Shown here: positions 1 through 64,000 of the stretch, piece by piece | How the letters are laid out: every line of letters starts with the position of its first letter | Position numbering within the stretch: the first letter of the stretch is position 1 | NCBI GenBank assembly: GCA_964469405.1 | Contig: CAYXYP010000002.1 | Coordinates: 9,338 to 73,337, forward strand | DNA length: 64,000 bases | Direction of reading: 5' to 3' | Source: an uncultured Candidatus Saccharibacteria bacterium | GTDB taxonomy: Bacteria; Patescibacteriota; Minisyncoccia; Phycocordibacterales; Phycocordibacteraceae | Made by a program: the position numbers and the translations under genes | Notes under the pieces: generated by a model | Database searches by the model: none | What the model was told of the DNA's origin: nothing | Seen by the model: only the letters and a program-made list of their open reading frames with translations

Positions 1-1262
1 ACAATATCACCGACAACCTTCACTACGCGACCGCCTGTCTCAAGACGAAGCGGGTTTGCAGAGAGATCCCACGATACAGTGCTGTCGACTGCGTCGAGAG
101 TTGCTGCACCGCCAGTTTGCACACCGTCTATGTAGAGGCGGAGGTTCGAGATATCAGAGTTCTTGATAGAACCGATATTGCGAAGCTGGAATGCGCGAAG
201 CGTCACTGCGCGTGTCCCAATCGTTACCGTGTTCTGCCAGACTGTGTAGTCATTCTGGGGGCTCACTGAAGACGAAGAAGGGAGCGTCGTTGTGTTGAAG
301 TCAACTGTAGCGAGCGTCGCTGCAGAAACTGTCTGTGTGTACCCATTGACTGGGAACGACACCGACGAGTCGAGCGTGCCAGTCGAACTCACCGAGACGA
401 GCTGTGCACCAACCTGTTGACCCGATGTGGAGCCTGCGATATCAGCCACGACTGAGACCACGAAGGTCTGTCCTGCTGGAACCGTGAAGAGTCCTGTCGA
501 ATCATTGAAGTTGAATGCGCTGCTGCTTACGCCTGCAGAATCAGTGAGACGCTTTGTCCCATTGTAAATGTAGACGTTTGCAAGTGTCGAGTCGTTGCTA
601 ACGCCAATACGCTTGAAACCAAGATTTGTAACCTTGATGTCAGCACCAGTTGGGTTCGCGAAAGTAAATTTCGCGAGTGTGCCAACTGCCTGGCCTTGCA
701 CGAGAGCGACATTGTTCGGAGAATCCGGTGAGAGCATGACCTTGAGGCCGTTGCCCGTTACTGGAGTCGTCGAAGGTCCAGTTGAAGGACCGGTCGAGAC
801 CGAGCCACTGAACGCTGCGCGCGACTTAGCGCCGAAGTAGCCGGCTGCAGGTGTGACACCCATAGCCTTCTGCCACGCAATAACGCCAGCCTTCGTGAGG
901 GCACCGAAGTAGCCCGTCGCGTTTGCTGACATGTAGCCGCCTGCCTTAAGAGAATTCTGAAGGCAAGTGACCGCTGCACCTGTCGAACCGATCGTGAGAT
1001 CGCCAGTGAAGGAGCAAGCCGAAGATGAAGATGACGGCGTTGTCATTACTGGTGCGCTTCCTGTGAGGGATGCGTTGACGTTTGCGATCGTTGCGCTATC
1101 CGCACCGAACGAAGAGAGGAGCGAGAGAATCGACTGGACCTGCGCTGAGGTCAAAGCCGCTGCGTGCGCCATAGGCGCAAGTGCGAGCATTGACGTCGCC
1201 ATCGCGAGTCCGGTCGCCACTGCTGCGATCTTCGCGATCGCTTTTGTAGTTACCGTTTGCAT
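1..1262 (-). CDS. Secreted cell-surface protein, N-terminal part (signal peptide, peptidoglycan-binding domain, Ser/Thr-rich region); ORF runs off the window start
   Basis: My translation of the minus strand from ATG at 1262 gives MQTVTTKAIAKIAAVATGLAMATSMLALAPMAHA (signal peptide, AHA cleavage site), then CSFTGDLTIGSTGAAVTCLQNSLKAGGYMSANATGYFGALTKAGVIAWQKAMGV (PG_binding_1-like). The frame stays open to position 1. It is absent from the ORF track because it is edge-truncated. Confidence 0.6.
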   Translation of the reverse strand, partial: MQTVTTKAIAKIAAVATGLAMATSMLALAPMAHAAALTSAQVQSILSLLSSFGADSATIANVNASLTGSAPVMTTPSSSSSACSFTGDLTIGSTGAAVTCLQNSLKAGGYMSANATGYFGALTKAGVIAWQKAMGVTPAAGYFGAKSRAAFSGSVSTGPSTGPSTTPVTGNGLKVMLSPDSPNNVALVQGQAVGTLAKFTFANPTGADIKVTNLGFKRIGVSNDSTLANVYIYNGTKRLTDSAGVSSSAFNFNDSTGLFTVPAGQTFVVSVVADIAGSTSGQQVGAQLVSVSSTGTLDSSVSFPVNGYTQTVSAATLATVDFNTTTLPSSSSVSPQNDYTVWQNTVTIGTRAVTLRAFQLRNIGSIKNSDISNLRLYIDGVQTGGAATLDAVDSTVSWDLSANPLRLETGGRVVKVVGDI

Positions 1263-1308
1263 AACAATTGTTAAGAATTTAGGGAGCACATAATAAGCAA
1301 GTAAGGGA

Positions 1309-1336
1309 GTTGTAATTCGCTAAAGCGAATTACAAC
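1309..1336. promoter_or_regulatory. Perfect palindrome GTTGTAATTCGC-TAAA-GCGAATTACAAC about 50 nt upstream of the truncated surface-protein gene; candidate operator or leader hairpin
   Basis: 12-bp arms and a 4-nt loop, read directly from the sequence. Confidence 0.3.
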
Positions 1337-1751
1337 TAACACTCACGTCGCATTATTTTTTGCTAGGTTTCCCCGCGAAAAAAATGAGACGCTGTGTTGA
1401 AGCACGTTCACTTTCACACTACCCCACAGCGCACGGCATCGACCAGTACGCCATGGGTTAGTTGGCAAGAGTTGATGTTCGTCGTTTGACGAACTATTCA
1501 TTTATCAAAGTACGCCCTACCGGGAACTAAATAGTGCCCGCAAGGACTATGCCTAGTATATAGCGGAAACGAATATTTTCCGATATCGGCATGTGGATAA
1601 CAGCTAGGAAATAGGTACGTAAAATAGGCCGTTTCCGGCCTTTACAACGTTCCTATGCCCCAGTCGCTACCACAGGCCACATACTATCAAATGAGACACT
1701 TTTAGTCAAAAACATGCTGACTTTGGACTAAGTTACTTCACTGCACGATGT

Positions 1752-2543
1752 CTAAGAGAGAGAATAGGTACTCCAACGACGTTCACCCTGCTTCAGTACA
1801 ATTCCGGCCTCAATAAGAGAAATGAGCTCTCGTTGTATGGTTTTTTCAGAAACATTCCTTATAAGTGTCGAGATGTCCTTTATACTTGCATTGCCTTTAC
1901 TTCTTATTACGGACAATACGGCTTCACGTCTGTCCTTTACAACGCTAGCAGCCCCAGCAGTGTCCTTTATATGTCCTTTATCCGTATTTCGGGTCGGTCG
2001 GGCATTGTTCTTCAACGTCATGAAGTTTGATTTCGGACTCTGGAGAACTTCCCTTCTCGATGCACTCTTAGCAATATCGGAGAGTGTCGGAGCTTCATCT
2101 AAATGGAACCGCGGCTCTTCATAGGCGGCAACTTCTTGCAATAGGATATGGGCCTCATGGGCGATGATCTCGGCGTTCATAGAAGAAAGAAGATTGCCCG
2201 TGCGAGCCATAGAGAGGAACGAGGAAAGTGCAAGAAGTTCGCGCGAGAGTGCTACTCGAGCGACAGCCGGTGGAAGTACCGCAGCATCAACAAGACCGAT
2301 CGCTATCGTATCGATACGATTTCTTAAAGACAACGAGCCAGAGAACGCGGGGGCCACCAGATGGACCGCTTTCGCGAGTCTTTCGGCCTTTTTGTATATA
2401 AATACTCTACGTATGTCCTTTTCGAATATGTTCGTAAATATGCTTTTTTCTAAGACGAAATCTTCTGTGATTGCATCCTTGCCCCGAACCTGACTTTGTC
2501 GGATTTCGGTGCTATGTCCTATATCTGATTGTCCTTGTCCCAT
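1752..2543 (-). CDS. Hypothetical protein with C-terminal winged-helix-like DNA-binding region
   Basis: 263-aa ORF. The C-terminal segment IKDISTLIRNVSEKTIQRELISLIEAGIVLKQGERRWSTYSL resembles a wHTH recognition helix plus wing. Confidence 0.45.
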   Translation of the reverse strand: MGQGQSDIGHSTEIRQSQVRGKDAITEDFVLEKSIFTNIFEKDIRRVFIYKKAERLAKAVHLVAPAFSGSLSLRNRIDTIAIGLVDAAVLPPAVARVALSRELLALSSFLSMARTGNLLSSMNAEIIAHEAHILLQEVAAYEEPRFHLDEAPTLSDIAKSASRREVLQSPKSNFMTLKNNARPTRNTDKGHIKDTAGAASVVKDRREAVLSVIRSKGNASIKDISTLIRNVSEKTIQRELISLIEAGIVLKQGERRWSTYSLS

Positions 2544-2616
2544 ACTATATAGGACAGTATACGTCTCGGGAACCCCGGTGCAAGTCTGTCTTGCCTTCGA
2601 TTAGGCTTCACCCAGA

Positions 2617-4887
2617 ATGATTGGGTGGCTGAAATGCTACAATATACGTATGAGTCGCAGAAATGGCAACGGGAAACGCGGGCGCGGGCGGGAAGAAGAT
2701 GTCAAAAATTACGGCACGCTTGTCCGCTACGCTTCAGCAATTGTACTCCTCGCGGCGGGCGTCCTACTTACGCTTGCGGTATTTGGCGGAGCAGGTCCTG
2801 TAGGCACGACGATTTTCAACACGAGTTATGCGATTGTCGGCATTGGTGCATTTCTTCTACCAATCGCGTTAATTTCAGTCGGTCTTTATGCTGGCTTCAG
2901 ACGACCCGTGCTTGAGCCTTTGACCACTTCCGGCCTGCTTATCATCTGCGCTTCTGTACTCGCTTTTGTTGGACTCTTCCCTACTACCAACCTTGGTGGA
3001 ATAGCCGGAACATGGGAAGGAGAAATGCTCGCTGGGTTCTTCGGCTTCTGGGGTGCGGTAGTGCTACTACTCGCAGTAATCGCTATTGGTATCGCTATTG
3101 TGAGTGATATCGAAGCAATCGGGATATTCCTCGGTGAAAACATTCTTTCGCTCTGGCAGCGAATACGTGCACGCAAAGAGAATGAGGAAGAACTTTTTGA
3201 GGAGGAGCTCGCAGTCGTCGGTATACCTGAAGATGGCGGGGTGCACGACGATCAGGAAGAATATGAAACGGAAAATGAAACTCCTCTGCGACCAGAACAT
3301 GAACCAGTGGTGACGATCTTCAATCGTGCTAGCGGCGCTCAAGGAACGGGCATAGCAAACTTCGATGCGGAGTATGAAGCGCCGCCGCTCTCAATTCTCG
3401 GTGCTGACCGAGGAAAGCCGGGTGTAGGTGATATCAAAGCAAATGCGAACATCATTAAACGTACATTTCAAAACTTCGGCATCAATCTTGAAATGGATGA
3501 GGTGTCGGTCGGCCCCACGGTCACACGCTACGCCGTGAAGCCAGCCGAAGGAGTACGCCTCTCAAAGATCGTGTCGCTCGCAAACAATCTCGAACTCGCG
3601 CTTGCTGCGCATCCGGTACGCATCGAAGCGCCCATCCCAGGGAAATCACTCGTCGGTATCGAGGTGCCAAATACAGTCAAGGCAATGGTCGGACTCGGCG
3701 GAATCCTCGGAGCTCCCGAGTGGAGCGATAGCACTAAGCCCCTACTCGCCGCCCTCGGTCGCGATATTACCGGTACGCCGCATTACGTGAACATTGCAAA
3801 AATGCCGCACGGCCTCGTCGCAGGTGCGACAGGGTCTGGCAAATCGGTTGCTATTCATGCAATCATCACCTCTCTCCTCTACCGAAACGGTCCAAACCAA
3901 TTGCGCTTCATCATGATTGATCCGAAACGCGTCGAGCTCACTGCCTATAACGGCATTCCGCACCTTCTTACGCCGGTGATTACCGACCCGAAGAAGGCCA
4001 TCTTCTCTCTCAAGTGGGCAGCCAAAGAAATGGAGCGCCGATACAATATTCTTGAGAAAGAAAAAGTGCGTGACATTGACTCCTACCATGCAACCATTTA
4101 TGAACCGGCGAAGAAAAAAGACGCCGAAGAGATGCCCGAGGCACTCCCGTATATCGTCATTGTCATCGATGAGCTCGCGGATATCATGCACAGTTACCCG
4201 CGAGAACTCGAAGCCTCTATCGTCCGACTTGCGCAAATGTCACGCGCCGTCGGTATCCATTTGGTACTCTCTACGCAACGCCCATCAGTAAACGTCATTA
4301 CCGGCCTCATTAAGGCAAACGTACCGACACGCATGGCACTCCAGGTCGCTTCTCAAATAGATTCCCGCACCATTCTTGATGGTGCTGGTGCGGAGTCACT
4401 TCTCGGTGCGGGTGACATGCTCTATCTCTCGAGTGATATGCAGAAACCGGTGCGCATCCAAACGGCATACATTAGTGAGAATGAGGTAAAGAAAGTAGTG
4501 AGCTATATCAGGAGCCATAATGCAGGAGACCTCTCGAGTATCGATTTTGGTGGGAGCGGTAGCGGGTCCACGACAGAGCCGAGCGACCTTATCGGACTCG
4601 CAAACGGTAGTTTCGATGATACTGATGACATTGACGACGATCTGTACGCGGGTGCCCGCACGGCAGTGGAGGAAGCAGGTAAAGCTTCGACTTCCTATTT
4701 GCAACGCAAACTTAAAATCGGATACTCTCGAGCGGCGCGACTGATGGATGTACTTGAAGCAAAGGGAGTTATTGGTGCAGCGGACGGATCAAAGCCTCGC
4801 GAAGTACTCACCGGCATACCCGCCGGAAGACAAGGAAATGCAGCAATTCTGGATGAGTCAGGTGAGAACGAGAAGTCTGTCTTCTAG
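2617..4887 (+). CDS. ftsK: DNA translocase FtsK/SpoIIIE
   Basis: N-terminal TM helices; Walker A motif GATGSGKSV; C-terminal gamma winged-helix domain (STSYLQRKLKIGYSRAARLMDVLEAKGVI). The true start may be the internal Met at 2653. Confidence 0.95.
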   Translation: MIGWLKCYNIRMSRRNGNGKRGRGREEDVKNYGTLVRYASAIVLLAAGVLLTLAVFGGAGPVGTTIFNTSYAIVGIGAFLLPIALISVGLYAGFRRPVLEPLTTSGLLIICASVLAFVGLFPTTNLGGIAGTWEGEMLAGFFGFWGAVVLLLAVIAIGIAIVSDIEAIGIFLGENILSLWQRIRARKENEEELFEEELAVVGIPEDGGVHDDQEEYETENETPLRPEHEPVVTIFNRASGAQGTGIANFDAEYEAPPLSILGADRGKPGVGDIKANANIIKRTFQNFGINLEMDEVSVGPTVTRYAVKPAEGVRLSKIVSLANNLELALAAHPVRIEAPIPGKSLVGIEVPNTVKAMVGLGGILGAPEWSDSTKPLLAALGRDITGTPHYVNIAKMPHGLVAGATGSGKSVAIHAIITSLLYRNGPNQLRFIMIDPKRVELTAYNGIPHLLTPVITDPKKAIFSLKWAAKEMERRYNILEKEKVRDIDSYHATIYEPAKKKDAEEMPEALPYIVIVIDELADIMHSYPRELEASIVRLAQMSRAVGIHLVLSTQRPSVNVITGLIKANVPTRMALQVASQIDSRTILDGAGAESLLGAGDMLYLSSDMQKPVRIQTAYISENEVKKVVSYIRSHNAGDLSSIDFGGSGSGSTTEPSDLIGLANGSFDDTDDIDDDLYAGARTAVEEAGKASTSYLQRKLKIGYSRAARLMDVLEAKGVIGAADGSKPREVLTGIPAGRQGNAAILDESGENEKSVF

Positions 4888-4896
4888 CGACAACAT

Positions 4897-5292
4897 ATGA
4901 TTAGATACTTTACCCTCGCAATCCTCACAGTCCTCATTGGATACGGCCTTCAGGAGGCTTGGCCGCTCATGGCGGGACCAACTCTCTCTATCGATTCCCC
5001 CATCAATAACGCCTCCTTAGAGAACGGTATTGTGACCATCTCTGGGAAAGCAGTCCGCGCCGCTGAGATTACACTTAATGGTGCCACAGTCCTCCACAAA
5101 GAGGATGGTAGCTTCTCAACGATTCTAACTTTTCCCCATGGGGGCTCTATACTTACCTTCAGAGCCACCGACCGATTCGGCAGGACTCTAACCTCCACAC
5201 GCACTATTTTTGTACCCGATTTTGTACCCGAAAAAGTATCGATCTTCACCAAATCCTCAATAGATCCATCTACAGATTCACCCGGTAGGTGA
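4897..5292 (+). CDS. Hypothetical membrane-anchored small protein
   Basis: 131 aa with an N-terminal TM helix; it starts 10 nt after the ftsK stop. Confidence 0.45.
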
Positions 5293-5339
5293 TTCTGCCA
5301 AATCAAGTTATCCTGCTACATCGACTAACAAACACCAAC

Positions 5340-6389
5340 ATGGCCTTCAAAAAATCAGCGAAAGAAAAAGTGCTCAAAACTGTTACCGCAGCGACTGCGG
5401 ATATGAGCGAAAAGCAAAAATCGATTGACCAGGCGCTGAAAGAAATCCGTACTAAATTTGGCGACGAAGCGATTGCAACCTATGGTACTGGTACTCCACA
5501 AAAAATACCGACGATATCAACGGGATCTATCGGCCTTGACGCTATTCTCGGTGTAGGCGGCCTCCCGCGCGGACGTATCATCGAAATATTTGGGCCAGAA
5601 TCCTCGGGGAAAACAACGCTCGCACTCCATGTCATCGCTGAAGCGCAAAAAGCCGGAGGTATCGCAGCATTCATCGACGCCGAGCACGCGCTCGACCCAG
5701 AATACGCCCAGCGAATCGGCGTGAAGCTACCTGAACTTCTCATTTCGCAGCCGGACACAGGAGAACAAGCTCTTGATATCGTTGAAAGTCTGGTACGAAG
5801 CGGGAATGTTGATGTTATCGTCATTGATTCCGTTGCTGCACTCACACCAAAGGACGAAATTGAAGGAGAGATGGGCCAGCAACACATGGGCAAACAAGCC
5901 AGACTTATGAGCCAAGCGCTCCGGAAACTTACTGCCATCGCTGCACGTAGTAAGACTATCGTCATCTTCATCAACCAGATCCGCATGCAAATAGGCGTCA
6001 TGTTCGGTAATCCCGAAACAACACCGGGCGGGAAAGCTCTTAAGTTTTATACTTCGGTGCGCCTCGATATTCGTCGTATCGCGTCAATAAAGAAAGGCGA
6101 GGAGATCGTAGGCGGTCGCGTACGCGTGAAAGTGGTTAAAAATAAAGTCGCGGCACCTTTCAAAACCACCGAGTTTGATCTTCTCTATAATGAAGGAATA
6201 AGTCGTGAGGGAGAACTCATTGCTCTTGGTGAAAAATTTGACCTTGTGGCGAAGTCAGGTGCCACCTATAAGATGGGTGATACGAAGCTTGGCGTCGGTT
6301 ACGATGCCTCACGCGTATACCTGCGTGAGAACAAACCGATCTCAAAGGATCTTCTCAAACGAATCCAAGAAAAACTCGCGGACAGCTAA
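5340..6389 (+). CDS. recA: Recombinase RecA
   Basis: Walker A motif GPESSGKTT plus the canonical RecA core. The ORF track starts it at 5289; MAFKKSAKE at 5340 or MSEKQKS at 5405 are more plausible starts. Confidence 0.95.
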
Positions 6390-6727
6390 CCTCGCGCCGG
6401 AATAAGGATGGAGGAAATGATGCGCGCAGTTTCGCGCGCAAGATAGACAAGGGAAATGATTGTGAGCACCGAAAGAGCCTGCACGACAATATGTGTGTGA
6501 TTGAAAGCGGCTACATAGAAATTAGGGAGGTTGGTGAAATCGCTCGGAGCATTCTGGAATACTTGCGCGACCCATACTTCCCTCCCAATACCCCACAGTG
6601 CGAGCAAGAGCGCGAGCGCGGCAAGAGATTCGAGTGAAATAAGCGGACGCAATATACGGATGATATACACACGCCGCATCACAATACGTTCGATATTTGA
6701 TTGATTATTCATAGTGTTGTTTGTCAT
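6386..6727 (-). CDS. Small two-TM membrane protein, putative anti-sigma factor partner of the upstream ECF sigma
   Basis: 113 aa; overlaps the sigma-factor stop by 23 nt (operonic) and overlaps the recA stop by 4 nt. Confidence 0.4.
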
Positions 6728-7301
6728 AGGATTGTTTGAAAAGTTTTTTCGCGCGGTGAATGCGAGTCTTTACTGCGGGAATTGAAATTTTTTCCACTGC
6801 GGCGACCTCCTCCTGGCTTTTACCTTCGATGAACTGTAACCGCAATATCTTCGATGCGGTTTCAGGAATTTTCGCGAGCGCGGCCAGAACTTCGCTTCTG
6901 AGCGAGAGATCTTCAAGAAATTCTGCTTGTGCATCCGGCAATGATTCGTAGTGCTCAGGAAGAAGCTCGGCCCGCTTCCCTCGCTCGATACTCGCTGCGC
7001 GATATTTCGTATACGCAACCCGATTGAGAATGATGTAGGCCCACGAAGAAAAACTAGCACCATCCTGAGGACGATACTTATCCGCGTAAAGGTACATCTT
7101 GGTAAACGCGTCCTGTACCGCCTCCTCTGCGTCCTCAGGAGAGGACAAAATGCGTCGTGCACGACGCAGGAGTGCCGCTTCATAGCGATGGACGAGAATG
7201 GAGAAGAGCCCCGGCTCCTTCGCGACGCGCGCAAGCACTTCAGCGTCTGAAAGTGCGCCCGGGTCCTCTATAGTTGAAAAACTCATAATGCCCTGTATCA
7301 T
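6705..7301 (-). CDS. RNA polymerase sigma factor, ECF (sigma-24) family
   Basis: Region-2-like segment LVHRYEAALLRRARRIL...AEEAVQDAFTKMY and region-4 HTH segment SQEEVAAVEKISIPAVKTRIHRAKKLF. Confidence 0.85.
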   Translation of the reverse strand: MIQGIMSFSTIEDPGALSDAEVLARVAKEPGLFSILVHRYEAALLRRARRILSSPEDAEEAVQDAFTKMYLYADKYRPQDGASFSSWAYIILNRVAYTKYRAASIERGKRAELLPEHYESLPDAQAEFLEDLSLRSEVLAALAKIPETASKILRLQFIEGKSQEEVAAVEKISIPAVKTRIHRAKKLFKQSYDKQHYE

Positions 7302-7448
7302 ACGCCTATCCCCGTTAGATAAGAACTTTTAAGGTCCTGCGGCACAAGCAGAGGCTAGTAATAATCTCGACTTACTGCTGTGCCCTAAGTTCGTTATCTA
7401 ATAGGGTACTTTTTATAACAAATCTTATCAATCTTTAGTTTCAGAACC

Positions 7449-8024
7449 ATGGCCGTACTGTCATACAACGAAATTCTCAAGGGCAGCATCATCAACTACA
7501 ACAATGAACCGTACGAAGTACTTTCGGCGCATATCTTCCGCATGCAACAAAGGAAGCCTGTGAACCAGACGAAGCTCCGCCACCTTATTTCTGGAAAAGT
7601 CACTGAAATCTCTTTCCACCAAAATGAAACCGTGACCGAGGCAGACATCGGGAAGATGCAGGCACAGTATCTTTACACTAATAAAGACGAGAGCTGGTTT
7701 GCCGAGGAAGGTAACGCGAAGAACCGTTTTTCATTTCCAGAGGATGCGGTGCACGATAAAGTTCAATGGCTCACACCAAACTCCACTGTCGAGATACTGA
7801 CCTACGAAGACAAGCCGATGACGGTTAAAATACCGGTAAAAGTTGACCTGGAAGTTAAGGATGCTCCGCCTGCAGTGAAGGGCAACACGGTCTCGGGTGG
7901 CAACAAGCTTGCGGTGCTTTCTACTGGCGCAAAAGTAAACGTCCCCCTCTTCATCAATACAGGCGATATTATTCGCATCAATACCGATTCGGGCGACTAC
8001 ACTGAACGAGTCGAGAAGAAGTAA
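7449..8024 (+). CDS. efp: Elongation factor P
   Basis: 191-aa EF-P family sequence with the KPVNQTKLRHLISGK loop region. Confidence 0.9.
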   Translation: MAVLSYNEILKGSIINYNNEPYEVLSAHIFRMQQRKPVNQTKLRHLISGKVTEISFHQNETVTEADIGKMQAQYLYTNKDESWFAEEGNAKNRFSFPEDAVHDKVQWLTPNSTVEILTYEDKPMTVKIPVKVDLEVKDAPPAVKGNTVSGGNKLAVLSTGAKVNVPLFINTGDIIRINTDSGDYTERVEKK

Positions 8025-8063
8025 GGTCTAAAAAAACCGCTCGGAGCGGTTTTTTTAGACCTT
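8025..8063. terminator. Bidirectional rho-independent terminator between convergent efp and rpsR
   Basis: GGTCTAAAAAAACCGCTCGGAGCGGTTTTTTTAGACC; GC stem flanked by an A-run and a T-run. Confidence 0.75.
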
Positions 8064-8077
8064 ACTCACAAACTTTC

Positions 8078-8284
8078 TTATGCAGCAACGTAGGGAAGAA
8101 GTGCCATGTAACGTGCGTGCTTGATAGCTTGCGCGATGTCGCGCTGCTTCCCTGCCGGAATGCCGGTGCGCTTTTTTGCAAGAATTTTCGCATGCGGGCT
8201 CGTGAACAACTTAAGATAAGCTACATCCTTGTAGTCAATAAATTTCTTGATTTCGATCTCTTCACGCTCTGATTGATAGGCCAT
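8078..8284 (-). CDS. rpsR: 30S ribosomal protein S18
   Basis: 68-aa S18 pattern FIDYKD...KRTGIPAGKQRDIAQAIKHARYMALLPY. Confidence 0.9.
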   Translation of the reverse strand: MAYQSEREEIEIKKFIDYKDVAYLKLFTSPHAKILAKKRTGIPAGKQRDIAQAIKHARYMALLPYVAA

Positions 8285-8293
8285 AAAAATAAT

Positions 8294-8746
8294 TTAAAAA
8301 GGAATATCTTCCGGATTAATTTCTTCATCCGGGTACTTAATTTCGTCCGCACCCTTTGGCGCAGGTTGCTCCTCATGGGTACCGCCTTGTGTACCAGCAG
8401 ACGAACCGCCCTTACTGCCATCGGCGCCGAACTGGAACGTATCTACAATGATTTCGGTACGATAATTTTTCTTTCCATTTTCTTTATCGTCCCACGACCG
8501 TGTCTGGAGGCGACCTTCAATAAAGACCGGTCGACCTTTCTTGCAATACTGTGCGATGACTTCTGCCGTACGTCCGAATGCGACGACATTATGAAACTCT
8601 GTTGTCTCCTGCTTGGCTCCGTTTTTGTCCTTGAAGGTACGGTTCGTTGCAAGGCCAAAATTCGCAACCTGGCTTCCAGACGGGAGCGCCTTTAGCTCCG
8701 GGTCACGAGTGAGATTGCCATAGAGAAGTACTTTGTTGAGATACAT
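8294..8746 (-). CDS. ssb: Single-stranded DNA-binding protein
   Basis: OB-fold SSB sequence; Gly-rich linker and acidic C-terminal tip ending DIPF. Confidence 0.9.
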   Translation of the reverse strand: MYLNKVLLYGNLTRDPELKALPSGSQVANFGLATNRTFKDKNGAKQETTEFHNVVAFGRTAEVIAQYCKKGRPVFIEGRLQTRSWDDKENGKKNYRTEIIVDTFQFGADGSKGGSSAGTQGGTHEEQPAPKGADEIKYPDEEINPEDIPF

Positions 8747-8751
8747 ACTCT

Positions 8752-9243
8752 TTATATTGTGGCACTCTCGAGCGCTACATCGAGCTCAGCGCCAAGAACC
8801 GCTTCTGGGTCCTCCACATGCTCTGGGGCTTTCATAGCAAGCTCGCGCATCTCAACGGAATGACGCGCGGCGTCCTTTGTAGTACCGAGATCGATAAAAC
8901 GAATGATGCGCTTATCGGCGCTTGCGGCCTGTACTATTTCAGCATGATTTTCTGCCGAAGTTTCGTAAACAATCCAAGCGAAGTGAGCGGAGTCGAAGTC
9001 GCGACGACCGGCAACTTCTTGACGAGAGATAGTGTAAGCGAGCTGAATCTTTACCGGTTCGCCTTCAGCAACGACAGCGCCTTTCTCGGAAATAACGCTA
9101 CGCATCACTTGATATGCCTTCTTCACTTCCTCAGTAGGTAGCTCGGGATCGAGATGGAAACCAAGTTCGTAGACGCGTGACTCCGAGCCCTCGTTATCGA
9201 GAGCCTCGTCTGTATGCATCTTCCCGTCCTGATTCTTAGCCAT
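8752..9243 (-). CDS. rpsF: 30S ribosomal protein S6 with N- and C-terminal extensions
   Basis: Core segment RVYELGFHLDPEL...VKIQLAYTISRQEVAG; conserved rpsF-ssb-rpsR gene order. Confidence 0.7.
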   Translation of the reverse strand: MAKNQDGKMHTDEALDNEGSESRVYELGFHLDPELPTEEVKKAYQVMRSVISEKGAVVAEGEPVKIQLAYTISRQEVAGRRDFDSAHFAWIVYETSAENHAEIVQAASADKRIIRFIDLGTTKDAARHSVEMRELAMKAPEHVEDPEAVLGAELDVALESATI

Positions 9244-9303
9244 AATAGCGGCATCCTAGCACGAGATTTTTACGTCCGCAAGAGTTACGTTTGACCCTCA
9301 CAA

Positions 9304-10116
9304 TTAAGATAATGCGAACAGACGCTGTGCGTTGGCGAGGAGTGTTGCACGAACGGTTTCCGGATCTTCACGCCGAATCTCTGCGATCTTCTGTACGACT
9401 TCTATAACCGCAAGAGGGTCGTTACGGGTCCCACGACGGGACACAGGTGCGACGTACGGTGCGTCGGTTTCAGATAGAATACTCGTAAGTGGAACCGATT
9501 TGATGACTTCATCATAGTCGCGAGCAAATGTAATGACTGCGGTGAAAGAAATGGTGAAATCAAGCGCAATGAGAGCCTTTGCTTCTTCCAAGCCGCCAAC
9601 AAAAAAATGAATGTCGCCGCGCAGGCGGGGATACTTAATTTTTTCCTCTTTCAATACATCGATAACTTCGCGATATGCGTCCATCGACCCTTTTGAAGGG
9701 CGCGCATGAATGATGAGTGGTTTATCGAGAACGGTGGCGAACTCGATGTGTTTTTTTAAAAGTTCTTTCTGTGCGCGCTTCACTTCCTCATTTACTTCAG
9801 CAGGGCGAAAGAAATCAAGTCCGCACTCCCCTATCGCCACAACTTTTGGATGCTTCGTAAGCGCGCGGTATTCATCTTCATGAAATAATTCATCCCCCGC
9901 ATGATTCGGATGGAGTCCGACAGAGGCGTAAAGATGTTCATGTTTCTCTGCTAGGGCAAGAGCCTTCATCGATGACGAGTGGTCGACTCCGACAACAATT
10001 CCCGAGACATTCTCTTCGCCCATTCGATTAATAAGCTCTGTTTCGTCGTGTGCATACTGGTCAAATTGAATATGGCAATGCGCATCCACATAGCGAGCGT
10101 CTCTAACAGGGTTCAT
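9304..10116 (-). CDS. tatD: TatD-family metal-dependent hydrolase
   Basis: YVDAHCHIQFD start motif and TIM-barrel TatD histidine and aspartate motifs. Confidence 0.9.
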   Translation of the reverse strand: MNPVRDARYVDAHCHIQFDQYAHDETELINRMGEENVSGIVVGVDHSSSMKALALAEKHEHLYASVGLHPNHAGDELFHEDEYRALTKHPKVVAIGECGLDFFRPAEVNEEVKRAQKELLKKHIEFATVLDKPLIIHARPSKGSMDAYREVIDVLKEEKIKYPRLRGDIHFFVGGLEEAKALIALDFTISFTAVITFARDYDEVIKSVPLTSILSETDAPYVAPVSRRGTRNDPLAVIEVVQKIAEIRREDPETVRATLLANAQRLFALS

Positions 10117-11546
10117 AGTCGAGGAAAGAGATTTGTAGGTTTTTTATTAGACCGTACTGCTTCGATAATGAGGGTCGCGGTGTGCGGCATTGCAGGAGCG
10201 AGATGCATGGCGATACTCGCAAGCTGTCGCACTAGATACTCGATATCGTGACGGGCAGAAACCTGTTCCTCTACGATGAGGCTCTTGATTTTCTTATATG
10301 GCATACGCTCTGTCATGAAGACATCAGCGGCTGAGACTTTCGCAAAGACAAAATCCATTGCTTCGTTGAAATGAAACGTCTCGACAGTATCGAAAAATGA
10401 TTTCTCTATCTTTTCATCACCGTCTTCAAGAACGACCGGCTGCGACAGATGTGTTTCGGCAAGTGTCATCACGCGCGCGACGAGATTCCCCAGACCATTG
10501 GTAAGATGGGCGGTATAGTGTTCATGAATCACTTCGAGTGTAAGGTCCGAATCCTCCCTATGACTCGCGTGGCGCATAAGAACATATCGGAGGGCATCGA
10601 CGCCATATATTTTGACGAGATCCAGGGGATTGATGACATTCCCCAATGATTTGCTCATCTTCTGCCCCCCTGAAGTAATGAACCCGTGTATGAAAATATT
10701 TCGCGAGAATGGAAGGCCTGCCGAGAGAAGCATTGCCTGCCACATAGCTGCCTGCTGGCGCAAATTATCCTTCCCCGCCAACTGTGTCACCGGCCACCAT
10801 TTCAAAAAACGCTGGTTATCCTGCGGCCAGCCAATCGCCGATACATAATTTACAAGCGCATCAAACCAGACATACATAACGTGTTCCGAATCATCGGGAA
10901 CAGGCACCCCCCATGCGAGTTTTTCCCGTCGGCGCGAAATGCTGAAGTCCTTCAATCCTGCCGCAACGAAGGACATGAGTTCGTGCATACGTTCTTCCGG
11001 AATGACAAAGTCCTGCTGTGCCGCATACTGAGCGAGCAATACATCCTGATATTTGGAGAATCTGAAGTAGTAATTTTCTTCTTCGCGAATCTCTATATCC
11101 ACATTAGGATGAAGCGGGCAGCGTCCATCGACAAGCTCCGAGTCGGTCTTCGGAAGCTCGCAACCAACACAATATTTCACTTCATAGATTGCCTTGTAGA
11201 TATCATCCGCCTCGACACATTTCTTCCAGAACATTTGTGCAGCGGCAACATGTAAAGGGTCAGTAGTACGAACAAATGAATCGTAAGAAATATCTAGTTG
11301 GTCAGCGAACGTCTTGAAACGCGCAGCATACTCATCGACATATGCTTGGGGACTCTTCCCTTCTTCCTCTGCCTTCCGTTCAATTTTTGCACCATGTTCA
11401 TCGGTACCAATATTGAGAAAAACTTCGACACCTCTTGCACGTAGAGTGCGCGCAAGAACATCGGCCTCGACAAATTCGAGTGCGTGTCCAAGATGCGGAT
11501 CCGCATTCACATAGGGCAGCGTCGTGGTGAGATAGCGCGCACTCAT
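10113..11546 (-). CDS. metG: Methionyl-tRNA synthetase (short form)
   Basis: HLGH-type motif PHLGHALE, KMSKS motif, and MetRS-like sequence throughout. Confidence 0.9.
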   Translation of the reverse strand: MSARYLTTTLPYVNADPHLGHALEFVEADVLARTLRARGVEVFLNIGTDEHGAKIERKAEEEGKSPQAYVDEYAARFKTFADQLDISYDSFVRTTDPLHVAAAQMFWKKCVEADDIYKAIYEVKYCVGCELPKTDSELVDGRCPLHPNVDIEIREEENYYFRFSKYQDVLLAQYAAQQDFVIPEERMHELMSFVAAGLKDFSISRRREKLAWGVPVPDDSEHVMYVWFDALVNYVSAIGWPQDNQRFLKWWPVTQLAGKDNLRQQAAMWQAMLLSAGLPFSRNIFIHGFITSGGQKMSKSLGNVINPLDLVKIYGVDALRYVLMRHASHREDSDLTLEVIHEHYTAHLTNGLGNLVARVMTLAETHLSQPVVLEDGDEKIEKSFFDTVETFHFNEAMDFVFAKVSAADVFMTERMPYKKIKSLIVEEQVSARHDIEYLVRQLASIAMHLAPAMPHTATLIIEAVRSNKKPTNLFPRL

Positions 11547-11554
11547 ACAAAAAT

Positions 11555-12613
11555 CTAAGATTGTCCGGATAGACGACGCTTCTTCTTGTCGAAATCCGAG
11601 ATGAATTCAAGAGCTACTGCTGCAACTGGAACCGAAAGCATGGCGCCCAAGAAACCAGCAAGAGTATAGCCTGCGATAAGAGCGACGATGACCAAGAGTG
11701 GCGGAACACCGACAATTTTTTTTACGATGAGCGGGTAGATGAGATTTGCTTCGAATTGATTAACAACAACGTAGAGACCGAGAACAATCGCTGCGAGCGA
11801 GATTCCGCCATCAGAATATCCAACCGTGACCGCTATCGCTCCCGCTATCAAAGACCCGAAGATGGGGATGATTTCCGCAAGTGCGGTAAAAACAGATATA
11901 AGAAGCGCGTATGGAATGCCTATGATAAGAAGTCCGAGATACACGAGTATGGCGACGATTACAGAAAGAAGTATTTGCCCTTGCATCCAGAGCCCTATTT
12001 TCTTCTGCGAGCGCTTCCAGAGATCGACAGCATATTCCTCATGCTCAGCCGGCATCACCAGACGAAGAAAGTCGTCAACGCCCGTATCTTGGAGCGCGAA
12101 GTAGAAAGAGAGTGTGATGACCAAAACAAGAGAGAAGATACCACCGAAAAAAGTAACGAAGAGCTGCAATACACCGCCCGAGCTCGCTGCGAAAACAGAC
12201 TGGAACGAGAGGAGCGTTTGCATAAATGATTGCATCCCCGATTGCCCGTTCACAAAACCTGTCGCTTGTGCGATGTTCGATAATGAAGTGGGAACATTTA
12301 TGATATCGAGATACCGCGGCATTGCGGAGAGGAAATTCGTCGCATCAGCGATAATCGGCGGGAAAAAGAAATACAGGAGACAGAAGACAGACCCGAAAAC
12401 GAGTACGTAGACTAGCAGCGCGGCAGCAAAGCGCGGTATGTTCTGCCGGATGAAAAATGCGATTTGAGGCTCTATGGCCGATGCGATGACAATCGCGGTC
12501 AGCACAAGGAGCACAAGATCCCAAAGCAGCCAGAATACATATGCCCCAGCGACGATGAATAGCGTAGCGAGGATTGTGCCCGGCGTGATGGAAACGCGGA
12601 TTTCCTTACCCAT
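11555..12613 (-). CDS. AI-2E family transporter (PerM/UPF0118)
   Basis: 352 aa, polytopic membrane protein with a typical AI-2E family profile. Confidence 0.8.
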   Translation of the reverse strand: MGKEIRVSITPGTILATLFIVAGAYVFWLLWDLVLLVLTAIVIASAIEPQIAFFIRQNIPRFAAALLVYVLVFGSVFCLLYFFFPPIIADATNFLSAMPRYLDIINVPTSLSNIAQATGFVNGQSGMQSFMQTLLSFQSVFAASSGGVLQLFVTFFGGIFSLVLVITLSFYFALQDTGVDDFLRLVMPAEHEEYAVDLWKRSQKKIGLWMQGQILLSVIVAILVYLGLLIIGIPYALLISVFTALAEIIPIFGSLIAGAIAVTVGYSDGGISLAAIVLGLYVVVNQFEANLIYPLIVKKIVGVPPLLVIVALIAGYTLAGFLGAMLSVPVAAVALEFISDFDKKKRRLSGQS

Positions 12614-12718
12614 ACGGGCATCGTAACATACGATACTTCATCTGTGACACATCGTTACCCTCAAATCAGCGAATTCGCCTACAGAGCTACTGGCTGAGCC
12701 CCATAATAAGCAAGTCTT

Positions 12719-14044
12719 CTATTGGATTGCAGAGCGTATACGCTCTGCAACTTCGGAGATAGTGAGACGTTCCTGCTCGCCAGTATCGCGATGACGCAGA
12801 GTGACTGTATCTTTGAGCTCTGGTGTTTCGCCAAGAGTATCGAAATCGACCGTAACGCAGAATGGCGTACCGATTTCGTCTTGACGACGATAACGCTTGC
12901 CAATATTGCCATTGTCATCCCAGGCGATTGCTGAATGTACTTTCTTAAGCTCTGCGCGCACTTCGCGAGCCTTTGCAACGAGCTCTGGTTTGTTTTTCAA
13001 CAGAGGAGAGACCAGTGCTTTCACTGGCGCTATACGCGGAGCGAGCGCGAGATACGTACGTACTTCCCCACCTATATCATCTTCGCGATACGCACTCGCA
13101 AGTACTGCGAGCACAGTGCGATCAACACCCAACGACGGCTCGATGACATGCGGAATGAATTTTTCTTTCGTCTCTTCATTAAGATACGAGAGCTCAATGT
13201 TAGTTGCGCGCGAGTGAACAGCAAGATCAAAATCGCCACGATATGCGAGACCCCAGAGCTCCTTGCGGCCAAATGGATAGTCGAATTCAAAATCGATAGT
13301 GCGCTTACTGTAGTGCGCACGGTCGGCATCAGAGACCTCCAACTCATGCACCATGCCCTGGGGTAGTCCGAGCGACTCAGCAAAGAGATGCATCGTCTTC
13401 CGCCATTCCTCAAATGCCGATTCCCAGATAGAAGGATGTACAAAATATTCCACCTCCATTTGTGAGAGTTCACGCAAGCGGAAAATAAAGTCACGTGGTG
13501 CAATCTCATTACGGAATGCCTTCCCTATCTGCGCAATACCGAACGGAAGTTTCGGATGGAGTGAGTCAACAACATGTTTAAAGTTCGTAAAAATACCGCC
13601 GGCGGTTTCAGGTCGTAGATACACAACTGCCGAAGTGTCTTCGGTGGAGCCCGCATGCGTTTTAAACATCATATTAAATTGCCGAACATCACCTAACGAC
13701 CCCTTACATTCGGGGCACTTCTTTGAACCATCAAGGTGATCCGCACGGAAACGTCTTTTGCACTCCTCACATTCAACAAGAGGATCGGAGAACCCGGAGA
13801 CGTGTCCACTCGCTTCCCACACTTTCGGATTCATCAGAATTGTCGCATCGACGCCATATATATCATCGCGATCATCGCGGAACATTTGCAACCAAAGATG
13901 CTCTACATTTTCTTTAAGGACAACCCCTAGAGGTCCGTAGTCAAAAGTGCCAGCAAGCCCGCCATAAATCTCGGAGCCGGGAAAAATGAACCCGCGACGC
14001 TTCGCAAGAGAGATAATCTTTTCCATCAGATTTTGATCAGCCAT
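12719..14044 (-). CDS. glyQS: Glycyl-tRNA synthetase, alpha2 (eukaryote/archaeal-like) type
   Basis: MADQNLMEKIISLAKRRGFIFPGSEIYGG class II GlyRS N-terminus. The ORF extends to 14083; the internal Met at 14044 is the likelier start. Confidence 0.9.
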   Translation of the reverse strand: MADQNLMEKIISLAKRRGFIFPGSEIYGGLAGTFDYGPLGVVLKENVEHLWLQMFRDDRDDIYGVDATILMNPKVWEASGHVSGFSDPLVECEECKRRFRADHLDGSKKCPECKGSLGDVRQFNMMFKTHAGSTEDTSAVVYLRPETAGGIFTNFKHVVDSLHPKLPFGIAQIGKAFRNEIAPRDFIFRLRELSQMEVEYFVHPSIWESAFEEWRKTMHLFAESLGLPQGMVHELEVSDADRAHYSKRTIDFEFDYPFGRKELWGLAYRGDFDLAVHSRATNIELSYLNEETKEKFIPHVIEPSLGVDRTVLAVLASAYREDDIGGEVRTYLALAPRIAPVKALVSPLLKNKPELVAKAREVRAELKKVHSAIAWDDNGNIGKRYRRQDEIGTPFCVTVDFDTLGETPELKDTVTLRHRDTGEQERLTISEVAERIRSAIQ

Positions 14045-14054
14045 AGGGGTGGAA

Positions 14055-15953
14055 TTATTGCACAATTGCGTTTGCAGCGACATACCCCGGATCTCCTTTC
14101 GTTTCGGTTGTCGCTGGATCTGCCGTCGCGGTGACCGTCACACCCGCGAAGCGATCATAGCCCGAGAAAGATACCGCCCCCGTAAGAGCTGGTACGCTAC
14201 CCTTCTGCGAAGAAGAAGGAGTAAGAGAAACTTGAAACGCACCCTGCACTGAAGATCCTTGAGCAAGATCGCCCGTATTCCACGAGACGGTGTGCGATGA
14301 CGTATCGTACGAGAAAGATCCGGCACCAGAAGTCGCTCCCGTATAGGCGACGTAGCCCGGCAAGGTCGCACTAGCGGAACCACCAGCAACCGCACTTCCT
14401 TTATTTTGCAGGTTCCAGACAATGGTGTAAGTCGTCGGTGTGTTAGCGCGTGGAGGAACAGGACCACTGGTACTCAAAGATCCCGAACTATGAAGCGATG
14501 AGGCACCTAGCGCAACTGTCGTTGCGACTTTTGCAGTCTTGGTTACAGAAGAACTTATCTGTTCTGGTACATTCGTCTGTCCCACGCGCGTACCCGATAC
14601 GGAAATCGTGAACATTATTGTCGGAGCAGAAACGAAAGTACTGAGTGGCAATGTCGAAAAAGTGAACGCTCCGATACCAGAAGCACCAGGTGCCAGCATC
14701 GCGAGAACCGAATCACTATCCCTGCTAAACACAATCGTGTGGTCAGCAGACCGATAGAACCCACTCTGGGCACGAATGCTTTCGTAATCAACAGCCGTGC
14801 CCGAAATTGCGATTTCAACTGTCGCGTTTGTAATACTCGTAGAAAGAGTATTGGCATAAGAAATCGTGACGTTCTGATTGCTTCCGGGAGAAACAACTGC
14901 ATTTTCTCTTGTGTCACCATTGATTGCGATACTCGTATTGATAAAGGGCGCCGTAATCGCAATCGTCGATTCTTGAGTCATATAGGAGACGGCGAGCGTA
15001 TGGTCTTTCGCAGACTTCGCAGTCCCAATAGTGAAGTGGAAGACTCGTTGTTCTTTGTCCTGTCCCACAAGCGTGCCGGTAAGCGTTATCGTCTTCTGTG
15101 CGCCAGGCAACATAGTGCCGATAAAGAAACTTGAGTTACTGAGAGGGATCGATGATGAAACTACCGAAAACCCGAAAGGGAACGCCCCCGTAAGGACCAC
15201 GTCCGGAAGTGGTGTTGTTGCATTCGAACGAAGCAGGAGAGTAAGCGTGATTGGTTTGCCTGACACAGTTTCGGCGAGAGTATCAACCGAGAGCGAGAGC
15301 GGGGTTGAAGAGATCGTAAGTCCATAGGAAGATTTTTTCACGAAGACAGCATTTGAACCAAGCGTACTGTAGGAAAGAGATGTAGGTAGGGCGAGACTCT
15401 GCCCCTCCCGACCGAACATAATCGCTTTCACTGAGCGAGTCACTGTCGCACCACTCGCGAGCGTACCAAGATTCTCGACATACCGCGGATACGCACTCAA
15501 GACATCAGTCGCGTTCCTTGTACCATTCGGAAAATCAATCTCGATGGTCGCATTTTCTATCGCAACCGAGTTCTTATTTGTAATAGTGAGCAAGAGTGGG
15601 ACCGTATCGCCGCCAGCGATTGTTGTTGGGCCCTGGATATCGGTGATAATTTTATCTACCGACACTGAATTGCCCCCAAAATAGAAGAAGTAGGCAACGC
15701 CACCAAGTGAAACGAGGAAGAAAAGGAGTGCGACTATAAAAAATATTCCCGCGAAATGTACTTGCTGTCGACCACGATGCGGAAGAGGAGTGTCTGGAAG
15801 TGGAACTTCTTCCCAAGCATGAGGCAGAGACCTCGTATCAGAGTCGGCCAGTGGCGCTCGCATATTTTGCACGGGGGCACCGGGAACGTAGAGGCGTGCG
15901 CGTGCACGCTCAAGCGAGCCAGTATCATCATCTTCGGGGCGAGGTAGCATCAC
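14055..15953 (-). CDS. Large membrane-anchored extracellular Ser/Thr-rich repeat protein
   Basis: 632 aa with a single N-terminal TM helix, then repetitive beta-rich Ser/Thr-rich modules. Confidence 0.7.
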   Translation of the reverse strand: MMLPRPEDDDTGSLERARARLYVPGAPVQNMRAPLADSDTRSLPHAWEEVPLPDTPLPHRGRQQVHFAGIFFIVALLFFLVSLGGVAYFFYFGGNSVSVDKIITDIQGPTTIAGGDTVPLLLTITNKNSVAIENATIEIDFPNGTRNATDVLSAYPRYVENLGTLASGATVTRSVKAIMFGREGQSLALPTSLSYSTLGSNAVFVKKSSYGLTISSTPLSLSVDTLAETVSGKPITLTLLLRSNATTPLPDVVLTGAFPFGFSVVSSSIPLSNSSFFIGTMLPGAQKTITLTGTLVGQDKEQRVFHFTIGTAKSAKDHTLAVSYMTQESTIAITAPFINTSIAINGDTRENAVVSPGSNQNVTISYANTLSTSITNATVEIAISGTAVDYESIRAQSGFYRSADHTIVFSRDSDSVLAMLAPGASGIGAFTFSTLPLSTFVSAPTIMFTISVSGTRVGQTNVPEQISSSVTKTAKVATTVALGASSLHSSGSLSTSGPVPPRANTPTTYTIVWNLQNKGSAVAGGSASATLPGYVAYTGATSGAGSFSYDTSSHTVSWNTGDLAQGSSVQGAFQVSLTPSSSQKGSVPALTGAVSFSGYDRFAGVTVTATADPATTETKGDPGYVAANAIVQ

Positions 15954-15963
15954 ACGTAGTATA

Positions 15964-16533
15964 TCAAAGACCCGAAGCTGTAATGCCGCGATTGATACGT
16001 GCTATATACCGTATGCGCTCAGCCTCGACCGAAACAAGGAGCGGTGCGGTAAATAGGGATGAGTTACCTGGAATCTCGCCTGCATCAAGTCCGAGGGCCG
16101 CGAGCGTACGAAGAGCCGCGAGCATTTCAGCGGCTTCGTGCGCAGTGTCAGGAAGCAGAACGAGCGCTTCAAAGAAGCCTCTGATAATCGGAAAAAGTTC
16201 GGGATTATGTTCCTCTCCAGCGACAAGCCGCAGCAAGAGACCCGAGACACGTGCCGCTCGCCGGCGCGATCCAGACTGATCCATTTTCGTGAACCACGCC
16301 TCTTCAAGCACCGCTCCAACAACACGCCACCCTTCTTTCCCTCGTACAAGTACCACATCACTCTCTGCGAGAGTTACGAGTGCGGCAGCGAGTTTCGCGC
16401 CGGGACGGCGCAAACCTTGTGCACGAGCACGCACGATACCAAGCCCGGGAGTGAGGAGTGTTACAAATGCGTTCGCCTCTCCAACAGAAGTCCGGGAGAG
16501 CACAATGCCGCGCGTCTCGTATTTATGCCGCAT
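15964..16533 (-). CDS. recO: DNA repair protein RecO
   Basis: MRHKYETRGIVLSRTSVGEANAFVTLLTPGLGIV RecO N-terminal OB-fold. The ORF extends to 16683 but the internal Met gives an 11-nt overlap with the ileS stop. Confidence 0.8.
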   Translation of the reverse strand: MRHKYETRGIVLSRTSVGEANAFVTLLTPGLGIVRARAQGLRRPGAKLAAALVTLAESDVVLVRGKEGWRVVGAVLEEAWFTKMDQSGSRRRAARVSGLLLRLVAGEEHNPELFPIIRGFFEALVLLPDTAHEAAEMLAALRTLAALGLDAGEIPGNSSLFTAPLLVSVEAERIRYIARINRGITASGL

Positions 16534-19321
16534 CGCGAATAAGATTAAACCGCACGATGCCGGTCGAGAGTTGTATGGAGTGCTTCCCTTCTGAAGAAAT
16601 TTCCGTACGGGCCTTATCTCTCGGAGAAAATCCCTCGGTCTTACGCGCTTCAGCGACCGCGCGAGCAAGATCACGCTCATCACCTTCGATAATGAGTTCG
16701 GGCGTAAGTACAGTATCGAGTGCGAGTTCTTTCCCTGTAACTATTTTTTTGACATTCACTTCTTCAACAAGAATTTGCGAGAGTTCCGGAGAAAGCATGT
16801 CCGGTACCGCGAGAGATGCAAGTGGCTGACGCACTTTAATGCCTGCTTTTTGTCTGAGTTGTAATGCCTCCGATGCGAGAGTGCGTATTCGCGCCATTTC
16901 ATCGATGAGTCTAGCGCCTTCCCCTCGAGTAAACATATTCATGATGCTGAACGATTTTTTTGATTCTATCCAATCGGCGAGATGCACGCTTTGTGGATCG
17001 TCTGTAATACGGGTACTCTGGAAAACTTCTTCTGCTATAAAGGGCATCGCTGGTGCCATAACAATAGAAAGAGTATGGAGTACATACCGAAGCGTAGCGA
17101 GTGCTTCAGTCTTCTCTTTTCCCTCTTCTTTAAACCGGTCGCGCGAGCGGCGCAGGTACCACACTGACAAATCATCTATGAATGCCGCGAGCGGCCGAGT
17201 CGCTGTATCCAACTCATATTTCTCGTATCCATTTGTTGTTTCGTTTATCAACTCCTTGAGTCGGGCGAGAATCCATTGATCAAGGATATTTGTACTCCTA
17301 TCCGCCCGATCTGTTTTGTCTTCATATAGCTTATAAAATGAGAGCACGTTATTTAGACGCCCAATATTTTTCTTCGCCATTTCGTCAACACCAGCCTCCA
17401 AGAAGCTCAAGTTTTCTGCCTCCATGACAGGTGACGAAAGCAAGTAGAGACGGAGCGCATCGGCACCGTACTTCTCTACTATATTCATTGGGTCAGGGTA
17501 ATTCTGAAGCCTCTTGGACATTTTCTTCCCATCCTCGGCCAACATAGTGCCATTGACAACAACATTCTGAAAAGTGTTTTTATTGAAAAGTGCGGCGCCA
17601 AGAACATGCAGATAGTAGAACCATGCGCGTGTCTGATCTATCCCCTCGGCAATAAACTGCGCAGGAAATGCAGCTTCGAACTGTTCCTTATGTTCAAAAG
17701 GATAGTGTTTTTCGCCATACGGCATTGAGCCCGAATCAAACCAGGTATCGAGCACATCGGGAATGCGACGCATCTCTCCGCCGCATTGGCACGGCACAAC
17801 AATTTCATCGACAATATGCTTATGCAGGTCGTCGACCTTCTTCCCGCTGGCCGCCTCGAGCTCCACGGCACTCCCAAAAACCTTCTGCTTCTTGCATGTA
17901 CCGCAGACCCACAGAGGGATGACGCTTGCCCAGAAACGCTGACGAGAAATCGACCAGTCACGTGCTCCCTCAAGCCACTTACCGAATCTTCCCTCTTTTA
18001 TGTGCTCCGGTGACCAATTGATATTCTCTGCGTTCTTGAGCAGATCTTCTTTAATTTTCGTCACGGATACGAACCACGAGGTCGTCGCATAATTAAGAAG
18101 TGGTGTATCGCATCGCCAACAATGAGGATATGCATGAACAATATTTTCTTTTGAAAAGAATGTGCCGTTATCCTGAAGGTATTCCAGTATCGCGATGTCT
18201 GTTCCAAGTCGGACTTTGTCATCATCCGATCGTGGCTTGGCCTCCATACCTATAAAATCTTTTACCTCTGACTTGAAAATACCATCCATACCCACATGCT
18301 GAATAAATGGAAGATTTTCTTTCTTCCCGAGCGCCATGTCATCTTCTCCAAACGCAGGAGCGATATGTACGATTCCCGTACCAGAGTCAGAAGTTACGAA
18401 ATCCGCCGCATACATTTTCCATCCGTTTTTGTGATTTTTGAGCGTTGTATCTTTGATGTAATAATCGAAAGGAGGTTTGTATGCTCTTCCGACAAGATAT
18501 TTGCCTGGAAATTCTTCGATAATTTCCCCTGGAAATTTATGCAGGGAGGTCTTCGCTGCAATATACAATTCTCCAGCCCATTTAAATTTTGCATAGACCG
18601 CTTCCGGATTGACTGCTGCGGCAACATTTCCCGGTAGAGTCCATGGCGTCGTCGTCCACGCGATCATAAAAGTTCCTGGCTCGTCGACAAGTTCAAACTT
18701 CACCGTTACAGAAATATCCTTTACCTCCTTATACCCTTCCGCGACTTCTTGCTGCGACAATGTCGTCTCGCAACGCGGGCAAATATGCATCGAACGGTAG
18801 TCCTCGTACACGAGACCCTTATCGTAGATTTGCTTGAATACCCACCACACGGATTCCATGAATGGTTTGTCCATGGTGCGGTACGCATGTTCCATATCCA
18901 CCCAGCGACCAATGCGTGGAATTATTTTCTCCCACTCCTGCGCGTATGTAAGAACCCGTTCTCGACAGCGCTCGTTGAACTTCGCGATCCCGTATTCTTT
19001 TATGTCTTTTTTATGCTTGAACCCTAGCTCTTTCTCTACAATATTTTCTATAGGCAAGCCATGGCAGTCCCATCCCCAAACTCGCGGCACATGGTAGCCC
19101 CGCATAGTCCAGTAACGCGGTACTGCGTCTTTAATGACACTCGCGACGATATGGCCATAGTGCGGAAGTCCAGTCGCAAATGGTGGACCATCATAGAAAA
19201 CGAAATCGCCTTTGGGGGATTCCTTAGCCAGTGATTTCTCAAAAATGCGTTCACGCTCCCAAAAAGCAAGTATCGCTTCCTCGCGTTTCGCAGCTTCTGA
19301 TTTCTCGATACCATCCCCCAT
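16523..19321 (-). CDS. ileS: Isoleucyl-tRNA synthetase
   Basis: 932 aa; HYGH motif PHYGHIV and KMSKS motif KMSKRL; type-2-like IleRS. Confidence 0.95.
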   Translation of the reverse strand: MGDGIEKSEAAKREEAILAFWERERIFEKSLAKESPKGDFVFYDGPPFATGLPHYGHIVASVIKDAVPRYWTMRGYHVPRVWGWDCHGLPIENIVEKELGFKHKKDIKEYGIAKFNERCRERVLTYAQEWEKIIPRIGRWVDMEHAYRTMDKPFMESVWWVFKQIYDKGLVYEDYRSMHICPRCETTLSQQEVAEGYKEVKDISVTVKFELVDEPGTFMIAWTTTPWTLPGNVAAAVNPEAVYAKFKWAGELYIAAKTSLHKFPGEIIEEFPGKYLVGRAYKPPFDYYIKDTTLKNHKNGWKMYAADFVTSDSGTGIVHIAPAFGEDDMALGKKENLPFIQHVGMDGIFKSEVKDFIGMEAKPRSDDDKVRLGTDIAILEYLQDNGTFFSKENIVHAYPHCWRCDTPLLNYATTSWFVSVTKIKEDLLKNAENINWSPEHIKEGRFGKWLEGARDWSISRQRFWASVIPLWVCGTCKKQKVFGSAVELEAASGKKVDDLHKHIVDEIVVPCQCGGEMRRIPDVLDTWFDSGSMPYGEKHYPFEHKEQFEAAFPAQFIAEGIDQTRAWFYYLHVLGAALFNKNTFQNVVVNGTMLAEDGKKMSKRLQNYPDPMNIVEKYGADALRLYLLSSPVMEAENLSFLEAGVDEMAKKNIGRLNNVLSFYKLYEDKTDRADRSTNILDQWILARLKELINETTNGYEKYELDTATRPLAAFIDDLSVWYLRRSRDRFKEEGKEKTEALATLRYVLHTLSIVMAPAMPFIAEEVFQSTRITDDPQSVHLADWIESKKSFSIMNMFTRGEGARLIDEMARIRTLASEALQLRQKAGIKVRQPLASLAVPDMLSPELSQILVEEVNVKKIVTGKELALDTVLTPELIIEGDERDLARAVAEARKTEGFSPRDKARTEISSEGKHSIQLSTGIVRFNLIRDAA

Positions 19322-19358
19322 AATTCCTCTATCCTAGCGTTTGCAGGGCAAAAAAGGA

Positions 19359-19391
19359 AACGACTGCAAGGAAAGGATCCTTGCAGTCGTT
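19359..19391 (-). terminator. Hairpin with T-run on the minus strand immediately upstream of the ileS RBS
   Basis: 13-bp stem AACGACTGCAAGG/CCTTGCAGTCGTT with a 7-nt loop, followed on the minus strand by TCCTTTTTT. Confidence 0.5.
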
Positions 19392-19407
19392 ATTGAGACC
19401 GAATAGC

Positions 19408-19737
19408 CTATGCGGCTGGGGAAGACAGTCGGGTAAGCTCCCTCGATCTCAAACTTGAGACTGAACTTCGCAATATCATAAATTGTTTATCCGGACTCTT
19501 GCTTGCCAACATCTTGTCAGCAAGAGAGAGGACACATTCCGGAATCTCGTAACCTTCCGGAACGGGCTTTCCAGATACGAAAGCGCCGAAACTCTTAAGT
19601 TCTTCTACCATGTTAAATGGTGGTGGCACTCTTGCGCACCTAGAGTCTCTCGCAACAGCGAAAAACGCCCCCATCGTAGAACAACTTAATCTTATGGCCT
19701 CCTCCACACGACGGGCGGTTGTCTGACCGTTTGACAT
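19408..19737 (-). CDS. Hypothetical small protein
   Basis: 109 aa with a good SD (GAGGGGGT) upstream; no recognisable domain. Confidence 0.35.
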   Translation of the reverse strand: MSNGQTTARRVEEAIRLSCSTMGAFFAVARDSRCARVPPPFNMVEELKSFGAFVSGKPVPEGYEIPECVLSLADKMLASKSPDKQFMILRSSVSSLRSRELTRLSSPAA

Positions 19738-19881
19738 ACTGAGACCCCCTCTCTAATCGAACCGTACGGAATTGTGCAGTCCGTGGAAAACTTTATCGCA
19801 GAGAATGACTCTGTGCAACTTACATTTGCTTCGGGGTGGGGATACCGATTTCAAAAAGACAGCTCACCACTGATGATGAAT

Positions 19882-20601
19882 TTACTTGAACGTAAAGTGC
19901 TTCAATTCGTATATAGTATCTTTTCTCTCAACAATGATGGTCCATTTTTTCTTTTTTGCATGCTGTGCCAGTTTTTTGTTCGGATTGAACGCAATAGGAC
20001 GCCCCACCATTTCAAGAAAACAAATATCCCCTTCAGTATCTCCTACACCAACCGAATTTTGCCAATCAACAAGCATATTTTCTTCTTTAACAAAAGCCCG
20101 CAATAGACTGTCTTTGTTATACAAAGACGTAAAATCAATGTCCTTCCCAGTGAAAATTCCTTCTTTTACTTCGGCATGAGAACCAAATGAAGCATCAAAG
20201 TTAAACTGTTTGCAAAACATTCTTACTATGTCATCGAGTGATCCCGAGATCGCAATTGTATAATATCCTTCCTTTTTTAATCGATGAATTAGATCCCTAG
20301 TGAAGCGGTATACTTTGTTTTTTTGAGTCGAAATTATTTCTTTCGCAATAGCATCAATATCTGTTTTTTTCTTTCCTTTGATATATTTTGTATATAACTG
20401 TATGACTTCATCCCTATACCGATTAAATTCCCCTGTTCTGTGAAACCACGGGAGATAATATTTTTCTATTTCCTTTTCAGCTTTCTTGGGAAATATGCCA
20501 CGATTGACCAAAGCATGAAAGAGTTCAAAAAATAAAGCGGAACGGAAGATCGTGCCATCGATATCGAATACAGCCAATCTAATTTTTTTAGCTTTTTTCA
20601 T
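19882..20601 (-). CDS. HAD-superfamily hydrolase (phosphatase)
   Basis: Motif I AVFDIDGTIF and motif IV GDTEGD. Markedly AT-rich compared with its neighbours. The likely start is MKKAKK at 20601. Confidence 0.75.
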   Translation of the reverse strand: MKKAKKIRLAVFDIDGTIFRSALFFELFHALVNRGIFPKKAEKEIEKYYLPWFHRTGEFNRYRDEVIQLYTKYIKGKKKTDIDAIAKEIISTQKNKVYRFTRDLIHRLKKEGYYTIAISGSLDDIVRMFCKQFNFDASFGSHAEVKEGIFTGKDIDFTSLYNKDSLLRAFVKEENMLVDWQNSVGVGDTEGDICFLEMVGRPIAFNPNKKLAQHAKKKKWTIIVERKDTIYELKHFTFK

Positions 20602-20608
20602 ACGGAAA

Positions 20609-22273
20609 TTACATTCTCTCCGGTGTTGGAATACCAAGAACAGTAAGACCGTTCGTCATGGTGACCACAAATGCGCGAGCGAGCATGAGTTTATGTACTT
20701 CATAGTCGCCACCCACAATACGTTCTTGTGCATAAAAAGAGTTCCACTCTCCCGCCAGTTCGGTGAGATAGTTCACGAGTAGATTTGGCATACGAAAATC
20801 TGCTGCACGAGCGACCACCTCGGGGAAATGCAAAATAATTCTCTCGATTTTGTAGGGCTGTTGTGGCGCTCCTGTTGCTGGAGCGCCACCCTTCTCTGCT
20901 GCTTGAGCCAAGACTGACTTTGCTCGCACGAGCGCATACTGCAGATACGGCCCCGAATCTCCGTCGAGCGAGAGCGATTTTTCTTCATCAAAAATAATGT
21001 CCGAACCTGGCGCTTGCCGCAGAATCATGTACTTGATTGCGCCGATTGCGACCTGTTCTGCAATAAGCGGATCTTCATTCTTCCCGCCCGCCTTCTTGAT
21101 GACGTCTTTAATGAAACCTGCAGCAGTAATAACATTCCCTTCGCGCGAAGACATTTTCCCTGAGGAGAGTTTCAAAAAACCGGTCGCAAGATGCTCGGTC
21201 TTCGCTGCAAGAAGAGGAGTCATCTCAGAGAGTGCTGCGAGTACTGTCTTGAAACGACCGGTCTGCTCATTGCCCGTAACAATGATGACTTTGTCCGAGG
21301 ACCACCGTTCTTCTTTGAGAAACGCGAGTCCGATATCCTTCGCTTCGTAGGTTGGTGTGTTGTGTGACGTGATAAACACCATCGTGTGTACGCCCTTCTT
21401 CTCCCCGTTATAAATAATAGCGCCATCGCTTTTCTCGAAGATTCCTTTTGCGAGCCCGTCATGCACGATGCGCACACCCGTCTCGGTCGTGTCGCTGTCA
21501 AAAAATTCGAAATCGAAATGCGTACCGAGGATGCGCCAAATGCGCCGGAACTCTGCCACAGAGACGTCACGCCCTTTGCGCCACAACTCCATAAGCGCGG
21601 GATCTGCACCGGCGTATATCGCCTGATTGAGTACATCTATTTCCTCTTTTGATTGAGAGTTATTCTCATACGCATTAGCGCCCTCAGTATATGCCCTACC
21701 TATTTCTTCGGCAGTTGTCGGCTCGCTCACGCCATTTTTCTGCAGCCCCCATAACGCCTTCGCTACGTTTGGGCCGATATCACCGCCAAAAGTGTTGCGT
21801 GCTAGCGTCGCCCCAGAATTCTCGATGAGTCTTGAGACTGATTCACCTATAATTGTCCCAACGAGATGCCCCACGTGCATTTCTTTAAATGCATTTGGGT
21901 TTGAGTACTCAATAATAACTCTGACTCCTTTCGCCATAACCCCCTTCCCCCACTCTGCACCCTTCGCATCTGCTTCTGCAACTATGCATGTTACTGATTC
22001 CCGCGCACAGGTGATATTTATAAACCCTGCTCCAGCGACTTCAATTTTCGAAATGGAGTCGCCGAGAGCGTTCTTGAGTTCCTCTGCTAATTCCGCTGCT
22101 AATTCACGAGGATTCTTATGCAAAAGATTTGCCTTCACAAGTGCAGCGTTGGTGTAGTAATCCCCATGAGACATTTCGGCCGGCCTATCGAGTGCAAACG
22201 GGTAAAGTGCGTGCTGTGGTACACCAGCTTTTGTAAGGGCTCTTTCTACTGCTGTTCTAATCCGTTCCTCCAT
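20609..22273 (-). CDS. argS: Arginyl-tRNA synthetase
   Basis: 554 aa with the class I ArgRS profile. Confidence 0.95.
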   Translation of the reverse strand: MEERIRTAVERALTKAGVPQHALYPFALDRPAEMSHGDYYTNAALVKANLLHKNPRELAAELAEELKNALGDSISKIEVAGAGFINITCARESVTCIVAEADAKGAEWGKGVMAKGVRVIIEYSNPNAFKEMHVGHLVGTIIGESVSRLIENSGATLARNTFGGDIGPNVAKALWGLQKNGVSEPTTAEEIGRAYTEGANAYENNSQSKEEIDVLNQAIYAGADPALMELWRKGRDVSVAEFRRIWRILGTHFDFEFFDSDTTETGVRIVHDGLAKGIFEKSDGAIIYNGEKKGVHTMVFITSHNTPTYEAKDIGLAFLKEERWSSDKVIIVTGNEQTGRFKTVLAALSEMTPLLAAKTEHLATGFLKLSSGKMSSREGNVITAAGFIKDVIKKAGGKNEDPLIAEQVAIGAIKYMILRQAPGSDIIFDEEKSLSLDGDSGPYLQYALVRAKSVLAQAAEKGGAPATGAPQQPYKIERIILHFPEVVARAADFRMPNLLVNYLTELAGEWNSFYAQERIVGGDYEVHKLMLARAFVVTMTNGLTVLGIPTPERM

Positions 22274-22291
22274 GCGGCGAGTGTACCAGAT

Positions 22292-23560
22292 TTAGTCGAC
22301 GAACGACTCTGGAATAGGGTGCTCGAACGCAAGTTTTTTCACTTTTTGTTTCGCGAGTTCAACAATCGCGTCGTCGCGTTTCGTAAGTACGTCAATCATT
22401 ATCTCTGCTACTTGCGCGGATTCGGCTTCGTGCAGTCCGCGCGTTGTCATCGCGGGTGTGCCGAAGCGAATGCCGGAAGGGTCCATCGGTGCACGTGTGT
22501 CATCCGCAATCACATTCTTGTTGAGCGTGATGCCCGCGCGATCCAAGAGTCTTTCGGCCTCTCCGCCTGAAATACCGAACGATGCCCAGGCATCGAGCAA
22601 GATGAGATGGTTGTCTGAACCGCCGGTAATCATTCTTGAGTTGTGCTCTTTAAACACTCTCTCCATCGCTTTCGTATTTGCGATGATCTGTTTCGCGTAT
22701 GTTGCAAACGAAGGATGGAGTGCTTCGTGGAATGAAATAGCCTTTGCGGCGATCTGATGCATATGCGGACCACCCTGGAATCCAGGAAATACTGCTTTAT
22801 CTATTTTCTTTGCGATCTCTTCACTCTCACGTGTAAGGATCATGCCACCGCGCGGACCGCGAAGTGTCTTATGCGTGGTCGTGGTCATAATATCGAAACC
22901 GAAATCAAAAGGATTCTTCGCTGCCCTCCCCGCAATGAGTCCAGCGACATGTGCGATGTCCATCACTGCGACTGCTCCTACTTCGCGCGCAATATCGACA
23001 AATTTCGCATAATCGAGTTCGCGCGGATATGCCGAGAAGCCCGCGAGGACAATTTTCGGCTTCGCTTCTTTTGCAACGCGCAGCATATCGTTATAATCGA
23101 TTTCACCCGTCTCGATATCTTTCATTTTGTACCGTATGAAATTGAAAACCTTAGTGAGATACGTCACGGGGTGACCATGCGTCAAGTGTCCACCATGCGA
23201 AAGATCCATACTGAGCACAGTATCGCCCGGCTGAAGGAGCGCAAAATACATCGATATATTTGCGTTCGCGCCACCAAGTGGCTGCACGTTCGCATATGCC
23301 GCATTGAAAAGTTTCTTGGCTCGTTCAATAGCGAGCGTCTCAACTTTGTCCGTAAACGCCTGTCCGCCGTAGTAACGCTTGCCGGGATATCCTTCCGCAT
23401 ATTTATTCGTCAGCGAGGACGCTATCGCCTCTTTCACCGCGCGCGACACGTAATTTTCTGATGGGATTAATTCCAACCCCTCTGCTTGCCGCTTATCTTC
23501 CCCTTCAAGCGCCGAAAAAATCTCCGGGTCCTCATCTTTTATATGATCGTAGAAACTCAT
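22292..23560 (-). CDS. glyA: Serine hydroxymethyltransferase
   Basis: SHMT sequence including the PLP-lysine region TTTTHKTLRGPRGG. Confidence 0.95.
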   Translation of the reverse strand: MSFYDHIKDEDPEIFSALEGEDKRQAEGLELIPSENYVSRAVKEAIASSLTNKYAEGYPGKRYYGGQAFTDKVETLAIERAKKLFNAAYANVQPLGGANANISMYFALLQPGDTVLSMDLSHGGHLTHGHPVTYLTKVFNFIRYKMKDIETGEIDYNDMLRVAKEAKPKIVLAGFSAYPRELDYAKFVDIAREVGAVAVMDIAHVAGLIAGRAAKNPFDFGFDIMTTTTHKTLRGPRGGMILTRESEEIAKKIDKAVFPGFQGGPHMHQIAAKAISFHEALHPSFATYAKQIIANTKAMERVFKEHNSRMITGGSDNHLILLDAWASFGISGGEAERLLDRAGITLNKNVIADDTRAPMDPSGIRFGTPAMTTRGLHEAESAQVAEIMIDVLTKRDDAIVELAKQKVKKLAFEHPIPESFVD

Positions 23561-23985
23561 AGGCCAGTCGTTCCAAATCCTTTTCGATCAGGATTACCAA
23601 GAGAGTCAACCTCATCCCAAACAACGCGATCGAATGGCAGAATGATTATTTGTAGGATTCGATCTCCCTTTTTCAATGCAACTGAAGCATGTGTGAAATT
23701 GTAGAGTGCAGCCTGATACTCGTCGTTGTCTCCTGAAAAATCTTCATCTCCTATACCAATGCCGTTCGCCATAGAGAGCCCGCGCTTATGCAGCGAGCTA
23801 CGGGCCGCAAGAAGCACAAAATGCCCTTGCGGCGGCTTCAGGGCGATGTTGAGAGGGACCATAGCAATACTCATTGCGGGAATCTCAATATCTTCGCGTA
23901 CAGAGCAGTCCATTGCCGCCGCTCCAGCCGTCTTGTATTCCGGCAGAGGTATCCCCTTATCAATCCTTCGTACTGATACTTTCAT
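23557..23985 (-). CDS. dut: dUTP diphosphatase
   Basis: 142-aa trimeric dUTPase motifs (AGAAAMD, GIGIGDEDF). Confidence 0.9.
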   Translation of the reverse strand: MKVSVRRIDKGIPLPEYKTAGAAAMDCSVREDIEIPAMSIAMVPLNIALKPPQGHFVLLAARSSLHKRGLSMANGIGIGDEDFSGDNDEYQAALYNFTHASVALKKGDRILQIIILPFDRVVWDEVDSLGNPDRKGFGTTGL

Positions 23986-24079
23986 GCCGGGATTGTATCA
24001 TTCCAATCGAATTTGATTATTTCTCTAGGTTCCGTATGATGCGGCAGGATAACAGTTCACTACTAGAAAGGAGAGCATC

Positions 24080-24967
24080 GTGTACAACTTCTACAAACCG
24101 CTCGACAAACGGACTCCGGACACGCAGTACCAAGACAGACTCAAGTACGTTCTCATCAATGGAGAGCTGGCAAAAAATACCCCTCAAGGCATCGGGGCAC
24201 TGACGTGCTTCGGAACACTTCCACCAATGGTCTTCGACATTTCAAACGGCGTACCGTTAATTACCGAACGGAAAATCGGCTTTTGGAGGAAGGCCGTCGG
24301 CGAAATAATCGCGTTCGTAAACGGCGCAAGAACCCTTGATGAAATTGCATCCTATGGCTGTGATTTTTGGGAGGATTATCGTGGTAAAGGTACCGAACTT
24401 GGTCTCAATCCACATGATATGGGTCCGGGTTCATATGGTGCAGCATTCCATGATTTCGAGACGCCAGTTTTTGGGAAAACACTGAATCAATTTCAGCAGG
24501 TACTTACGCAGATTCAAAAGTATCCAGACCTTCGAACACACCTCGTAACTCCATGGAAGCCGTACTACACGGCACGTGGTCCGAATCGAAAGGTCATCGT
24601 GGCACCCTGTCACGGATGGCTTCATTTTCGAATCCTGAATGGAAAGCTGCACATGCGAATGGACCAACGTTCGGCGGACATGCCAGTTGGGGTGCCGTCC
24701 AACATGATCGAATACTCGGCACTCCTCCTCATGATGTGCCAAGTAACTGGTTACACTCCGGGAAACTATATTCATAGTTTCTCGGATGCACACATCTACG
24801 AAGAACAGCTCGGGAAGGTGCGCGAGCTAGTAAAACGGGGTGCGCACCCTTTCCCCATTCTGCGACTCGACCCTTCGGTAAAAAATCTGTTTGACTTCCG
24901 GATCGAACACTTCTCGCTCGAAGAATACGACCCTCATCCATCCATGACGATGCCGTACAGTCCTTAA
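24080..24967 (+). CDS. thyA: Thymidylate synthase family enzyme (divergent ThyA)
   Basis: Catalytic Cys in VIVAPCHGW; DQRSAD...PSNMIEYSALL corresponds to the ThyA Q-R-S-x-D...N177 block; SDAHIY. GTG start preceded by AAAGGAGAG. Confidence 0.8.
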   Translation: MYNFYKPLDKRTPDTQYQDRLKYVLINGELAKNTPQGIGALTCFGTLPPMVFDISNGVPLITERKIGFWRKAVGEIIAFVNGARTLDEIASYGCDFWEDYRGKGTELGLNPHDMGPGSYGAAFHDFETPVFGKTLNQFQQVLTQIQKYPDLRTHLVTPWKPYYTARGPNRKVIVAPCHGWLHFRILNGKLHMRMDQRSADMPVGVPSNMIEYSALLLMMCQVTGYTPGNYIHSFSDAHIYEEQLGKVRELVKRGAHPFPILRLDPSVKNLFDFRIEHFSLEEYDPHPSMTMPYSP

Positions 24968-25046
24968 TCATTCGATACATGCCGCCCCATACTTGATGGG
25001 GCGGCTCTTCATTTTATGGTCCGACGTGCTATATATCTTGATAGTT

Positions 25047-25511
25047 ATGTCTCCCAAAAAACAGCAAGTTGATACCAAAAACGCCATCGTCGTGAAGCGT
25101 GGCGACTACGCGAATACCCTTAAAGAAATCGTCACGGGCGGTTTCTGCCCATTCTGCGAAGAGCACCTTTCCAAGCATCATCGACAACCTCTTATATACA
25201 AAAGTAAGTACTGGCTCGTTACGAAAAATGCATGGCCCTACGCAGGGGCCCGATTCCATTTTTTATTTATAGCCCGACCACATATCGAAACAACTGAAGG
25301 CATGTTGCCCGTGATGTGGGCAGATTTCCATAAACTCTATCGAAAATTAGTGCAGAGGAACAAAATCAAAGGAGCGACGCTCATGATTCGATCCGGTGAT
25401 ACGAAAATTACTGGAGCATCAGTCAACCATCTGCATGCGCACCTTATAGTCGGTGTTCAGAGGACAAACAAAACAAGGCTAGTCAATGCGCTCGTTGGTT
25501 TTAAGAAATAA
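25047..25511 (+). CDS. HIT-family (histidine triad) protein
   Basis: HxHxHxx motif NHLHAHLIV and CPFC zinc motif; start chosen at MSPKK. Confidence 0.8.
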   Translation: MSPKKQQVDTKNAIVVKRGDYANTLKEIVTGGFCPFCEEHLSKHHRQPLIYKSKYWLVTKNAWPYAGARFHFLFIARPHIETTEGMLPVMWADFHKLYRKLVQRNKIKGATLMIRSGDTKITGASVNHLHAHLIVGVQRTNKTRLVNALVGFKK

Positions 25512-25559
25512 ATAAACCCCCTCGGCCCGGATGGGACGAGGGGGTTAAGGAACAAAAGT

Positions 25560-26417
25560 TCACATCTCGACACGAATTATTTCAACTCCTTTCGCTTGCA
25601 GCACTTCCGCCCCAGAAACAAGTGCATATCCATCAGCGTAATAAAGACGCTGAATGCCTGAAAACGCACAGAGATACGCACAAGGCGGACAAGGGAATGT
25701 TGTGACCCATAAGTAACAACCTTCGGTACATATACCACGCCGAGCGGCTTCCGCAATCACTCCGGCCTCAGCATGTAATGCGGACGAGAATTCAATGCCT
25801 TGCCCAGGTTCAAAATTACTCCTTGGATCACCGTAGCAGTAAACACTTTGTTCACTGGGAATGTGCTGGTTGAATCTCGATACCACGCTTGGATTCAATA
25901 CTTTTGGTCGAGTCGTGAGAACTGCTCCTATTTGTCGCCACCAATCGGGACTTTTTTGAGCAATACCGTAGGCAAGGGACATCATTTCTCGATCAAATTC
26001 ATCAGTTGAAACGAGACGCTCCCCTTCTGGGCGCCGCTTCATTTGAGTAGCGCCCCAGTCCCAGCGAAGCCGCCAGTCCGTGGTAAATTCGACATGAATG
26101 TCAGAAAAATACTTCTTTGACATAACATGCGCCACATCTTCGTCCGGCATGATGATACGTGCGTGACGTATATTCTTGAGTGTCGCTTGAGTGAGAATAT
26201 GAACTTTCGAGAATATGTCGAGAGATTGAATCATCTTCTTTGATTCAGTTGGCGTAACTCCCGGCAAATGTCTCGTGAGCGGTTTGAATTCTCGAATGAA
26301 TTCTTCACCGAGTACATAGAGTTGACTGTCAGCAAACGCCCTAAAAAGCTTGAGATAGCCTGCGTGCGGTACCGGAATATACGCAACAAGCACCTTGTCA
26401 GACTTTGTCGATTTCAT
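25560..26417 (-). CDS. CMP/dCMP-deaminase zinc-binding-domain protein (putative dCMP deaminase) with an N-terminal extension of roughly 100 aa
   Basis: C-terminal HAEAGVIAEA...TFPCPPCAYL (the H-A-E and PCxxC zinc ligands); the N-terminal domain is unassigned. Confidence 0.65.
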   Translation of the reverse strand: MKSTKSDKVLVAYIPVPHAGYLKLFRAFADSQLYVLGEEFIREFKPLTRHLPGVTPTESKKMIQSLDIFSKVHILTQATLKNIRHARIIMPDEDVAHVMSKKYFSDIHVEFTTDWRLRWDWGATQMKRRPEGERLVSTDEFDREMMSLAYGIAQKSPDWWRQIGAVLTTRPKVLNPSVVSRFNQHIPSEQSVYCYGDPRSNFEPGQGIEFSSALHAEAGVIAEAARRGICTEGCYLWVTTFPCPPCAYLCAFSGIQRLYYADGYALVSGAEVLQAKGVEIIRVEM

Positions 26418-27054
26418 CACGTACCTCCTGCAAAGCAACAGAGAGCCGTTTTTCAACATTCACTAATACCTTAACTGCACCATCCATACTAAGCTGTCGA
26501 ACGCGCGCTGTCGTACTCGTTTCCGCCTGCGGTGGAAGATTTACAACGAACGCACATCGCGCCTGTATTTTTTCGAGACTCGGCAGATCCGTCGTCGATG
26601 TTGAGACAACTCGTACATCGTGTTCAATAATTTTGAACAGCTGATCTTCTTCGAACTGTAGCGTGAGAATATCGACTGGCCGTATATGTCCCAGCACCTT
26701 AACGCGTTCTGCTTGTGGGACAATAGGCCGACCTGGACCTTTCCGCTTTTTTGTAATTTCGTCCGTGTCCACCCCCACAACCATGATGACATGGTCGGCT
26801 GTAGGATAACGCATGGCGACTTCGTCTTTCCCAAGCTGAATGTAGTCGCCGTGACCTATATGGAACAAATCCCATGTGCCGGTTGTAAAGCCGATAATAC
26901 AGCCCATTGAACGCAAGACCTCAATCAGCGCAACAAGATCTTTATGGTCCTGAACATACCGATCATCGAATGACGCGGTGCCCTTGAGAATCCGCAGAGC
27001 CCGGTGACGAACGTCGTCCAGCTTGGCTGGTTTGTAAGTACTTCCCTCTTCCAT
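26398..27054 (-). CDS. Cytidylyltransferase-like nucleotidyltransferase
   Basis: GTWDLFHIGHGDYIQ matches the (H/T)xGH motif of cytidylyl/adenylyltransferases; 218 aa. Confidence 0.6.
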   Translation of the reverse strand: MEEGSTYKPAKLDDVRHRALRILKGTASFDDRYVQDHKDLVALIEVLRSMGCIIGFTTGTWDLFHIGHGDYIQLGKDEVAMRYPTADHVIMVVGVDTDEITKKRKGPGRPIVPQAERVKVLGHIRPVDILTLQFEEDQLFKIIEHDVRVVSTSTTDLPSLEKIQARCAFVVNLPPQAETSTTARVRQLSMDGAVKVLVNVEKRLSVALQEVRDEIDKV

Positions 27055-27204
27055 AGTTCTGCCTCCTTTTATTTGTATGATTTTTTAAAATGAACCGTCA
27101 ATCTGCCAGAAGAGTACGCAGAAACACCAGCAGGCGCAAGATTGACTCCCGATAGATTGTGGGTGAATATGTGGAAGGAAAACTGCACAAAAAAGGAGGT
27201 TCTT

Positions 27205-27750
27205 ATGCAAATCAGTCTTTCGCTCATAGTTGCGATGACACCCAACCACATTATCGGAAATAAAGGGAGTCTGCCGTGGGGACGCATCCCAAGTGATATG
27301 GTGCACTTCAAAAACGTAACTATGGAGGCAGGCACCGTCATCATGGGACGCAAGACCTGGGAGTCGATTTCTCCAAAATTTCGGCCGCTTCCTGGAAGGG
27401 TTAATATCGTACTCACGAGAAAACCCATTCCCTCCGATGTTCCCGAATCAGTTCATTTTGTTAAATCAGTCGAGGAAGCCTGCGAGAAAGCCGCCCTCTA
27501 CGGAAAACGCGCTTGTGTTGCTGGCGGAGAAGAAATTTACAGACTTTTCCTTGCGGTTCCGGATTTGGTAAAGGTGTACATTACCACAGTGAATGCACCT
27601 GACTTAACCGGTGATGCGTACTTTCCGAAAATGGAATCGGGCTTGGGAGCGCCCTGGAAGCGCACACGGAAAACGCCGATGTGTTACGTACATCCTAAGG
27701 ACGAATATGAAACCTCAGTAAGCGTATTTGAACGTTTCGGTATTGTTTAA
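27205..27750 (+). CDS. folA: Dihydrofolate reductase
   Basis: ISLIVAM...GNKGSLPW...IMGRKTWESI...PLPGRVNIVLTR; perfect SD AAAAGGAGG before the ATG at 27205. The ORF track starts earlier, at 27142. Confidence 0.85.
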   Translation: MQISLSLIVAMTPNHIIGNKGSLPWGRIPSDMVHFKNVTMEAGTVIMGRKTWESISPKFRPLPGRVNIVLTRKPIPSDVPESVHFVKSVEEACEKAALYGKRACVAGGEEIYRLFLAVPDLVKVYITTVNAPDLTGDAYFPKMESGLGAPWKRTRKTPMCYVHPKDEYETSVSVFERFGIV

Positions 27751-27753
27751 AAA

Positions 27754-27788
27754 AACGGCGCCCCTTAGTGAGGCGCCGTTTCTTTATT
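27754..27788 (+). terminator. Rho-independent terminator after folA
   Basis: AACGGCGCC-(9-nt loop)-GGCGCCGTT followed by TCTTTATTT. Confidence 0.7.
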
Positions 27789-27896
27789 TAATCAGAAGGA
27801 TGTATTTAACGTCGACTCCTTACAGGAGCTGTACACTTTTTGGATATTTTTATTCTCTTCACTCTAAAAATCTCTCAAAAGGTTCATCGATGTTTC

Positions 27897-28316
27897 TTAC
27901 TTCACATCGATGCCCATCGAGCGAGCGGTACCGGCAATCGTACGGGCAGCAGCTTCCGGGGAAACTGCGTTCATGTCGGAAATCTTTTCAGCGACAATAG
28001 TCGCAATCTGCGCCTTGGTAATAGTACCCGCTTTCTCTTCACCCGGCTTGAGTGCACCCTTCTCGAGACCAATTGCCTTCAAAATGAGGCGCGACGCTGG
28101 CGGATTCTTCATGATGAACGTAAACGTACGATCATCGAAGACCGAGAGCTCTATTGGAATGATAGTTCCCCTTTTGTCCTTCGTCGCCTCATTGAACTGA
28201 GACACGAACTGGCCGATGTTTACACCGGCGGGTCCGAGCGCTGTGCCGACCGGAGGAGCCGGCGTGGCCGCGCCACCAGGGATTTGTAACTTGATTTTCT
28301 TAACTATTTTAGCCAT
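27897..28316 (-). CDS. rplK: 50S ribosomal protein L11
   Basis: 139-aa L11 sequence (IKLQIPGGAATPAPPVGTALGPAGVNI). Confidence 0.95.
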   Translation of the reverse strand: MAKIVKKIKLQIPGGAATPAPPVGTALGPAGVNIGQFVSQFNEATKDKRGTIIPIELSVFDDRTFTFIMKNPPASRLILKAIGLEKGALKPGEEKAGTITKAQIATIVAEKISDMNAVSPEAAARTIAGTARSMGIDVK

Positions 28317-28440
28317 AAATGAAATCTATACGAATAAGTACTTTGCGTCAATTTATACGTTTTCTGCGTCCCATTTTTGGCGCCGGGGAATCCCGCCAAA
28401 TAATGTGACATAAGTGTGCGCTTTAATTTCGTAAACGATA

Positions 28441-29082
28441 CTAAAGCTTCCTTATTTGCAAAAAATCGAGCTCGACTGGTGTCTCGCGACCGAACATTGA
28501 GACCATCACCTTCACCTTCCCGCGATCCTCATCGATCTCGCCGACCTTCCCTTCCAAATCTTTAAAAGGTCCATCAGCGATAACGATTGGATCATCTTTT
28601 ACGAGATCAATGCGATGCTTCGGTGCTTCGGCCGTCATGCGCTTCATGAGCGTTTGAACCTCTGACTCTTCCATCGGGACCGGCGTATTACCGGCGCCAA
28701 CAAACCCGGTGACGCGCGGAGTGTTTCGCACTACGAACCACGAGTCATCGTCGACGATCATGCGCACGAGAATATAACCTGGATAGATTTTCTCCTCTTC
28801 GACAATACGTTTCCCTCCTTTTACATGAATTTTCTTTTCGGTCGGGACGATGACACTGAAGATCTTCCCTTCCATACCGAGAGATTCGATACGCTGCTTC
28901 AAGTTGCGCTCGACAGCGTTCTCGTAGCCGGCATAGGTGTGCACAGTGTACCAACGAGCATCCTTCTCCTGCAGCTGCGTCTCGTCACGAATTTCTTTGC
29001 GCGCCATCGGAGCAATATCTGCCATTCCGATTTCTTCTGGCAAATCCATCTCACCACTGTGCATGTGTTGTGGGTTGTCCAT
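28441..29082 (-). CDS. nusG: Transcription termination/antitermination factor NusG
   Basis: NGN domain RWYTVHTYAGYENAVERNL and KOW domain; about 40-aa N-terminal extension. Confidence 0.9.
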   Translation of the reverse strand: MDNPQHMHSGEMDLPEEIGMADIAPMARKEIRDETQLQEKDARWYTVHTYAGYENAVERNLKQRIESLGMEGKIFSVIVPTEKKIHVKGGKRIVEEEKIYPGYILVRMIVDDDSWFVVRNTPRVTGFVGAGNTPVPMEESEVQTLMKRMTAEAPKHRIDLVKDDPIVIADGPFKDLEGKVGEIDEDRGKVKVMVSMFGRETPVELDFLQIRKL

Positions 29083-29088
29083 AAAAAA

Positions 29089-29274
29089 TTATCCGCCGAC
29101 TACATGACTCACTCCGAAGCTGAAGATATAGTCCAGCAAACTGACGATGAGTGCGATAATAACCGCAATAATGATAATGACGAACGTATGCGCCACGGCT
29201 GTATGATTCGTCGGCCAGACGATGTGCGAGAATTCTTCGCGAACGTGCTTAAGATAAGTGAAGGGTGCGTACAT
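29089..29274 (-). CDS. secE: Preprotein translocase subunit SecE
   Basis: 61 aa; KHVREEFSHIVWPT motif followed by a single TM helix; conserved secE-nusG-rplK order. Confidence 0.75.
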   Translation of the reverse strand: MYAPFTYLKHVREEFSHIVWPTNHTAVAHTFVIIIIAVIIALIVSLLDYIFSFGVSHVVGG

Positions 29275-29317
29275 AAGCGTATATGTTCAGGTCAAATAAA
29301 AAAGCCCTACGGGCTTT

Positions 29318-29346
29318 CGATAGCGTCATTGTAGTACAACGCTCGA
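29318..29346 (-). promoter_or_regulatory. Candidate sigma70-type promoter (minus strand) upstream of secE
   Basis: On the minus strand: TTGACG, a 17-nt spacer, then TACAAT. A GC hairpin plus U-run (29291-29307) follows immediately downstream. Confidence 0.35.
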
Positions 29347-29494
29347 AATGCGTCAATGCCTCCCACGTCAGGTAACCCGATGAGAATGTGCTGTCGATAA
29401 TATTTCTATTGTCGAGTTACAAAAAGAAAAAACCCAGGTACCTCACGGCAGCCGGGTTTTCTATAGCTCTTTTTATTTCATCCCTTCTTTTAGA

Positions 29495-29815
29495 TCATTC
29501 ACACAGAAGAGGTAGTGTTTGAATGAGAATCCCATTCAAAGGATCCGAGAGCAATACTTTCTTGTCGCTCGGCGGCGAAGAGTCTTCTCCTGAATACGTG
29601 CAGTTGCTCCTGTCATCGAGACAAATGGGCTTCCCGCACCTTTTGTGTGGACAGGGAATCTCTTCGAGCTTCCCTGAAAACGTCGTCGCAACGAAATACC
29701 TTCTTTCTGAAGACCTTCTCCCAGAAGATAAGGGGCGCTGAGTTGTTTTTTTACCTCTACTCGACAACATGTTGCCCCCTTTCCCCTTCTGGGTAAGCCT
29801 TTTTAAAAGCGACAT
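29495..29815 (-). CDS. Hypothetical K/R-rich small protein (ORF B)
   Basis: SD AAAGGGGG 4 nt before the internal ATG; overlaps ORF A in the +1 frame; followed by a hairpin with T-run at 29437-29465. Confidence 0.25.
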   Translation of the reverse strand: MSLLKRLTQKGKGGNMLSSRGKKTTQRPLSSGRRSSERRYFVATTFSGKLEEIPCPHKRCGKPICLDDRSNCTYSGEDSSPPSDKKVLLSDPLNGILIQTLPLLCE

Positions 29816-30014
29816 TGAATTCGTCTAATGTCTGACGAACGACAGGTGGTGAACCGGTACTGCGTACTGCTCCACGCGTCGTATCTCCTTCAGACTTCTG
29901 TCTCAACTTTCGACCCGGTGTCTCCGGTGAAAGATTCTTTCTGGCGAACAATGACCTCGCCAGAACGTTTTCTCTGACTTGACCGATCTTACCAAGGACT
30001 ATCCTTTTGCGCAT
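29757..30014 (-). CDS. Hypothetical basic small protein (ORF A); weak resemblance to ribosomal protein L33
   Basis: MRKRIVLGKIGQ...ARKNLSPETPGRKLRQKS...PPVVRQTL weakly matches L33 (KNKRNTP.KLELRKY...PVVRQHV); the position upstream of secE is where rpmG often sits. Confidence 0.2.
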   Translation of the reverse strand: MRKRIVLGKIGQVRENVLARSLFARKNLSPETPGRKLRQKSEGDTTRGAVRSTGSPPVVRQTLDEFNVAFKKAYPEGERGQHVVE

Positions 30015-30287
30015 GATCTCTCTCCCATTACAAAACGATTATCTTAAATCATTTCATTTGGAGAGAGTACCTACGGGGACCAATCTTGGCTCATGAGACA
30101 CCTCCTTTCCAGTTGTTTATATCATTAAGGAACTACTGACACTCAGACCACAACATACAGCAAGTGACAAATACTGTCAAGACTCTCCTCCCCTGCACCC
30201 TGTGGATAGGCCATTGTGCGACAATACGACCCTGCGTCTATAGGGTCGTATTTCTTAAAAAGGAGCCCCGCTCGAAGCAAATAATTC

Positions 30288-31094
30288 TTACCGAATCTCG
30301 TACGTAATCGAGACCGATGCGTTATACGTATTCTCACCAACTGGTAAATTCGGTGCTGGCTCCGCCTTTGCATCCGCCCGAGACATACCAAGACCGTACA
30401 TCGGGGACGCATACCCACCTGACGACTCACTGAAATTCACAATCTTCCCGAGATGGACGCCGAGCTGCTTCGCGAGAAGCTTCGCCTGTACTTTCGCTTT
30501 ATCGATTGCGTCAGCTCGAGCAGCGTCGTAACCGGCAGTTGCGTCATCGAGCGCAAACGCGGGGCCGTTTATGTTCTGGACCTCGAGCTTACCAAGCCCA
30601 CCAAGGAGCGTACCTACAGCAGAGAGATCACGCATAGTCACCTGTATTGTTTCAGACACTTGGTAGCCGGTTATTTTAGGTGTGCCACTATAATAATCTG
30701 GACAGACCCCTCCTCGCGGACAAGGATTCGGATATGAGTACTGTGGTGAAATATTGTATGAGAGCGTCTTTACATCCTTTTCATCAACATTCTGCCCTTT
30801 TACATATTCAATTGCGGCATTTGCTTGTTTCGTGGTCACCGCTTGTGCATCGGCAACAGTTGCGGCGATATTTTCAACAGTGAAAGAAATGCGCGCGACG
30901 TCCGGTGGGAGCGTTGCTTGACCAGAACCCTGAACCGTAACCGTATCAGTCGCGGGGACGTCTGGACGACCGAAATTCCCAGCGATGGTTATAGTTTGTG
31001 CGAGCAAAAAAAGCGCAAGAATGCCGAGAGCTCCGATAAGCGCGATGCGTACGCTGCCATTATCGAAAATCTCATAGAGAGGATTGTTGTTCAT
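30288..31094 (-). CDS. SIMPL/DUF541-family periplasmic protein
   Basis: TM anchor then VTVQGSGQATLPPDVARISFTVE... SIMPL-like segment. The ORF track extends it to 31241; the internal MNNNP start is more likely. Confidence 0.7.
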   Translation of the reverse strand: MNNNPLYEIFDNGSVRIALIGALGILALFLLAQTITIAGNFGRPDVPATDTVTVQGSGQATLPPDVARISFTVENIAATVADAQAVTTKQANAAIEYVKGQNVDEKDVKTLSYNISPQYSYPNPCPRGGVCPDYYSGTPKITGYQVSETIQVTMRDLSAVGTLLGGLGKLEVQNINGPAFALDDATAGYDAARADAIDKAKVQAKLLAKQLGVHLGKIVNFSESSGGYASPMYGLGMSRADAKAEPAPNLPVGENTYNASVSITYEIR

Positions 31095-31173
31095 GTCGGA
31101 AAACGAATTATGAATTAATACCGACAGTATAGCATCGAGCTCGTTACCAAACGAGCAGACTCCGGGAGCAAAT

Positions 31174-31821
31174 TTATCCTCCTTGTAGAGTCGTGAGAAG
31201 CTTCCGGAGCGCTGAATGAGCTCGAAGCGTTGAGGTATCAAGGTTCGGATTGGTCCAGTTCATGACTTCTGTATCTAACGCATCGAAACGCAACACGTCG
31301 TTTGCTCGAGCAAGATAATAGGCAGTATCGATAACACCCTCAAACCGTTCTATAGAAACGACCGTGAAGCGATGCGTGCCAAGCACCGTAGAAGAATAGG
31401 CAGTCGCACCAACCGGCTGTCCGGAAGCTCCACCAATGGCTGTTTTTTGAATAGTCATCAGTGCGGTTGAAGATGCGCTAATTTCATGGCGACGGATGAT
31501 GATGCTGGAACGTTTCGTCGACGAAGCTTCGGTAGGCAGTTCATAGGCAGCAATGCTCGCAGCATCGGGGAGCTCGGCTACAACAAAATCCATCGGTATG
31601 GCGAATGCGATGCCGATATCTGATAGTGAAATATTTGGAAGCGGACATTCGGCGAAGACGCAAGAAGGCCCAGTACGCGCGATCGAAGTACCATCAGGAC
31701 ACTGCAGAGCATCAAGAGGGCACGTAATCGGCTTTGTCGGATGTTCAACTGCATTTCGATACACGAATCCGCCAATCCCAATAATGACGATGGCCAAAAG
31801 ACCAAGAAATAAACTCTTCAT
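31174..31821 (-). CDS. Hypothetical secreted Cys-containing protein
   Basis: Signal-anchor MKSLFLGLLAIVIIGIGGFV from the internal Met at 31821. The longer ORF beyond that would overlap tRNA-His. Confidence 0.5.
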   Translation of the reverse strand: MKSLFLGLLAIVIIGIGGFVYRNAVEHPTKPITCPLDALQCPDGTSIARTGPSCVFAECPLPNISLSDIGIAFAIPMDFVVAELPDAASIAAYELPTEASSTKRSSIIIRRHEISASSTALMTIQKTAIGGASGQPVGATAYSSTVLGTHRFTVVSIERFEGVIDTAYYLARANDVLRFDALDTEVMNWTNPNLDTSTLRAHSALRKLLTTLQGG

Positions 31822-31842
31822 TCGCGCATGGTACCACGCAAC

Positions 31843-31918
31843 TGGGGCGACTATCGGGAATCGAACCCGAATTGAGAGCTCCACAAGCTCCAGTGTTAAC
31901 CGTTACACCATAGTCGCC
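31843..31918 (-). tRNA. tRNA-His (anticodon GTG), with G-1 and encoded CCA
   Basis: Manual fold: G-1 pairs with C73, acceptor GCGACTA/TAGTCGC, D-stem GTGT/ACAC, anticodon loop TTGTGGA, T-arm TCGGG-TTCGATT-CCCGA. Confidence 0.9.
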
Positions 31919-31987
31919 ATGTTCATACCTAATCTGTCGATAGGCTCGATATTTTTATAACACGAAAACGGAAAGTGCGCGAAGAAA

Positions 31988-32592
31988 TTAATATCGAGGA
32001 TTTTCCTCTGCGACACCCTTAATATGATTTGCGAGACGTGCAAATGCAAAGAGCAACGACGAAAGACGATTTATGTATGCCATAGTTTCTTTTGTAGGAG
32101 AACATGCTTGCGCTTCTACCGCAGCGATAAGCCTCCTCTCGGTGCGGCGCGCGATGGTCCGCGCGACGTCGAGGAGCGCGGAGAGTTCAGTTCCCCCAGC
32201 AATGGAAAACCCTTTAATCGGGGGATCTCATTTTCTATATTGTTTACCAATTCCTCGACCTCTCGCACAGCAGACTTCCCCACTTTCTTATCTGCGCCAG
32301 CGACCTCCGCTTGAACGATAAAAAGTGTTTCTTGTACGGCACGTAGTCCGCCCTGAATACGCGACTCTCCGACGCTGCGCATTTTCACAAACCCAAGAAA
32401 TGCATTCAGCTCATCAAGCGCACCAAGTGCTTCCGGCACGAGTGATGATTTAGAGATCCGCTGCTGATTGCAGCCGAACGTCTTCGTTGTGCCATCGTCT
32501 CCTTTACCAGTAAAAAGCATATGCGGTGATCGTGCGCTTAGTATACCTTTCCAAGAATGTAAAAACAGAACGGGACGTGTCTTATCAGACAC
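31988..32592 (-). pseudogene. ATP:cob(I)alamin adenosyltransferase, PduO type, interrupted by a 1-nt frameshift near 32205
   Basis: Frame 1 (32592-32116) reads MLFTGKGDDGTTKTFGCNQQRISKSSLVPEALGALDELNAF...IPRLKGF. The C-terminal part continues in another frame to the stop at 31988 as FSIAGGTELSALLDVARTIARRTERRLIAAV...YINRLSSLLFAFARLANH. The shift is at the homopolymer-rich stretch AAAGGGTTTT. Confidence 0.6.
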
Positions 32593-32613
32593 GTCCCGTT
32601 TACGGCTATTGCT

Positions 32614-33507
32614 CTACGCTTGTTCAAGAACAGTTTTGCGAGCTTTTTCTATTTTATCATCAGGAGTTCGCTTAAGGTCTGTGGCCAATCCAAGCTTTGA
32701 CAGTCCAAGAATTATCCACTTGGACGGGTCGAAATTGTACCAAAGTAGACCATTTCGAAAATCTCTCGGGAAGGCATGGTGGTAATTGTGATACCCTTCG
32801 CCGAAAGTAACGAGGGATACAATCCAGCTATCCTGCGACGAATTCGCTCGGGTATATGGTTGACTGCTTCCCCAATGTCTCATGTGGGCAAGGCTATTGA
32901 TGAAGAACGTTGCATGCCACACGAGAATGGATGCGGAAACTCGAGAAATGAAACCTCCAAGAGGATCACCCCAGAGAGACGCAATAAGGACCGGCATGAT
33001 TCCCCAAAAAAAGATGATCAGCAGGTAGTAATTCTTGTGCTGAAAATTCACGAGCTGTGCGGTCCATGAATCCTCAGTGAGATGATCTGCTGCGCTGAAA
33101 TCTCCCTTTTTCCTGTCGGGATCCTTGAAAAGAATCCAACCGATATGTGAGTGCCAAAATCCTCGTGCCGCATTGTAAGGATCCTCGTCTTTGTCGGTTT
33201 TCTGATGGTGAATAACATGGCCAGAAACCCATACCTTGATGGTATTTTCAATAGCGGTTGTTCCGCAGATCGCGAGAATCGTCTGCACTACTTTCCCGCA
33301 TTTGAAAGAACGGTGGGTGAAAAAACGATGGTATCCGACCGTAATTCCAAGTCCACTTATGAAGAACCAGACTACGCCTGAAGCGATAGTCTGCCACTTC
33401 CAGTGACCGAGAGCTAGGGTATAGAAGCCGTAAAACGCGATAACGTGAACTACGCCCATGAAGATGGCGTTCTGCAAATACAGTTTTCCCTTCTTTGGTG
33501 CCATCAT
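32614..33507 (-). CDS. Membrane fatty-acid desaturase (Delta9 acyl-CoA/acyl-lipid desaturase family)
   Basis: Three His boxes HRFFTHRSF, HVIHHQKTD and HNYHHAFP, plus four TM segments. Confidence 0.85.
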   Translation of the reverse strand: MMAPKKGKLYLQNAIFMGVVHVIAFYGFYTLALGHWKWQTIASGVVWFFISGLGITVGYHRFFTHRSFKCGKVVQTILAICGTTAIENTIKVWVSGHVIHHQKTDKDEDPYNAARGFWHSHIGWILFKDPDRKKGDFSAADHLTEDSWTAQLVNFQHKNYYLLIIFFWGIMPVLIASLWGDPLGGFISRVSASILVWHATFFINSLAHMRHWGSSQPYTRANSSQDSWIVSLVTFGEGYHNYHHAFPRDFRNGLLWYNFDPSKWIILGLSKLGLATDLKRTPDDKIEKARKTVLEQA

Positions 33508-33602
33508 TCATTCACCTCCTTCCCCTAATAACAGATTGTTCAATGTGCTCTATCCTCCCCCAAGATAACAGATTGTCAGAAATTCGAAACGAGTTCCCTA
33601 AT

Positions 33603-33695
33603 GGTGCGCCGCTTTGGACAGAATTAGAACTTTATACAACACTCGCGATTCCGAACTCCTCAGGACATTAGCTATTATTCGGGATTTGGAAAGGA
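33603..33695. repeat. Repeat R copy 1: conserved block covering the last 7 codons plus 72 nt of 3' UTR of small paralog 1
   Basis: About 97% identical to 34873-34965 and about 85% to 36001-36095. Confidence 0.8.
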
Positions 33696-33923
33696 GGCAT
33701 CATGGTCGTCGCAAGAATCTGCCAAAGGCGGCGTAGGACGGCCGCTATGTTCGCCGGGTAGCGGACTATAGATAATCAGGTAGAGATTGATGAGGCGGCT
33801 TGCCATTTCCCGAGCCTCTTCCTCCTCAATGATCTTGCCGCACTCTTTTGCGTATATGACTCTAAATTCTTCGATTGATTCTTTTGGTGGATACATCTCT
33901 GGAGCATACGCAGGCACTCCCAA
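33675..33923 (-). CDS. Small conserved protein, paralog 1 of 3 (82 aa)
   Basis: IEEFRVIYAKECGKIIEEEEAREMASRLINLYLIIYSPLPGEH...SFPNPE; paralogs at 34945-35166 and 36072-36293. Confidence 0.6.
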   Translation of the reverse strand: MGVPAYAPEMYPPKESIEEFRVIYAKECGKIIEEEEAREMASRLINLYLIIYSPLPGEHSGRPTPPLADSCDDHDASFPNPE

Positions 33924-33934
33924 AAGGGCAGGAA

Positions 33935-34699
33935 TTACTTCTCAGAGTCTCTGTCTATTCGCTGTGTGCGGCTTCGTGTCAGGGTTTCCTTTCTCATCTC
34001 AAATAGGAGCTCCTTCATAACTTCAGGTTTAACCCGTATGTATGGAACTCCGTTGATAACTTCTTCTTCAATGTACGCCGGTAAGGACTGACGCCGATAC
34101 ACCGCAGGATCGTTCATATCCACACGAATAGTTTCTATTGGTTGATGAAAGAGTCTATTAACTACACAACCTGTAATTTCAGTATTGGTCGAGCTACCTT
34201 CCAATCGTAAGACCCACACACGCCTAAATGGGCCTGGGGAAAGGAGACTCTCTTTCAACTGCTCGACCCACGTCGGGCTTTGCGCGTTATTCAAGTAGAT
34301 AAGGAGATCGTAGTTTGTAGTTGAATAATGGTTTTCAAGTTTCCCTTTAATGATCACTCTTGCCTCCTCAATGCTCGTGCACCGCGGCGGCACCTCAACC
34401 AGTTCTATTTGTGCAAAACCAATACCGGGTGGATTTCCATCAAATACCAGGAGGCTGAAGTCAGGAAATTGATCCTTAACGGGCAACAAGAACCAATCTA
34501 AACCCGTGACCTTCTTCATTGCGACCATAAAGTACATAAGAGCAAAGCTCTCCCTATCTTTCTTTACATTCTCATCGGTGCTCGAGAAAAACTTCTTGGA
34601 ACCAATGCGCTTGAGTGTCGTTTCCATCTTTCTCAGCACCGCAATCCAATCTGAAAGAAGCAAAGAGTTGCTAGAAATGAAGCTTGGTTCCTGGGACAT
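33935..34699 (-). CDS. Hypothetical protein (254 aa), variable partner gene upstream of small paralog 1
   Basis: Ends 12 nt before the paralog-1 start; no recognisable domain. Confidence 0.5.
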   Translation of the reverse strand: MSQEPSFISSNSLLLSDWIAVLRKMETTLKRIGSKKFFSSTDENVKKDRESFALMYFMVAMKKVTGLDWFLLPVKDQFPDFSLLVFDGNPPGIGFAQIELVEVPPRCTSIEEARVIIKGKLENHYSTTNYDLLIYLNNAQSPTWVEQLKESLLSPGPFRRVWVLRLEGSSTNTEITGCVVNRLFHQPIETIRVDMNDPAVYRRQSLPAYIEEEVINGVPYIRVKPEVMKELLFEMRKETLTRSRTQRIDRDSEK

Positions 34700-34750
34700 T
34701 CATACATTGAAGCGAATGTCTGTCGCTTTGACTAGGCGGGGAACGACACA

Positions 34751-34872
34751 GAAAGGTTCGAATCCTGGACAGTGTCAACTGAACGAAACAAAAAATACCG
34801 ACAGTCGCGTAAAAAAGCCCTGAATTACAGGGCTTTTTAACGGCGTGATATTTTGCCTGCGAGACAAGAACT
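34751..34872. repeat. Repeat U copy 1: about 124-nt unit with a tRNA T-arm-like GGTTCGAATCC motif (34755-34765) and a bidirectional hairpin terminator (34811-34838)
   Basis: AAAAAAGCCCTGAATTACAGGGCTTTTT; copies at 35877-36000 and 36341-36465. Confidence 0.8.
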
Positions 34873-34965
34873 GGTGCGCCACTTTGGACAGAATTAGAAC
34901 TTTATACAACACTCGCGATTCCGAACTCCTCAGGACATTAGCTATTATTCGGGACTTGGAGAGGA
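34873..34965. repeat. Repeat R copy 2
   Basis: See R copy 1. Confidence 0.8.
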
Positions 34966-35166
34966 AGCTTGGAGCTCTCCAAGATGATCTTCCGAAGGCG
35001 GCATAGGGTGCTTAGGGATCTCGCCGGGTAGCGGACAGTAGATGATGAAGTAGAGCTCTATCAGACGATCGGTCATCTCAATTGCATCCCTCTCCGATAA
35101 GTACTTCCCGAATTCTTCCTGGTACAACTTCCGGAATTCATCAATGCTGGTTTTGTGTGTATGCAT
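34945..35166 (-). CDS. Small conserved protein, paralog 2 of 3 (73 aa)
   Basis: SIDEFRKLYQEEFGKYLSERDAIEMTDRLIELYFIIYCPLPGE...SSPSPE. Confidence 0.6.
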   Translation of the reverse strand: MHTHKTSIDEFRKLYQEEFGKYLSERDAIEMTDRLIELYFIIYCPLPGEIPKHPMPPSEDHLGELQASSPSPE

Positions 35167-35263
35167 GAGTACGGTCTACCCATGTCTCAGAAATCTTCAA
35201 GGGTTGCCACAAACAAAAAGAGCCAGGTTGTGTAACCTGACTCTTTTGATATAACGTTTACAA

Positions 35264-35587
35264 CTACCGAGCACAGAACTTCCCAGCTGGTTGGTTTTCA
35301 TAAATGGAATAGACTCGTCGTTGGCCATAGATGACCTTTTCGCCTGGTTGGAGATCTTTGCAGACACGTGTGCGACGCAGGAGTTTTCCGTTGCCGTCAT
35401 AATCGTGCCTCACCCACCAAGAGCCACCTGAACACCTGATCTGTCCATCAGTTTTCAAGATGAGCATTCGGCGACCCCAAAGCGGATAGAAATCGTAGCT
35501 ATGGGGCTCATTCTCGTTTCCACTACCCATCTCCCATCCCACAAGATGATCGAGACGAGCAAACACTCTTTGGAGCAAGGTTGTCAT
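35264..35587 (-). CDS. Hypothetical protein (107 aa), variable partner gene upstream of small paralog 2
   Basis: Trp/Gly-rich; no recognisable domain. Confidence 0.4.
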   Translation of the reverse strand: MTTLLQRVFARLDHLVGWEMGSGNENEPHSYDFYPLWGRRMLILKTDGQIRCSGGSWWVRHDYDGNGKLLRRTRVCKDLQPGEKVIYGQRRVYSIYENQPAGKFCAR

Positions 35588-35876
35588 GAACCCTCCTATC
35601 TTTCAATTGGGACAGTTTGAACAATCGTTTTCACACTTTCATGACCTGGTCGATGGGTGAGGATTAGAATTGTGCCGCGTTCCTCTCCTTGGAAATATTC
35701 GACAGTCTCTCCTCGCTTCTGTACTCGAGCCACCCTACCTCCGCCCGCTTTCTTTTCCATGCCATTTCCTTTCTGTGATCCATCAAAGAGCTGTTATGAA
35801 TTGTCTTCGCTGCTGTGGGAAAGTAAAGCACCCATGGTCGAGACTGTCACGAGAGGTGTTTCGGCAGGGTGCGAGA

Positions 35877-36000
35877 AAAAGGTTCGAATCCTATACAGAG
35901 TCGACAGGACAGATTTAGAAAGGCCGGCAATGCAACAAAAAAGCCCTTAGTTACAGGGCTTTTTTGTGTAGTGATATTTTGCCTACGAGGCAACGTGCGG
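35877..36000. repeat. Repeat U copy 2 (T-arm-like motif at 35881-35891; hairpin at 35937-35965)
   Basis: See U copy 1. Confidence 0.8.
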
Positions 36001-36095
36001 GTGCACCGCTTTGGACAGAATCAGAACTTTGTATAACGCTCGCGATCCTGAACTGCTCCACACACTCGCCATTATTCGGGATTTGGAAAGGAAGC
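36001..36095. repeat. Repeat R copy 3 (the most diverged copy)
   Basis: See R copy 1. Confidence 0.7.
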
Positions 36096-36293
36096 ATCAT
36101 ACTCGTCGCAAGAATCTGCCAAAGGCGGCGTAGTGACGTCGTTATGTTCACCGGGCAACGGGCGATACAAAATCTGGTAGAGACCGATCAAGCGTGCTAC
36201 CATCTCGATCGCATCTTCTTCAGATAGGTACTTCCCACACTCCTCCTGGTACAGCTTTCGAAATTCATCAATGCTATTTGTGTGTATGGGCAT
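36072..36293 (-). CDS. Small conserved protein, paralog 3 of 3 (73 aa)
   Basis: SIDEFRKLYQEECGKYLSEEDAIEMVARLIGLYQILYRPLPGEH...SFPNPE. Confidence 0.6.
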   Translation of the reverse strand: MPIHTNSIDEFRKLYQEECGKYLSEEDAIEMVARLIGLYQILYRPLPGEHNDVTTPPLADSCDEYDASFPNPE

Positions 36294-36340
36294 ACCTACT
36301 CTCTACCCGTATATCAAAACTCTTCAAGTTTCTGGCTTCA

Positions 36341-36465
36341 GAAAGGTTCGAGTCCTACACAGAGTCAGCAGAACAGATTTAAAAAAGCTCGTGAAGCAGC
36401 AAAAAAGCCCTGAATTACAGGGCTTTTTTACGGTGTGAAATTTTGCCTGCGAGGCAATGTGCGAG
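36341..36465. repeat. Repeat U copy 3, directly abutting the tRNA-Leu(GAG) 3' end (T-arm-like motif at 36345-36355; hairpin at 36401-36429)
   Basis: See U copy 1. Confidence 0.8.
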
Positions 36466-36549
36466 TGCCCAGGAGAGGACTCGAACCTCCAAGCCCTTTC
36501 GGGCGCTACCACCTCAAGGTAGTACGTCTACCAATTTCGCCACCTGGGC
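36466..36549 (-). tRNA. tRNA-Leu (anticodon GAG), type II with long variable arm; no encoded CCA
   Basis: Manual fold: acceptor GCCCAGG/CCTGGGC, anticodon loop TTGAGGT, variable arm CGCCCGAAAGGGCTT, T-arm GGAGG-TTCGAGT-CCTCT. Confidence 0.9.
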
Positions 36550-36572
36550 AACGGAAACACTATAAACGAAAA

Positions 36573-36605
36573 ACCGCCGATCGCAAAGCGATCGGCGGTT
36601 TTTCC
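36573..36605. terminator. Bidirectional hairpin terminator downstream of rplS
   Basis: ACCGCCGATCGC-AAA-GCGATCGGCGGT flanked by an A-run and a T-run. Confidence 0.7.
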
Positions 36606-36614
36606 TCTTAAAAT

Positions 36615-37067
36615 CTAAGCTGCAACTTCTTCCTTCGCTTCCTCTGCAGGAACGACCGCTTCATCACTCTTCATGTTCATCATGCGTGCGTTGCGCAGCT
36701 GGCGGCGGACCGCTTTGGTTGCCTTCTCACGGATGAAGTAGAGTTTGGCGCGACGGACCTTGGAACGCTTTACAATCTCGATCGAATCAATTGAAGGGGT
36801 ATAGAGTGGAAAAGTCTTCTCAACACCGACACCCGAGAGCGTCGCACGGACAGTAAACATTGCCCCGGCTTCCGTACCGTGCTTGGTCGAGAGGACAAGA
36901 CCTTCGAAAGTCTGTTTACGAACGTTTTTTGTGGTCTTCTCTTTTTTGTCGGTGCCACGACCTTTCTTGAGTTCAACAATATTCTGCACGACGCGCACAG
37001 TATCACCCGAGCGAATGCCGAGCTTCGCGCGTCCTTCTACGTTCACCGGAGTTATAACTTTCTGCAT
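36615..37067 (-). CDS. rplS: 50S ribosomal protein L19 with C-terminal extension
   Basis: L19 core (GDTVRVVQNIVE...RKQTFEGLVLS). Confidence 0.9.
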   Translation of the reverse strand: MQKVITPVNVEGRAKLGIRSGDTVRVVQNIVELKKGRGTDKKEKTTKNVRKQTFEGLVLSTKHGTEAGAMFTVRATLSGVGVEKTFPLYTPSIDSIEIVKRSKVRRAKLYFIREKATKAVRRQLRNARMMNMKSDEAVVPAEEAKEEVAA

Positions 37068-37110
37068 GTGTCGAGCACTCTAGCACGCGTTGTAAGAGAG
37101 AGCAAACTCA

Positions 37111-37821
37111 CTACCCTAGCGAGGAGAGTGTCGCGCTCATACCGGGAAAATGGGCAAATGCGGGTGCAAGATCGTCCGGTATGGGCGCAACAATGCGGAC
37201 GCGGCCACCCGAAGGAAGCGGAATATTCAGCACATACGCATGAAGACCGAGGCGCTTTATACCGAGTGCGGCGGGATGATTCGGAGCATACAAAGGATCA
37301 CCGACAATCGGGTGATGGATTGCTTTCAAATGCACGCGAATCTGATGAGTTCTACCAGTCTCAGGAGTCATCCGCAGAAGTGCATACTCGCCAGTCTCAG
37401 CGAGAACCTCGTAGTGTGTAAGAGCGTCGCGCAAGAGTCCTTTAGCTTTTGGTTGTGCACTTCGAAGACGGAAATCACTGCGCGAACGACCGATATCGAA
37501 ATCAATAGTTCCCTGCTTCTTTTTAGGCGCTCCATACACGAAAGCCAGATACTCCTTCTTCACTTCCCTGTCATGAAATGCTTTCCTTAAGAACTCATAG
37601 GCTACTGCATGTTTCGCAAAGACGAGTACTCCCGAAGTATCACGATCAAGTCGATGTACGTACCCAGAAGAGGGCGGCGTAGTAGTTTCTATTTTATATT
37701 TTGATGTAAACCAATCCTCGGCTGTTTCTTCCTGTGTCCTCCCATCCGAGTGCGTTATAAGCCCTGCGGGCTTCGCAATCGCAACAATGTCGGCATCTTC
37801 ATAGAGAATAGAGAGTTCCAT
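37111..37821 (-). CDS. RluA-family pseudouridine synthase
   Basis: HRLDRDTSGVL catalytic-Asp motif. Confidence 0.85.
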   Translation of the reverse strand: MELSILYEDADIVAIAKPAGLITHSDGRTQEETAEDWFTSKYKIETTTPPSSGYVHRLDRDTSGVLVFAKHAVAYEFLRKAFHDREVKKEYLAFVYGAPKKKQGTIDFDIGRSRSDFRLRSAQPKAKGLLRDALTHYEVLAETGEYALLRMTPETGRTHQIRVHLKAIHHPIVGDPLYAPNHPAALGIKRLGLHAYVLNIPLPSGGRVRIVAPIPDDLAPAFAHFPGMSATLSSLG

Positions 37822-37843
37822 TACCCCACAGTATCATTCCCAA

Positions 37844-38596
37844 CTATTTCCCGCTTCGACGTTCGCGTGTAGAGAATTCTGAGAGAATGGTGTTGAACTC
37901 TTTTTTTGTGAAAGCGGGCCACTTCGTATTGGTAAAAAAAAGTTCGCTATAGATTGACTGCCAGGGAAGAAAATTTGAAAGGCGTTTTTCGCCGCCCGTA
38001 CGGATAATAAGATCCGGATCGGGCATATCATGTGACCAGAGTTTTTGTATAAAATCATCTTCAGTAATCTGTGGTTTTGCGATATCGTGTTTTGCATCTG
38101 CTGAGACACGAGAGGAATCGCGACTCTCCGAAAAAAGAGCATTCACCGCAGACAAAATCTCTGCACGGCCTCCATACGACATCAAGAGATGTAACGTAAT
38201 GTCATACATCGTCGCCGAAACTTTTTCCATGCGATCCATCATCTTTTGCATATCGGTTGAAAAACGCTCCCTATCACCAACAAAACGCACGCGCACGCGC
38301 TCATTGAGCATTTTTTTCGTTTCATTTTCAAGAATAAAACGAAAAAGATTTATCAAGTAGCCAACTTCTTTTTCTGAGCGCTGCCAATTTTCCGTTGAGA
38401 ATGCATACATAGCCACATGAGGAATGCCCGCTTCACGCGCGAAACGCACTATTTCTTTAAGCTTCTTATATCCCTCGGCGTGTCCTTCATATGCTGGCAA
38501 GTTATTCTCCTTTGCCCACCGACGATTACCATCCATAATAATGCCAACACAGGTTACCTGTGACGTACCATTTATTATTTTTTTGCGCTCATTCAT
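37844..38596 (-). CDS. uppS: Undecaprenyl diphosphate synthase
   Basis: HVAIIMDGNRRWA and later cis-prenyltransferase motifs. Confidence 0.9.
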   Translation of the reverse strand: MNERKKIINGTSQVTCVGIIMDGNRRWAKENNLPAYEGHAEGYKKLKEIVRFAREAGIPHVAMYAFSTENWQRSEKEVGYLINLFRFILENETKKMLNERVRVRFVGDRERFSTDMQKMMDRMEKVSATMYDITLHLLMSYGGRAEILSAVNALFSESRDSSRVSADAKHDIAKPQITEDDFIQKLWSHDMPDPDLIIRTGGEKRLSNFLPWQSIYSELFFTNTKWPAFTKKEFNTILSEFSTRERRSGK

Positions 38597-38765
38597 ATTT
38601 ATTTCAACCTACAGATCATTACTTTTGGTTTCAGGTGCACCCTGATGGGCTTGGTCACGTATAATTTCTTGCTAATAATGTGCGCGACTCCGGATCGAAT
38701 CGGCACCCTCCGGCTTTCGAGCCCCACAAAATACGGCGAAAGTATTGTTTTCGTCTCATATTTTG

Positions 38766-38839
38766 TGCACCCTGAGGGGCTCGAACCCCCGACCTTCGCA
38801 GTGTAAATGCGCTGCTCTACCAACTGAGCTAAGGGTGCA
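38766..38839 (-). tRNA. tRNA-Val (anticodon TAC)
   Basis: Manual fold: acceptor GCACCCT/AGGGTGC, anticodon loop TTTACAC, T-loop TTCGAGC. Confidence 0.85.
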
Positions 38840-38862
38840 TCAATACATCATACTGTATTTCG

Positions 38863-39011
38863 TGGGCATGGAGGGACTCGGTCACACTTCGCTCAGTCGC
38901 CTCGCTCCTAAGCGAGGCGCGACCCCGGCTCGCCTGTCCTCACTTCGTTCAGACATAGCTCCGCCTTTCGAGTCCTGCGCACCCTATGTAGATAGGGTGC
39001 GCCCCATGCCC
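38863..39011 (-). ncRNA. 149-nt tRNA-Leu-like element: acceptor stem and T-loop/3' end identical to the adjacent tRNA-Leu(CAG), with about 115 nt of hairpin-rich sequence in place of the D, anticodon and variable arms; pseudo-tRNA, insertion-disrupted tRNA, or novel tRNA-like ncRNA
   Basis: 5' GGGCATG.GGCG and 3' CGAGTCCCTCCATGCCCA are shared with 39033-39114. Internal hairpins: GCGCACCCTAT/ATAGGGTGCGC (11 bp) and CGCCTCGCT/AGCGAGGCG (9 bp). A CTGA(A/G)CGAAGTG motif is repeated. Confidence 0.4.
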
Positions 39012-39032
39012 TCCGCTCATTGCATTTCGCTG

Positions 39033-39114
39033 TGGGCATGGAGGGACTCGAACCCTCAACCCTTACGGGATACGCTTCTGAGACGTACGCGTATACCAGT
39101 TCCGCCACATGCCC
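39033..39114 (-). tRNA. tRNA-Leu (anticodon CAG), type II
   Basis: Manual fold: acceptor GGGCATG/CATGCCC, anticodon loop CTCAGAA, variable arm TCCCGTAAGGGGTT, T-arm GAGGG-TTCGAGT-CCCTC. Confidence 0.85.
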
Positions 39115-39243
39115 GTACGCATACCTTACTATACAAACTATCATCTGTGGCCACAACTCAAAACTTACCGTCACAAATCTTGACCGCGACACAGAGCGGA
39201 ATCTACACACCTCCACCAAGTGATCTGGGCGATAGTTATGTGT

Positions 39244-39318
39244 TGGTGCCCCCAGCAGGAATCGAACCTACATCAACGGCTTAGAAGTCCGCTACTTTAT
39301 CCATTAAGCTATGGGGGC
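39244..39318 (-). tRNA. tRNA-Arg (anticodon TCT), CCA encoded
   Basis: Manual fold: acceptor GCCCCCA/TGGGGGC, anticodon loop CTTCTAA, T-loop TTCGATT. Confidence 0.85.
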
Positions 39319-39344
39319 AATCTATACCCTAGCGCATACAAGCG

Positions 39345-39653
39345 TCATTGCGAAGGGTCAGCGTAACGATAAACGCCTGTCTCATACTTCGCTTCTTCAG
39401 CGACACGATTAGAAAAAATATCGTGAATAGCATCGAGCGAAGAACTCTTAAAAGCCGGCAACGAACTTGGCTCAACTGAACCTATAACTCCTCCGCGCGC
39501 AATAGTATCAAAAGCCCACGCGTTCCAAACAATAACACCTGCTAGCACTATCGCTGAAAATATGAGTGCCATTATCCAATCCCGCATCGGATCCTGGTGT
39601 GCCCCAACACGTAGCCGTTTCAAGAAAACATTGGAAAAATTAAGAATACTCAT
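39345..39653 (-). CDS. Hypothetical membrane protein, last gene of the pilMNO-like operon
   Basis: 102 aa with one TM helix; overlaps the upstream gene by 4 nt. Confidence 0.4.
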   Translation of the reverse strand: MSILNFSNVFLKRLRVGAHQDPMRDWIMALIFSAIVLAGVIVWNAWAFDTIARGGVIGSVEPSSLPAFKSSSLDAIHDIFSNRVAEEAKYETGVYRYADPSQ

Positions 39654-40213
39654 GGGGTGATTTTTATTGGGGCATTTGAATCGCCCTTGCTAGTTGTTGT
39701 ATTCGAGGACAGCGAGCCAACACTCAACTTGAGGACAGCGACCCAACTATTCTTAGAATTCTGCCTAAGAGAGAGTTCAGAAATCGAAAGAGCATAGGGA
39801 GCATATTCGATTGTACCAACAGTGCGCATCACCGCATCGAATGATCCATTTATAGTGAGCGTAAGCACAAGCGTCGGCTGCACAGGAGTGCCACCCGTCG
39901 TAACCGACAGAACGCTTACGGTAGTAGACCCTACTGAATGTCCACGAGCCTCGAGATTGTTGATGAACGCGACCACACCAGCCTCCGGAACAAAATAGCC
40001 CTGCACAACGACCTCGTCGCCAGTAATTTTATCAAGCGTCGCGCGAACGGAAGCAATACGATTCGAGGCCTCAATCGTTGTGGCAATTTGGTTTTCCAAA
40101 TTTGCTACCGTGGTACTTTTTTCTGCAATGATCGCATACCAGGCACCGTACCCTACGAGAGTTGCGGCACATACAATGAGAGCAACAATGAGTCTGAAGA
40201 GAGGCGATTTCAT
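39650..40213 (-). CDS. PilO-like type IV pilus assembly protein
   Basis: N-terminal TM helix then coiled-coil; operonic with pilM/pilN-like genes through 4-nt overlaps. Confidence 0.45.
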   Translation of the reverse strand: MKSPLFRLIVALIVCAATLVGYGAWYAIIAEKSTTVANLENQIATTIEASNRIASVRATLDKITGDEVVVQGYFVPEAGVVAFINNLEARGHSVGSTTVSVLSVTTGGTPVQPTLVLTLTINGSFDAVMRTVGTIEYAPYALSISELSLRQNSKNSWVAVLKLSVGSLSSNTTTSKGDSNAPIKITP

Positions 40214-40764
40214 GGCGCAAGTGTTACGGTAACAACAAATGCGATGTCAGTATCTTTCGCATATGCAGAAATTGGCAAATTAGCGGATTGAATGGACGGG
40301 ACACCCTCTAACGCAAGTTGGTAATTACGAAGCGCATCGCGCGTCGCCGAAGTTCCCGTGATGACAATTGTGCTTGGACTCTTCGGAGTAGCAGCTTTAT
40401 ACCCAAGACTCGAAAGTTTGATGCCCGGACGAGAGACGGCGAGCATTGTGCGAATGATAGTACTTACGGAAGGAATCCTCGCAATAGTCGTTAGAATTGA
40501 CATATTATTCGAGAGTGCCGTGAGGTGTGTAGACAGCGCTGCTTCATCCGCAGCAGAAAGCGTGGATTTCATACTCGCAAGACGCATTTCTTTCGCGTTA
40601 GAACTTGCCGAGAGGAGTACGTAGGTTGGTAACAGTAGTAGCGCAGCGACACACGTAATTGCCGTTAAAAGAACAACGATGACGACACCGAGGCGGAGAA
40701 AATACTCACGGACGAGTGCGTGCTGACGTTCATAAGGAAGCAGGTTTGTAAGTTCGGTATGCAT
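40210..40764 (-). CDS. PilN-like type IV pilus assembly protein
   Basis: Short cytoplasmic N-terminus (LLPYERQ), a TM helix and a periplasmic domain; the 4-nt overlaps follow the usual pilM/N/O operon pattern. Confidence 0.5.
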   Translation of the reverse strand: MHTELTNLLPYERQHALVREYFLRLGVVIVVLLTAITCVAALLLLPTYVLLSASSNAKEMRLASMKSTLSAADEAALSTHLTALSNNMSILTTIARIPSVSTIIRTMLAVSRPGIKLSSLGYKAATPKSPSTIVITGTSATRDALRNYQLALEGVPSIQSANLPISAYAKDTDIAFVVTVTLAP

Positions 40765-40767
40765 ATA

Positions 40768-41853
40768 TTATGCGTGGTCGCGAAGCGCGAGACCGATTGC
40801 CGTTGCATATGAGAGTGATTCAGAATAATCAATTTGTGGAATCCACGTATCACGCGAAGCAAAATTGGTGAAAACATCGCCCGTGGTGACAGGAATCCGA
40901 AATGCACCTTCAAGATATTCAGGGAATCCGCGTATCGAGGCATTCCCACCAGAAAGAATAGCCTGCGATACTTTCTCATGGCCCGCTTTGAGGGTCTCCT
41001 TTTCTTGCCAGTAATCGAGTCGGTGGGAAATCTCATCGCGGATAGCAGAGACCGTTGAGAGCATTGCGGCAAGATATTCTTCATTTCCTGATGCGGGAAC
41101 AATACCCCGTTCAACTTTAACGGCACGAGCTTCTGCTTCGGTAACACCAAAATACTTTTGTACCGCAAGAGTGAGTGCGTGACCTCCTATATTAATCGTC
41201 GTAGCGAAATGAGGTATACGCCCGACAACTATGGCTATCTTTGTCGTTGATTTTCCGACATCGATAATAAGTGTTGTGGAAGTATCACCTTTTGGAAGAA
41301 GTGACCGTGCCATAGCGAAAGTCTCTCCCTCAAGAGCTCTCACGCTGAGATTGGCTTGATCAAATATCGACAGAGTGTCGTCGACAATGCGTCGTGCGAA
41401 ACCGATACCTGCGACGAGCTTATCACCAGGATCTCCATGTCCTGCCTCAACTATATCAAAGGCCGTCTCTGATGGGGGTAGAGGTATAAGCTCATCGAGG
41501 TGCTGCTCAACCGCAGTACGCCACTCAGCCTTACTCGTGCCAGGAGCTGTCGTCTCAAAAAGATACGCCTTTGATTCTGACAGTGTGGCATTGGTGGCAG
41601 AAATACCGGCTGCCCGAGTCGCGGCTTCGAGAGCCTCCACAATTGCAGCTCGATCAACTATTTCGCCATCGGTAAATGCGCCTACTGGCAAAAATTGCTC
41701 ACTATAGCTCGCCAACGTGAGACCATGAGTACCCTCGACAAGACGCACTGCCTTGACCCCACTCGTGGAGAGGTCAACTCCAGCAAGAGGAAACGCTAAA
41801 TATCGCGGGGGTGCGAAAGCAATACGCAGACGCTTACTGAAAACGGAAGACAT
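40768..41853 (-). CDS. pilM: Type IV pilus assembly protein PilM (actin-like ATPase fold)
   Basis: 361 aa with an FtsA/PilM-like profile (GVDLSTSGVKAV...IIDVGKSTTKIAIV...GGNASIRG). Confidence 0.8.
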   Translation of the reverse strand: MSSVFSKRLRIAFAPPRYLAFPLAGVDLSTSGVKAVRLVEGTHGLTLASYSEQFLPVGAFTDGEIVDRAAIVEALEAATRAAGISATNATLSESKAYLFETTAPGTSKAEWRTAVEQHLDELIPLPPSETAFDIVEAGHGDPGDKLVAGIGFARRIVDDTLSIFDQANLSVRALEGETFAMARSLLPKGDTSTTLIIDVGKSTTKIAIVVGRIPHFATTINIGGHALTLAVQKYFGVTEAEARAVKVERGIVPASGNEEYLAAMLSTVSAIRDEISHRLDYWQEKETLKAGHEKVSQAILSGGNASIRGFPEYLEGAFRIPVTTGDVFTNFASRDTWIPQIDYSESLSYATAIGLALRDHA

Positions 41854-41921
41854 GCATTAGAGTATAACCGATTTTTTTGTTGATATTCCATTGGTATCCC
41901 CGTGGAAAAAATCAGCACGCC

Positions 41922-42263
41922 TTAATGTGCACTCGTACCGGAGGGCACCACCCTATCAGGAGTAAGAAATGCAAATGATTCTCCATCCCCAATTGCAAAC
42001 AGCATTCCATCGCTCTCGAGTCCACGTATTGTCCGTGGGGCGAGGTTTGTTACAAATGCGAACTGGCGACCAACGAGCAAGTCGGGGTCCAGAACATGTG
42101 CAGCAATGCCGGAAACAATCTGACGGGGACCAGTCTCTTCGTTAAAGTCGATCATAAATCGAAGAAGCTTGTCTGTCTCAGGTACGCGCTCAACAGAGCG
42201 CACGGTCCCAATCTTCACTTCGATCTTACTGAATTCTTCAATTGAAATGCGTGGTTTATCCAT
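41922..42263 (-). CDS. tRNA-binding domain protein (CsaA/Trbp111-like)
   Basis: ISIEEFSKIEVKIGTVRSVERVPETDKLLRFMIDFNEE OB-fold tRNA-binding motif; internal Met start. Confidence 0.75.
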   Translation of the reverse strand: MDKPRISIEEFSKIEVKIGTVRSVERVPETDKLLRFMIDFNEETGPRQIVSGIAAHVLDPDLLVGRQFAFVTNLAPRTIRGLESDGMLFAIGDGESFAFLTPDRVVPSGTSAH

Positions 42264-42669
42264 GATTAGCGCGTGAGAGATAGCTAGTAAGAATGAGTGC
42301 GGCGGCAGAAGCGTCGACATCAGAATGTCGCTTCATCTTGCGAGACTTAGTTTCTTTTGCGGGCGCGCGCCGAGCTTCCGCACTAGTGAACACTTCGGAT
42401 TCAAAAAATACGGGAATGCCCGCATGTTCGGTAATTAGATTACCGAACATGCGGGCATCTGCTGCGATCGGATTCTCTCCACCTATGAGATTGCGAGATT
42501 CTCCAACTACCACCGCTCCAACATTTTCTTTGGCGATCAGCGCACAAAGTTCGTCAACAAGTCGCGGGGTATTGGAAACGACAGAATGCGGGAATCCCAT
42601 AACACCAGCCTCATCCGAGAGTGCGAGACCTATTTTCTTGCTTCCATAATCAACGCCGAGATATCGCAT
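42256..42669 (-). CDS. yqgF: YqgF/RuvX Holliday-junction-resolvase-like nuclease (pre-16S rRNA nuclease)
   Basis: MRYLGVDYGSKKIGLALSD RNase H-like N-terminus. Confidence 0.85.
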   Translation of the reverse strand: MRYLGVDYGSKKIGLALSDEAGVMGFPHSVVSNTPRLVDELCALIAKENVGAVVVGESRNLIGGENPIAADARMFGNLITEHAGIPVFFESEVFTSAEARRAPAKETKSRKMKRHSDVDASAAALILTSYLSRANHG

Positions 42670-42697
42670 GTCTGCAGTGTATGGTATAATATGATAG

Positions 42698-42994
42698 ATG
42701 TATACGTATCTGCATGACTTTTCACCAATCTACTCCCCCTTTGCTCCTGCCCTCATGCTTGCATTACTCCCTCTCCTTGCTCTCGCAGCAATCTGGACAA
42801 TCGCTATCAAGGGTTACGCACTCTGGCACGCCGCCCGTAATGGGCAGAAGGAGTGGTTCATCGCACTCCTCATTATTAACACGCTCGGCATTCTCGAAAT
42901 CGTATATCTCATTTGGTTCCGTCCAAAAAACTCCAACGCAGAGCAATCGCACATTTCGCATACACCTGCGGTGGATTCATCACCGCAGGTATAG
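42698..42994 (+). CDS. Small two-TM membrane protein
   Basis: 98-aa hydrophobic protein with no recognisable domain. Confidence 0.4.
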   Translation: MYTYLHDFSPIYSPFAPALMLALLPLLALAAIWTIAIKGYALWHAARNGQKEWFIALLIINTLGILEIVYLIWFRPKNSNAEQSHISHTPAVDSSPQV

Positions 42995-43001
42995 ATAACA
43001 C

Positions 43002-43088
43002 GGAGAGGTGGCAGAGCGGTCGAATGCACCGGTCTTGAAAACCGGAGTCCTGGAAACGGGACCGTGAGTTCGAATCTCACCCTCTCCG
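43002..43088 (+). tRNA. tRNA-Ser (anticodon TGA), type II
   Basis: Manual fold: acceptor GGAGAGG/CCTCTCC, anticodon loop CTTGAAA, long variable arm, T-arm GTGAG-TTCGAAT-CTCAC. Confidence 0.9.
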
Positions 43089-43149
43089 CTTGTACACAAA
43101 AAAATATTAGACGATTATTCCGTGACATACTTTCTGCTATTATTCCCAC

Positions 43150-43623
43150 ATGCCCCGCAATGTTGTTTTAGAGTGGAGAGGAACGGAATACGATTACAAC
43201 CCAAAAAGTGCTGATTGGTATTGGGCGCTTGGCATTATCGCAGTCGCTGGCACAATAGCCGCGGTACTCTTCGGCAACTATCTACTTGGGGTTGTTGTTG
43301 TCGTCGCGGCAGTATCGCTTGCGCTCCACGCTGCGAAACGACCTTCCGTGCATCGTTTCCGTCTTGTCGAACAAGGCATCATCATCGGAGAAGAGCTTCA
43401 TACTTTTGAGCGAATGATTTCCTTTTCCGTTCTTGAAGACATCGAGGGGAAGCACCCCCCGATGATCTCCGTCAAGACTGAAAGTTGGCTTTCGCCACAC
43501 CTGATAATCCCACTAGAGGGCGTTAATGCCGACACAGTGTTTAATTATTTCCTGCAACATGTTGAGGAAGATGCCCATCATCACACATTTTCCGACTTGG
43601 TGGCGGCTTGGATTGGATTCTGA
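43150..43623 (+). CDS. Hypothetical membrane protein
   Basis: 157 aa with two TM helices. Confidence 0.5.
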   Translation: MPRNVVLEWRGTEYDYNPKSADWYWALGIIAVAGTIAAVLFGNYLLGVVVVVAAVSLALHAAKRPSVHRFRLVEQGIIIGEELHTFERMISFSVLEDIEGKHPPMISVKTESWLSPHLIIPLEGVNADTVFNYFLQHVEEDAHHHTFSDLVAAWIGF

Positions 43624-43639
43624 TATACATTCAAGTATT

Positions 43640-43711
43640 GCTCTCGTCGTTCAACGGATAGGACACCGGCTTGCGGAGCCGGCAATAGAGGTTCGATTCC
43701 TCTCGAGAGCA
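43640..43711 (+). tRNA. tRNA-Arg (anticodon GCG)
   Basis: Manual fold: acceptor GCTCTCG/CGAGAGC, anticodon stem-loop CCGGC-TTGCGGA-GCCGG, T-loop TTCGATT. Confidence 0.8.
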
Positions 43712-43920
43712 CAAAAAGAGCGTAGTGATTTTTGTGCTCTCGAAGCACGTCGCCTGCGCGACGTGCTTGAGGAATCGAAAGGCGGAGCGATGTTCGGCTA
43801 GCAAGCCGAACCGCGAGCCCTGCCCAGACAAACTTTTGCGACGGCAAAACTTTAGTCGAGGAAGATATGGCGTACTCGCCGGTCCTCTTTGCTATGAGAA
43901 AGTGTTAGTATCGCTAAAAT

Positions 43921-43992
43921 GCTCTCGTCGTTCAATGGATAGGATAGCCCCCTCCGAAGGGGCCGATGCTGGTTCGATTCCAACCGAGAGCA
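43921..43992 (+). tRNA. tRNA-Arg (anticodon CCG)
   Basis: Same acceptor and D-arm as 43640-43711; anticodon stem-loop GCCCC-CTCCGAA-GGGGC. Confidence 0.85.
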
Positions 43993-43994
43993 CC

Positions 43995-44039
43995 AAACAG
44001 CAAAAAAGGCCCCCATATGGGGGCCTTTTTTGCTGTTTG
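43995..44039. terminator. Strong bidirectional terminator between the tRNA-Arg genes and rpsT
   Basis: CAAACAGCAAAAAAGGCCCCC-ATAT-GGGGGCCTTTTTTGCTGTTTG. Confidence 0.8.
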
Positions 44040-44046
44040 GTGCTTT

Positions 44047-44313
44047 TTACTTCTGCCCTCTCTTAATTGCAGCGGCGAGACGGGACTTCTTTCGGTCTGC
44101 GGTATTGCCTTTGATAACTCCACGCTTACGTGCCTTGTCTATTGCAGCAAATGCTGCTGGGAGAAGTTTTTCAGCACCAGAAACATCTGAAGCTGCAAGT
44201 GCTTTCGTAAGAGACTTCACTGCATCATGAAGGGCGTCCTTGCGGCGCAAATTAAAGACATGCTTCCTCGCCGATGAGCGAATCGCTTTCTTTGCAGAAC
44301 TGGTAATAGCCAT
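44047..44313 (-). CDS. rpsT: 30S ribosomal protein S20
   Basis: 88-aa basic helical protein (AITSSAKKAIRSSARKHVFNLRRK...). Confidence 0.85.
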   Translation of the reverse strand: MAITSSAKKAIRSSARKHVFNLRRKDALHDAVKSLTKALAASDVSGAEKLLPAAFAAIDKARKRGVIKGNTADRKKSRLAAAIKRGQK

Positions 44314-44372
44314 ATGTCATCCATATATACGCTATCTCCCGCTCTCTGGCAAATGGTAGTACCATAGCTACT

Positions 44373-44918
44373 ATGATTCGACAGATTCGCGGGGAAGTAC
44401 TTTCGGTGGGGCCAATAAGTGCAGTTATCGAGGTAGCGGGCTTCGGTGTCGAAGTACGTATGAGTGCGCCCCAGACTCTTTCGGTACATAGCGAAGCGAC
44501 TCTCGCGACACATCTCGTGCTCAAACAGGATGGTCTCGAGCTCTACGGATTCCCGAACGTGGCTGACCGCGACTTCTTTGAACTGATTCTATCGGTGTCT
44601 GGAATTGGACCAAAAACGGCACTCTCTGTTTTGCGGCGCTCTCCTCGCGAGGCGCTTGAAGGAGCTATCGGTAAACGCGACTTGTCATACCTCATCAAGG
44701 TCGTTGGGCTTGGCAAGAAAAGCGCCGAGAAAATGCTTCTGGAGCTTGCTGATAAAGTCGGGCCGAGCTCGCATGACAATGCCGATGGCGAAGTGTTCGA
44801 TACGCTCGTCGCCCTCGGATACACCGAGCGTGAAGCCCGTTCGGCATTACAATCAATACCGGACACTATCGCCGGCAAGGACTTGCGTCTTAAAGCAGCA
44901 CTCTCTTCAGGTCATTAA
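44373..44918 (+). CDS. ruvA: Holliday junction DNA helicase RuvA
   Basis: MIRQIRGEV...LYGF...LISVSGIGPKTALSVL with HhH motifs. Confidence 0.9.
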   Translation: MIRQIRGEVLSVGPISAVIEVAGFGVEVRMSAPQTLSVHSEATLATHLVLKQDGLELYGFPNVADRDFFELILSVSGIGPKTALSVLRRSPREALEGAIGKRDLSYLIKVVGLGKKSAEKMLLELADKVGPSSHDNADGEVFDTLVALGYTEREARSALQSIPDTIAGKDLRLKAALSSGH

Positions 44919-44927
44919 TCTTATTCC

Positions 44928-46205
44928 ATGTACGAATTAGTCAATCGTATCGTCCATATCCTGAAAAAGATCGTACCGGAATCGGTAGTACGACTACTGC
45001 GCCCTTTCTATCATCGTGTTCTCGCATATCTCATGGCACTTTCATACGGCTTCCCTGCTAAGAAACTCACTGTTATAGGAATTACGGGGACAAAAGGTAA
45101 GTCGACGACTGCTGAAATGCTTTTTGCAATTCTGTGCCAAGCGGGTTATAGAACTGCTCTCATTTCCACTATTCGATTTGCCATTGGAAACGATTCGGAA
45201 CCGAACCGCTATAAAATGACGCTCCAAGGACGAGGCTTTACGCAGACGTTTATGCGCCGAGCTCTCAAAGCTGGGTGCACACATATTGTCATTGAGATAA
45301 CGTCCGAGAGTGTCTTGCAGTATCGACATTGGTTCCTTGATCTCGACGGACTCATCGTGACAAACATTCAGCGCGAACATATCGAAAGTCACGGTTCGTT
45401 CGAGAATTATGTATCAGCCAAACGCACTATTGTTGATACGTTGGTTCACTCGCCCAAACGCAATAAGGTATTGGTAACCAATGGAGATATTCCTGAAAGT
45501 CGCGCGTTCCTTTCTGCGAAAATTTCAAGAGTAATCGAATTCAGTACGCGCGAACTCAAACATCTGAAAGGAGACGAGAAGGGTGTCAGTTTTATGTATG
45601 CCGACGAGCACTTCTCTCTTCCTGTGCCAGGAACTTTCAATGCGATGAACGCACTCTCTGCAATAAAAATGAGCGAGACACTTGCTATCCCGCTTGCTGT
45701 TACATCGGCAGCTCTCGCGACACTTCCTCCCGTACAAGGTCGGGTAGAGCGTATTGAAGCGGGCCAGAACTTTACGGTTATCGTTGACTACGCGCACACT
45801 CCCGATTCACTTCTTGCTCTCTACGGTGCCTTCCCGACTCAGAGAAAAATTTGCGTTCTCGGAAACACCGGAGGCGGGCGTGATACGTGGAAACGCCCAG
45901 AGATGGGTCGTATCGCGGAACAGTCATGCGAAAAAGTCATTCTTACAAACGAAGATCCTTACGATGAAGACCCTCGTGGGATTATTGATGCCATGACGCG
46001 TGATATGCAGCACACACCCGAGATCATTATGGATCGACGTGAAGCCATTCGACACGCTCTCGCAGCCGCTCGCCCCGGCGACGCAGTCCTCATTTCTGGC
46101 AAAGGCACTGATCCTTTCATCATGGGTGCGAAGGGATCTCAACTTCCCTGGAGCGATGCCGCTGTTGTCCGTGAAGAGCTTGAGCGACTTCTCTCAAATT
46201 TTTGA
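44928..46205 (+). CDS. Mur ligase family protein (MurE/MurT-like)
   Basis: P-loop GITGTKGKSTT; DYAHTPDSL C-terminal-domain motif. Confidence 0.75.
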   Translation: MYELVNRIVHILKKIVPESVVRLLRPFYHRVLAYLMALSYGFPAKKLTVIGITGTKGKSTTAEMLFAILCQAGYRTALISTIRFAIGNDSEPNRYKMTLQGRGFTQTFMRRALKAGCTHIVIEITSESVLQYRHWFLDLDGLIVTNIQREHIESHGSFENYVSAKRTIVDTLVHSPKRNKVLVTNGDIPESRAFLSAKISRVIEFSTRELKHLKGDEKGVSFMYADEHFSLPVPGTFNAMNALSAIKMSETLAIPLAVTSAALATLPPVQGRVERIEAGQNFTVIVDYAHTPDSLLALYGAFPTQRKICVLGNTGGGRDTWKRPEMGRIAEQSCEKVILTNEDPYDEDPRGIIDAMTRDMQHTPEIIMDRREAIRHALAAARPGDAVLISGKGTDPFIMGAKGSQLPWSDAAVVREELERLLSNF

Positions 46206-46217
46206 TACTATGCTCCC

Positions 46218-47168
46218 ATGGGTGATGCACACGACGCGTGGTTTTTTATAGGCGTTTTCGTCTTTATATTTATTATTTGGATAGCGACTGGTGGGCCGCT
46301 ACACCCTCTCGCCTTCACCGGACCAACGCTCGCACAGCCAGGCGAGCTTGGGGGTGGCACATATCTACAATTCCCCCGAGCGTCATTCTCTATTGGGAGT
46401 TCAAAAGTCTCATTACCGGGCTCTTCAAACAATTCAACAAATTCGGGAACATCGATACCTACCTTTATAGGAGGTAGCGTTTTTGGAACACCCTCCCCTT
46501 ATCGCGATATCGTCAGGATGAACCATTACGTCTCGGGCGCTGGCGGAACCGACCCAGGGAACGAATACATTGAAATATCAATTGCGCAGAATGCCAGCGT
46601 ACCCGTCGACATTTCTGGATGGTCGCTCTCCAGCGACGCGACCGGTAGTTCCGTTGTCATTCCCAAGGGAACCGAAGTCCCAACTTCGGGTGTTATAAAC
46701 GCGGCAGAAGAGATCGTACTTACTCCGGGCACTCGAGCGATCATAATCTCTGGACAATCACCTATCGGGGCATCATTCCGCGAAAACAAGTGTATTGGTT
46801 ATTTCAGCACCTTCCAAAAATTCTCCCCTTCTCTACCGCTAAACTGCCCTTCACCCTCCGACGAACTCACTTCTTTTTATGGCCAAAATTACATCCGCGA
46901 CTCATTTTGTATTGACCAGATAAACAAGCTCTCGCGCTGTCAGGTAACACTCACTCCGCCGACTGGTGTTTCAAACGCGTGCCAGAGCTTCGTGGTGAAA
47001 TACCTCAATTACAACGGATGCGTCGATGCTCACAAAAATGATACTGATTTTGCAGGTAGTACGTGGCGCATTTATCTTGGTCGTACGAACTCAATGTGGC
47101 GCACTCGGAATGAACTAGTGAAACTTCACGACATGAATGGAAAGACAGTTGACGCGTTCAGCTACTAG
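46218..47168 (+). CDS. Membrane-anchored protein with a lamin-tail-like domain and a Cys-rich C-terminus
   Basis: N-terminal TM helix; NEYIEISIAQNASVPVDISGWSLSSD is an LTD-like motif. Confidence 0.55.
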   Translation: MGDAHDAWFFIGVFVFIFIIWIATGGPLHPLAFTGPTLAQPGELGGGTYLQFPRASFSIGSSKVSLPGSSNNSTNSGTSIPTFIGGSVFGTPSPYRDIVRMNHYVSGAGGTDPGNEYIEISIAQNASVPVDISGWSLSSDATGSSVVIPKGTEVPTSGVINAAEEIVLTPGTRAIIISGQSPIGASFRENKCIGYFSTFQKFSPSLPLNCPSPSDELTSFYGQNYIRDSFCIDQINKLSRCQVTLTPPTGVSNACQSFVVKYLNYNGCVDAHKNDTDFAGSTWRIYLGRTNSMWRTRNELVKLHDMNGKTVDAFSY

Positions 47169-47314
47169 AAGAAATGGGCTGCAAGTGGTAGAAATAGCAA
47201 TACACGTACGTATGTGTATACGCACGTTCGCGCCCGTATCTTCGAAGACTCGATACGAACGCTCATTCGGAGAGAAAGAATAAGTGAAGACACTCACTCT
47301 TTCTTCCTCATTTC

Positions 47315-47387
47315 GCGCCCGTAGCTCAGTCGGTAGAGCAGCGGCCTTTTAAGCCGTTGGTCGGTGGTTCGAGCCCACCCGGGCGCA
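47315..47387 (+). tRNA. tRNA-Lys (anticodon TTT)
   Basis: Manual fold: acceptor GCGCCCG/CGGGCGC, anticodon loop CTTTTAA, T-loop TTCGAGC. Confidence 0.9.
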
Positions 47388-47395
47388 CATATCTA

Positions 47396-48088
47396 TTATA
47401 TGGAGAGCGTCCATCGTTCAAGCGAGAGAGCTAGATTGAGATTCCCGCGACGAGAATTCTGAAGGAGTTCAATAAGCGAGAGCGACATCTGTCGTGCATC
47501 TTTAGGGGTCCATGCGCGACTCCCTTTGGACATGAGATCCCGAGCTTTCCAATGCAACACTCCGTGAAGCATTTCAGGTGCATCACCTGCACGAAGCGCA
47601 CGATTGACCTCAAGCCACAATGTTTCGTGCGAACGAGAAGCAAGTGCATTCACTAAATTCCCATTAAATCCTCGGGTAATCCCAGGAGGGGTGGTCCTAT
47701 CAAATTTGTATTCCATCTTCGCTTTCGCGGCGAGCTTCTTTGCTTTCGTTGCGGCGAGCTTTGGTGCGAGTATGATGATGGCATTGTCGGAAACAGCAAG
47801 TACTTCGAGATACTCTTCAAGAATGTTGCCACTCGTCTCCTCCTCTTCATCACTTTCTTCCGTGTCTACCCTGCGCGCGACTGGAAATGGGTCGTCAATA
47901 AGTACCAGAAGTCGCTTCACAAAAAGTCCACCAGAAAGCGCCACGTCTTCAAGCACCGCAGCAGTCAATTCTTCACGCGCCAGGCGCACGTATGAGAGAT
48001 TCGATTCCTTCGCACGAGCTTTAGAGATCCACTCGAACGCTTTGGTGCGTGTTTTTTCGACATCAGAACCATGGAAAAGATAGATCAT
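47396..48088 (-). CDS. holA: DNA polymerase III delta subunit-like protein
   Basis: IYLFHGSDVEK...LFVKRLLVLIDDPFP resembles the HolA N-terminal domain; the 4-nt overlap with polA uses the internal Met. Confidence 0.45.
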   Translation of the reverse strand: MIYLFHGSDVEKTRTKAFEWISKARAKESNLSYVRLAREELTAAVLEDVALSGGLFVKRLLVLIDDPFPVARRVDTEESDEEEETSGNILEEYLEVLAVSDNAIIILAPKLAATKAKKLAAKAKMEYKFDRTTPPGITRGFNGNLVNALASRSHETLWLEVNRALRAGDAPEMLHGVLHWKARDLMSKGSRAWTPKDARQMSLSLIELLQNSRRGNLNLALSLERWTLSI

Positions 48089-50526
48089 AGTGGATGCATG
48101 GAACCCCAATCATGACCGGATTTCACCACTGCAAGGATAGGTACATCATATGTTTCTTTGGGAGGTAGCACGGATTCCATGATTTCTTTTATTTTCATAC
48201 CAAGCACAGCAACTCGTTCAGTGCGAATCTCATACACGAGTTCGTCGTGTACCTGTAACAACAGGTAGGCATCTCCCGCATCGGGATACCCGACGGGATG
48301 CTGTGCTTTTTCCTTCTCCAGCATCTCATTCACGCGCACCATCGCGAGCTTGATGATATCCGCTTGTGTTCCTTGGATTGGCGCATTTATGGCCATGCGT
48401 TCTGCTTGCGCACGAACGTACGGAAGAGATGATTTCATTTCTGGAAATTGTCGGCGGCGACCGAAGAAAGTTTCTGTGTATCCGTACTTTCTCGCGAACC
48501 CTTTTGTCTTCTCCAGATATTCAGAAAGTGTCTTAAATGTGGTGAAATACTCTTCAAGATACTGATGTGCCTCTGCAGTGGTCGAACCGAGTTGGGCACG
48601 AAGAGCATTCACTCCCATACCATAGAGAATGCCAAAGTTAATGATCTTCGCTCGGCGTCGCATCTCGGCATCAACTGCCTCGGGAGCGACATGGAACACT
48701 TGTGCCGCGACCTCCCGATGCACATCTCTGCCGTCTTTAAATATCGCGCAGAGTTTTTCATCGCCCGACAGAATCGCTGCCAGCCGCAACTCTATTTGCG
48801 AGTAGTCGAGCGCAACGAGCGTGAACCCGACTGAGGCAACGAACGCATGTCGTATTGCGCGACCCCTTTCACTCCTCATGGGAATATTCTGAAGACCTGG
48901 GTTTTGTGAGGCCATGCGACCGGTTACCGCGCCCGTTTGGAGAAATTCGGCATGGAGACGATTTTTCCCATCAAGCATGAGAGGGAGGTTTTCAATATAC
49001 GTTCCAAGAAGCTTCTTCAGCTCACGGTATTCAAGAATATCATTCACAATCGGGTGTGCATCACGGATTTTTTCAAGCTCGCTTTCGCGAGTCGATCGTT
49101 GTCCTCCCGCAGTCTTCTTCTGTCGTTCCGGTACTATCTTCAATTCATCGAAAAGCACTTCGCCAAGTTGTTTCGGGGAGCTCACATTAAACTCGTGCCC
49201 GACGTGATTGTAAATACTCTTCTCAATAACCTTAAGTTCCGCGTTATATTTTTTTGCGAGACCATTCAATATCTCCGGATCAATAAGAACTCCATGTGCT
49301 CCCATCTGGCGCACTATGGTAATGAGCGGCCTTTCTATCTGCTCGTACACCTCAAGCACTCTGCCCATAGCGGACAACTGTTTTTCGAGTTCGGCACGCG
49401 CAGGAGCAAACATTCTCTGTTTTGTGAATGCAAGAATGTCGTCGAGCGACGGGTTCGTAAACTCAGATGAAATGAGCCAGAGCATCACTTTTGCTTCTGC
49501 GAGCAATGTCGGATCTACCTCCTCGGGAACCGGTTCGACGTATGTGGATTCCGAAACGTCTTCTCCTTCCACATCACTCGATGCATTTGTAAGAATCTTT
49601 TGTGCACGCTCCCGCAATGAACGGAATCCAAATTCATCACACATTGCTTGTACCTTCTGCAGCGCAACTGACTCATGCCACAAATGCTCAGGTAGAACAA
49701 ACGCGATGGGTGCGTCAAGACGTATCGTTGCGAGCGATTTGGAGAAACGAGCATCTTCTTCGTGCTCTTTCAGGAGAGTGATCATTCGAGCTTTCACTCC
49801 TTTTTTAAGAAAGACATCATCTCCCTTCTTAAGTTGCGTATATATGTTCTCAATTGTGCCAAACCCAGTGATGAGTTCGGTCGCAGTCTTTTCTCCGATA
49901 CCGGGAACACCTTTAATATTGTCGGAAGGGTCTCCGCGAAGACCCTTCCAGTCGGGAATAAGCGCCGGGATAAATCCGAAGCGTGCCACGACAGATTTCT
50001 CATCGTACAAGATTGTGTCATTAATACCCTTCTTGAGAGTATAGACGCGAACACGCTCATCATCGACAAGCTGCAATGTGTCCATATCACCCGAAGCAAT
50101 AATGACGTCAACACCTTCTTCACGAAGTTCGTGCGCGATAGTACCAAGAAGATCGTCTGCCTCGTACCCCTCCCGTTCGTACATCGGGATAGAAAAAGCC
50201 TCAAAGACTTTACGCGACTCGTTCAACTGGAGCGCGAGAGCGTCATCGGTTTTTACGCGAGTTCCCTTATAGTCCGCATACGCCTCATGACGAATAGTCG
50301 GCTTCGGCAAGTCAAAACAGGCAGCAATGTAGTCCGGCTTGAGGTCAGTAACAATTTTAAGCAACATTGAGACAAGACCATAGAGCGCGCCAGTCGGCGC
50401 TCCAGTAGGGCCCGTGAACTCTGGCAACGCATGGTACGCGCGATGAATAATCGCATGAGTATCTAAGAGAACGATACGTTTATTTTTGGAAACTTTTTTA
50501 GTCATATGAAATGGTGCGTGAACCAT
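48085..50526 (-). CDS. polA: DNA polymerase I (5'-3' exonuclease domain plus polymerase domain)
   Basis: 813 aa with N-terminal FEN-like domain and C-terminal family A polymerase motifs (DYSQIELR, QVHDELV). Confidence 0.95.
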   Translation of the reverse strand: MVHAPFHMTKKVSKNKRIVLLDTHAIIHRAYHALPEFTGPTGAPTGALYGLVSMLLKIVTDLKPDYIAACFDLPKPTIRHEAYADYKGTRVKTDDALALQLNESRKVFEAFSIPMYEREGYEADDLLGTIAHELREEGVDVIIASGDMDTLQLVDDERVRVYTLKKGINDTILYDEKSVVARFGFIPALIPDWKGLRGDPSDNIKGVPGIGEKTATELITGFGTIENIYTQLKKGDDVFLKKGVKARMITLLKEHEEDARFSKSLATIRLDAPIAFVLPEHLWHESVALQKVQAMCDEFGFRSLRERAQKILTNASSDVEGEDVSESTYVEPVPEEVDPTLLAEAKVMLWLISSEFTNPSLDDILAFTKQRMFAPARAELEKQLSAMGRVLEVYEQIERPLITIVRQMGAHGVLIDPEILNGLAKKYNAELKVIEKSIYNHVGHEFNVSSPKQLGEVLFDELKIVPERQKKTAGGQRSTRESELEKIRDAHPIVNDILEYRELKKLLGTYIENLPLMLDGKNRLHAEFLQTGAVTGRMASQNPGLQNIPMRSERGRAIRHAFVASVGFTLVALDYSQIELRLAAILSGDEKLCAIFKDGRDVHREVAAQVFHVAPEAVDAEMRRRAKIINFGILYGMGVNALRAQLGSTTAEAHQYLEEYFTTFKTLSEYLEKTKGFARKYGYTETFFGRRRQFPEMKSSLPYVRAQAERMAINAPIQGTQADIIKLAMVRVNEMLEKEKAQHPVGYPDAGDAYLLLQVHDELVYEIRTERVAVLGMKIKEIMESVLPPKETYDVPILAVVKSGHDWGSMHPL

Positions 50527-51022
50527 CAGGGAGCGCAGCGAGTGATACGTGCATCGAAGGCGTCGGCAATGTTTCTGCTACTTTCTCCGGCCACTCGAGC
50601 AGAATGAGATTACTCGTATCTTGCATAAGCTCATCGAAACCGAGAGGATCAAGATCTTTTCCACTTTCGAGTCGATAGGCATCAATATGGATAAGACGCT
50701 TGAATGACTGCCCACCCGGGAGCAGATAGATTTTCTCGAGTACAAAAGTGGGGCTAGTAACCATCTCCTCGACCCCAAGAGTATTCGCAACCGCTTTGGC
50801 AAAAGCAGTCTTCCCTGCCCCAAGCTCGCCAGAGAGAGTAACGAGTGTCGCGCCTCGCGCGCTCGACACGAGCGGCGCGAGTGACCCCACAAAGCGCACG
50901 GCCTCTTCCGCGAGCTCTTCTAGCGTTCGAATAATCTTCTCCATATATAGACATAATTGTACCGCTGAAAATGAAAGTGCGCTCTCTTTATAAAGAGAGC
51001 GCACTTGAAAACGCGACATCAA
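50498..51022 (-). CDS. tsaE: tRNA threonylcarbamoyladenosine biosynthesis protein TsaE (P-loop)
   Basis: GELGAGKT P-loop plus the SPTFVL motif; the likely start is the internal MEKII at 50944. Confidence 0.8.
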   Translation of the reverse strand: MMSRFQVRSLYKESALSFSAVQLCLYMEKIIRTLEELAEEAVRFVGSLAPLVSSARGATLVTLSGELGAGKTAFAKAVANTLGVEEMVTSPTFVLEKIYLLPGGQSFKRLIHIDAYRLESGKDLDPLGFDELMQDTSNLILLEWPEKVAETLPTPSMHVSLAALPDGSRTISYD

Positions 51023-51024
51023 AC

Positions 51025-51372
51025 TTACCAGTAACGCCCGGAGCCACCGTACATGTACGGATAGCCGCCGTAGCCGTATGGATAGTAACCATAATAGGGC
51101 TGGTTCCAGTAAGGATAGCTCGTGACCGAATCAGGCGTACCGCACACCATTTTCCCATTCGTCCACATCCAGTGTGCTGGATCTTTGCATCCTATCTGAG
51201 ATAGCAGCAGAGGTTGTGCTGGTACTTTGTTTTTTATATCTTCCGGCGACTGCGGTTGGTATTGTGGGACGGACGTCACCTTACGAGCCGGCTGATTGTA
51301 CTGCACCACGCATCCACCAAGCAGAACAGAGACCAGAAGGACCGGAGCTACTAAGACATGTATCAACTTCAT
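51025..51372 (-). CDS. Lipoprotein with Tyr/Gly-rich C-terminus
   Basis: Signal peptide with lipobox LLGGC. Confidence 0.55.
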   Translation of the reverse strand: MKLIHVLVAPVLLVSVLLGGCVVQYNQPARKVTSVPQYQPQSPEDIKNKVPAQPLLLSQIGCKDPAHWMWTNGKMVCGTPDSVTSYPYWNQPYYGYYPYGYGGYPYMYGGSGRYW

Positions 51373-51517
51373 ACACGCCTCCTTTCTTTGATTTATAATT
51401 CATTATCTAGCAACAGCATATCTTGATAGATTATACTACCACTTATAGCAAGTTGTCAAGTCTTGCTCCTTATATTCATTTCAGGGTGGTACTATCACTC
51501 TGATATCATTTATACGT

Positions 51518-53188
51518 ATGGATTCCCGTTTTGATACTAAACACGAGGATACGGAGCTCGCTCGCGTACGCGAACGAGAAGAGGAGGATGTGGCGCATAT
51601 CCTCTCTGAAAAGTACGACTTATCCTATGCCGACCTCTCACTGAAAGAAATAGATAATGAGGCGCTCCGAGTCGTTCCTGAGGAGCAGGCGCGTCTATGC
51701 GAAGCAGCTGCTTTCATGAAAACGGCGAAGGTGCTTTCGATCGCCATCCACAATCCGAACAATCCAGAACTTGCGAAACTTATTGAGGAACTTATTGGTC
51801 GTGGATTTCTATTGCAAAAATTCATGGTCTCGAAAAAAAGTCTCGACAAGGTATTCGCCCGTTATAGTGACCTCTCCTTCACGACAAAATCAAAAGCGGG
51901 CGTATTTATCGTTACTCCCGAAGCACTCGAGAACATAACTCATGAAGATCGATCAAGGAAGACTCTTGAGCAGGAACTTGACGCTGCAATGAACCTCAAA
52001 TCAATTGATCGTGTTTCCCATTTGCTTGAGCTCGTTCTAGCGGGTGCGTTTGCTCTCCGTGCTTCTGACATCCATTTCGAGCCAAGCGAAGAAAAGACTC
52101 TTCTCCGTTTACGCATCGATGGCCTCCTGTCAGATATATACCATTTCGACCCAGGAACCTACCACCAAATCAATTCACGTATCAAACTCCTCTCGGGAAC
52201 GAAATTTAATATCACCAACCGAGCACAAGACGGCCGCTTCAGTATTGAAAAAGGGAAAAATCAGATTGAAATGCGCGTCTCATTCATCCCTGGGAACTAC
52301 GGAGAGTCTATTGTTATGCGTATTCTCGATCCCGAGGCCACAAAAGTTTCCTATAAAGAGCTCGGCATCCATCCAAAACTTCTCGCCCGGCTTGAGACCG
52401 AAATCCGACGACCGAACGGGATGCTCCTCACGACCGGTCCTACCGGAAGCGGGAAGACGACGACTCTCTATTCGTTCCTTCGAGAAATCCATTCTCCGGA
52501 AATAAAAGTAATCACTATCGAAGACCCGGTTGAATACCACCTCGACGGCATCGTGCAAACACAAGTTGAGGGAGAAAAATATACGTTTGCCGAAGGGCTC
52601 AAGTCAATTGTGCGTCAGGACCCGGACATCATCATGGTCGGCGAAATCCGAGATGGCGAAACAGCCAATATCGCCATCCAAGCAGCGCTCACTGGGCATT
52701 TTGTATTCTCCACACTCCACACAAACAACGCTGCCGGCACATTCCCGCGCCTCGTAGATCTTGGCGCGGATTCGAGATCCTTTGGTTCAGCGGTTACCGT
52801 CTCGATGGCACAACGTCTGATACGCAAACTCGATCCAAACAAAAAGAAAGAACGCCCGCTTACGGACGAGGAGAAAAATATGATCGCGAAAATATTCGAA
52901 CCACTTACTGACAAATCGCTCGTACCTTCCAAAATAGAGACGGTATGGGAGCCAGCGCCTCTCGACACCGATGAAACTGGTTATAAGGGGCGTGTTGGCC
53001 TCTATGAGGCTATATTCATGGACGACGAGCTCGCGACTTTTTTGCGCGATAATCCGTCCGAGAATGACATTGCGCGACTTGCAGCGAAGCAGGGCTATCT
53101 CACAATGGCACAAGATGGCATCATCAAAGCACTTGCCGGTATCACTTCCCTCTCTGAGGTTGCTGCTACTGTCGATCTCCCACGTTAA
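51518..53188 (+). CDS. pilB: Type IV pilus / type II secretion assembly ATPase (PilB/GspE family)
   Basis: Walker A GPTGSGKTTT plus Asp box, Walker B and His box. Confidence 0.9.
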   Translation: MDSRFDTKHEDTELARVREREEEDVAHILSEKYDLSYADLSLKEIDNEALRVVPEEQARLCEAAAFMKTAKVLSIAIHNPNNPELAKLIEELIGRGFLLQKFMVSKKSLDKVFARYSDLSFTTKSKAGVFIVTPEALENITHEDRSRKTLEQELDAAMNLKSIDRVSHLLELVLAGAFALRASDIHFEPSEEKTLLRLRIDGLLSDIYHFDPGTYHQINSRIKLLSGTKFNITNRAQDGRFSIEKGKNQIEMRVSFIPGNYGESIVMRILDPEATKVSYKELGIHPKLLARLETEIRRPNGMLLTTGPTGSGKTTTLYSFLREIHSPEIKVITIEDPVEYHLDGIVQTQVEGEKYTFAEGLKSIVRQDPDIIMVGEIRDGETANIAIQAALTGHFVFSTLHTNNAAGTFPRLVDLGADSRSFGSAVTVSMAQRLIRKLDPNKKKERPLTDEEKNMIAKIFEPLTDKSLVPSKIETVWEPAPLDTDETGYKGRVGLYEAIFMDDELATFLRDNPSENDIARLAAKQGYLTMAQDGIIKALAGITSLSEVAATVDLPR

Positions 53189-53436
53189 TATAGAAACGAA
53201 AACATCCCATACATAATCCTCCAGGCAAAAACCCGCAATAAAGCGGGGAGAACGAGACACCTGAGGAGATTCCCAGCGCCAGTACCGGAGTACCAGACCA
53301 GAAAGCCCTTGGGGAAACGTCCAAAGCCGTCAAGCCTTGCCTAGAGGAGTATGGAAAGGATCTAATTGGCCTGTCTTCCTTTGATCAATAACAGGACGTC
53401 GAAACTATGGTAATATGTTAGCATCATACTATTTTT

Positions 53437-54432
53437 ATGTCAACCCCTTCGGAAGCTCTCCTCCCTCTCTCGAAATCTCTCGATGCGGCACTACGTCCTT
53501 CTCATTGGGATGACTACGTTGGACAAAAACAGGTGAAAGCGAATGTTCGTATTGCCATTGACGCGGCAAAAAAACGCGGCGGCATGCCTGAACATATCCT
53601 CTTCTACGGCCCTCCGGGCGTCGGCAAAACTACACTCGCTCATCTGGTCGCAGCGACACTTGAATCGCCTTTGAAAAGCACGTCCGGTGTCGCCATCGAG
53701 CGGTCGGGAGATCTCGCTGCGATACTCACCAACCTCGAACCGAACACGGTGCTCTTCATCGACGAAATTCATCGTCTCTCGCGCAAAATAGAAGAGCTTC
53801 TCTACCCCGCACTCGAATCGGGACATCTCGACATCATTCTTGGGAAAGGGCCTTCTGCACGCACGGTCGAACTTGCGCTTCCCTCTTTCACGCTTGTCGG
53901 TGCAACCACACGCATTGCTGAGCTTTCAGGACCGCTCCGCTCGCGCTTCGGCGGTGGTACCTATCAACTCGATTTTTATGGCGAAGACGACCTCAAAGAT
54001 ATCGTCCGTCGCTCGGCGCTCTGTCTCGATCTCAAGGCGCCCGAAGAAGTTATTGACCGTATCGCAGCAAGAAGTCGCGCAACCCCCCGCGTCGCGAACG
54101 CGCTTCTGAAGCGCGTTCGCGACTTCTCTGAGGTACATGAACGCGAACTCTCTGCCAAGCTTTGCGATGAAGCGTGTGAGCTATTTGGTATTGATGCATT
54201 CGGACTTACGAAGGATGATCGTCGCTATCTTGAAACTCTTTTGAAGAGCTTCCGAGGCGGGCCAGCAGGCGTTCGCGCGCTCGCAGCCGCAATTCATGAG
54301 GACCCAGACACGGTCGAATATATATATGAGCCATACCTGCTTCGTCTTGGATTTATTGAGCGATCCTCGCGCGGTCGCATACTTACACCAAAAGGTCGCG
54401 CTTTCCTCCGCGGAGAAACGCCAGCAGCCTGA
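53437..54432 (+). CDS. ruvB: Holliday junction DNA helicase RuvB
   Basis: AAA+ GPPGVGKTTLA plus the RuvB C-terminal winged helix. Confidence 0.95.
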   Translation: MSTPSEALLPLSKSLDAALRPSHWDDYVGQKQVKANVRIAIDAAKKRGGMPEHILFYGPPGVGKTTLAHLVAATLESPLKSTSGVAIERSGDLAAILTNLEPNTVLFIDEIHRLSRKIEELLYPALESGHLDIILGKGPSARTVELALPSFTLVGATTRIAELSGPLRSRFGGGTYQLDFYGEDDLKDIVRRSALCLDLKAPEEVIDRIAARSRATPRVANALLKRVRDFSEVHERELSAKLCDEACELFGIDAFGLTKDDRRYLETLLKSFRGGPAGVRALAAAIHEDPDTVEYIYEPYLLRLGFIERSSRGRILTPKGRAFLRGETPAA

Positions 54433-54516
54433 ATTCTTTAGAAGAGGCGCATTTGCCTAACGAGCAGTGGTAGCAAGCAACAACTTTTTTAAAATACGGT
54501 ATATCATGTAGCTACC

Positions 54517-57402
54517 ATGAAAAAACTTCTACACCTCCCCTTTCTCGTATTCATCTTCGGGTTCGTACCCCACGCCCATGCCAGTGTTCAGTTAGTACAA
54601 TCCTCAACAACAAACGTCGATGGTACGAGTGCCACCTGCACACTCTCACCGACATCTGCCGGGAACCTGCTTCTCGTTCTCTATCGAGTCAATTTCCAAG
54701 GTGTCAGTACATTCTCAGACACCAAAGGAGATTCTTTCATCAAAGTTGTATCCGCATCTAATGCATACCTAGGAGCAGCTTATGCTTTCAATACTCTCGC
54801 GGGGAACACTTCGATAACCATGTCGGGGTTCGCCTCGACGGTCGTGAGTATGTCGTGCTTTGAATACAGTGGCGTACTCAACACAGCTGACCCGTTTGAT
54901 GGAGGGAAATTGGCGGTTAGCGCTGCGACAACCATGTATCAGAGTGGCCCCGTCACAACCACCGGAACCAATGACTTGCTTGTTGGACAGATAAAATCAA
55001 ACACCGCATCCATCGCTCCTAACTCTCCTTTCTCACAAATTATACAGAATGTGTACTCCGGACACGGATGGACTACCTACACTACCCAAGCCCTCAATCA
55101 ACCGGCAGGGGCATACAACAACAGCGGTACCACTGCTTCTTTTAGCGGAGAGGCGAACATTCTTGCATTCAAGACAGGGGTCACCTCTTCATCTTCTGAC
55201 ACCACCGCCCCCAACACTCCCACCAACCTTACTGCGACTGTCATCTCCTCATCCCAGAGCAACCTTTCGTGGAGTGCATCCACCGACACGGTGGGAGTTA
55301 CTGGATATCGGATCTATCGCGATGGGACACTTATTGCTTCCCTCACAACCACGTCTTATTCAGATACCGGTCTCTCATCAGCAACGAGCTATGCATACAC
55401 TGTGACTGCAATTGATGCTGTGGGGAATGAATCTGCGCAGTCAGCATCGACATCAGCAACCACTTCGATAGCGATAGTAGCTTCTAGCCAACCACTGACC
55501 CCAACCTATTACGTAGATCAGGCCAATCCCGTAGCAAGCGATACTAATGCCGGAACAGCGGCAATGCCTTTCAAGACGATACAACGCGCGGCCAACATTG
55601 CTGTCGCTGGCGACACAGTGATTGTCAAGGCGGGTATCTATCATGAAACCGTCACTGCCCCACGATCGGGAACTGCCGGTAACTTAATAACATTCAAAGC
55701 AAGCGACGGAGAGTCTGTCGTCATCAACGGCGATGGGGTCAGACAGTGGGGGTTTTCTCTTAACGGAAGAAACTTCATTCGAGTGCAGGGTTTTGAGCTC
55801 ACTGGGCTGACCGGACATCCTATGTTCGTCGGGTGGTCGAGCGCTGGAGGTACAGGTATCGAAATTATTGGTAATTCCATTCACGACAATCCTACTGTTC
55901 TCTATGGCGCTGGTGTATACATGAATTCTCCAACAGCGCAGCAACTACTTATCGAAGGAAATCATATTTACAACAACGCCGGCGATGGAATTGGCATACC
56001 TAGCGCCCGTTCATTTACCCTGCGCGCCAATACTATCCATGATAATGGGGTGGACGGCTTCAAAGGTGGAGCTTCTGAGCTTGCCATCATCGAAGGGAAC
56101 ACTATCCACTCCATGACGAGTGGGGTAAATCACGGTGACTGCATGCAACTCATGGGAATGATCGGCACAACCATCGTCAGAAACAACACGACATGGGATT
56201 GTACGCAAAACATCTTCCTTTCCGACTACTCCGTAATTCCGGGTTCCAGCCCGTGGGGCGATGTATATATTTACAACAATGTGGTCATCAATACTCAACC
56301 AGGAGTAAATGGTTTAGGAGGGTGGTACAACGGGATCGTCGCGGGGACACGCTATAATAACTTGCGGTCATTGTCCATCTACGGAAATACACTTATCAAT
56401 CTCAATAACGGCAATGGCGGTATAGCCGTGCGGAATGTTAGTCCTGCGTTCAGTATTGGAACCTTAAGGGTATTCAACAACCTTTTTTACAACTCAATCA
56501 ACGGTGTCGATACCTCCTCAGCAACCTCAACTGCCATGGATTACAACGCATACTTTAATCAGTATCGTCCTTGGTATCTTTCTGGATTTAGAAGCTTCAC
56601 CCAGTTTCGAACCGTATTCCCTGCCTATGAGCAGCACGGCTTTTACGCGCCAATTTCATTTATTAACTATCCTTCCGCTACGCCCGACTTCCACTCGACG
56701 TCCAATTCTCCAATAATCGGTAAAGGAATCCCTCTTCCTCCTCAAGGTTCGGTTGATTTCGCGACGGACCGAGATTCTCGACCTCGTCCTCAAGGAGCCG
56801 CTTGGGACATTGGAGCGTATCAGTATGTTTCTCCTGCGTCCGCCACCGTTGCCCCAACTCCCACCACATTTCCCACACTAACTCCCATCCCTACCCAAAC
56901 TCCCGAACTTACTCCTGTTCCAACACCAACCTCCTCGCCCACACCAGACACCGAGGGAGATCCTATCTCTCAATTGCCGCCTTTGCCAGATGGAAGTCAA
57001 GGGAGCGTCACCACCACACCCCCAACCACACCCTCACCCATCACTCGTCCCCTCTATCGAGGCACTAAAGGAGATGATGTGAAGACCCTCCAGACTCTCC
57101 TTATCCACAAAGGACATCTTCCTCCTTCTAACGACACTGGCTTCTTCGGACTTCTCACTCGAGCTGCAGTACAGAAGTACCAATGTTCACAAAACATCAT
57201 CTGCGGAGGTACCGAGTCATCAACGGGCTATGGTGTTGCAGGCCCTAAGACTATAGCCAGATTGAGTGGAGGGGCTATCACAAACTCTTCTTCAACTTCT
57301 AACCTCACTCCTGCTCAAGCAGATGCCATTATCTCGATACTCCAATCCTTCAATGCTGATGCGTCTGTTATTGCGAGTGTGAGGAGGGCGTTGGGGAGGT
57401 GA
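54517..57402 (+). CDS. Large secreted cell-surface protein: N-terminal domain, fibronectin-III-like domain, right-handed beta-helix repeats, Pro/Thr linker, C-terminal peptidoglycan-binding domain
   Basis: Signal peptide MKKLLHLPFLVFIFGFVPHAHA; FN3-like TAPNTPTNLTATV...GYRIYRDG; NxxGxGIxI/HDN beta-helix repeats; PTPT linker; C-terminal GTKGDDVKTLQTLLIHKG PG_binding_1. Confidence 0.75.
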   Translation: MKKLLHLPFLVFIFGFVPHAHASVQLVQSSTTNVDGTSATCTLSPTSAGNLLLVLYRVNFQGVSTFSDTKGDSFIKVVSASNAYLGAAYAFNTLAGNTSITMSGFASTVVSMSCFEYSGVLNTADPFDGGKLAVSAATTMYQSGPVTTTGTNDLLVGQIKSNTASIAPNSPFSQIIQNVYSGHGWTTYTTQALNQPAGAYNNSGTTASFSGEANILAFKTGVTSSSSDTTAPNTPTNLTATVISSSQSNLSWSASTDTVGVTGYRIYRDGTLIASLTTTSYSDTGLSSATSYAYTVTAIDAVGNESAQSASTSATTSIAIVASSQPLTPTYYVDQANPVASDTNAGTAAMPFKTIQRAANIAVAGDTVIVKAGIYHETVTAPRSGTAGNLITFKASDGESVVINGDGVRQWGFSLNGRNFIRVQGFELTGLTGHPMFVGWSSAGGTGIEIIGNSIHDNPTVLYGAGVYMNSPTAQQLLIEGNHIYNNAGDGIGIPSARSFTLRANTIHDNGVDGFKGGASELAIIEGNTIHSMTSGVNHGDCMQLMGMIGTTIVRNNTTWDCTQNIFLSDYSVIPGSSPWGDVYIYNNVVINTQPGVNGLGGWYNGIVAGTRYNNLRSLSIYGNTLINLNNGNGGIAVRNVSPAFSIGTLRVFNNLFYNSINGVDTSSATSTAMDYNAYFNQYRPWYLSGFRSFTQFRTVFPAYEQHGFYAPISFINYPSATPDFHSTSNSPIIGKGIPLPPQGSVDFATDRDSRPRPQGAAWDIGAYQYVSPASATVAPTPTTFPTLTPIPTQTPELTPVPTPTSSPTPDTEGDPISQLPPLPDGSQGSVTTTPPTTPSPITRPLYRGTKGDDVKTLQTLLIHKGHLPPSNDTGFFGLLTRAAVQKYQCSQNIICGGTESSTGYGVAGPKTIARLSGGAITNSSSTSNLTPAQADAIISILQSFNADASVIASVRRALGR

Positions 57403-57412
57403 TGCGAAGAAT

Positions 57413-57973
57413 ATGTCTGGACATAGCAAATGGTCACAAATTAAACGCCAGAAGTCAGTCACTGACGCTGCAAAAAGTCGTACCTTCTCGAGATACGCGC
57501 GTCTCATCACGCTTGAGTCAAAAAAAGCGGGCGGGATTCCTGGGGCGCCGGGGCTTTCCGTTGCGATTGCGCGAGCTAAAGCAGTAAATATGCCCAAAGA
57601 CAACATCGAGCGCGCAATCGCGAAAGGAATGTCAAAAGATTCTGGCAATCTCGAACAGACGGTATATGAAGCATATGGTCCAGGAGGCGTTGCTATTCTC
57701 ATCGATGCTCTCACCGACTCTAAGAATCGGACAACTCAAGAAGTGAAGCACCTCCTATCCCTGAAGGGAGTAGAACTCGCGACTCCAGGCGCTGCGAGTT
57801 GGGCGTTTACAAAAACCGGCGATGTATATGTCCCGCGCGAACCTCTTATTGAGATTATGGGTACTGACGAGGAACAACTTTCGAAAATCCTTGAGGACAT
57901 TGATGAGCATGCGGATGTCCAACAAATATTCACGAACGCGCGTGGATACGAGCACGTATCCGAAGATGTCTAG
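57413..57973 (+). CDS. yebC: YebC/PmpR-family transcriptional regulator
   Basis: MSGHSKWSQIKRQK signature. Confidence 0.85.
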   Translation: MSGHSKWSQIKRQKSVTDAAKSRTFSRYARLITLESKKAGGIPGAPGLSVAIARAKAVNMPKDNIERAIAKGMSKDSGNLEQTVYEAYGPGGVAILIDALTDSKNRTTQEVKHLLSLKGVELATPGAASWAFTKTGDVYVPREPLIEIMGTDEEQLSKILEDIDEHADVQQIFTNARGYEHVSEDV

Positions 57974-58445
57974 AGTACTTGCAATTGACCCAGGCTACGA
58001 CCGTCTCGGGATCGCGATTATTGAAGGGGATCCATCGCGACCGACACTCATCATGAGTGACTGTGTGTTGCCCGACAAAGGAGCCCGCGAGAAGCGTCTT
58101 GCACATGTATCGAGCGCTGTTACCAATGCCATTAAGGAGTACTCCCCTACCGCACTTGCTATCGAGACGCTCTTTTTTAGCGCTAACAAAAAAACTGCCA
58201 TTGGGGTCGCCGAAGCACGCGGTGCGATACTCGCCGCCGCCGGCCTTGCTTCGCTCCCAGTGATAGAGTGTTCTCCTCAGCAAGTTAAACTTGCTGTCAC
58301 TGGGTATGGCGGTTCAAATAAGGCATCTGTTGCGACCATGATTCCTCGACTACTTGTCCTCCCCCAAAAAAAGCGCCTCGATGACGAAATGGACGCAATT
58401 GCTATCGGTATCGCAGCACTCGCAGCTGGTCTTCCCAGAGTTTAA
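57966..58445 (+). CDS. ruvC: Crossover junction endodeoxyribonuclease RuvC
   Basis: MSRVLAIDPGYDRLGIAI RuvC N-terminus; internal start overlapping the yebC stop by 8 nt. Confidence 0.85.
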   Translation: MSRVLAIDPGYDRLGIAIIEGDPSRPTLIMSDCVLPDKGAREKRLAHVSSAVTNAIKEYSPTALAIETLFFSANKKTAIGVAEARGAILAAAGLASLPVIECSPQQVKLAVTGYGGSNKASVATMIPRLLVLPQKKRLDDEMDAIAIGIAALAAGLPRV

Positions 58446-58684
58446 TCCCCATATCCTGGCAAACCTACTTGCAGGAATATATATTTTTGTTACATATATC
58501 CGTATGATTGATGATGAAATTAACGACGAGAGCCTCATCTTAGAGGAAGTGCTCGAGGAAGAGGATCTCGCGGAAGAAGAGGATTAATAAATGTAGCTTG
58601 CGTTTGGTACGTAAGCACTCGTTCACCAAAATACGTGGGGACACGATTTGTGATTCACCCACTTGGTAGTAGCATGTATAAGAT

Positions 58685-60844
58685 ATGACTTCCAAGCGGC
58701 GCTTTCCATGGCGGCACTCTCTTCTTGCGTCTATTCTGGCACTTTTGGGTCTCGGGTTCTTTATAGGAGGCGGGGTTCTTCTTGCTGTTGTTGCAACCCC
58801 AGCGCCCGATATTGATTCCTTTTCCTCACGGCAGATTGACCAGTCAACAAAAATATATGATCGTACTGGGCAAATACTTCTCTACGACTACAACCGGGAC
58901 GCCAAACGCAATGTCGTCCCCCTCACCGCAATATCGCCCAACACAATAAACGCAACAATAGCGATTGAAGATTCAAGTTTTTATGCACATGGGGGCATCC
59001 GCCTTACTTCAATAATTCGAGCCACATTCGTCAACGCTGTCGGTGGTGCGATCTCGCAGGGTGGCTCAACCATCACGCAACAAGTTATTAAAAACGAGCT
59101 CCTCACAAACAGAAAAAGTGTTACTCGAAAAATTAAAGAGTGGGTACTTGCGATAAAGCTGGAACAAGTCTACTCAAAAGATCAGATTCTCGAGACATAT
59201 CTTAATACCATTCCCTATGGCGGTACCCTCTATGGTATTGAAGCCGCTTCTGAGGCTTACTTTGGGAAACCCGCAAAGGACCTCTCGCTAGCACAAGCGG
59301 CATACCTTGCGGCTATGATTCAGGCGCCTTCCTATTATTCGCCGTATGGCGCCCATCAAACTGAACTTACAGCCCGTAAAAATCTTGTCCTTGATCGAAT
59401 GTTTGAACTTGGTTTTATAAATAGCTCTGCGCACACATCTGCACAAGCTGAAAAAATTTCTTTCTCCCCTGCGGGCCAGAATGCGGTCATAGCGCCTCAT
59501 TTTGTTTTTTATATCCTCAACCAACTCGAAGAGACTTATGGTTCCAGAGCTCTTACGGCGGGACTAAAAGTCACCACGACACTGGACGCTGAACTTGAGG
59601 TAGAAGCTGAGTCCATCGTTAATCAGTATGCACTCGAGAATGTGAAGAAATTTAAAGCAACAAACGCATCTCTTGTTGCTATAGACCCCCCGACAGGACA
59701 AATTCTTGCTATGGTTGGTTCCCGAAATTTTTTTGATAAAGAAATTGATGGACAATATAACGCCACACTTGCTTCTCGCCAGCCTGGCTCAACAATGAAG
59801 CCTTTTATTTACTCACTTGCCCTTAAGGCTGGCTACACGCGCGACACTATTGTCTTTGATGTTCCGACTCAATTCTCAACGGTATGCAAACCATCGGAAA
59901 CAACAAATAACACCGCACCTTGTTACGCTCCTGTTAACTTTGACGGGGCTTTCCGTGGCCCTATGACCTTTGAAACAGCCCTTGCCCAATCAATCAACAT
60001 CCCAGCTATTAAAACCCTTTATCTTGTTGGGATACAGAACGCGGTAAATCTCGCCAAATCATTTGGCCTTACTACTCTTGGCGACCCAAATCAATATGGC
60101 CTTACGCTTGTGCTTGGTGGAGGTGAAGTACGCCTTCTTGATCTTACTGGCGCATATGCCGCTTTTGCGAATGAGGGAACATTAAATACCCCGACAGGAA
60201 TACTCGAGGTTGATGATGCTGCAGGAAACGTACTCCAACAATTTTCTGCACAATCCTCAATAGTACTCCCAACACTTATTGCACGAGATGTTTCTGCAAT
60301 GCTCTCTGACGCCCGTGCCCGCCTCCCGGAGTATCCACTCAACTCCCCTCTCTCTTTCTCGGGATATGATGTGGCAGTGAAGACAGGAACAACAAATGAT
60401 ACTAAAGATGCATGGATCGTCGGCTATACCCCCTCTATCGCGATTGGTGTATGGACAGGAAACAACGATAACTCCCCTATGGTTAAGTCTGTTGCTGGTT
60501 TTATTGCGGCACCAATGTGGCATGAAGTAATGGCATATGCTCTCTCAAAATACCCAAAAACTTATTTTGGTGAACCGAGCGCTATACTTTCTTCTGTTCC
60601 CCCTATGTTGCAGGGGAACTGGAGTGTCCGTGACATGCAGGGAAATATATTTCCTCATAGTTTATTGTATTGGACTGATAAACATAACCCTCAAGGCCCA
60701 CCTCCTCTTAATCCTTCAGAAGATCCTCAATTCGAATACTGGGAATATGGGGTTTCCGCATGGTATACCGCTCACCCTGATCTTTTTTTAGGTGGAGTGA
60801 TGACTCCTGTACCTCTATCAAATAACGCAACTACAACTTTTTAA
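58685..60844 (+). CDS. Class A penicillin-binding protein (glycosyltransferase plus transpeptidase)
   Basis: GT51 motifs EDSSFYAHGG and GGSTITQQ; transpeptidase STMKPF (SxxK). Confidence 0.9.
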   Translation: MTSKRRFPWRHSLLASILALLGLGFFIGGGVLLAVVATPAPDIDSFSSRQIDQSTKIYDRTGQILLYDYNRDAKRNVVPLTAISPNTINATIAIEDSSFYAHGGIRLTSIIRATFVNAVGGAISQGGSTITQQVIKNELLTNRKSVTRKIKEWVLAIKLEQVYSKDQILETYLNTIPYGGTLYGIEAASEAYFGKPAKDLSLAQAAYLAAMIQAPSYYSPYGAHQTELTARKNLVLDRMFELGFINSSAHTSAQAEKISFSPAGQNAVIAPHFVFYILNQLEETYGSRALTAGLKVTTTLDAELEVEAESIVNQYALENVKKFKATNASLVAIDPPTGQILAMVGSRNFFDKEIDGQYNATLASRQPGSTMKPFIYSLALKAGYTRDTIVFDVPTQFSTVCKPSETTNNTAPCYAPVNFDGAFRGPMTFETALAQSINIPAIKTLYLVGIQNAVNLAKSFGLTTLGDPNQYGLTLVLGGGEVRLLDLTGAYAAFANEGTLNTPTGILEVDDAAGNVLQQFSAQSSIVLPTLIARDVSAMLSDARARLPEYPLNSPLSFSGYDVAVKTGTTNDTKDAWIVGYTPSIAIGVWTGNNDNSPMVKSVAGFIAAPMWHEVMAYALSKYPKTYFGEPSAILSSVPPMLQGNWSVRDMQGNIFPHSLLYWTDKHNPQGPPPLNPSEDPQFEYWEYGVSAWYTAHPDLFLGGVMTPVPLSNNATTTF

Positions 60845-60871
60845 TAAGAAGGATGTGAATTTAAATTACTA

Positions 60872-61972
60872 TTATTGATTCATTGGAGAAACGAGATACA
60901 GGAGTGAGGTATCATTCATTCCTTTTATAATAAGTGGGCGCCCAACTCCAGCCGCAAGAAGTGAGACACTTTCTGATGTGGTGAGAGATAACACTGCTGA
61001 AAGATATCGATGATTAAAAGACAATTCAAGAGCACTTCCTGATATGTTGGCTGGGATTGTCTCTAATGATTCTCCAATATCTGCATTTCGCGCAAAGAAA
61101 GAAAATACATTCTTTTTAGGATCAAAACTAATACGTACTTTCTGAAATAAATCAGAAAAAATAGTTGTTCTCTTGAGTGCATTTTCGAAATCTTTTCGCA
61201 ATATAATTGCTTCAACAATTGATTCTTTTGGTATAATTTGCCTATAATCTGGGTACACAGCATTTGTTAGGCGTGATACCAACATACCCTTATCACTTAC
61301 AAAGGCACATTGATGCTCATCAAATGACATAATAATATCATTATCTGGTAACGCTTGTGCTATATCAAGAGCATTTTTTGCTGGAATAAGAAACTTTCCT
61401 TGAAGTCCTTTATTAATTAAAGGTACTTTTTTCTCAGCAAGTCTGAATGAATCAGTAGCAACAGCGGTTAATATCCCCCCTTCAATAGATATATAAATAC
61501 TGGATAATTCAGGACGGACCGTAGATGTTGATGCGCATGATGCAATAGAGGTAAAAAGTGAACGTAAAAGTATTCCAGGAATTACTATTCTATTTTTTGG
61601 ATTTTCTGGAAATGGAATCGACGGGAAATCATCATAAGGAATGGTTTTTATAGAGCTTTTACTTGTACCACTTGTAATTGAAATAACCTCCCCAATATGC
61701 TCGATTATTATCTTCCCTTCTTGAGTGAATAAGCTTGCTATTTGCTGAAGTATTATCGCAGGAATTGCGACAACGCCTTTTGTAGTGCATTCACCTTCAA
61801 GTTTTAAATCTATACCTGTCTCAAGATTTGTTGCACGCATTTTTATACCCTCATCTCCCGCAATAATAAGTATTGAAGACAGTGCAGGAAGTGTTGCGCT
61901 TTTCTTTTGAGCAAACCGAGACACGATATGCACAGCCTCAGAGAATTTATTTTTTTCTATTAAAATATTCAT
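60872..61972 (-). CDS. dnaN: DNA polymerase III beta sliding clamp
   Basis: 366 aa; three-domain clamp profile; immediately downstream of dnaA. Confidence 0.9.
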   Translation of the reverse strand: MNILIEKNKFSEAVHIVSRFAQKKSATLPALSSILIIAGDEGIKMRATNLETGIDLKLEGECTTKGVVAIPAIILQQIASLFTQEGKIIIEHIGEVISITSGTSKSSIKTIPYDDFPSIPFPENPKNRIVIPGILLRSLFTSIASCASTSTVRPELSSIYISIEGGILTAVATDSFRLAEKKVPLINKGLQGKFLIPAKNALDIAQALPDNDIIMSFDEHQCAFVSDKGMLVSRLTNAVYPDYRQIIPKESIVEAIILRKDFENALKRTTIFSDLFQKVRISFDPKKNVFSFFARNADIGESLETIPANISGSALELSFNHRYLSAVLSLTTSESVSLLAAGVGRPLIIKGMNDTSLLYLVSPMNQ

Positions 61973-62072
61973 ACAATTCTTATTAAGGGTGTTGATAAGT
62001 GGATAACATAAAAATATAAGGAGATTGTTGGATATTTACACACGACTGTTTTATATAATATGTTGATAAGGT
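61973..62072. promoter_or_regulatory. Candidate oriC segment: AT-rich dnaA-dnaN spacer with DnaA-box-like 9-mers
   Basis: TGTTGATAA (61991-61999), AGTGGATAA (62000-62008) and TGTTGATAA (62061-62069), compared with the TGTGGATAA consensus; AT-rich run TTTTATATAATAT. Confidence 0.55.
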
Positions 62073-63428
62073 TCATACAAGAAGGGTTCTAATATTTTGA
62101 ATTTCTTGTGCGAGTTCACTGTCCACAACTATTTCACGCTTTATCTTCTCACAGGAGTGGATAACGGTCGTATGATCACGACCACCAAGTTTTGTACCTA
62201 TGGTTGGGTACGATATTCTAAAATCCTCACGAAGGATATACATTATAATTTGCCGCGGACGAACAACTTCCCTACGTCTAGTTTTCTCATAGATACTCTC
62301 TTCATCGATACCATAAAATTCAGCTACTTTATCAACTACATTTTTTACCGATATATTTTTCTGTGGACGAGTAAAAGAACGTAGAGACTGCCGCACTTCC
62401 GCGATGTCGGGGGCAAAACCCTTTACTTGAGCATGGCAGATTATACTATTTACCATACCTTCTAACTCACGTATTGAGCCATTCATAGATGTTGCTACAT
62501 AATCAACAACCTCATCAGATAGTAGTACACCATGTGAGGCAGCTTTTTTTCTTACAATAGCCATACGGGATTCTGGGTCGGGTTCGCCAATATCTACAGC
62601 CATACCACTCGCTAAACGGCCCTTAAGACGTTCAGCGATGTCTGGAATAGCCGCAGGAGGTCGATCAGAAGAAAAAATAATCTGTTTATTTGTGTCGTAA
62701 AGAGCATTAAAAAGATGGAAAAGCTCCTCCTGAGTCTTTTCTTTTTTAGAGAGAAATTGAACATCATCCATAATAAGAAGGTCATATTGACGATATTTAT
62801 CTTTGAAACGATTTGCAGTACCAGCTTGCACGGAGTCGGTATAGTCGACTGCGAATTTTTCTGACGTTAAATAGAAAACTTTCCGTCCTTGGTACTGTTT
62901 TTTATAATGGTTACCAATAGCTTGAATAAGGTGCGTTTTGCCGCGGCCGGTGTCACCGTAAATAAAGAGAGGGTTATAGGTAATACCAGGGCGTTCGAGT
63001 GCCGCCTGGGCTGCAACATAGGCTAAATTGTTAAAAGAACCGATAACAAACGTATCAAACGTATAGCGGGGATTCAAATTGTCACTTTTGTTGATGTAAA
63101 AATCATCAAGAGGAAGTTCGAGTGCACTACTACGTACGGTTTTGGTCTCCTTGGATAATCTACGATTCTCATCCTTCACAATAAGATACTCAATATTGCG
63201 AAATTCATATGAAACGTCGCGAACAATCTTCAATAGTAAGGTATTAAATTTCTTAAGGTACCAATCCTTAAAGAATTGACTCGGGACACCAATATATACA
63301 ACGCCGTCCTCCCCTATTTTTACGATAAAACTATTACGGAACCATGTGTTGAAATTTGCGGGCGATATAGAAAGTTCAATATGGGTGAGTATGTACTCCC
63401 AAAGTTCTCGAGGATCTCCTTTATTCAT
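62073..63428 (-). CDS. dnaA: Chromosomal replication initiator DnaA
   Basis: AAA+ GDTGRGKTHL; C-terminal DNA-binding domain; divergent from rpmH. Confidence 0.95.
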   Translation of the reverse strand: MNKGDPRELWEYILTHIELSISPANFNTWFRNSFIVKIGEDGVVYIGVPSQFFKDWYLKKFNTLLLKIVRDVSYEFRNIEYLIVKDENRRLSKETKTVRSSALELPLDDFYINKSDNLNPRYTFDTFVIGSFNNLAYVAAQAALERPGITYNPLFIYGDTGRGKTHLIQAIGNHYKKQYQGRKVFYLTSEKFAVDYTDSVQAGTANRFKDKYRQYDLLIMDDVQFLSKKEKTQEELFHLFNALYDTNKQIIFSSDRPPAAIPDIAERLKGRLASGMAVDIGEPDPESRMAIVRKKAASHGVLLSDEVVDYVATSMNGSIRELEGMVNSIICHAQVKGFAPDIAEVRQSLRSFTRPQKNISVKNVVDKVAEFYGIDEESIYEKTRRREVVRPRQIIMYILREDFRISYPTIGTKLGGRDHTTVIHSCEKIKREIVVDSELAQEIQNIRTLLV

Positions 63429-63527
63429 AGTGTTCTGAAAGTATACGCTTTTTATTCATTCAAGATATGTTGGCGTTTCGGGGAGAACCTGTTAGTATCG
63501 TGTGCATAACCTAATTTTCCGTTCACT

Positions 63528-63665
63528 ATGTCCAAACGAACCTATCAACCGAAAAAACGTAAGCGCGCTACGACGCACGGGTTTCTTGCGCGGACAAAAA
63601 CGAGTTCTGGGCGTAAGATAGTGAAAAAACGCCGTCGTATCGGTCGCGCACGACTCGCAGTCTAA
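63528..63665 (+). CDS. rpmH: 50S ribosomal protein L34
   Basis: My translation gives [45 protein letters not shown] (45 aa; below the ORF-track length cutoff). Confidence 0.85.
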
Positions 63666-63671
63666 TTATTT

Positions 63672-63983
63672 GTGTTCTCACGTCGAGAACGTCTTTCTCG
63701 TGCGGCATTCCCTACGGCCCTCTCTACTGGTCGGCGGTTCTCATCGACAAACTTCAGTGTCGTTTTACCAAAAGAATCACGAGGATATGCGGTTGTAGTG
63801 TCAAAAAAAGTCGCTCGCCTCTCGGTCACGAGGCATTTAATTAAGCGGCGAGTGCTTGAGGCCCTTCGAACGCTCCCTCTTCCCTCCTCCATTATTGTTT
63901 TCCCAAAAACAGCGGCTAGCCGGATGTCCTACCAGGACGTCAAAGTGGAGCTCGCAACCCTTCTTTCTAAAATTAGCCGATAG
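63672..63983 (+). CDS. rnpA: RNase P protein component
   Basis: 103-aa basic protein immediately after rpmH, following the conserved rpmH-rnpA order. Confidence 0.8.
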   Translation: MFSRRERLSRAAFPTALSTGRRFSSTNFSVVLPKESRGYAVVVSKKVARLSVTRHLIKRRVLEALRTLPLPSSIIVFPKTAASRMSYQDVKVELATLLSKISR

Positions 63984-64000
63984 AGTAGAATAAATGCATG

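Follow-up and report, generated by a model that had tools for sequence, protein, structure and literature searches.

The 4.6 kb between the minus-strand genes for tRNA-His(GTG) (31843-31917) and tRNA-Leu(GAG) (36465-36549) in the window, the 64-kb stretch of DNA analysed here, consist of two parts of different origin and form no single island. Only 33604-36464 (2.86 kb) is foreign, a genuine insertion beside tRNA-Leu. Its three modules are arranged head to tail and placed exactly at the tRNA-Leu 3′ end, and each contains the last 40 codons of a large serine recombinase (LSR) gene. The other part carries a frameshifted gene for a PduO-type adenosyltransferase and a fatty-acid desaturase gene, both long-standing residents of this Kaiserbacteria lineage. 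The array is best explained by tandem accretion of non-autonomous LSR-type elements, a reading with an estimated probability of about 0.7.

Resident genes and the border of the insertion

Both tRNA genes were recognized by ARAGORN and Rfam (60.7 bits for tRNA-His, 49.6 bits for tRNA-Leu), and an Rfam scan of 31000-37500 at E ≤ 1 yielded these two tRNAs and otherwise sub-threshold noise. Promoter matches in the scan stayed below shuffle expectation. The surrounding genes (FtsK, aminoacyl-tRNA synthetases, PolA, PBP1, DnaN, DnaA, L19, NusG and SecE) are housekeeping genes. The initial annotation had described this core setting correctly, together with the two minus-strand tRNA genes, a frameshifted PduO, a desaturase, an array of repeats and small proteins, and the lack of a complete integrase gene. 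Its claim that the whole 4.6 kb is non-core cargo fails on the distribution of PduO and the desaturase among relatives.

The PduO gene (31988-32520, minus strand) matches PF01923 with 71.8 bits over profile positions 2-117 of 171. A −1 frameshift at a C5 run (32220-32224), where C6 would keep the frame, interrupts it; the remaining C-terminal part is readable in another frame, and the PF01923 domain of the window gene does not lie in one intact reading frame. The identical C5 run occurs in two independent assemblies (L001 and L002), and the gene was broken recently. Seeming differences of 100 nt and 10 nt in L001 are runs of N. The desaturase gene (32614-33507, minus strand; PF00487, 62.7 bits) lies outside the insertion, and its translation contains the three His boxes of membrane fatty-acid desaturases (HRFFTH, HVIHH and HNYHH).

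Synteny was compared across 55 related Kaiserbacteria species having both tRNA-Leu(GAG) and tRNA-His. PduO is found between the two tRNA genes in 47 of them, and the desaturase occupies this position in the eight closest relatives. Because PduO and the desaturase are conserved at this position, tRNA-His does not delimit an island; it is just the conserved gene that comes next, and no element border lies at it in this genome. The gap 3′ of tRNA-Leu ranges from 4 to 6965 nt among the 55 species. The adjacency of the two tRNA genes that the initial annotation had proposed to look for is present in four related species (43-83 nt apart), set against the 47 with PduO in between. Conservation of gene content across the lineage, which it had named as the argument against an island, applies to PduO and the desaturase and not to 33604-36464. 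Between the desaturase and the array lies a native stretch (33508-33603, minus strand; 3′ of tRNA-Leu and 5′ of the desaturase); its homologue comes directly after tRNA-Leu in those relatives whose site is empty (L009, L007 and L013).

No clear compositional island appears. GC content is 0.470 in the array versus 0.484 in the window, and tetranucleotide distance places PduO and the desaturase at the 2nd percentile and the array at the 90th, both within the window. The composition of the array is only mildly atypical, which counts against the accretion reading.

Architecture of the array

Repeats of 273 nt and 127 nt, each present in three copies with 69-82% identity and spaced 1270 and 1127 nt apart, define modules of 464, 1127 and 1270 nt. 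All follow one plan: a left end of 127 nt that includes a terminator hairpin, orphan cargo in two of the three, a small gene (sm) and, on the opposite strand, the last 40 codons of an LSR gene. Module c (36001-36464, minus strand, 464 nt) is nearest the tRNA and carries no cargo. It comprises the left end D2c (36342-36464; hairpin 36400-36432), smC (36072-36293, minus strand), which encodes a 73-aa two-helix protein of the small family partnering the LSR family, and a plus-strand remnant (36011-36133; LDRIRTLYNARDPELL...KAA before the stop) whose start lies 7 nt beyond the GTGC core (36001-36004). Module b (34874-36000, minus strand, 1127 nt) contains D2b (35878-36000; hairpin 35937-35966), two cargo ORFs (o54, 35596-35760; o107, 35264-35587), smB (34945-35166, minus strand, 73 aa) and a 40-codon remnant (34884-35006, plus strand). 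The distal module a (33604-34873, minus strand, 1270 nt) contains D2a (34752-34873; hairpin 34808-34838), the cargo ORF o254 (33935-34699), smA (33675-33923, minus strand, 82 aa as an ORF) and a 3′ recombinase remnant (33614-33736, plus strand), whose non-coding tail is 98.7% identical to that of remnant b. Module a meets native DNA at the junction of 33604 and 33603 (GCAC followed by CATTAGGG...).

No family could be assigned to the cargo: o54 and o107 have no match in Pfam, NCBIfam, PHROG or PADLOC, and the orphan o254 has one distant homologue only among 5.8 billion proteins. Among 80 related loci, no tblastn match to the array ORFs was found at E ≤ 1e-5.

A recombinase gene with a proposed split at its attachment site

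The initial annotation had overlooked that every repeat holds, on the plus strand, the 3′ end of a serine recombinase gene. The 40-codon ORFs align with the C-terminus of a 531-aa protein that is intact in L088 and has Resolvase, Recombinase and Zn_ribbon_recom domains; for remnant c, tblastn gives 79% identity (E 9e-13) and the asp HMM 2.8e-26. Read directly, the substitutions between remnant copies are mostly synonymous in the LSR frame. In the 64-kb window, these three fragments are all that is present of an integrase or LSR gene, and the combination of Resolvase, Recombinase and zinc-ribbon domains is absent. A conserved 75-nt tail, which matches no known RNA (Rfam, E ≤ 1) and has no counterpart among viral contigs, had been considered as a decayed tRNA fragment or an att duplication of the tRNA; this was dropped, the tail being LSR coding sequence. 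Intact genes with all three domains were found in L088, L095 and P0006-P0125, and the family exceeds 7500 database proteins at E < 1e-30.

The attP site lies inside the coding sequence of the LSR, some 41 codons upstream of the stop, as a palindrome GTCC-N6-GTG·CAC-N6-GGAC (a dot separates the central triplets). Among five intact genes, the two clearest (L088 and L094) conform to GTC(C/A)-N6-GTG·C(A/G)C-N6-GGAC, and the other three (L096, L097 and L098) depart from it, either at the central triplets or in an arm. The tRNA-Leu 3′ end adjoining the array (GTCC TCTCCTGG GCAC) forms the attB half-site, which reads GTG·CCC-N6-GGAC-N2-GAAC; the remnant half-site is GGAC-N7-GAAC. The outer motif is therefore 5 bp nearer the centre in attB (GGAC-N2-GAAC) than in the remnant (GGAC-N7-GAAC), the same offset as between attB and attP of serine integrases (PMC3783163). 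This rule does not hold for the left arms of the modules. The 127-nt left ends do not resemble the P arm of intact LSR genes, which counts against the accretion reading. A direct repeat of the tRNA 3′ end, which the initial annotation had proposed to look for at the borders, is absent from the far border, where the GCAC core alone is common, within a similar GTCC-N8-GCAC half-site. The left end was also considered as LSR coding sequence lying immediately 5′ of the crossover; in an HMM comparison with the LSR C-terminal profile, its conceptual translation did no better than shuffles. The left end carries a T-loop-like motif, GGTTCGAATCC, which was first taken for a decayed tRNA or an att duplication of the tRNA.

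Integrated relatives display the other side of the split. In L093, the LSR ORF departs from the family consensus right after ...LC and from there on is antisense to tRNA-Arg(TCG). L095 has an LSR of the same family that reads into tRNA-Leu(GAG) beside L19, RluD and UppS, the same locus as in the window, and a distant LSR likewise overlaps tRNA-Leu in L020. Six further family members bear a C-terminal peptide signature that was read by eye, from the protein, as tRNA antisense. The split is not universal among integrated copies, and this counts against accretion of LSR-type elements; intact LSR genes of the family also occur on very large contigs, such as the 3.9-Mb genome P0078.

The small partner gene

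Each module contains sm, a conserved gene of 73-82 aa. A complete sm ORF is convergent with, and overlaps, the LSR 3′ end in three of five intact loci, with a partial match in a fourth; the sm-LSR loci include one of alphaproteobacterial type. The sm profile matches 1005 cluster representatives. With dN of 0.12-0.37 between sm cores and saturated dS, the gene is under purifying selection. An AlphaFold model gives a two-helix hairpin (pLDDT 75), for which Foldseek returned nothing from the PDB at E ≤ 0.001; Pfam, NCBIfam, PHROGs and PADLOC contain no match to the protein. That sm serves as a directionality factor or a regulator is conjecture based on its position alone.

Empty and occupied sites in relatives

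In two relatives (L009 and L007) the site is empty: tRNA-Leu, ending in ...GGGCAC, is joined directly to the stretch that lies beyond module a in the window, which gives an empty target with matching flanks, as is characteristic of LSR elements. In another organism (L089/L086), one unit of left end, sm and remnant lies directly 3′ of tRNA-Leu(TAG). Module c is collinear with the single L089 module at 67-82% identity, and the homology stops at the GCAC borders (..GCACC); hairpin pairing between the window and the L089/L086 units is kept via two-sided change. Single modules at tRNA-Leu(GAG) were found in L087 and L008/L092; in L008, sm is degraded and the LSR remnant still present. A population variant (L091) differs solely inside sm of module c, with a left boundary at 36058, off the att core, and a contig end at 36304. 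This looks like homologous rather than site-specific exchange and counts against the accretion reading. At the same tRNA, L013 has a 16-nt direct-repeat scar of the classical tRNA-island kind.

Proposed mechanism and alternative explanations

In the proposed mechanism, an LSR with attP in its own frame would recombine at an attB formed by the 3′ end of a tRNA gene. Since attP lies inside the LSR frame and attB at the tRNA 3′ end, integration would split the gene: the long N-terminal part would come to lie beside the tRNA and read into it, and the last 40 codons, with the convergent sm, would be placed at the element's far end. The window modules may be remains or miniature derivatives of such integrative elements, having kept only the far end, made up of sm and the 40-codon remnant, together with a hairpin-bearing near end of 127 nt; two of them have cargo in between. 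The stack would have grown by successive insertion beside the tRNA, the newest module lying closest to it; module a is presumably the oldest of the three. This account builds on demonstrated module boundaries, LSR 3′ end homology, empty and occupied sites in relatives, and sm-LSR linkage. Canonical serine integrases recombine attP with attB only; for elements to stack beside a site already occupied, specificity would have to be relaxed or a different route taken, which counts against the account. The modules would rely on an LSR supplied in trans; the 64-kb window has no LSR gene, which counts against trans-mobilization. The suggestion of the initial annotation that the island may be a remnant or mobilized in trans pointed in the right direction, with an LSR in place of the tyrosine integrase that tRNA-flanked islands usually imply.

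Several other histories would also yield a repeated array. It is unlikely, if conceivable, that three full-length LSR elements were inserted successively and each independently lost its recombinase and most of its genes through in-place deletion, the modules never having been mobile as miniatures. Full-length elements do occur at the same site in L095, L020 and L029, the last in evident decay, its LSR truncated and IS elements present. However, the three modules and the L089 module have the same 127-nt left end, hairpin and inner end point; independent deletions would not give a common left end, which therefore favours a common miniature ancestor that spread. In-place tandem duplication or unequal crossing-over of a resident sm with its flanks, followed by divergence and new ORFs and involving no mobile element, is quite improbable. 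Long direct repeats could drive unequal crossing-over, the near-identical tails of a and b suggest gene conversion, and the L091 allele exchange is of homologous type. Against this, every repeat holds an LSR 3′ end that stops exactly at the crossover position of the family, another organism carries the same unit beside a different tRNA-Leu, the site is empty in close relatives, and smC is nearer to the L089 copy (dN 0.12) than to smA (dN 0.37).

Other readings assign the parts a different function or extent. Self-splitting may act as a switch in this widespread LSR family: integration into a tRNA would detach the last 40 residues of the enzyme and carry them, with the overlapping sm, to the opposite end of the element, the truncated enzyme and sm would control excision, and the modules would be cassette-like passengers moved in trans and piled up at tRNA-Leu. 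This is distinctly unlikely; if true, modules of 0.5-1.3 kb would constitute a serine-recombinase counterpart of the integron cassette array. It is very improbable that sm and the 40-aa plus-strand ORF are a functional convergent pair, toxin-antitoxin-like or regulatory and beneficial to the host, with a merely historical link to recombination. The 40-codon frame is open in all copies with the same stop, and the purifying selection on sm would agree with such a pair. Yet the 40-aa ORF lacks a Shine-Dalgarno sequence and hydrophobic toxin-like character, its only start in copy a is a TTG that immediately follows a stop codon, the synonymous-looking variation is explained by ancestry in distinct functional LSR genes, and the L008 remnant persists while sm is degraded. 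Least credible of all is that the entire 4.6 kb is one horizontally acquired island with PduO, the desaturase and the array as cargo. The two flanking tRNAs, the pseudogene state of PduO and the adjoining tRNA genes of four species speak for it; synteny contradicts it, PduO and the desaturase are by composition the most genome-like 1.7 kb of the window, and the border of the insertion falls at 33604 instead of tRNA-His.

Tandem accretion of LSR-type elements, the preferred reading, corrects the genome map: accessory DNA amounts to 2.9 rather than 4.6 kb, and PduO and the desaturase are lineage genes. The LSR family joins features rarely documented together, namely large size, targeting of tRNA 3′ ends via an attP in coding sequence, and a small partner gene, itself unannotated and with about 1000 cluster representatives. 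Genome engineering has a practical interest in serine integrases that land naturally at conserved tRNA sites, and such enzymes are also relevant to the mobile DNA of small patescibacterial genomes.

Comparison with known systems

The SCCmec and pseudo-SCC composite islands of staphylococci lie at the 3′ end of rlmH (orfX), and the Enterococcus cassette chromosome is related to them. Like the array, they are inserted by LSRs at the 3′ end of a conserved gene and form tandem stacks separated by short att-derived repeats, some without recombinase genes. The array departs from them in its tRNA target, in an att site embedded in the coding sequence of the recombinase and in its far smaller modules (0.46-1.27 kb). 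The LSR is also distant from CcrA/B/C, the L088 protein scoring 87, 41 and 32 bits against NCBIfam Ccr equivalogs with cut-offs of 900, 700 and 900.

Classical tRNA-flanked islands of the P4-like or lambda-like kind share insertion at a tRNA 3′ end and variable accessory content among relatives. Their direct repeat of at least 15 nt of the tRNA 3′ end is replaced here by the 4-nt core GCAC, and no tyrosine integrase domain was found among the ORFs of the region (Pfam, NCBIfam and PHROG). Decayed or non-autonomous elements that keep att sites and stand in tandem at one site are also known from streptococcal CIMEs and the accretion of ICEs and IMEs (Pavlovic 2004, as cited in PMC5357655). Those involve mainly tyrosine integrases at rpsI, rpmG, rplL or tRNA genes, their serine-integrase cases insert into protein genes (snf2, maff2 and traG) and not tRNA genes, and an IME with a recombination site inside its serine-integrase gene has been reported (Coluzzi 2017, PMC5357655). 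No conserved sm-like partner is described for the streptococcal CIMEs and IMEs.

The literature searched contains precedents for the single features apart; no description was found of this LSR family, of such miniature derivatives, or of serine-recombinase elements in Patescibacteria. An integron cassette array is set apart by IntI, absent here, by an attI site and by attC sites after each cassette, in whose place the repeats are LSR gene ends and a terminator hairpin. Integrases of SSV1-type archaeal viruses have attP within the integrase gene and target tRNA genes, so that the ORF is split between the ends of the provirus. The LSR family shares the attachment site in the gene, the tRNA target and the partitioning of the recombinase ORF by integration; the SSV1-type enzyme is a tyrosine recombinase of archaea, whereas here a serine recombinase of bacteria has just its last ~40 codons split off.

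Organization of the tRNA-Leu insertion

On the best-supported reading, the repeat array in the window consists of three modules stacked in tandem between tRNA-Leu(GAG) and the native trailer of that tRNA; the modules lack a recombinase and belong to a family of serine-recombinase elements that targets tRNAs. The stack adjoins two resident genes, one of them frameshifted. The genes for tRNA-His(GTG) (31843-31917) and tRNA-Leu(GAG) (36465-36549), both on the minus strand and both called by ARAGORN and Rfam, delimit a region with housekeeping genes on its flanks. All genes between them lie on the minus strand and follow tRNA-His in the order PduO-type adenosyltransferase (PF01923), fatty-acid desaturase (PF00487) and ORFs without a family match. 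The coordinates and gene calls of the initial annotation are thus borne out, and its repeat array was confirmed as a 273-nt and a 127-nt repeat in three copies each, at spacings of 1270 and 1127 nt. Its proposal of a 4.6-kb island filling the whole interval (31843-36549) holds in part: there is a real insertion at 33604-36464, but it is smaller than proposed and of a different nature, and the PduO and desaturase genes are not part of it.

Each module, read on the minus strand, starts next to the tRNA (...GGGCAC) or to the preceding unit with a 127-nt left end (D2) containing an A-run/T-run hairpin, continues with sm, a small gene encoding 73-82 aa, and closes with a conserved 75-nt tail ending in ...GTCCAAAGCGGYGCAC; this order occurs three times. 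Module c (36464-36001, 464 nt) has no cargo between D2 and sm, module b (36000-34874, 1127 nt) carries the orphan ORFs o54 and o107, and module a (34873-33604, 1270 nt) carries o254. A 6-bp palindrome, TTGCCT-CGC-AGGCAA, marks the start of each D2 (36440-36455, 35977-35991 and 34850-34864). On its plus strand D2 also bears a T-loop-like GGTTCGA(A/G)TCC, which lies some 100 nt from the crossover, and a similar motif lies at a similar distance in the loci L008, L087 and L089.

Resident genes and synteny

The L19 protein encoded beside tRNA-Leu, used as a query, recovered identical contigs from Hainich groundwater metagenomes as well as 80 related genomes at species level, which form the comparison set and carry the labels Kaiserbacteria, Paceibacterota or Patescibacteria. 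Window proteins and tRNAs were mapped onto these 80 loci, and counts were taken over the 55 species having both tRNAs. The conserved order is L19 - tRNA-Leu(GAG) - [variable] - PduO - tRNA-His - p236 - SIMPL - SecE - NusG. PduO lies between the two tRNAs in 47 of the 55 species and the desaturase in eight, all among those with the L19 most similar to that of the window; the tRNAs are adjacent, 43-83 nt apart, in four. A tblastn search (E <= 1e-5) of the 80 loci matched none of the array's small proteins or orphan ORFs. PduO and the desaturase accordingly count as resident genes. Their tetranucleotide distance makes them the most genome-like part of the window (2nd percentile), with the array at the 90th percentile. 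Only one stretch stands out strongly in composition, the origin region with dnaN and dnaA at about 60.8-63.4 kb; GC content around these two genes (60872-63428) is the lowest in the window (0.35-0.39; dip 59000-64000), and the outlier probably reflects the replication origin rather than foreign DNA. A 632-aa ORF without a Pfam domain (14055-15953, minus strand) lies amid housekeeping genes elsewhere in the window.

The PduO reading frame is broken at a run of five C (C5, 32220-32224), where one extra C would restore the canonical ...IKGFSIAGGTELSALLDVARTIARRTERR... continuation. Two assemblies made independently from the same population (wells H41 and H51) both have this run, so the frameshift is probably real or programmed and not an assembly error. 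The motif ACAATCTGTTAT is present in two copies upstream of the desaturase (33515-33602, minus strand), and a block, CAATCTG(C/T)TATCCTG...GCAC(A/C)TTGAA(C/T)AATCTC, is kept in relatives; these motifs could be an operator or leader of the desaturase.

Empty sites and insertion hot spots

The sequence past module a, CATTAGGGAACTCGTTTCGAATTTCTGACAATCTGTTATC..., is homologous to the direct follower of tRNA-Leu in relatives without an insertion. One of these, L009, is empty at GGGCAC followed immediately by AGATAGTAATTTATTCCGCATTTTCGACAATCTGTTATCC, and L007 is likewise empty; the empty site of the window would read ...GGGCAC and then CATTAGGGAACTCG. This match places the insertion at exactly 33604-36464. 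The gap 3′ of tRNA-Leu ranges from 4 to 6965 nt among the 55 species and in other species holds Dcm methylases, IS transposases, P-type ATPases, DnaA paralogues or a reverse transcriptase. The slot is a general insertion hot spot. In L013 (11305-11540), an insert of about 220 nt 3′ of the same tRNA has on both sides a 16-nt direct repeat that copies the tRNA 3′ end (CTCCTCTCCTGGGCAC), a scar left by integration of another, classical type. Inserts of 3-6 kb also occur downstream of tRNA-His, between it and the p236 gene, in L039, L041 and L047, so tRNA-His is a second hot spot of the lineage, empty in the window.

The tail as the 3′ end of a recombinase gene

The tail is more conserved than the sm coding sequence: tails a and b are 98.7% identical, and the tail is 90% identical to a copy in L008, a relative whose sm is degraded. 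The plus strand holds an ORF of 40 codons, LDRIRTLYNTRDSELLRTLAIIRDLE...KAA-stop, made up of the tail and the end of sm; in its frame the differences between copies are mostly synonymous. Scanning metagenome contigs for the tail pattern brought up seven further loci, and a profile search of six-frame translations identified the 40-codon peptide as the C-terminus of a 531-aa protein in locus L088. Its Resolvase, Recombinase and zinc-ribbon domains mark this protein as a large serine recombinase (LSR). The family comprises 7515 proteins at E < 1e-30, alphaproteobacterial members included, and intact members also occur on very large contigs. No LSR gene is present in the 64-kb window.

Several lines of evidence indicate that the recombinase gene is cut in two on integration, the ORF then running into a tRNA gene. 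The recombinase P0013 follows the family consensus through ...ADRQGLC and then reads PDQESNL..., its ORF entering tRNA-Arg(TCG) on the opposite strand from GTGC at the tRNA 3′ end. P0077 shows the same pattern with tRNA-Leu(GAG), on a contig that corresponds to the chromosomal locus of the window (neighbours L19, RluD and UppS); its element exceeds 8 kb and carries STAND NTPase, HicAB and HTH genes. In six more members a C-terminal peptide signature was read as tRNA antisense, judged by eye from the protein alone. In L020 a distant LSR and tRNA-Leu(GAG) share about 20 nt, and a truncated LSR lies beside IS elements at the same place in L029.

With junctions aligned on the crossover (^), the tRNA side reads GTG^CCC-N6-GGAC-TC-GAAC and the remnant side GTG^C(A/G)C-N6-GGAC-AGAATTA-GAAC. 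The inner motif is equidistant from the centre in both, and the outer motif is 5 bp nearer the centre in the tRNA site, a spacing difference that is the attB/attP relationship known for serine integrases (PMC3783163). The tail would thus be an attP half-site that is also coding sequence, and the tRNA 3′ end the putative attB half-site. The putative attP of the P0006 and L088 LSRs includes GTCCTATGCTGTGCACTGCTTTGGAC. Two of five intact genes (L088 and L094) match the palindrome GTC(C/A)-N6-GTG^C(A/G)C-N6-GGAC cleanly; those of L096, L097 and L098 depart from it in the central triplets or in one arm. D2 is unlike the P arm of the intact genes in this alignment, and its translation has no significant LSR likeness.

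The small gene

In three of the five intact loci (L094, L097 and the Parvibaculum-type L098) a complete sm ORF runs convergently into the LSR 3′ end and overlaps it, and L096 has a partial match there. A profile search returned 1005 cluster representatives, nearly all of 50-100 aa, and the family has no match in Pfam, NCBIfam, PHROG or PADLOC. The structure is predicted as a hairpin of two helices plus a disordered tail, and the search for structural neighbours gave nothing significant. Over a 43-codon core, dN between copies is 0.12-0.37 with synonymous sites saturated, so the three window copies are old and under purifying selection rather than recent duplicates. smC is nearer to the L089 copy than to smA. 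In this organism's genome, smC is carried by a 143-kb contig.

The element of L094 (1-21596), with an intact recombinase and sm, also carries type IIG restriction-modification genes, ArdC, a TIR protein, a caspase-like peptidase, E2/ThiF genes, RadC, a TrwB-like ATPase and a second serine recombinase, and looks like a conjugative or defence-rich element.

Origin of the stack

A lone D2-sm-tail unit collinear with module c lies 3′ of tRNA-Leu(TAG) in a different organism (L089/L086), with identities of 79% in D2, 67% in the spacer, 70% in sm and 82% in the tail. Homology ends at the GCAC borders, and hairpin pairing is kept by two-sided change. Since L089 contains a single D2 and its tail is followed by native trailer, D2 belongs to the left end of the module. 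Lone modules with other cargo occur at tRNA-Leu(GAG) in L087 and L008/L092. The length and hairpin shared by all D2 copies speak for descent from one miniature ancestor and against deletion three times independently. In L091, a population variant whose contig ends at 36304, differences are confined to smC; the variant stretch begins at 36058, off the att core, which suggests homologous exchange.

Besides an intact recombinase, L096 holds a further recombinase 3′ fragment standing alone and a further sm (8155-8307 and 10386-10622), separated by a UvrD helicase gene; stacking like that of the window may occur inside other elements. With canonical serine integrases, attP does not recombine with a site that is already occupied, and the route to stacking is therefore proposed by analogy with the accretion of ICEs/IMEs and of SCC elements (PMC5357655).

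Follow-up and report, generated by a model that had tools for sequence, protein, structure and literature searches.

A predicted SCD-type membrane desaturase with a long residence in a Kaiserbacteria-like Patescibacteria lineage

CPR bacteria (Patescibacteria) are usually described as anaerobic fermenters with host-derived lipids; they have no lipid synthesis of their own and probably acquire their lipids from others (PMC7242380). What, then, is a gene for an O2-dependent fatty-acid desaturase doing in a genome of this kind? The gene lies in a 64-kb stretch of DNA (64,000 nucleotides, hereafter the window), and an earlier note on this stretch had suggested that it was horizontally acquired for membrane-lipid remodelling or O2 scavenging and that two direct repeats upstream of its start could be an operator. 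Our analyses indicate that the gene probably encodes a functional O2- and electron-dependent membrane acyl desaturase of the SCD type and that it is a long-resident chromosomal gene of Kaiserbacteria-like bacteria.

The impression of a CPR-like genome was borne out. The L19 protein of the window falls into a 90%-identity cluster with proteins of Candidatus Kaiserbacteria and Patescibacteria group bacterium, and the window encodes housekeeping and type IV pilus genes. The L19 protein of L115, which comes from a MAG of this kind and carries the same desaturase locus, is likewise named Candidatus Kaiserbacteria. Judged from these sequences, the window genome is that of a Kaiserbacteria-like member of the Patescibacteria. 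A contig from the same population (L081, with 100% identity to the window across 11.4 kb) came from Hainich well H51, where O2 was measured at 2.73 +/- 0.31 mg/L (PMC8672522). Growth under oxic conditions and some O2-using enzymes have been described for CPR bacteria, and many of them have been argued to be adapted to oxic groundwater (PMC12577380). The O2-using enzymes listed for Hainich CPR genomes are few and do not include a fatty acid desaturase (PMC12577380), and no discussion of such an enzyme in CPR bacteria was found in the literature searched.

Predicted transcription signals and upstream repeats

The desaturase gene and the elements around it are as follows.

32614..33507, minus strand: desaturase coding sequence, 297 aa with an ATG start; SCD-type 'first desaturase' with a di-iron site
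33515..33519, minus strand: Shine-Dalgarno sequence GGAGG, 7 nt before the ATG at 33507
33528..33539, minus strand: proximal exact 12-mer, 21 nt from the ATG
33533..33548, minus strand: conserved leader block GCACATTGAACAATCT, consensus G-y-h-C-w-TTGAwyAATCT
33562..33572, minus strand: predicted extended -10 promoter, TCTG-T-TATCTT, overlapping the distal 12-mer
33565..33576, minus strand: distal exact 12-mer, ACAATCTGTTAT on the minus strand, 58 nt from the ATG
32569..32600, minus strand: intrinsic terminator with a perfect 14-bp stem, a 4-nt loop and a T-rich tail

Another assembly starts the protein at a second in-frame ATG, at 33504 (296 aa). A conserved promoter-like element, a Shine-Dalgarno sequence and a strong terminator all belong to the desaturase unit itself. 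The terminator begins 14 nt past the stop codon, and because of it the gene reads as monocistronic. The Shine-Dalgarno sequence is purine-rich at every orthologous locus. No canonical -35/-10 promoter was found upstream of the gene. The pattern TCTGnTAnnnT, however it is spaced from the ATG (45-75 nt upstream), is invariant across 10 orthologous loci. The bases common to all ten are the TG and, within the hexamer, the A in position 2 and the T in position 6. From the position of this element we infer a transcription start near 33555.

The two exact 12-nt direct repeats described in the earlier note are indeed present upstream of the start. The sequence ATAACAGATTGT occurs at 33528-33539 and 33565-33576, with a spacing of 37 nt, and these are its only two matches in 64 kb, even with one mismatch (expected 0.26); two matches anywhere were obtained in 3 of 100 shuffles. 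Both copies contain the palindrome ACA-ATC-TGT, which extends to AACA-ATC-TGTT in the proximal copy. At the distal site GACAATCTGTTATC is kept in L087 and (G/C)CAATCTGCTATCC in L097, L115 and L094. At the proximal site just ACAATCT is common with L087 and L097 at the same position (AATCT in L115), and the GTTAT part is species-specific. The first 7 nt of the proximal copy are overlapped by the leader block, which is palindromic, TTGATCAA, in L089 and L093. The pair is best read as a distal copy that overlaps the core of a predicted extended -10 and a proximal copy that overlaps a second conserved block, in what would be the first part of the transcript; the exact match of all 12 nt is best read as having arisen recently in the window species.

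The operator proposal would make the 12-mers a two-site target for a repressor, DesT/FabR-like or other, that occludes the -10 and blocks early elongation, and it would tie expression of the desaturase to lipid status, temperature or O2. That chance alone would place an exact direct repeat of 12 nt inside a 50-nt stretch is very improbable, each copy holds a short palindrome, and both positions share a CAATCT/AATCT core, in the window as in L087, L097, L115, L085 and L094. A comparison of the window with L087 also shows stronger conservation in the 70 nt upstream than in the coding sequence, and the leader has no stable conserved RNA fold to account for this conservation. We nevertheless consider an operator unlikely. 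No regulator gene, whether DesT/FabR/TetR-like or other, is adjacent to the desaturase in any of the 11 loci examined, and the inter-site distance varies (37, 38, 40 and 47 nt), so phased cooperative binding is a poor fit. Just 7 nt (ACAATCT) are common to both sites in the nearest relatives, the bases invariant in all loci are the determinants of the -10 on which the distal copy lies and not the repeat, and the 12-mer motif occurs nowhere else in the window. A leader acting as RNA thermometer or riboswitch was rejected: eight orthologous leaders folded with z-scores of -2.3 to +1.4 and without a common structure. The leader had no Rfam match. An anti-Shine-Dalgarno pairing was seen in L090 and L091 and is absent in the window.

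The enzyme and its predicted chemistry

The open reading frame matched the Pfam profile PF00487 (FA_desaturase) with 62.7 bits over residues 45-265, against a cutoff of 29.7 bits, and phmmer gave full-length matches to human SCD1 (E 8.5e-43, over residues 9-282) and to mouse SCD1 (E 5.3e-41). In this alignment the boxes HRxxxH, HxxHH, NSxAH and HNYHH line up with the metal ligands of SCD1, with N204 and H208 opposite its NSAAH motif. The three His boxes read H60-R-F-F-T-H65, H97-V-I-H100-H101 and H240-N-Y-H243-H244. Together with N204 and H208, the residues H60, H65, H97, H100, H101, H240, H243 and H244 are invariant in an alignment of 30 clade members that span 56-99% identity, which rules out the degenerate His boxes that the earlier note had named as a possible flaw. 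With the profile match, the homology to SCD1 and the intact ligands, its description of a di-iron membrane desaturase with three His boxes holds, and the protein is of the SCD type.

Structure prediction agreed with this assignment. Four TM helices are predicted, and the AlphaFold (AF2) model (pLDDT 81, pTM 0.81) has the four-TM fold with a cytosolic di-metal cap. In a Foldseek search the SCD1 structures 4ymk, 6wf2 and 4zyo were its sole significant PDB matches (TM 0.82-0.83). The protein missed the NCBIfam equivalog NF049918 for the DesA family (59.3 bits against a cutoff of 400). Every named homologue is annotated as a stearoyl-CoA or acyl-CoA Delta9 desaturase, and Delta9 is the most likely regiospecificity for the predicted enzyme.

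Within the PF00487 superfamily the same His boxes are also found in alkane hydroxylases, in ketolases and in desaturases that differ in regiospecificity (PMC5037126). A protein of this family could therefore be a hydroxylase, a desaturase acting at another position, an enzyme of sphingolipids, plasmalogens or carotenoids, or one that serves chiefly to consume O2 for protection. Two sequence features might point that way: a clade-specific insertion after the NSxAH ligand motif (HxKHWGSSQPY), which is invariant but modelled with low confidence, and Phe201 at the place of Trp262, which positions the substrate in human SCD1. Against such other chemistry, the similarity is full length and specific to SCD1, no structures other than those of SCD1 were matched, and the annotations of the homologues do not depart from Delta9; we hold it to be improbable. 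The O2 scavenging considered in the earlier note found no specific support, and scavenging that is stoichiometric with a lipid substrate would be inefficient.

Setting and age of the locus

Three further features bear on the history of the gene.

31991..32520, minus strand: PduO-type cob(I)alamin adenosyltransferase homologue, conserved downstream neighbour of the desaturase
33603..36468, minus strand: three repeated modules forming a lineage-specific insert that lies between tRNA-Leu and the promoter of the desaturase
36465..36549, minus strand: tRNA-Leu(GAG), directly upstream of the desaturase promoter in L087 and L097

The gene order UppS-RluA-L19-(tRNA-Leu, 0-3 variable genes)-desaturase-PduO-like-hypothetical-SIMPL-SecE-NusG was found, whole or in part, in eight genomes (window/L081, L087, L088, L090, L091, L094, L097 and L115). 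Within the trio of window, L097 and L087 the desaturases are 65-76% identical, in step with UppS (71-76%), and the gene diverges at about the rate of this neighbour. The window copy is the most divergent of the three, with 65% identity to L087, whereas RluA has 85%; the difference could mean relaxed or shifted constraint. Replacement of the window copy from another CPR lineage was rejected, as L097 bridges the other two (73% and 76%) in step with UppS, and faster evolution along the vertical line would be the simpler reading. The composition is native: the desaturase has a GC content of 0.466 (window mean 0.480 +/- 0.036) and a GC3 of 0.500 (window mean 0.468 +/- 0.074), and its codon-use cosine of 0.86 is within the range for other window genes.

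The desaturase belongs to a clade found in Patescibacteria only, with about 30 protein clusters at 56-99% identity. Similarity scores run from 515 to 308 bits within the clade, plus one 99%-identical sequence at 694 bits, and then drop to 283 bits or less. In a neighbour-joining (NJ) tree the clade was monophyletic in 188 of 200 bootstraps, and short-form desaturases, mainly from Nitrospirota, were its sister in 142 of 200. Among the matches listed, the closest non-CPR desaturases are mostly from Nitrospirota and at most 51% identical, and the clade signature HWGS(S/R/T)QPY is found in none of the short-form non-CPR relatives. A search of GTDB genome contigs with the pattern GEGYHNYH returned no clade member and solely distant non-CPR relatives among the matches listed. 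The homologues are not universal in the lineage, in view of the roughly 30 clusters in all and the absence of the gene from one syntenic relative, L096. Since this relative does without it, the desaturase is dispensable.

The horizontal acquisition suggested in the earlier note has to be recast. The gene is no recent import, and any acquisition would be ancient, given the bootstrap support for the clade, the same slot in eight genomes, the UppS-like divergence and the native composition. By these comparisons the desaturase is a long-time resident chromosomal gene in a Kaiserbacteria-like Patescibacteria lineage.

Downstream, the PduO-like gene is part of the chromosomal backbone. An obligate partnership between it and the desaturase was rejected: it stays in L096 despite the missing desaturase, a terminator lies between the two genes, and in the window an apparent frameshift near 32194-32224 splits its ORF. 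Upstream, a 2.9-kb insert separates tRNA-Leu(GAG) from the desaturase promoter in the window. Each of its modules has a tRNA-Leu 3'-like tail and a hairpin/terminator block together with one of a set of paralogous ORFs (73-82 aa); two of the three carry cargo ORFs in addition. The insert lies outside the desaturase unit and marks the slot as a variable hot spot. The region around the desaturase is rich in repeats, and assemblies break there. Two ideas were rejected here, one that the D2 repeat blocks of the neighbouring modules are diverged copies of the desaturase promoter or leader, the other that AATCTGT is a recombination core: local alignment scores were inside the shuffled null, and 54-161 of 500 shuffles aligned at least equally well.

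With this insert in view, the desaturase might be taken for a recent acquisition, carried by a mobile island that integrated at tRNA-Leu. Its place is between tRNA-His and tRNA-Leu, directly beside the module array, which is bounded by tRNA-Leu-like fragments; the cargo of the slot differs among relatives, and PF00487-type desaturases are known from viral contigs (PMC7678222). However, the module array is missing from L087, L097 and L115, and the promoter there directly adjoins tRNA-Leu or, in L115, a tRNA-Leu-like 3' end. The downstream neighbours are the same in all eight genomes, the promoter is conserved among these, the composition is native, and neither the closest non-CPR relatives (51% identity or less) nor the viral ones (46% or less) come near the clade, among the matches listed. 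A viral vehicle was rejected, the IMG/VR desaturases being at most 46% identical with none inside the clade. We regard a recent arrival on a mobile island as very improbable. The frameshift in the neighbouring PduO-like gene and the repeat-rich, assembly-breaking region might suggest a contaminant from binning or assembly, or else a pseudogene in decay, but synteny effectively refutes this: in nine independent assemblies a single contig joins the desaturase gene to CPR housekeeping genes, and its ORF is intact with all catalytic residues invariant.

Proposed role and comparison with known desaturases

A desaturase that is conserved, intact and, by prediction, independently transcribed would give these Kaiserbacteria-like bacteria of an oxic well a concrete O2-dependent membrane function, and it suggests that scavenged lipids are tailored and not used as received. 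More tentatively, and with somewhat less than even confidence, we propose that a lipid-auxotrophic, ultra-small Patescibacteria lineage depends on O2 to remodel host acyl chains via a stand-alone SCD-type desaturase. On the reading that we favour, the enzyme would act on saturated acyl chains and give them a cis double bond; the cell, unable to make such chains, would take them from hosts or the environment. Its substrate could be acyl-CoA or chains in membrane glycerolipids, the latter perhaps likelier for a lipid scavenger. In cold groundwater, desaturation may let the cell adjust the fluidity of its membrane with no need of the FabA/FabB route, and the electrons would come from a separately encoded soluble donor of the ferredoxin or flavodoxin type, outside the window.

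The earlier note had pointed to fab/pls genes and an electron donor as a check on such a role. In the 64-kb window, which is part of the genome, neither was found: a scan of about 55 ORFs and a motif search revealed no gene for a ferredoxin, flavodoxin, cytochrome b5 or reductase, and no acyl-CoA/ACP synthetase or acyltransferase genes were found. In L087 a cupredoxin is encoded nearby, as is a ferric-reductase-like NAD(P)H oxidoreductase, whereas the window has neither.

Because the enzyme is a conventional family member that database annotation had already named, the advance is ecological and physiological and not mechanistic. If O2-dependent acyl remodelling is true, no membrane enzyme that modifies lipids and directly consumes O2 would have been recognised in Patescibacteria before this one, and by their membrane physiology these Kaiserbacteria-like organisms would count as microaerophiles or aerobes. 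An experimental handle on how CPR bacteria acquire and tailor their membranes would be gained as well, in the form of an enzyme that can be expressed heterologously and whose unsaturated product is diagnostic. The target is tractable, being one small gene with a clear assay.

Among known desaturases, mammalian SCD1 has the same metal ligand set (nine His and one Asn) and, at 31-32% identity over its full length, the same predicted four-TM mushroom fold (TM 0.82). The CPR protein differs from it in being about 60 residues shorter, without the N-terminal extension, in having Phe201 for Trp262 of human SCD1 and in the 3-residue clade insertion after NSxAH. No cytochrome b5 or b5 reductase is encoded in the window; bacterial desaturases normally use donors other than this pair. 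The short forms from Nitrospirota, with some from Gemmataceae and Syntrophobacterales, are similar in length (about 280-300 aa) and 41-51% identical among the matches listed. They are set apart by the clear similarity gap and, among the matches listed, by the lack of HWGS(S/R/T)QPY, and to our knowledge they are themselves uncharacterised.

Pseudomonas aeruginosa DesA and DesB and mycobacterial DesA3 are of the same superfamily and the same 'first desaturase' type. DesA acts on chains already in phospholipids, while DesB and DesA3 act on acyl-CoA, and by analogy these modes are two mechanistic options for the CPR desaturase. Dedicated oxidoreductase partners are encoded next to DesB (DesC) and DesA3 (Rv3230c), and desCB has the DesT repressor; in contrast, an adjacent oxidoreductase partner or regulator is present in none of the CPR loci examined.

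Des of Bacillus subtilis serves homeoviscous adaptation and is fed by ferredoxin or flavodoxin. It is a Delta5, six-TM enzyme of the methyl-end type (PMC5037126). It shares with the CPR protein the O2-dependent desaturation of membranes and differs in its DesK/DesR cold sensor, as no two-component system is adjacent to the CPR desaturase gene. The cyanobacterial DesC and plant ADS enzymes (PMC5037126) are small stand-alone acyl-lipid Delta9 first desaturases that act on glycerolipid-bound chains, and the cyanobacterial DesC-type enzymes use ferredoxin. Likened by description only, they offer an attractive functional analogue for a lipid scavenger.

The desaturase gene and its product

The desaturase gene is real, looks functional and is settled in evolutionary terms. 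Its reading frame and translation signal are as follows.

32614-33507, minus strand: desaturase coding sequence (ORF call, 297 aa)
33519-33515, minus strand: Shine-Dalgarno sequence GGAGG, 7 nt ahead of the desaturase ATG

An alternative in-frame ATG lies 3 nt downstream of the first and is the start used in another assembly, giving 296 aa. The start region (ATGAATGATGG) carries one Shine-Dalgarno sequence followed by three closely spaced ATGs. An 87-aa ORF at 33248-33511 (minus strand), which overlaps the gene and whose ATG is out of frame and lies 4 nt upstream of that of the desaturase, is probably spurious.

The earlier note had recognized a desaturase with histidine boxes, and this identification was borne out. 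The protein matched Pfam FA_desaturase above threshold in a profile search and contains the motifs HRFFTH, HVIHH and HNYHH together with NSxAH. The sole phmmer matches among all PDB sequences were SCD1 of human (E 8.5e-43) and mouse (E 5.3e-41), in alignments that span nearly the entire protein with all metal-binding motifs in register. An alignment with the 29 database sequences nearest to the protein (56-99% identity) showed H60, H65, H97, H100, H101, N204, H208, H240, H243 and H244 to be invariant, and the check for degenerate boxes found none. An AlphaFold2 model built from these 30 sequences (mean pLDDT 81, pTM 0.81) places four long helices like the SCD1 TM helices, and a Foldseek search of the PDB with it returned SCD1 entries (TM 0.82-0.83) and no other significant match. 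Because of the SCD1 alignment, the invariant ligands and the SCD1-like model, the protein is predicted to be an intact SCD-type 'first desaturase', a class that requires O2 and two electrons for each double bond (PMC5037126). Against the NCBIfam DesA-family equivalog it scored 59 bits, below the cutoff of 400.

Descent and chromosomal setting

Protein searches returned a Patescibacteria-only clade of about 30 clusters (694-308 bits, 56-99% identity), separated by a sharp step from all other matches (283 bits or less). The NCBI label 'fatty acid desaturase' is already attached to at least one member, a cluster named 'fatty acid desaturase [Patescibacteria group bacterium]'. In a neighbour-joining tree (150 sequences, 278 columns), the clade was monophyletic in 188 of 200 bootstraps. 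The search for a donor clade was answered in part: in 142 of 200 bootstraps the sister group consisted of short-form desaturases, mostly from Nitrospirota, with identities of 41-51%. A GTDB genome scan gave only distant relatives of this kind among the matches listed, and IMG/VR held no desaturase closer than 46%.

Genomic context was recovered for eleven clade members or relatives. The order UppS-RluA-L19-(tRNA-Leu, 0-3 variable genes)-desaturase-PduO-like-hypothetical-SIMPL-SecE-NusG-L11 was found, whole or partial, in the window and L081 (a contig of the same population) and on the public contigs L087, L088, L090, L091/L092, L094/L095, L097 and L115, the last from a MAG whose L19 carries the name Kaiserbacteria. 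In L085 only the pairing of desaturase and PduO-like gene remains, L089 and L093 carry the desaturase in different, nonetheless CPR-like contexts, and L096 shows the backbone, PduO-like gene included, with the desaturase absent. The GC (0.466), GC3 (0.500) and codon use of the gene are all within the range of other window genes. Identities within the closest trio, the window, L097 and L087 (73, 76 and 65% for the desaturase; 76, 75 and 71% for UppS; 86, 90 and 85% for RluA), fit vertical inheritance in which the window's lineage has changed somewhat faster.

The earlier note had suggested that the gene may be horizontally acquired; the Patescibacteria clade, conserved slot and native composition do not support a recent gain. 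We conclude that any inter-phylum transfer was ancient, and that the desaturase is a resident gene of the Kaiserbacteria-like lineage that is occasionally lost. It appears to be rare across Patescibacteria as a whole; close homologues are not universal, given the number of clusters and the L096 backbone.

The surroundings of the gene include the following features.

31991-32520, minus strand: PduO-type cob(I)alamin adenosyltransferase homologue in two frames, split near 32194-32224
33603-36468, minus strand: three tandem modules between tRNA-Leu (36465-36549) and the desaturase promoter
36072-36293, 34945-35166 and 33675-33923: paralogous module ORFs of 73-82 aa, one per module
35264-35760: module cargo ORFs of 54 and 107 aa
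33935-34699: module cargo ORF of 254 aa
L090:5538-6835, L091:3845-5155, L094:1253-5190, L097:2071-2781 and L096:7732-9644: variable slot in relatives

Both halves of the PduO-like protein are 72-76% identical to the L087 protein, and the frameshift may be an assembly artefact since L081 has a 10-N scaffold gap exactly where the gene is split. This gene is a conserved backbone neighbour in the lineage, which is curious given that these organisms have no cobalamin pathway. The contents of the slot that runs from L19/tRNA-Leu to the desaturase or PduO-like gene differ in each relative, and include a LAGLIDADG homing-endonuclease-like ORF, CarboxypepD_reg-domain proteins, DUF2339 together with a TSP_3-repeat protein, and a split AI-2E transporter. 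This slot is a flexible hot spot that adjoins a conserved backbone. In the window it holds the module array, which is missing from L087, L097 and L115 and at which short-read assemblies break (L082-L084 end there). In each module a degenerate tRNA-Leu copy, which covers the 3' two-thirds and ends in GCGCACC(A), is accompanied by a conserved 127-nt block that contains a bidirectional terminator (AAAAAAGCCCTG..CAGGGCTTTTTT) as well as a small hairpin. The paralogous ORFs have no Pfam match, and cargo ORFs are present in two of the three modules. The array contains no integrase, although it resembles the outcome of repeated integration or duplication events at the tRNA-Leu 3' end.

Upstream elements and the paired 12-mers

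Two 12-nt direct repeats had been put forward as a possible operator. The repeats (ATAACAGATTGT) are indeed exact at 33528-33539 and 33565-33576, both upstream of the minus-strand start, and the window holds no further match when one mismatch is allowed. Comparison of the upstream regions of ten independent desaturase orthologues revealed two common blocks, listed here with the downstream hairpin.

33572-33562 (TCTGTTATCTT), minus strand: block 1, TCTGnTAnnnT, shared by ten orthologues
33548-33533, minus strand: block 2, consensus G-y-h-C-w-TTGAwyAATCT, shared by ten orthologues
32600-32569, minus strand: perfect 14-bp hairpin and T tail after the desaturase stop codon

What never varies in block 1 is the TG of an extended -10 promoter together with its A at position 2 and its T at position 6; no usable -35 was found ahead of it, and a canonical promoter scan was likewise negative. 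Block 2 is located 10-23 nt downstream of block 1; in L089 and L093 it forms a palindrome (TTGATCAA). The distal 12-mer (33576-33565) overlaps block 1, and the proximal one overlaps the final 7 nt of block 2. Only ACAATCT or CAATCT is common to both sites in the nearest relatives, L087 and L097, only AATCT in L085 and L094, and nothing in L090 and L091. Since these sites share 7 nt or fewer, the perfect 12-nt identity is specific to this species, and the conserved part of the region is best read as a predicted promoter and leader element, not the repeat. The leaders showed no common or unusually stable RNA fold, and the desaturase leader had no Rfam match. A repressor might still recognize the small ACA-ATC-TGT palindrome of the 12-mers, which we consider unlikely; the operator proposal as made is weakened by the species-specific identity, by the variable distance between the sites (37, 38, 40 and 47 nt in four loci) and by the lack of an adjoining regulator gene in any locus examined. 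With the hairpin and T tail after the stop codon, the gene reads as monocistronic.

Habitat, proposed function and known desaturases

The window encodes dnaA/dnaN, many aminoacyl-tRNA synthetases, ribosomal proteins, RecA, Ruv genes, murein enzymes and type IV pilus genes. The roughly 55 window ORFs that were scanned include no gene for respiration or for making fatty acids or phospholipids, and motif searches of the 64 kb found no ferredoxin, rubredoxin, flavodoxin or cytochrome b5 signatures; the suggested check for an electron donor and fab/pls genes found neither within the window. The dnaN and dnaA genes (60872-63428; GC 0.36 and 0.40, GC3 0.22 and 0.33) lie far below all other genes examined in GC (mean 0.48), and GC falls to 0.39-0.41 in the last 4 kb (60001-64000), which may reflect the origin region, or else DNA that is foreign or wrongly joined. 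Between S20 and UppS, where the window has pilus genes, L087 (3686-5418) carries a cupredoxin gene and then the gene of a NOX/FRE-like membrane protein of 433 aa, which has Ferric_reduct and NAD_binding_1 domains. This pair again hints that the lineage has redox proteins linked to O2 or metals; a role as desaturase electron donor is not obvious.

Exact sequences of the window L19, SHMT and PolA are present on 14-17 public contigs, and the L19 cluster at 90% identity contains proteins named Candidatus Kaiserbacteria bacterium and Patescibacteria group bacterium. L081, 100% identical to the window across 11.4 kb, comes from sample Hain_H51_02um of Hainich groundwater well H51, which Chaudhari et al. 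classed as oxic (2.73 +/- 0.31 mg/L O2; PMC8672522). The catalytic apparatus is intact, the gene has been retained over the long term and carries predicted expression signals of its own, and the source habitat is oxic. Lipid synthesis is missing from CPR bacteria, which appear to be supplied with lipids by other community members (PMC7242380). The enzyme would desaturate saturated acyl chains that the cell obtains from hosts or surroundings, consuming O2 and drawing on a donor of the ferredoxin or flavodoxin type whose gene lies elsewhere, and could so adjust membrane fluidity in cold groundwater.

Among the papers retrieved that name CPR, Patescibacteria or Parcubacteria together with 'desaturase', none described such a gene in these organisms. 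A 2025 inventory of enzymes that use O2, drawn from 587 Hainich CPR MAGs, covers aspartate oxidase, kynurenine monooxygenase, dioxygenases, cytochrome oxidases and others and never mentions a desaturase (PMC12577380), and a 2021 genome study of the site likewise leaves it unmentioned (PMC8672522). The desaturase is a useful, testable lead on O2 use and lipid tailoring in CPR bacteria, and not a new mechanism.

Human SCD1 positions its substrate with Trp W262, whereas the window desaturase has Phe201 there. Acyl-CoA is the substrate of SCD1, DesB and DesA3, and lipid-bound chains are the substrate of DesA and DesC. Because the organism seems to import whole lipids, we lean towards lipid-bound chains rather than acyl-CoA as the substrate of this enzyme, which belongs to a well-known family and comes from a host group where it was not expected.

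What the first reader, a model, noticed from the sequence alone, without database searches (positions are those of the whole stretch)
33603..36465. Tandem array of three small-protein modules with conserved R/U blocks next to tRNA-Leu(GAG)
Three paralogous genes (82, 73 and 73 aa) share the core IDEFRKLYQEE.GKYLSE.DAIEM..RLI.LY.I.YxPLPGE...PNPE. Each is followed by the same roughly 93-nt block R, which covers the last 7 codons and a 72-nt 3' UTR. R is followed by a roughly 124-nt unit U with a T-arm-like GGTTCGAATCC motif and a strong bidirectional hairpin terminator AAAAAAGCCCTGAATTACAGGGCTTTTTT. A fourth U copy sits directly against the tRNA-Leu 3' end.

The genes upstream of the small ORFs differ between modules: a 254-aa ORF, a 107-aa ORF, or none. 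The layout is that of a cassette array or serial integration of tiny integrase-less elements at a tRNA-proximal att site, something like an integron/CALIN or a satellite. It could also be a toxin-antitoxin or defence-like pair in which the small partner is conserved and the large partner varies. I did not recognise any of the three protein families.
Basis: seen in the sequence. Interest (0 to 1): 0.85.

Follow-up and report, generated by a model that had tools for sequence, protein, structure and literature searches.

The report
Integrase-less mini-elements stacked at tRNA-Leu
The three repeated modules are tiny mobile-element remnants at a tRNA gene, and their conserved 'R' block is the tail of a serine integrase gene that splits itself on integration, a habit the papers I read ascribe only to archaeal tyrosine integrases.

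Summary
The repeats are real, with one correction: there are three U copies, not four. The "R" block is not a 3' UTR. It is the last 39-41 codons of a large serine recombinase (int) gene on the opposite strand.

Intact ~531-aa int genes in related contigs carry a quasi-palindrome, GTCCTATGCT-GTGCAC-TGCTTTGGAC, about 40 codons before the stop. At that point int is found in two broken states:
- fused to antisense tRNA in three loci, one sharing this window's rplS-tRNA-Leu(GAG) synteny;
- as an int(C) stub joined to tRNA-downstream DNA in at least 11 sequence-distinct remnants.

So attP lies inside int, and integration at a tRNA 3' end splits the gene.

The small proteins (A) belong to a family of about 1,100 clusters and always lie convergent to int, overlapping its 3' end, from Patescibacteria to Parvibaculum. 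U is the conserved left end of integrase-less mini-elements. It also follows tRNA-Val(CAC) and tRNA-Leu(TAG) in other genomes, and weakly tRNA-Val(TAC).

The window therefore holds three such mini-elements (0.47, 1.13 and 1.27 kb) with variable orphan cargo. The integron and toxin-antitoxin readings are not supported. Mobilisation in trans and a directionality role for A are inferences.

The parts
36465..36549 (-). tRNA-Leu(GAG). Its 3' end (..GTCCTCTCCTGGGCAC) is the left half of the attachment site.
   Evidence: ARAGORN and Rfam at 49.6 bits. The same tRNA is an empty site in L061 and is joined to int(N) in L072.
36335..36467 (-). U4, the left-end module of mini-element 'a'. It holds a small hairpin (TTGCCTCGCAGGCAA), a terminator hairpin and an att-like relic with an inverted T-arm (GGACTCGAACC).
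   Evidence: nhmmer E = 1.7e-40; z = -3.6.
36072..36293 (-). A3, a small protein (73 aa) of the A family.
36002..36133 (+). R3 = int(C)3, the last ~43 codons of a large serine recombinase gene. It overlaps the 3' end of A3.
   Evidence: tblastn to L056 int residues 512-553 at 79% identity.
35869..36003 (-). U3, the left end of mini-element 'b'.
35596..35760 (-). 54-aa ORF, cargo of element b. Called as a gene in the public assemblies.
   Evidence: No family hit passed threshold.
35264..35587 (-). 107-aa ORF, cargo of element b, followed by a hairpin terminator at 35216-35247.
   Evidence: No family hit.
34945..35166 (-). A2, a small protein (73 aa).
34875..35006 (+). R2 = int(C)2.
34744..34875 (-). 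U2, the left end of mini-element 'c'.
33935..34699 (-). 254-aa ORF (called as 230 aa in public assemblies), orphan cargo of element c.
   Evidence: Only one homologue at 32% identity in 5.8 billion proteins. The structure model was unusable (pLDDT 42.6).
33675..33923 (-). A1, a small protein. The ORF is 82 aa. The start homologous to A2 and A3 is probably the ATG at 33896.
33603..33736 (+). R1 = int(C)1. It includes the attR junction GTGC at 33603-33607 that abuts native DNA upstream of the desaturase gene.

Best explanation
The region is a tandem array of three integrase-less miniature integrative elements at the 3' end of tRNA-Leu(GAG). Read along the minus strand, they are:
- element a: U4-A3-R3, 0.47 kb;
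- element b: U3-54aa-107aa-A2-R2, 1.13 kb;
- element c: U2-254aa-A1-R1, 1.27 kb.

They derive from a family of elements moved by a ~531-aa large serine recombinase (int). The attP of this enzyme lies inside its own gene, about 40 codons before the stop.

Recombination occurs at a GTGC/GCAC core. In the tRNA this core overlaps the discriminator and acceptor end. Integration therefore splits int into two pieces:
- int(N) keeps all three catalytic and DNA-binding domains and ends up reading antisense into the tRNA. This junction is attL.
- int(C), together with a convergent, overlapping small gene A, ends up at the far end next to the old tRNA flank. This junction is attR.

'R' is int(C). It carries the attP half-site, which mimics a tRNA T-arm plus acceptor. 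The 'small proteins' are A. 'U' is the left end shared by the mini-elements. It gives the tRNA a new terminator and carries a relic att-like site.

Shown: the identity of R; the common break point; examples of attP, attB, attL and attR; the int-A association; the presence of U at several different tRNAs.

Inferred:
- the mini-elements are or were mobilised in trans by an intact integrase (about 0.5);
- A is an accessory or directionality factor or a regulator (about 0.35);
- the array grew by successive insertions or by recombination between elements.
For: 1. R is the C-terminus of int.
- Intact int genes L056:1481-3142 and L065:2525-4249 end in ..LCTALDRIRTLYNARDPEILRTLAIIRDLEKKHQDRDDLSKAA.
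- Domains are PF00239, PF07508 and PF13408 at residues 4-335.
- The window's R blocks match residues 512-553 at 72-79% identity.

2. The break point is shared. Eleven sequence-distinct remnants all start at GTGC, with unrelated DNA beyond it.

3. In intact int this point is the quasi-palindrome GTCCTATGCT-GTGCAC-TGCTTTGGAC.

4. attL is seen at sequence level in three loci.
- The int ORF is fused to antisense tRNA in L072. That locus has tRNA-Leu(GAG) and the same rplS-rluD-uppS synteny as the window.
- The same fusion occurs in L073 with tRNA-Tyr and in L076 with tRNA-Ser.
- Eight of the 120 listed homologues have antisense-tRNA-like tails of this kind (seven with a ..DSN[LPQS].. or ..ESNL.. 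motif, one with only ..SNP..).

5. The empty attB in L061 is tRNA-Leu(GAG)..GGGCAC|AGATAGAAC plus a terminator. The attR flank in L036 is GCGCAC|AGATAGAAAG plus a terminator.

6. pN/pS in R is lowest in the int frame: 0.22, against 0.20 for intact int genes. The first 17 nt next to the break barely vary, synonymous positions included, in 15 sequences.

7. U follows tRNA-Leu(GAG) in the window, tRNA-Val(CAC) in L009 and tRNA-Leu(TAG) in L066. It follows tRNA-Val(TAC) weakly in L061. L066 is a cargo-free U-A-R unit of about 0.53 kb sitting between a tRNA and its own terminator.

8. The window's modules are as divergent from each other as from those in other genomes: U 70-78%, A core 57-76%. Relatives with the same synteny carry a different single module (L036/L063), a different cargo (L068), an autonomous element (L072) or nothing (L061).

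9. A lies convergent to int, with an overlap, in L057, L062, L065, L069 and L075, and in L070 with an insertion between them. L075 is Parvibaculum lavamentivorans DS-1.
Against: - No single contig shows attL and attR of one element together. The elements extend beyond the 10-kb flanks I could fetch.
- Most int homologues in the database are intact, including some on large chromosomal contigs (P0157 on 540 kb; Parvibaculum). So splitting is not the only state seen in chromosomes.
- The start of U does not resemble the int-derived right half of attP. It is unclear how an integrase would recognise an R|U junction.
- Canonical large serine recombinase rules do not allow attP x attL insertion, so direct serial integration next to the tRNA is not explained.
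- No intact int, or int(N) fragment, occurs in the 64-kb window.
- Nothing was tested experimentally.
Confidence: 0.8

Rival explanations
1. The three modules are what is left of three full-size integrase-bearing elements that integrated one after another and decayed in place by deletion. There is no mobile 'mini-element' and U has no role in mobility.
For: Tandem arrays and decay of islands at tRNA genes are common (PMC7192596). An autonomous element sits at the same tRNA in L072. The start of U is unlike the attP right half.
Against: - Homologous U abuts the tRNA at the same GCAC position at three, possibly four, different tRNA species in different genomes.
- No trace of int(N) remains in any of these loci.
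- Independent deletions would not repeatedly produce the same precise left junction and the same U.
Confidence: 0.2
2. The array is a local tandem duplication of one A-R-U segment, followed by divergence and insertion of unrelated genes. No site-specific recombination is involved.
For: Three copies lie head to tail. U2 and U4 share an identical 31-nt hairpin. GC content is the same as the surroundings.
Against: - The copies are no closer to each other than to copies in other genomes.
- Unit boundaries coincide with the recombinase crossover point found in unrelated loci.
- Syntenic relatives have other contents at the site.
Confidence: 0.05
3. The array is integron-like or CALIN-like, with R/U acting as attC recombination sites folded from single strands.
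For: Repeated cassette-like layout with variable ORFs. U contains hairpins.
Against: - R folds worse than shuffled sequence (z = +1.0 to +1.7) and is coding DNA of a serine recombinase.
- The structure in U is a terminator plus a 6-bp hairpin.
- There was no Rfam hit.
- No Phage_integrase-family gene appears among the called neighbours.
Confidence: 0.01
4. Each module is a two-gene toxin-antitoxin or defence system, with a conserved small partner (A) and a variable large partner.
For: Cargo next to A varies. In other loci it includes a PemK/MazF toxin (L061) and an NYN nuclease (L009).
Against: - A stands alone in module 3 and in L066.
- The MazF and L009 233-aa cargo genes are on the opposite strand.
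- A's constant partner is the integrase gene.
- There were no PADLOC, Pfam or PHROG hits for A or for the window's cargo.
Confidence: 0.05

Closest known systems
SSV-type 'suicidal' tyrosine integrases of archaeal viruses and plasmids (SSV1, pTN3, pT26-2)
   Same: attP lies inside the integrase ORF. Integration into a tRNA gene partitions the gene into int(N) and int(C) at the two ends of the element, and int(C) stubs accumulate at tRNA genes.
   Different: These are tyrosine recombinases, here a large serine recombinase. They are archaeal, here Bacteria (Patescibacteria to Alphaproteobacteria). A review states that self-disrupting recombinases are found exclusively in archaea (PMC8371274). 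Here only the last ~40 codons are cut off, downstream of all recognised domains, so int(N) may stay active.
Large serine recombinase (phiC31, Bxb1, A118, SPbeta SprA type) integrative elements
   Same: The Resolvase + Recombinase + Zn_ribbon_recom architecture, and short att sites with a small common core and imperfect inverted half-sites. A small adjacent gene may play the role of a directionality factor such as SprB or gp44.
   Different: Known attP sites are intergenic. In 2020, use of a tRNA gene by an S-Int was said not to have been reported previously, with a usage rate of 4.9% in predictions (PMC7192596). This family targets tRNA 3' ends, and its attP half-site mimics a tRNA T-arm plus acceptor.
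Non-autonomous islands flanked by att sites (CIMEs) and tandem accretion of islands at tRNA genes
   Same: Integrase-less units bounded by att-type junctions, stacked in tandem at a tRNA gene, with variable cargo.
   Different: CIMEs (recalled from memory, not checked here) belong to tyrosine-integrase ICEs with identical core repeats. Here the units are 0.5-1.3 kb, keep the integrase's own 3' end plus gene A, and share a dedicated left end (U).
Integration-dependent immunity of mycobacteriophages (attP inside the repressor gene; recalled from memory, Broussard et al. 2013)
   Same: Integration at a tRNA removes the C-terminal tail of a phage-encoded regulator. That tail carries an ssrA-like -AA tag. 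Here 45 of 111 full-length integrases end in -AA.
   Different: There the gene cut is the repressor and the integrase is a tyrosine recombinase. A degradation role for the tail is only a guess here.
Integron cassettes / CALINs
   Same: A tandem series of short units with variable ORFs.
   Different: No attC structure, no IntI, and a different recombinase class.

Membership tests
Large serine recombinase integrative element | Integrase with Resolvase, Recombinase and zinc-ribbon domains | tested here: met
   L056 int has PF00239 (4-149), PF07508 (176-264) and PF13408 (277-335). All 120 listed homologues have them too. In the window itself only the last ~40 codons are present.
Large serine recombinase integrative element | Short att sites sharing a small core, with imperfect inverted half-sites | tested here: met
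   attP is GTCCTATGCT-GTGCAC-TGCTTTGGAC. attB is GTCCTCTCCCGGGCAC|AGATAGAAC. The shared core is GCAC(AG).
Large serine recombinase integrative element | attL and attR flanking one element | tested here: inconclusive
   attL (L072, L073, L076) and attR (window, L036, L066, L068 and others) were seen only on separate contigs.
Large serine recombinase integrative element | Catalysis of attP x attB recombination | not testable with these tools
   This needs an in vitro or in vivo assay.
Self-splitting ('suicidal') integrase system, SSV type | attP inside the integrase ORF, with the gene split into int(N) and int(C) on integration | tested here: met
Self-splitting ('suicidal') integrase system, SSV type | Tyrosine recombinase of the SSV family in an archaeal host | tested here: not met
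   It is a serine recombinase. The hosts are bacterial (record titles; Parvibaculum).
Integron / CALIN | attC sites that fold as imperfect single-strand hairpins | tested here: not met
   R has z = +0.98 to +1.67. U folds only through its terminator and a 6-bp hairpin.
Integron / CALIN | An IntI tyrosine integrase and attI nearby (not required for a CALIN) | tested here: not met
   No Phage_integrase hit appears among the called genes of the 20-kb locus L001. The rest of the window was not scanned.
Type II toxin-antitoxin pair | Two adjacent co-transcribed genes, one of them a recognisable toxin or antitoxin fold | tested here: not met
   No Pfam, PADLOC or PHROG hit passing threshold for A or for the 54-, 107- and 254-aa ORFs. 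A occurs alone in module 3.
Non-autonomous (cis/trans-mobilisable) integrative element | att-type junctions at both ends and no integrase | tested here: met
   The junctions tRNA..GCAC|U and R..GCAC|flank. There is no int(N) in the window.
Non-autonomous (cis/trans-mobilisable) integrative element | Excision or integration driven by an integrase supplied in trans | not testable with these tools
   The only hint is contig L006, which looks circular but is probably an assembly loop.

The most novel reading that the evidence does not exclude
A widespread family of bacterial large serine integrases (Patescibacteria to Alphaproteobacteria) targets tRNA 3' ends and carries attP inside its own gene, so integration swaps the integrase's C-terminal tail, which often ends in -AA. 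It is accompanied by parasitic 0.5-1.3 kb mini-elements that keep only int(C), the small gene A and a dedicated left end, and that ride on, or even restore, the split integrase of resident elements.
Probability: 0.5. Interest if true: 0.8.

Novelty: new variant of a known kind. Interest (0 to 1): 0.68.

Why it matters
- Self-splitting integrases are treated as an archaeal, tyrosine-recombinase peculiarity. Serine integrases have been described as not known for targeting tRNA genes. A bacterial serine-integrase family that does both would change how integrative elements are searched for, because tools expect an intact int at an island's edge.
- It would explain orphan 'small ORF + repeat' arrays at tRNA genes in Patescibacteria.
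- It would add large serine recombinases with defined natural tRNA targets and a built-in change of the protein on integration. That is of interest for directionality control and genome engineering.
- It gives a concrete, testable candidate accessory factor (A, about 1,100 clusters, no annotation).
- A cultured host is available for experiments: Parvibaculum lavamentivorans DS-1.

Tried and rejected
- Rfam on 31-40 kb found only tRNAs.
- Pfam, PADLOC and PHROGs on A and the cargo ORFs found nothing significant. Pfam on the + strand ORFs inside R and Pfam and PDB sequence profiles on a 58-member A alignment also found nothing.
- The structure of A is a confident two-helix hairpin plus a disordered tail (pLDDT 82). 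Foldseek against the PDB gave no match with E < 1, so the fold is uninformative.
- The model of the 254-aa cargo was unusable (pLDDT 42.6 from 3 sequences), so I ran no fold search on it.
- Viral contigs held no relatives of A or of int(C).
- My 18-nt R pattern was too short for the 596-Gb genome scan. Of 41 hits, only L027 and L036 were real.
- I considered R as a degenerate pseudo-tRNA and U as a tRNA 3' fragment. R's end does resemble a T-arm plus acceptor, but this is explained as the attP half-site mimicking the target. U's inverted T-arm remains a relic of unclear origin.
- I considered the 40-aa + strand ORF as a free-standing gene paired with A (a type-I-like toxin-antitoxin). I rejected this once the ORF proved to be the C-terminus of int.
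- I looked for attL and attR on one contig and did not find them.
- Contig L006, which looks circular, is most simply an assembly loop through the identical U2/U4 hairpin.
Full report
**1. What is in the window**

Read along the minus strand, the order is as follows:
- rplS (37067-36615), then tRNA-Leu(GAG) (36549-36465);
- U4, A3 (36293-36072), R3;
- U3, a 54-aa ORF, a 107-aa ORF, A2 (35166-34945), R2;
- U2, a 254-aa ORF, A1 (33923-33675), R1;
- unique DNA, then a fatty-acid desaturase gene (33507-32614).

The gene-plus-R repeat is 273 nt in three copies at 71-75% identity. U is about 130 nt in three copies at 69-82%.

At least 14 contigs from separate Hainich groundwater assemblies carry the small protein of the tRNA-proximal module. 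Several that I compared span the whole array at 99-100% identity, so the array is real. The organism is a Patescibacteria (CPR) bacterium. The closest named record, L036, is titled "uncultured Candidatus Saccharibacteria".

**2. R is coding DNA of the other strand**

Each R contains an open 40-codon frame on the + strand (LDRIRTLYN.RD.ELL.TLAIIRDLE....LPKAA*). This frame converges on the small gene and overlaps its 3' end.

Among ten truncated copies from different loci, pN/pS over the 27 codons outside the overlap is 0.22 in this frame. That is the lowest of the six frames and equals the value for intact genes, 0.20. R shows no single-strand structure (z = +1.0 to +1.7) and has no Rfam match.

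**3. What that frame is**

A metagenome scan with the 40-aa alignment returned 16 loci. In L056 and L065 the frame is the C-terminus of a 553-574-aa ORF (531 aa from the conserved MKYF start). L057 holds the 3' two-thirds of such a gene, cut by the contig end. L062 holds a 5'-truncated copy.

The protein has Resolvase, Recombinase and Zn_ribbon_recom domains at residues 4-335, so it is a large serine recombinase. Its family is large: more than 7,500 hits at E < 1e-20. It reaches Alphaproteobacteria, including Parvibaculum lavamentivorans DS-1.

**4. A common break point: attP inside the gene**

All truncated copies start at the same place, (G)GTGC.C..GCTTTGGACAG, with unrelated DNA beyond. This holds for the window (three copies), L053, L009, L036, L054, L058, L061, L066 and L068.

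In intact genes that place is the quasi-palindrome GTCCTATGCT-GTGCAC-TGCTTTGGAC. The complementary product also exists. Eight of the 120 listed homologues are normal up to ..L-C/R and then carry tails typical of antisense tRNA, such as ..PGEDSNLHALAG.

I checked three of these at the DNA level:

| Locus | Junction (int | antisense tRNA) | tRNA |
|---|---|---|
| L072 | ..GATCTGTGC|CCAGGAGAGGACTCGAACC | tRNA-Leu(GAG), next to rplS-rluD-uppS, the synteny of this window |
| L073 | junction checked | tRNA-Tyr(GTA) |
| L076 | junction checked | tRNA-Ser(GGA), with host genes beyond |

In tRNA orientation the four site types line up as follows:

| Site | Sequence |
|---|---|
| attP (L056) | ..AGTTCTAATTCTGTCCAAAGCAGTGCAC|AGCATAGGACGATCC |
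| attB, empty (L061) | ..GGTTCAAGTCCTCTCCCGGGCAC|AGATAGAACTCAAAGCCGCGAC |
| attL (L072) | ..GGTTCGAGTCCTCTCCTGGGCAC|AGATCAGAACGAGC |
| attR (L036) | ..AGTTCTAATTCTGTCCAAAGCCGCGCAC|AGATAGAAAGACACCCG |
| attR (window R1) | ..AGTTCTAATTCTGTCCAAAGCGGCGCAC|CATTAGGGAACTCG |

The "|" after GCAC is nominal, because I could not map the crossover more precisely.

The L036 attR flank matches the empty-site flank of L061: AGATAGAA followed by a terminator. The 17 nt of R next to the core barely vary, synonymous positions included, in 15 sequences. They resemble a tRNA T-arm plus acceptor. The resemblance is clearer in Parvibaculum, which has GTTCGAAC....CGCGCAC. This fits a recombinase half-site that mimics the target.

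Conclusion (shown by sequence comparison, not by experiment): the integrase's attP lies about 40 codons before its own stop codon. Integration at a tRNA 3' end splits the gene. R is the int(C) piece at attR.

**5. The small protein A**

A profile of the four A sequences finds 1,103 clusters of 50-100-aa proteins at E <= 0.001. The conserved part is the first ~49 residues (..EF..iY..EFG..iS..EA.EmA.RL..Ly.ii.RPLP.E). There is no Pfam family and no PDB relative. The model is a two-helix hairpin with a disordered tail (pLDDT 82), and the fold search gave no match.

A lies convergent to int and overlaps its 3' end in L057, L062, L065 and L069, and in L070 with an insertion between them. In Parvibaculum it is an unannotated 75-aa ORF.

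A role as a recombination directionality factor or regulator is an inference. It rests only on position, size and the precedent of small factors next to serine integrase genes.

**6. U and the mini-elements**

U follows the tRNA at ..GCAC| in the window (Leu-GAG), in L009 (Val-CAC, Ca. Adlerbacteria) and in L066 (Leu-TAG). A weaker copy follows tRNA-Val(TAC) in L061, and another occurs in L058.

U consists of four parts:
- a 6-bp hairpin;
- a terminator hairpin whose sequence differs between genomes while the pairing is kept;
- a relic, TTCTAAATCTGTCC-N13-TAGGACTCGAAC, that resembles the outer arms of attP or an int(N)|antisense-tRNA junction;
- just beyond the U repeat, a promoter-like TTGAAG-N16-TAGAGA a few bases before A, seen in U4 and in L066.

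L066 is a bare U-A-R unit of about 0.53 kb, sitting between tRNA-Leu(TAG) and that tRNA's own terminator. The unit U...A-R therefore occurs with precise ends at several targets without any int(N).

The window's units are as far from each other as from those of other genomes. Syntenic relatives carry a different unit (L036/L063 with a 323-aa cargo; L068 with 204- and 181-aa cargo), an autonomous element (L072), or an empty site (L061). A Hainich variant (L053) has another A allele. This supports a fast-turnover hotspot made of non-autonomous elements.

How an integrase would handle the R|U junction, and how the tandem order arose, is unresolved. Canonical serine-integrase rules forbid attP x attL. 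Possible routes are fusion of circles, homologous recombination through U/A/R, or an attL x attR-type reaction. I rate trans-mobilisation at about 0.5.

**7. Cargo**

The 254-, 107- and 54-aa ORFs are orphans. The 254-aa model failed. Cargo in other units includes a PemK/MazF toxin (L061) and an NYN nuclease (L009). The large autonomous relatives carry restriction-modification, TIR, ubiquitin-like, HicAB and nSTAND genes.

**8. Comparison with what is known**

Tandem, decayed islands at tRNA genes are ordinary (PMC7192596). Three things are unusual:
- The recombinase is a large serine integrase using tRNA genes. In 2020 this was called previously unreported, and was predicted for only 4.9% of serine-integrase islands.
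- It disrupts its own gene. [quoted passage not shown]
- There are dedicated 0.5-1.3 kb non-autonomous derivatives.

Seven literature searches in the held library found no description of such a serine integrase. The library is incomplete, so prior description elsewhere cannot be excluded.

Unlike the SSV case, the cut lies after all recognised domains, so int(N) may remain active. The removed tail ends in -AA in 45 of 111 full-length homologues. That hints at a stability tag, but this is speculation.

**9. Verdict**

| Question | Verdict |
|---|---|
| Observation | Partly confirmed: three U copies, not four, and R is not a UTR |
| Integron and toxin-antitoxin readings | Not supported |
| Core explanation (int(C) stubs, A genes and U left ends of serine-integrase elements with an intragenic attP) | About 0.8 |
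| Novelty | New variant of a known kind |
| Interest | 0.68 |

Noticed in passing
Integrase homologues P0153-P0272; window 33731-33736, 35001-35006, 36128-36133: 45 of 111 full-length integrase homologues end in -AA and 62 end in -A, against an Ala frequency of 7%. This ssrA-like tail lies in the 40-codon piece removed by integration.
   Followed up: partly
L009:10140-11230; L070:11396-14549: There is a second insertion hotspot inside the int/A 3' overlap. An NYN gene (L009) or an 881-aa AAA_13 gene (L070) sits between A and int(C), with part of the overlap duplicated on both sides.
   Followed up: partly
window 33530-33585 (also L036:3765-3790): TAACAGATTGT occurs twice just upstream of the fatty-acid desaturase gene, and one copy is conserved in the relative. 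It looks like an operator for a regulator.
   Followed up: no
L006 (1645 nt, coverage 2): This contig starts and ends in R2 and joins the left part of U2 to the right part of U4. It looks like a circle or a tandem duplicate. Because U2 and U4 share an identical 31-nt hairpin, it is more likely an assembly-graph loop.
   Followed up: partly
L053:1534-1819 vs window 36011-36293: A Hainich population variant carries a different A allele (84% core identity to A3) and a different int(C) tail behind an identical U3. This is strain-level recombination within the array.
   Followed up: partly
L036:3476-3679; L068:7986-8180: Two int(C) remnants share a homologous 20-codon insertion and stay in frame up to the conserved ..DDLP... 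end.
   Followed up: no
window 36294-36330 and 35167-35205; L066:8275-8310: A conserved promoter-like motif, TTGAAG/T-N16-TAGA(G/C)(A/C), lies 6-7 nt before the ATG of A. This suggests a nearly leaderless A transcript.
   Followed up: no
window 36335-36390, 35869-35925, 34744-34800 (right part of U): TTCTAAATCTGTCC-N13-TAGGACTCGAAC resembles the two outer arms of attP with a different centre, or an int(N)-end|antisense-tRNA junction. Its origin and function are unexplained.
   Followed up: partly
L069, L072, L075, L076, L078 (next to int, divergent): A conserved unannotated gene of about 430-490 aa always lies divergent from the intact or split integrase gene. The L069 copy has no Pfam, PADLOC or PHROG hit.
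   Followed up: partly
window 36568-36604: A perfect 17-bp inverted repeat (GAAAAACCGCCGATCGC/GCGATCGGCGGTTTTTC) lies between rplS and tRNA-Leu. It is probably the rplS terminator.
   Followed up: no
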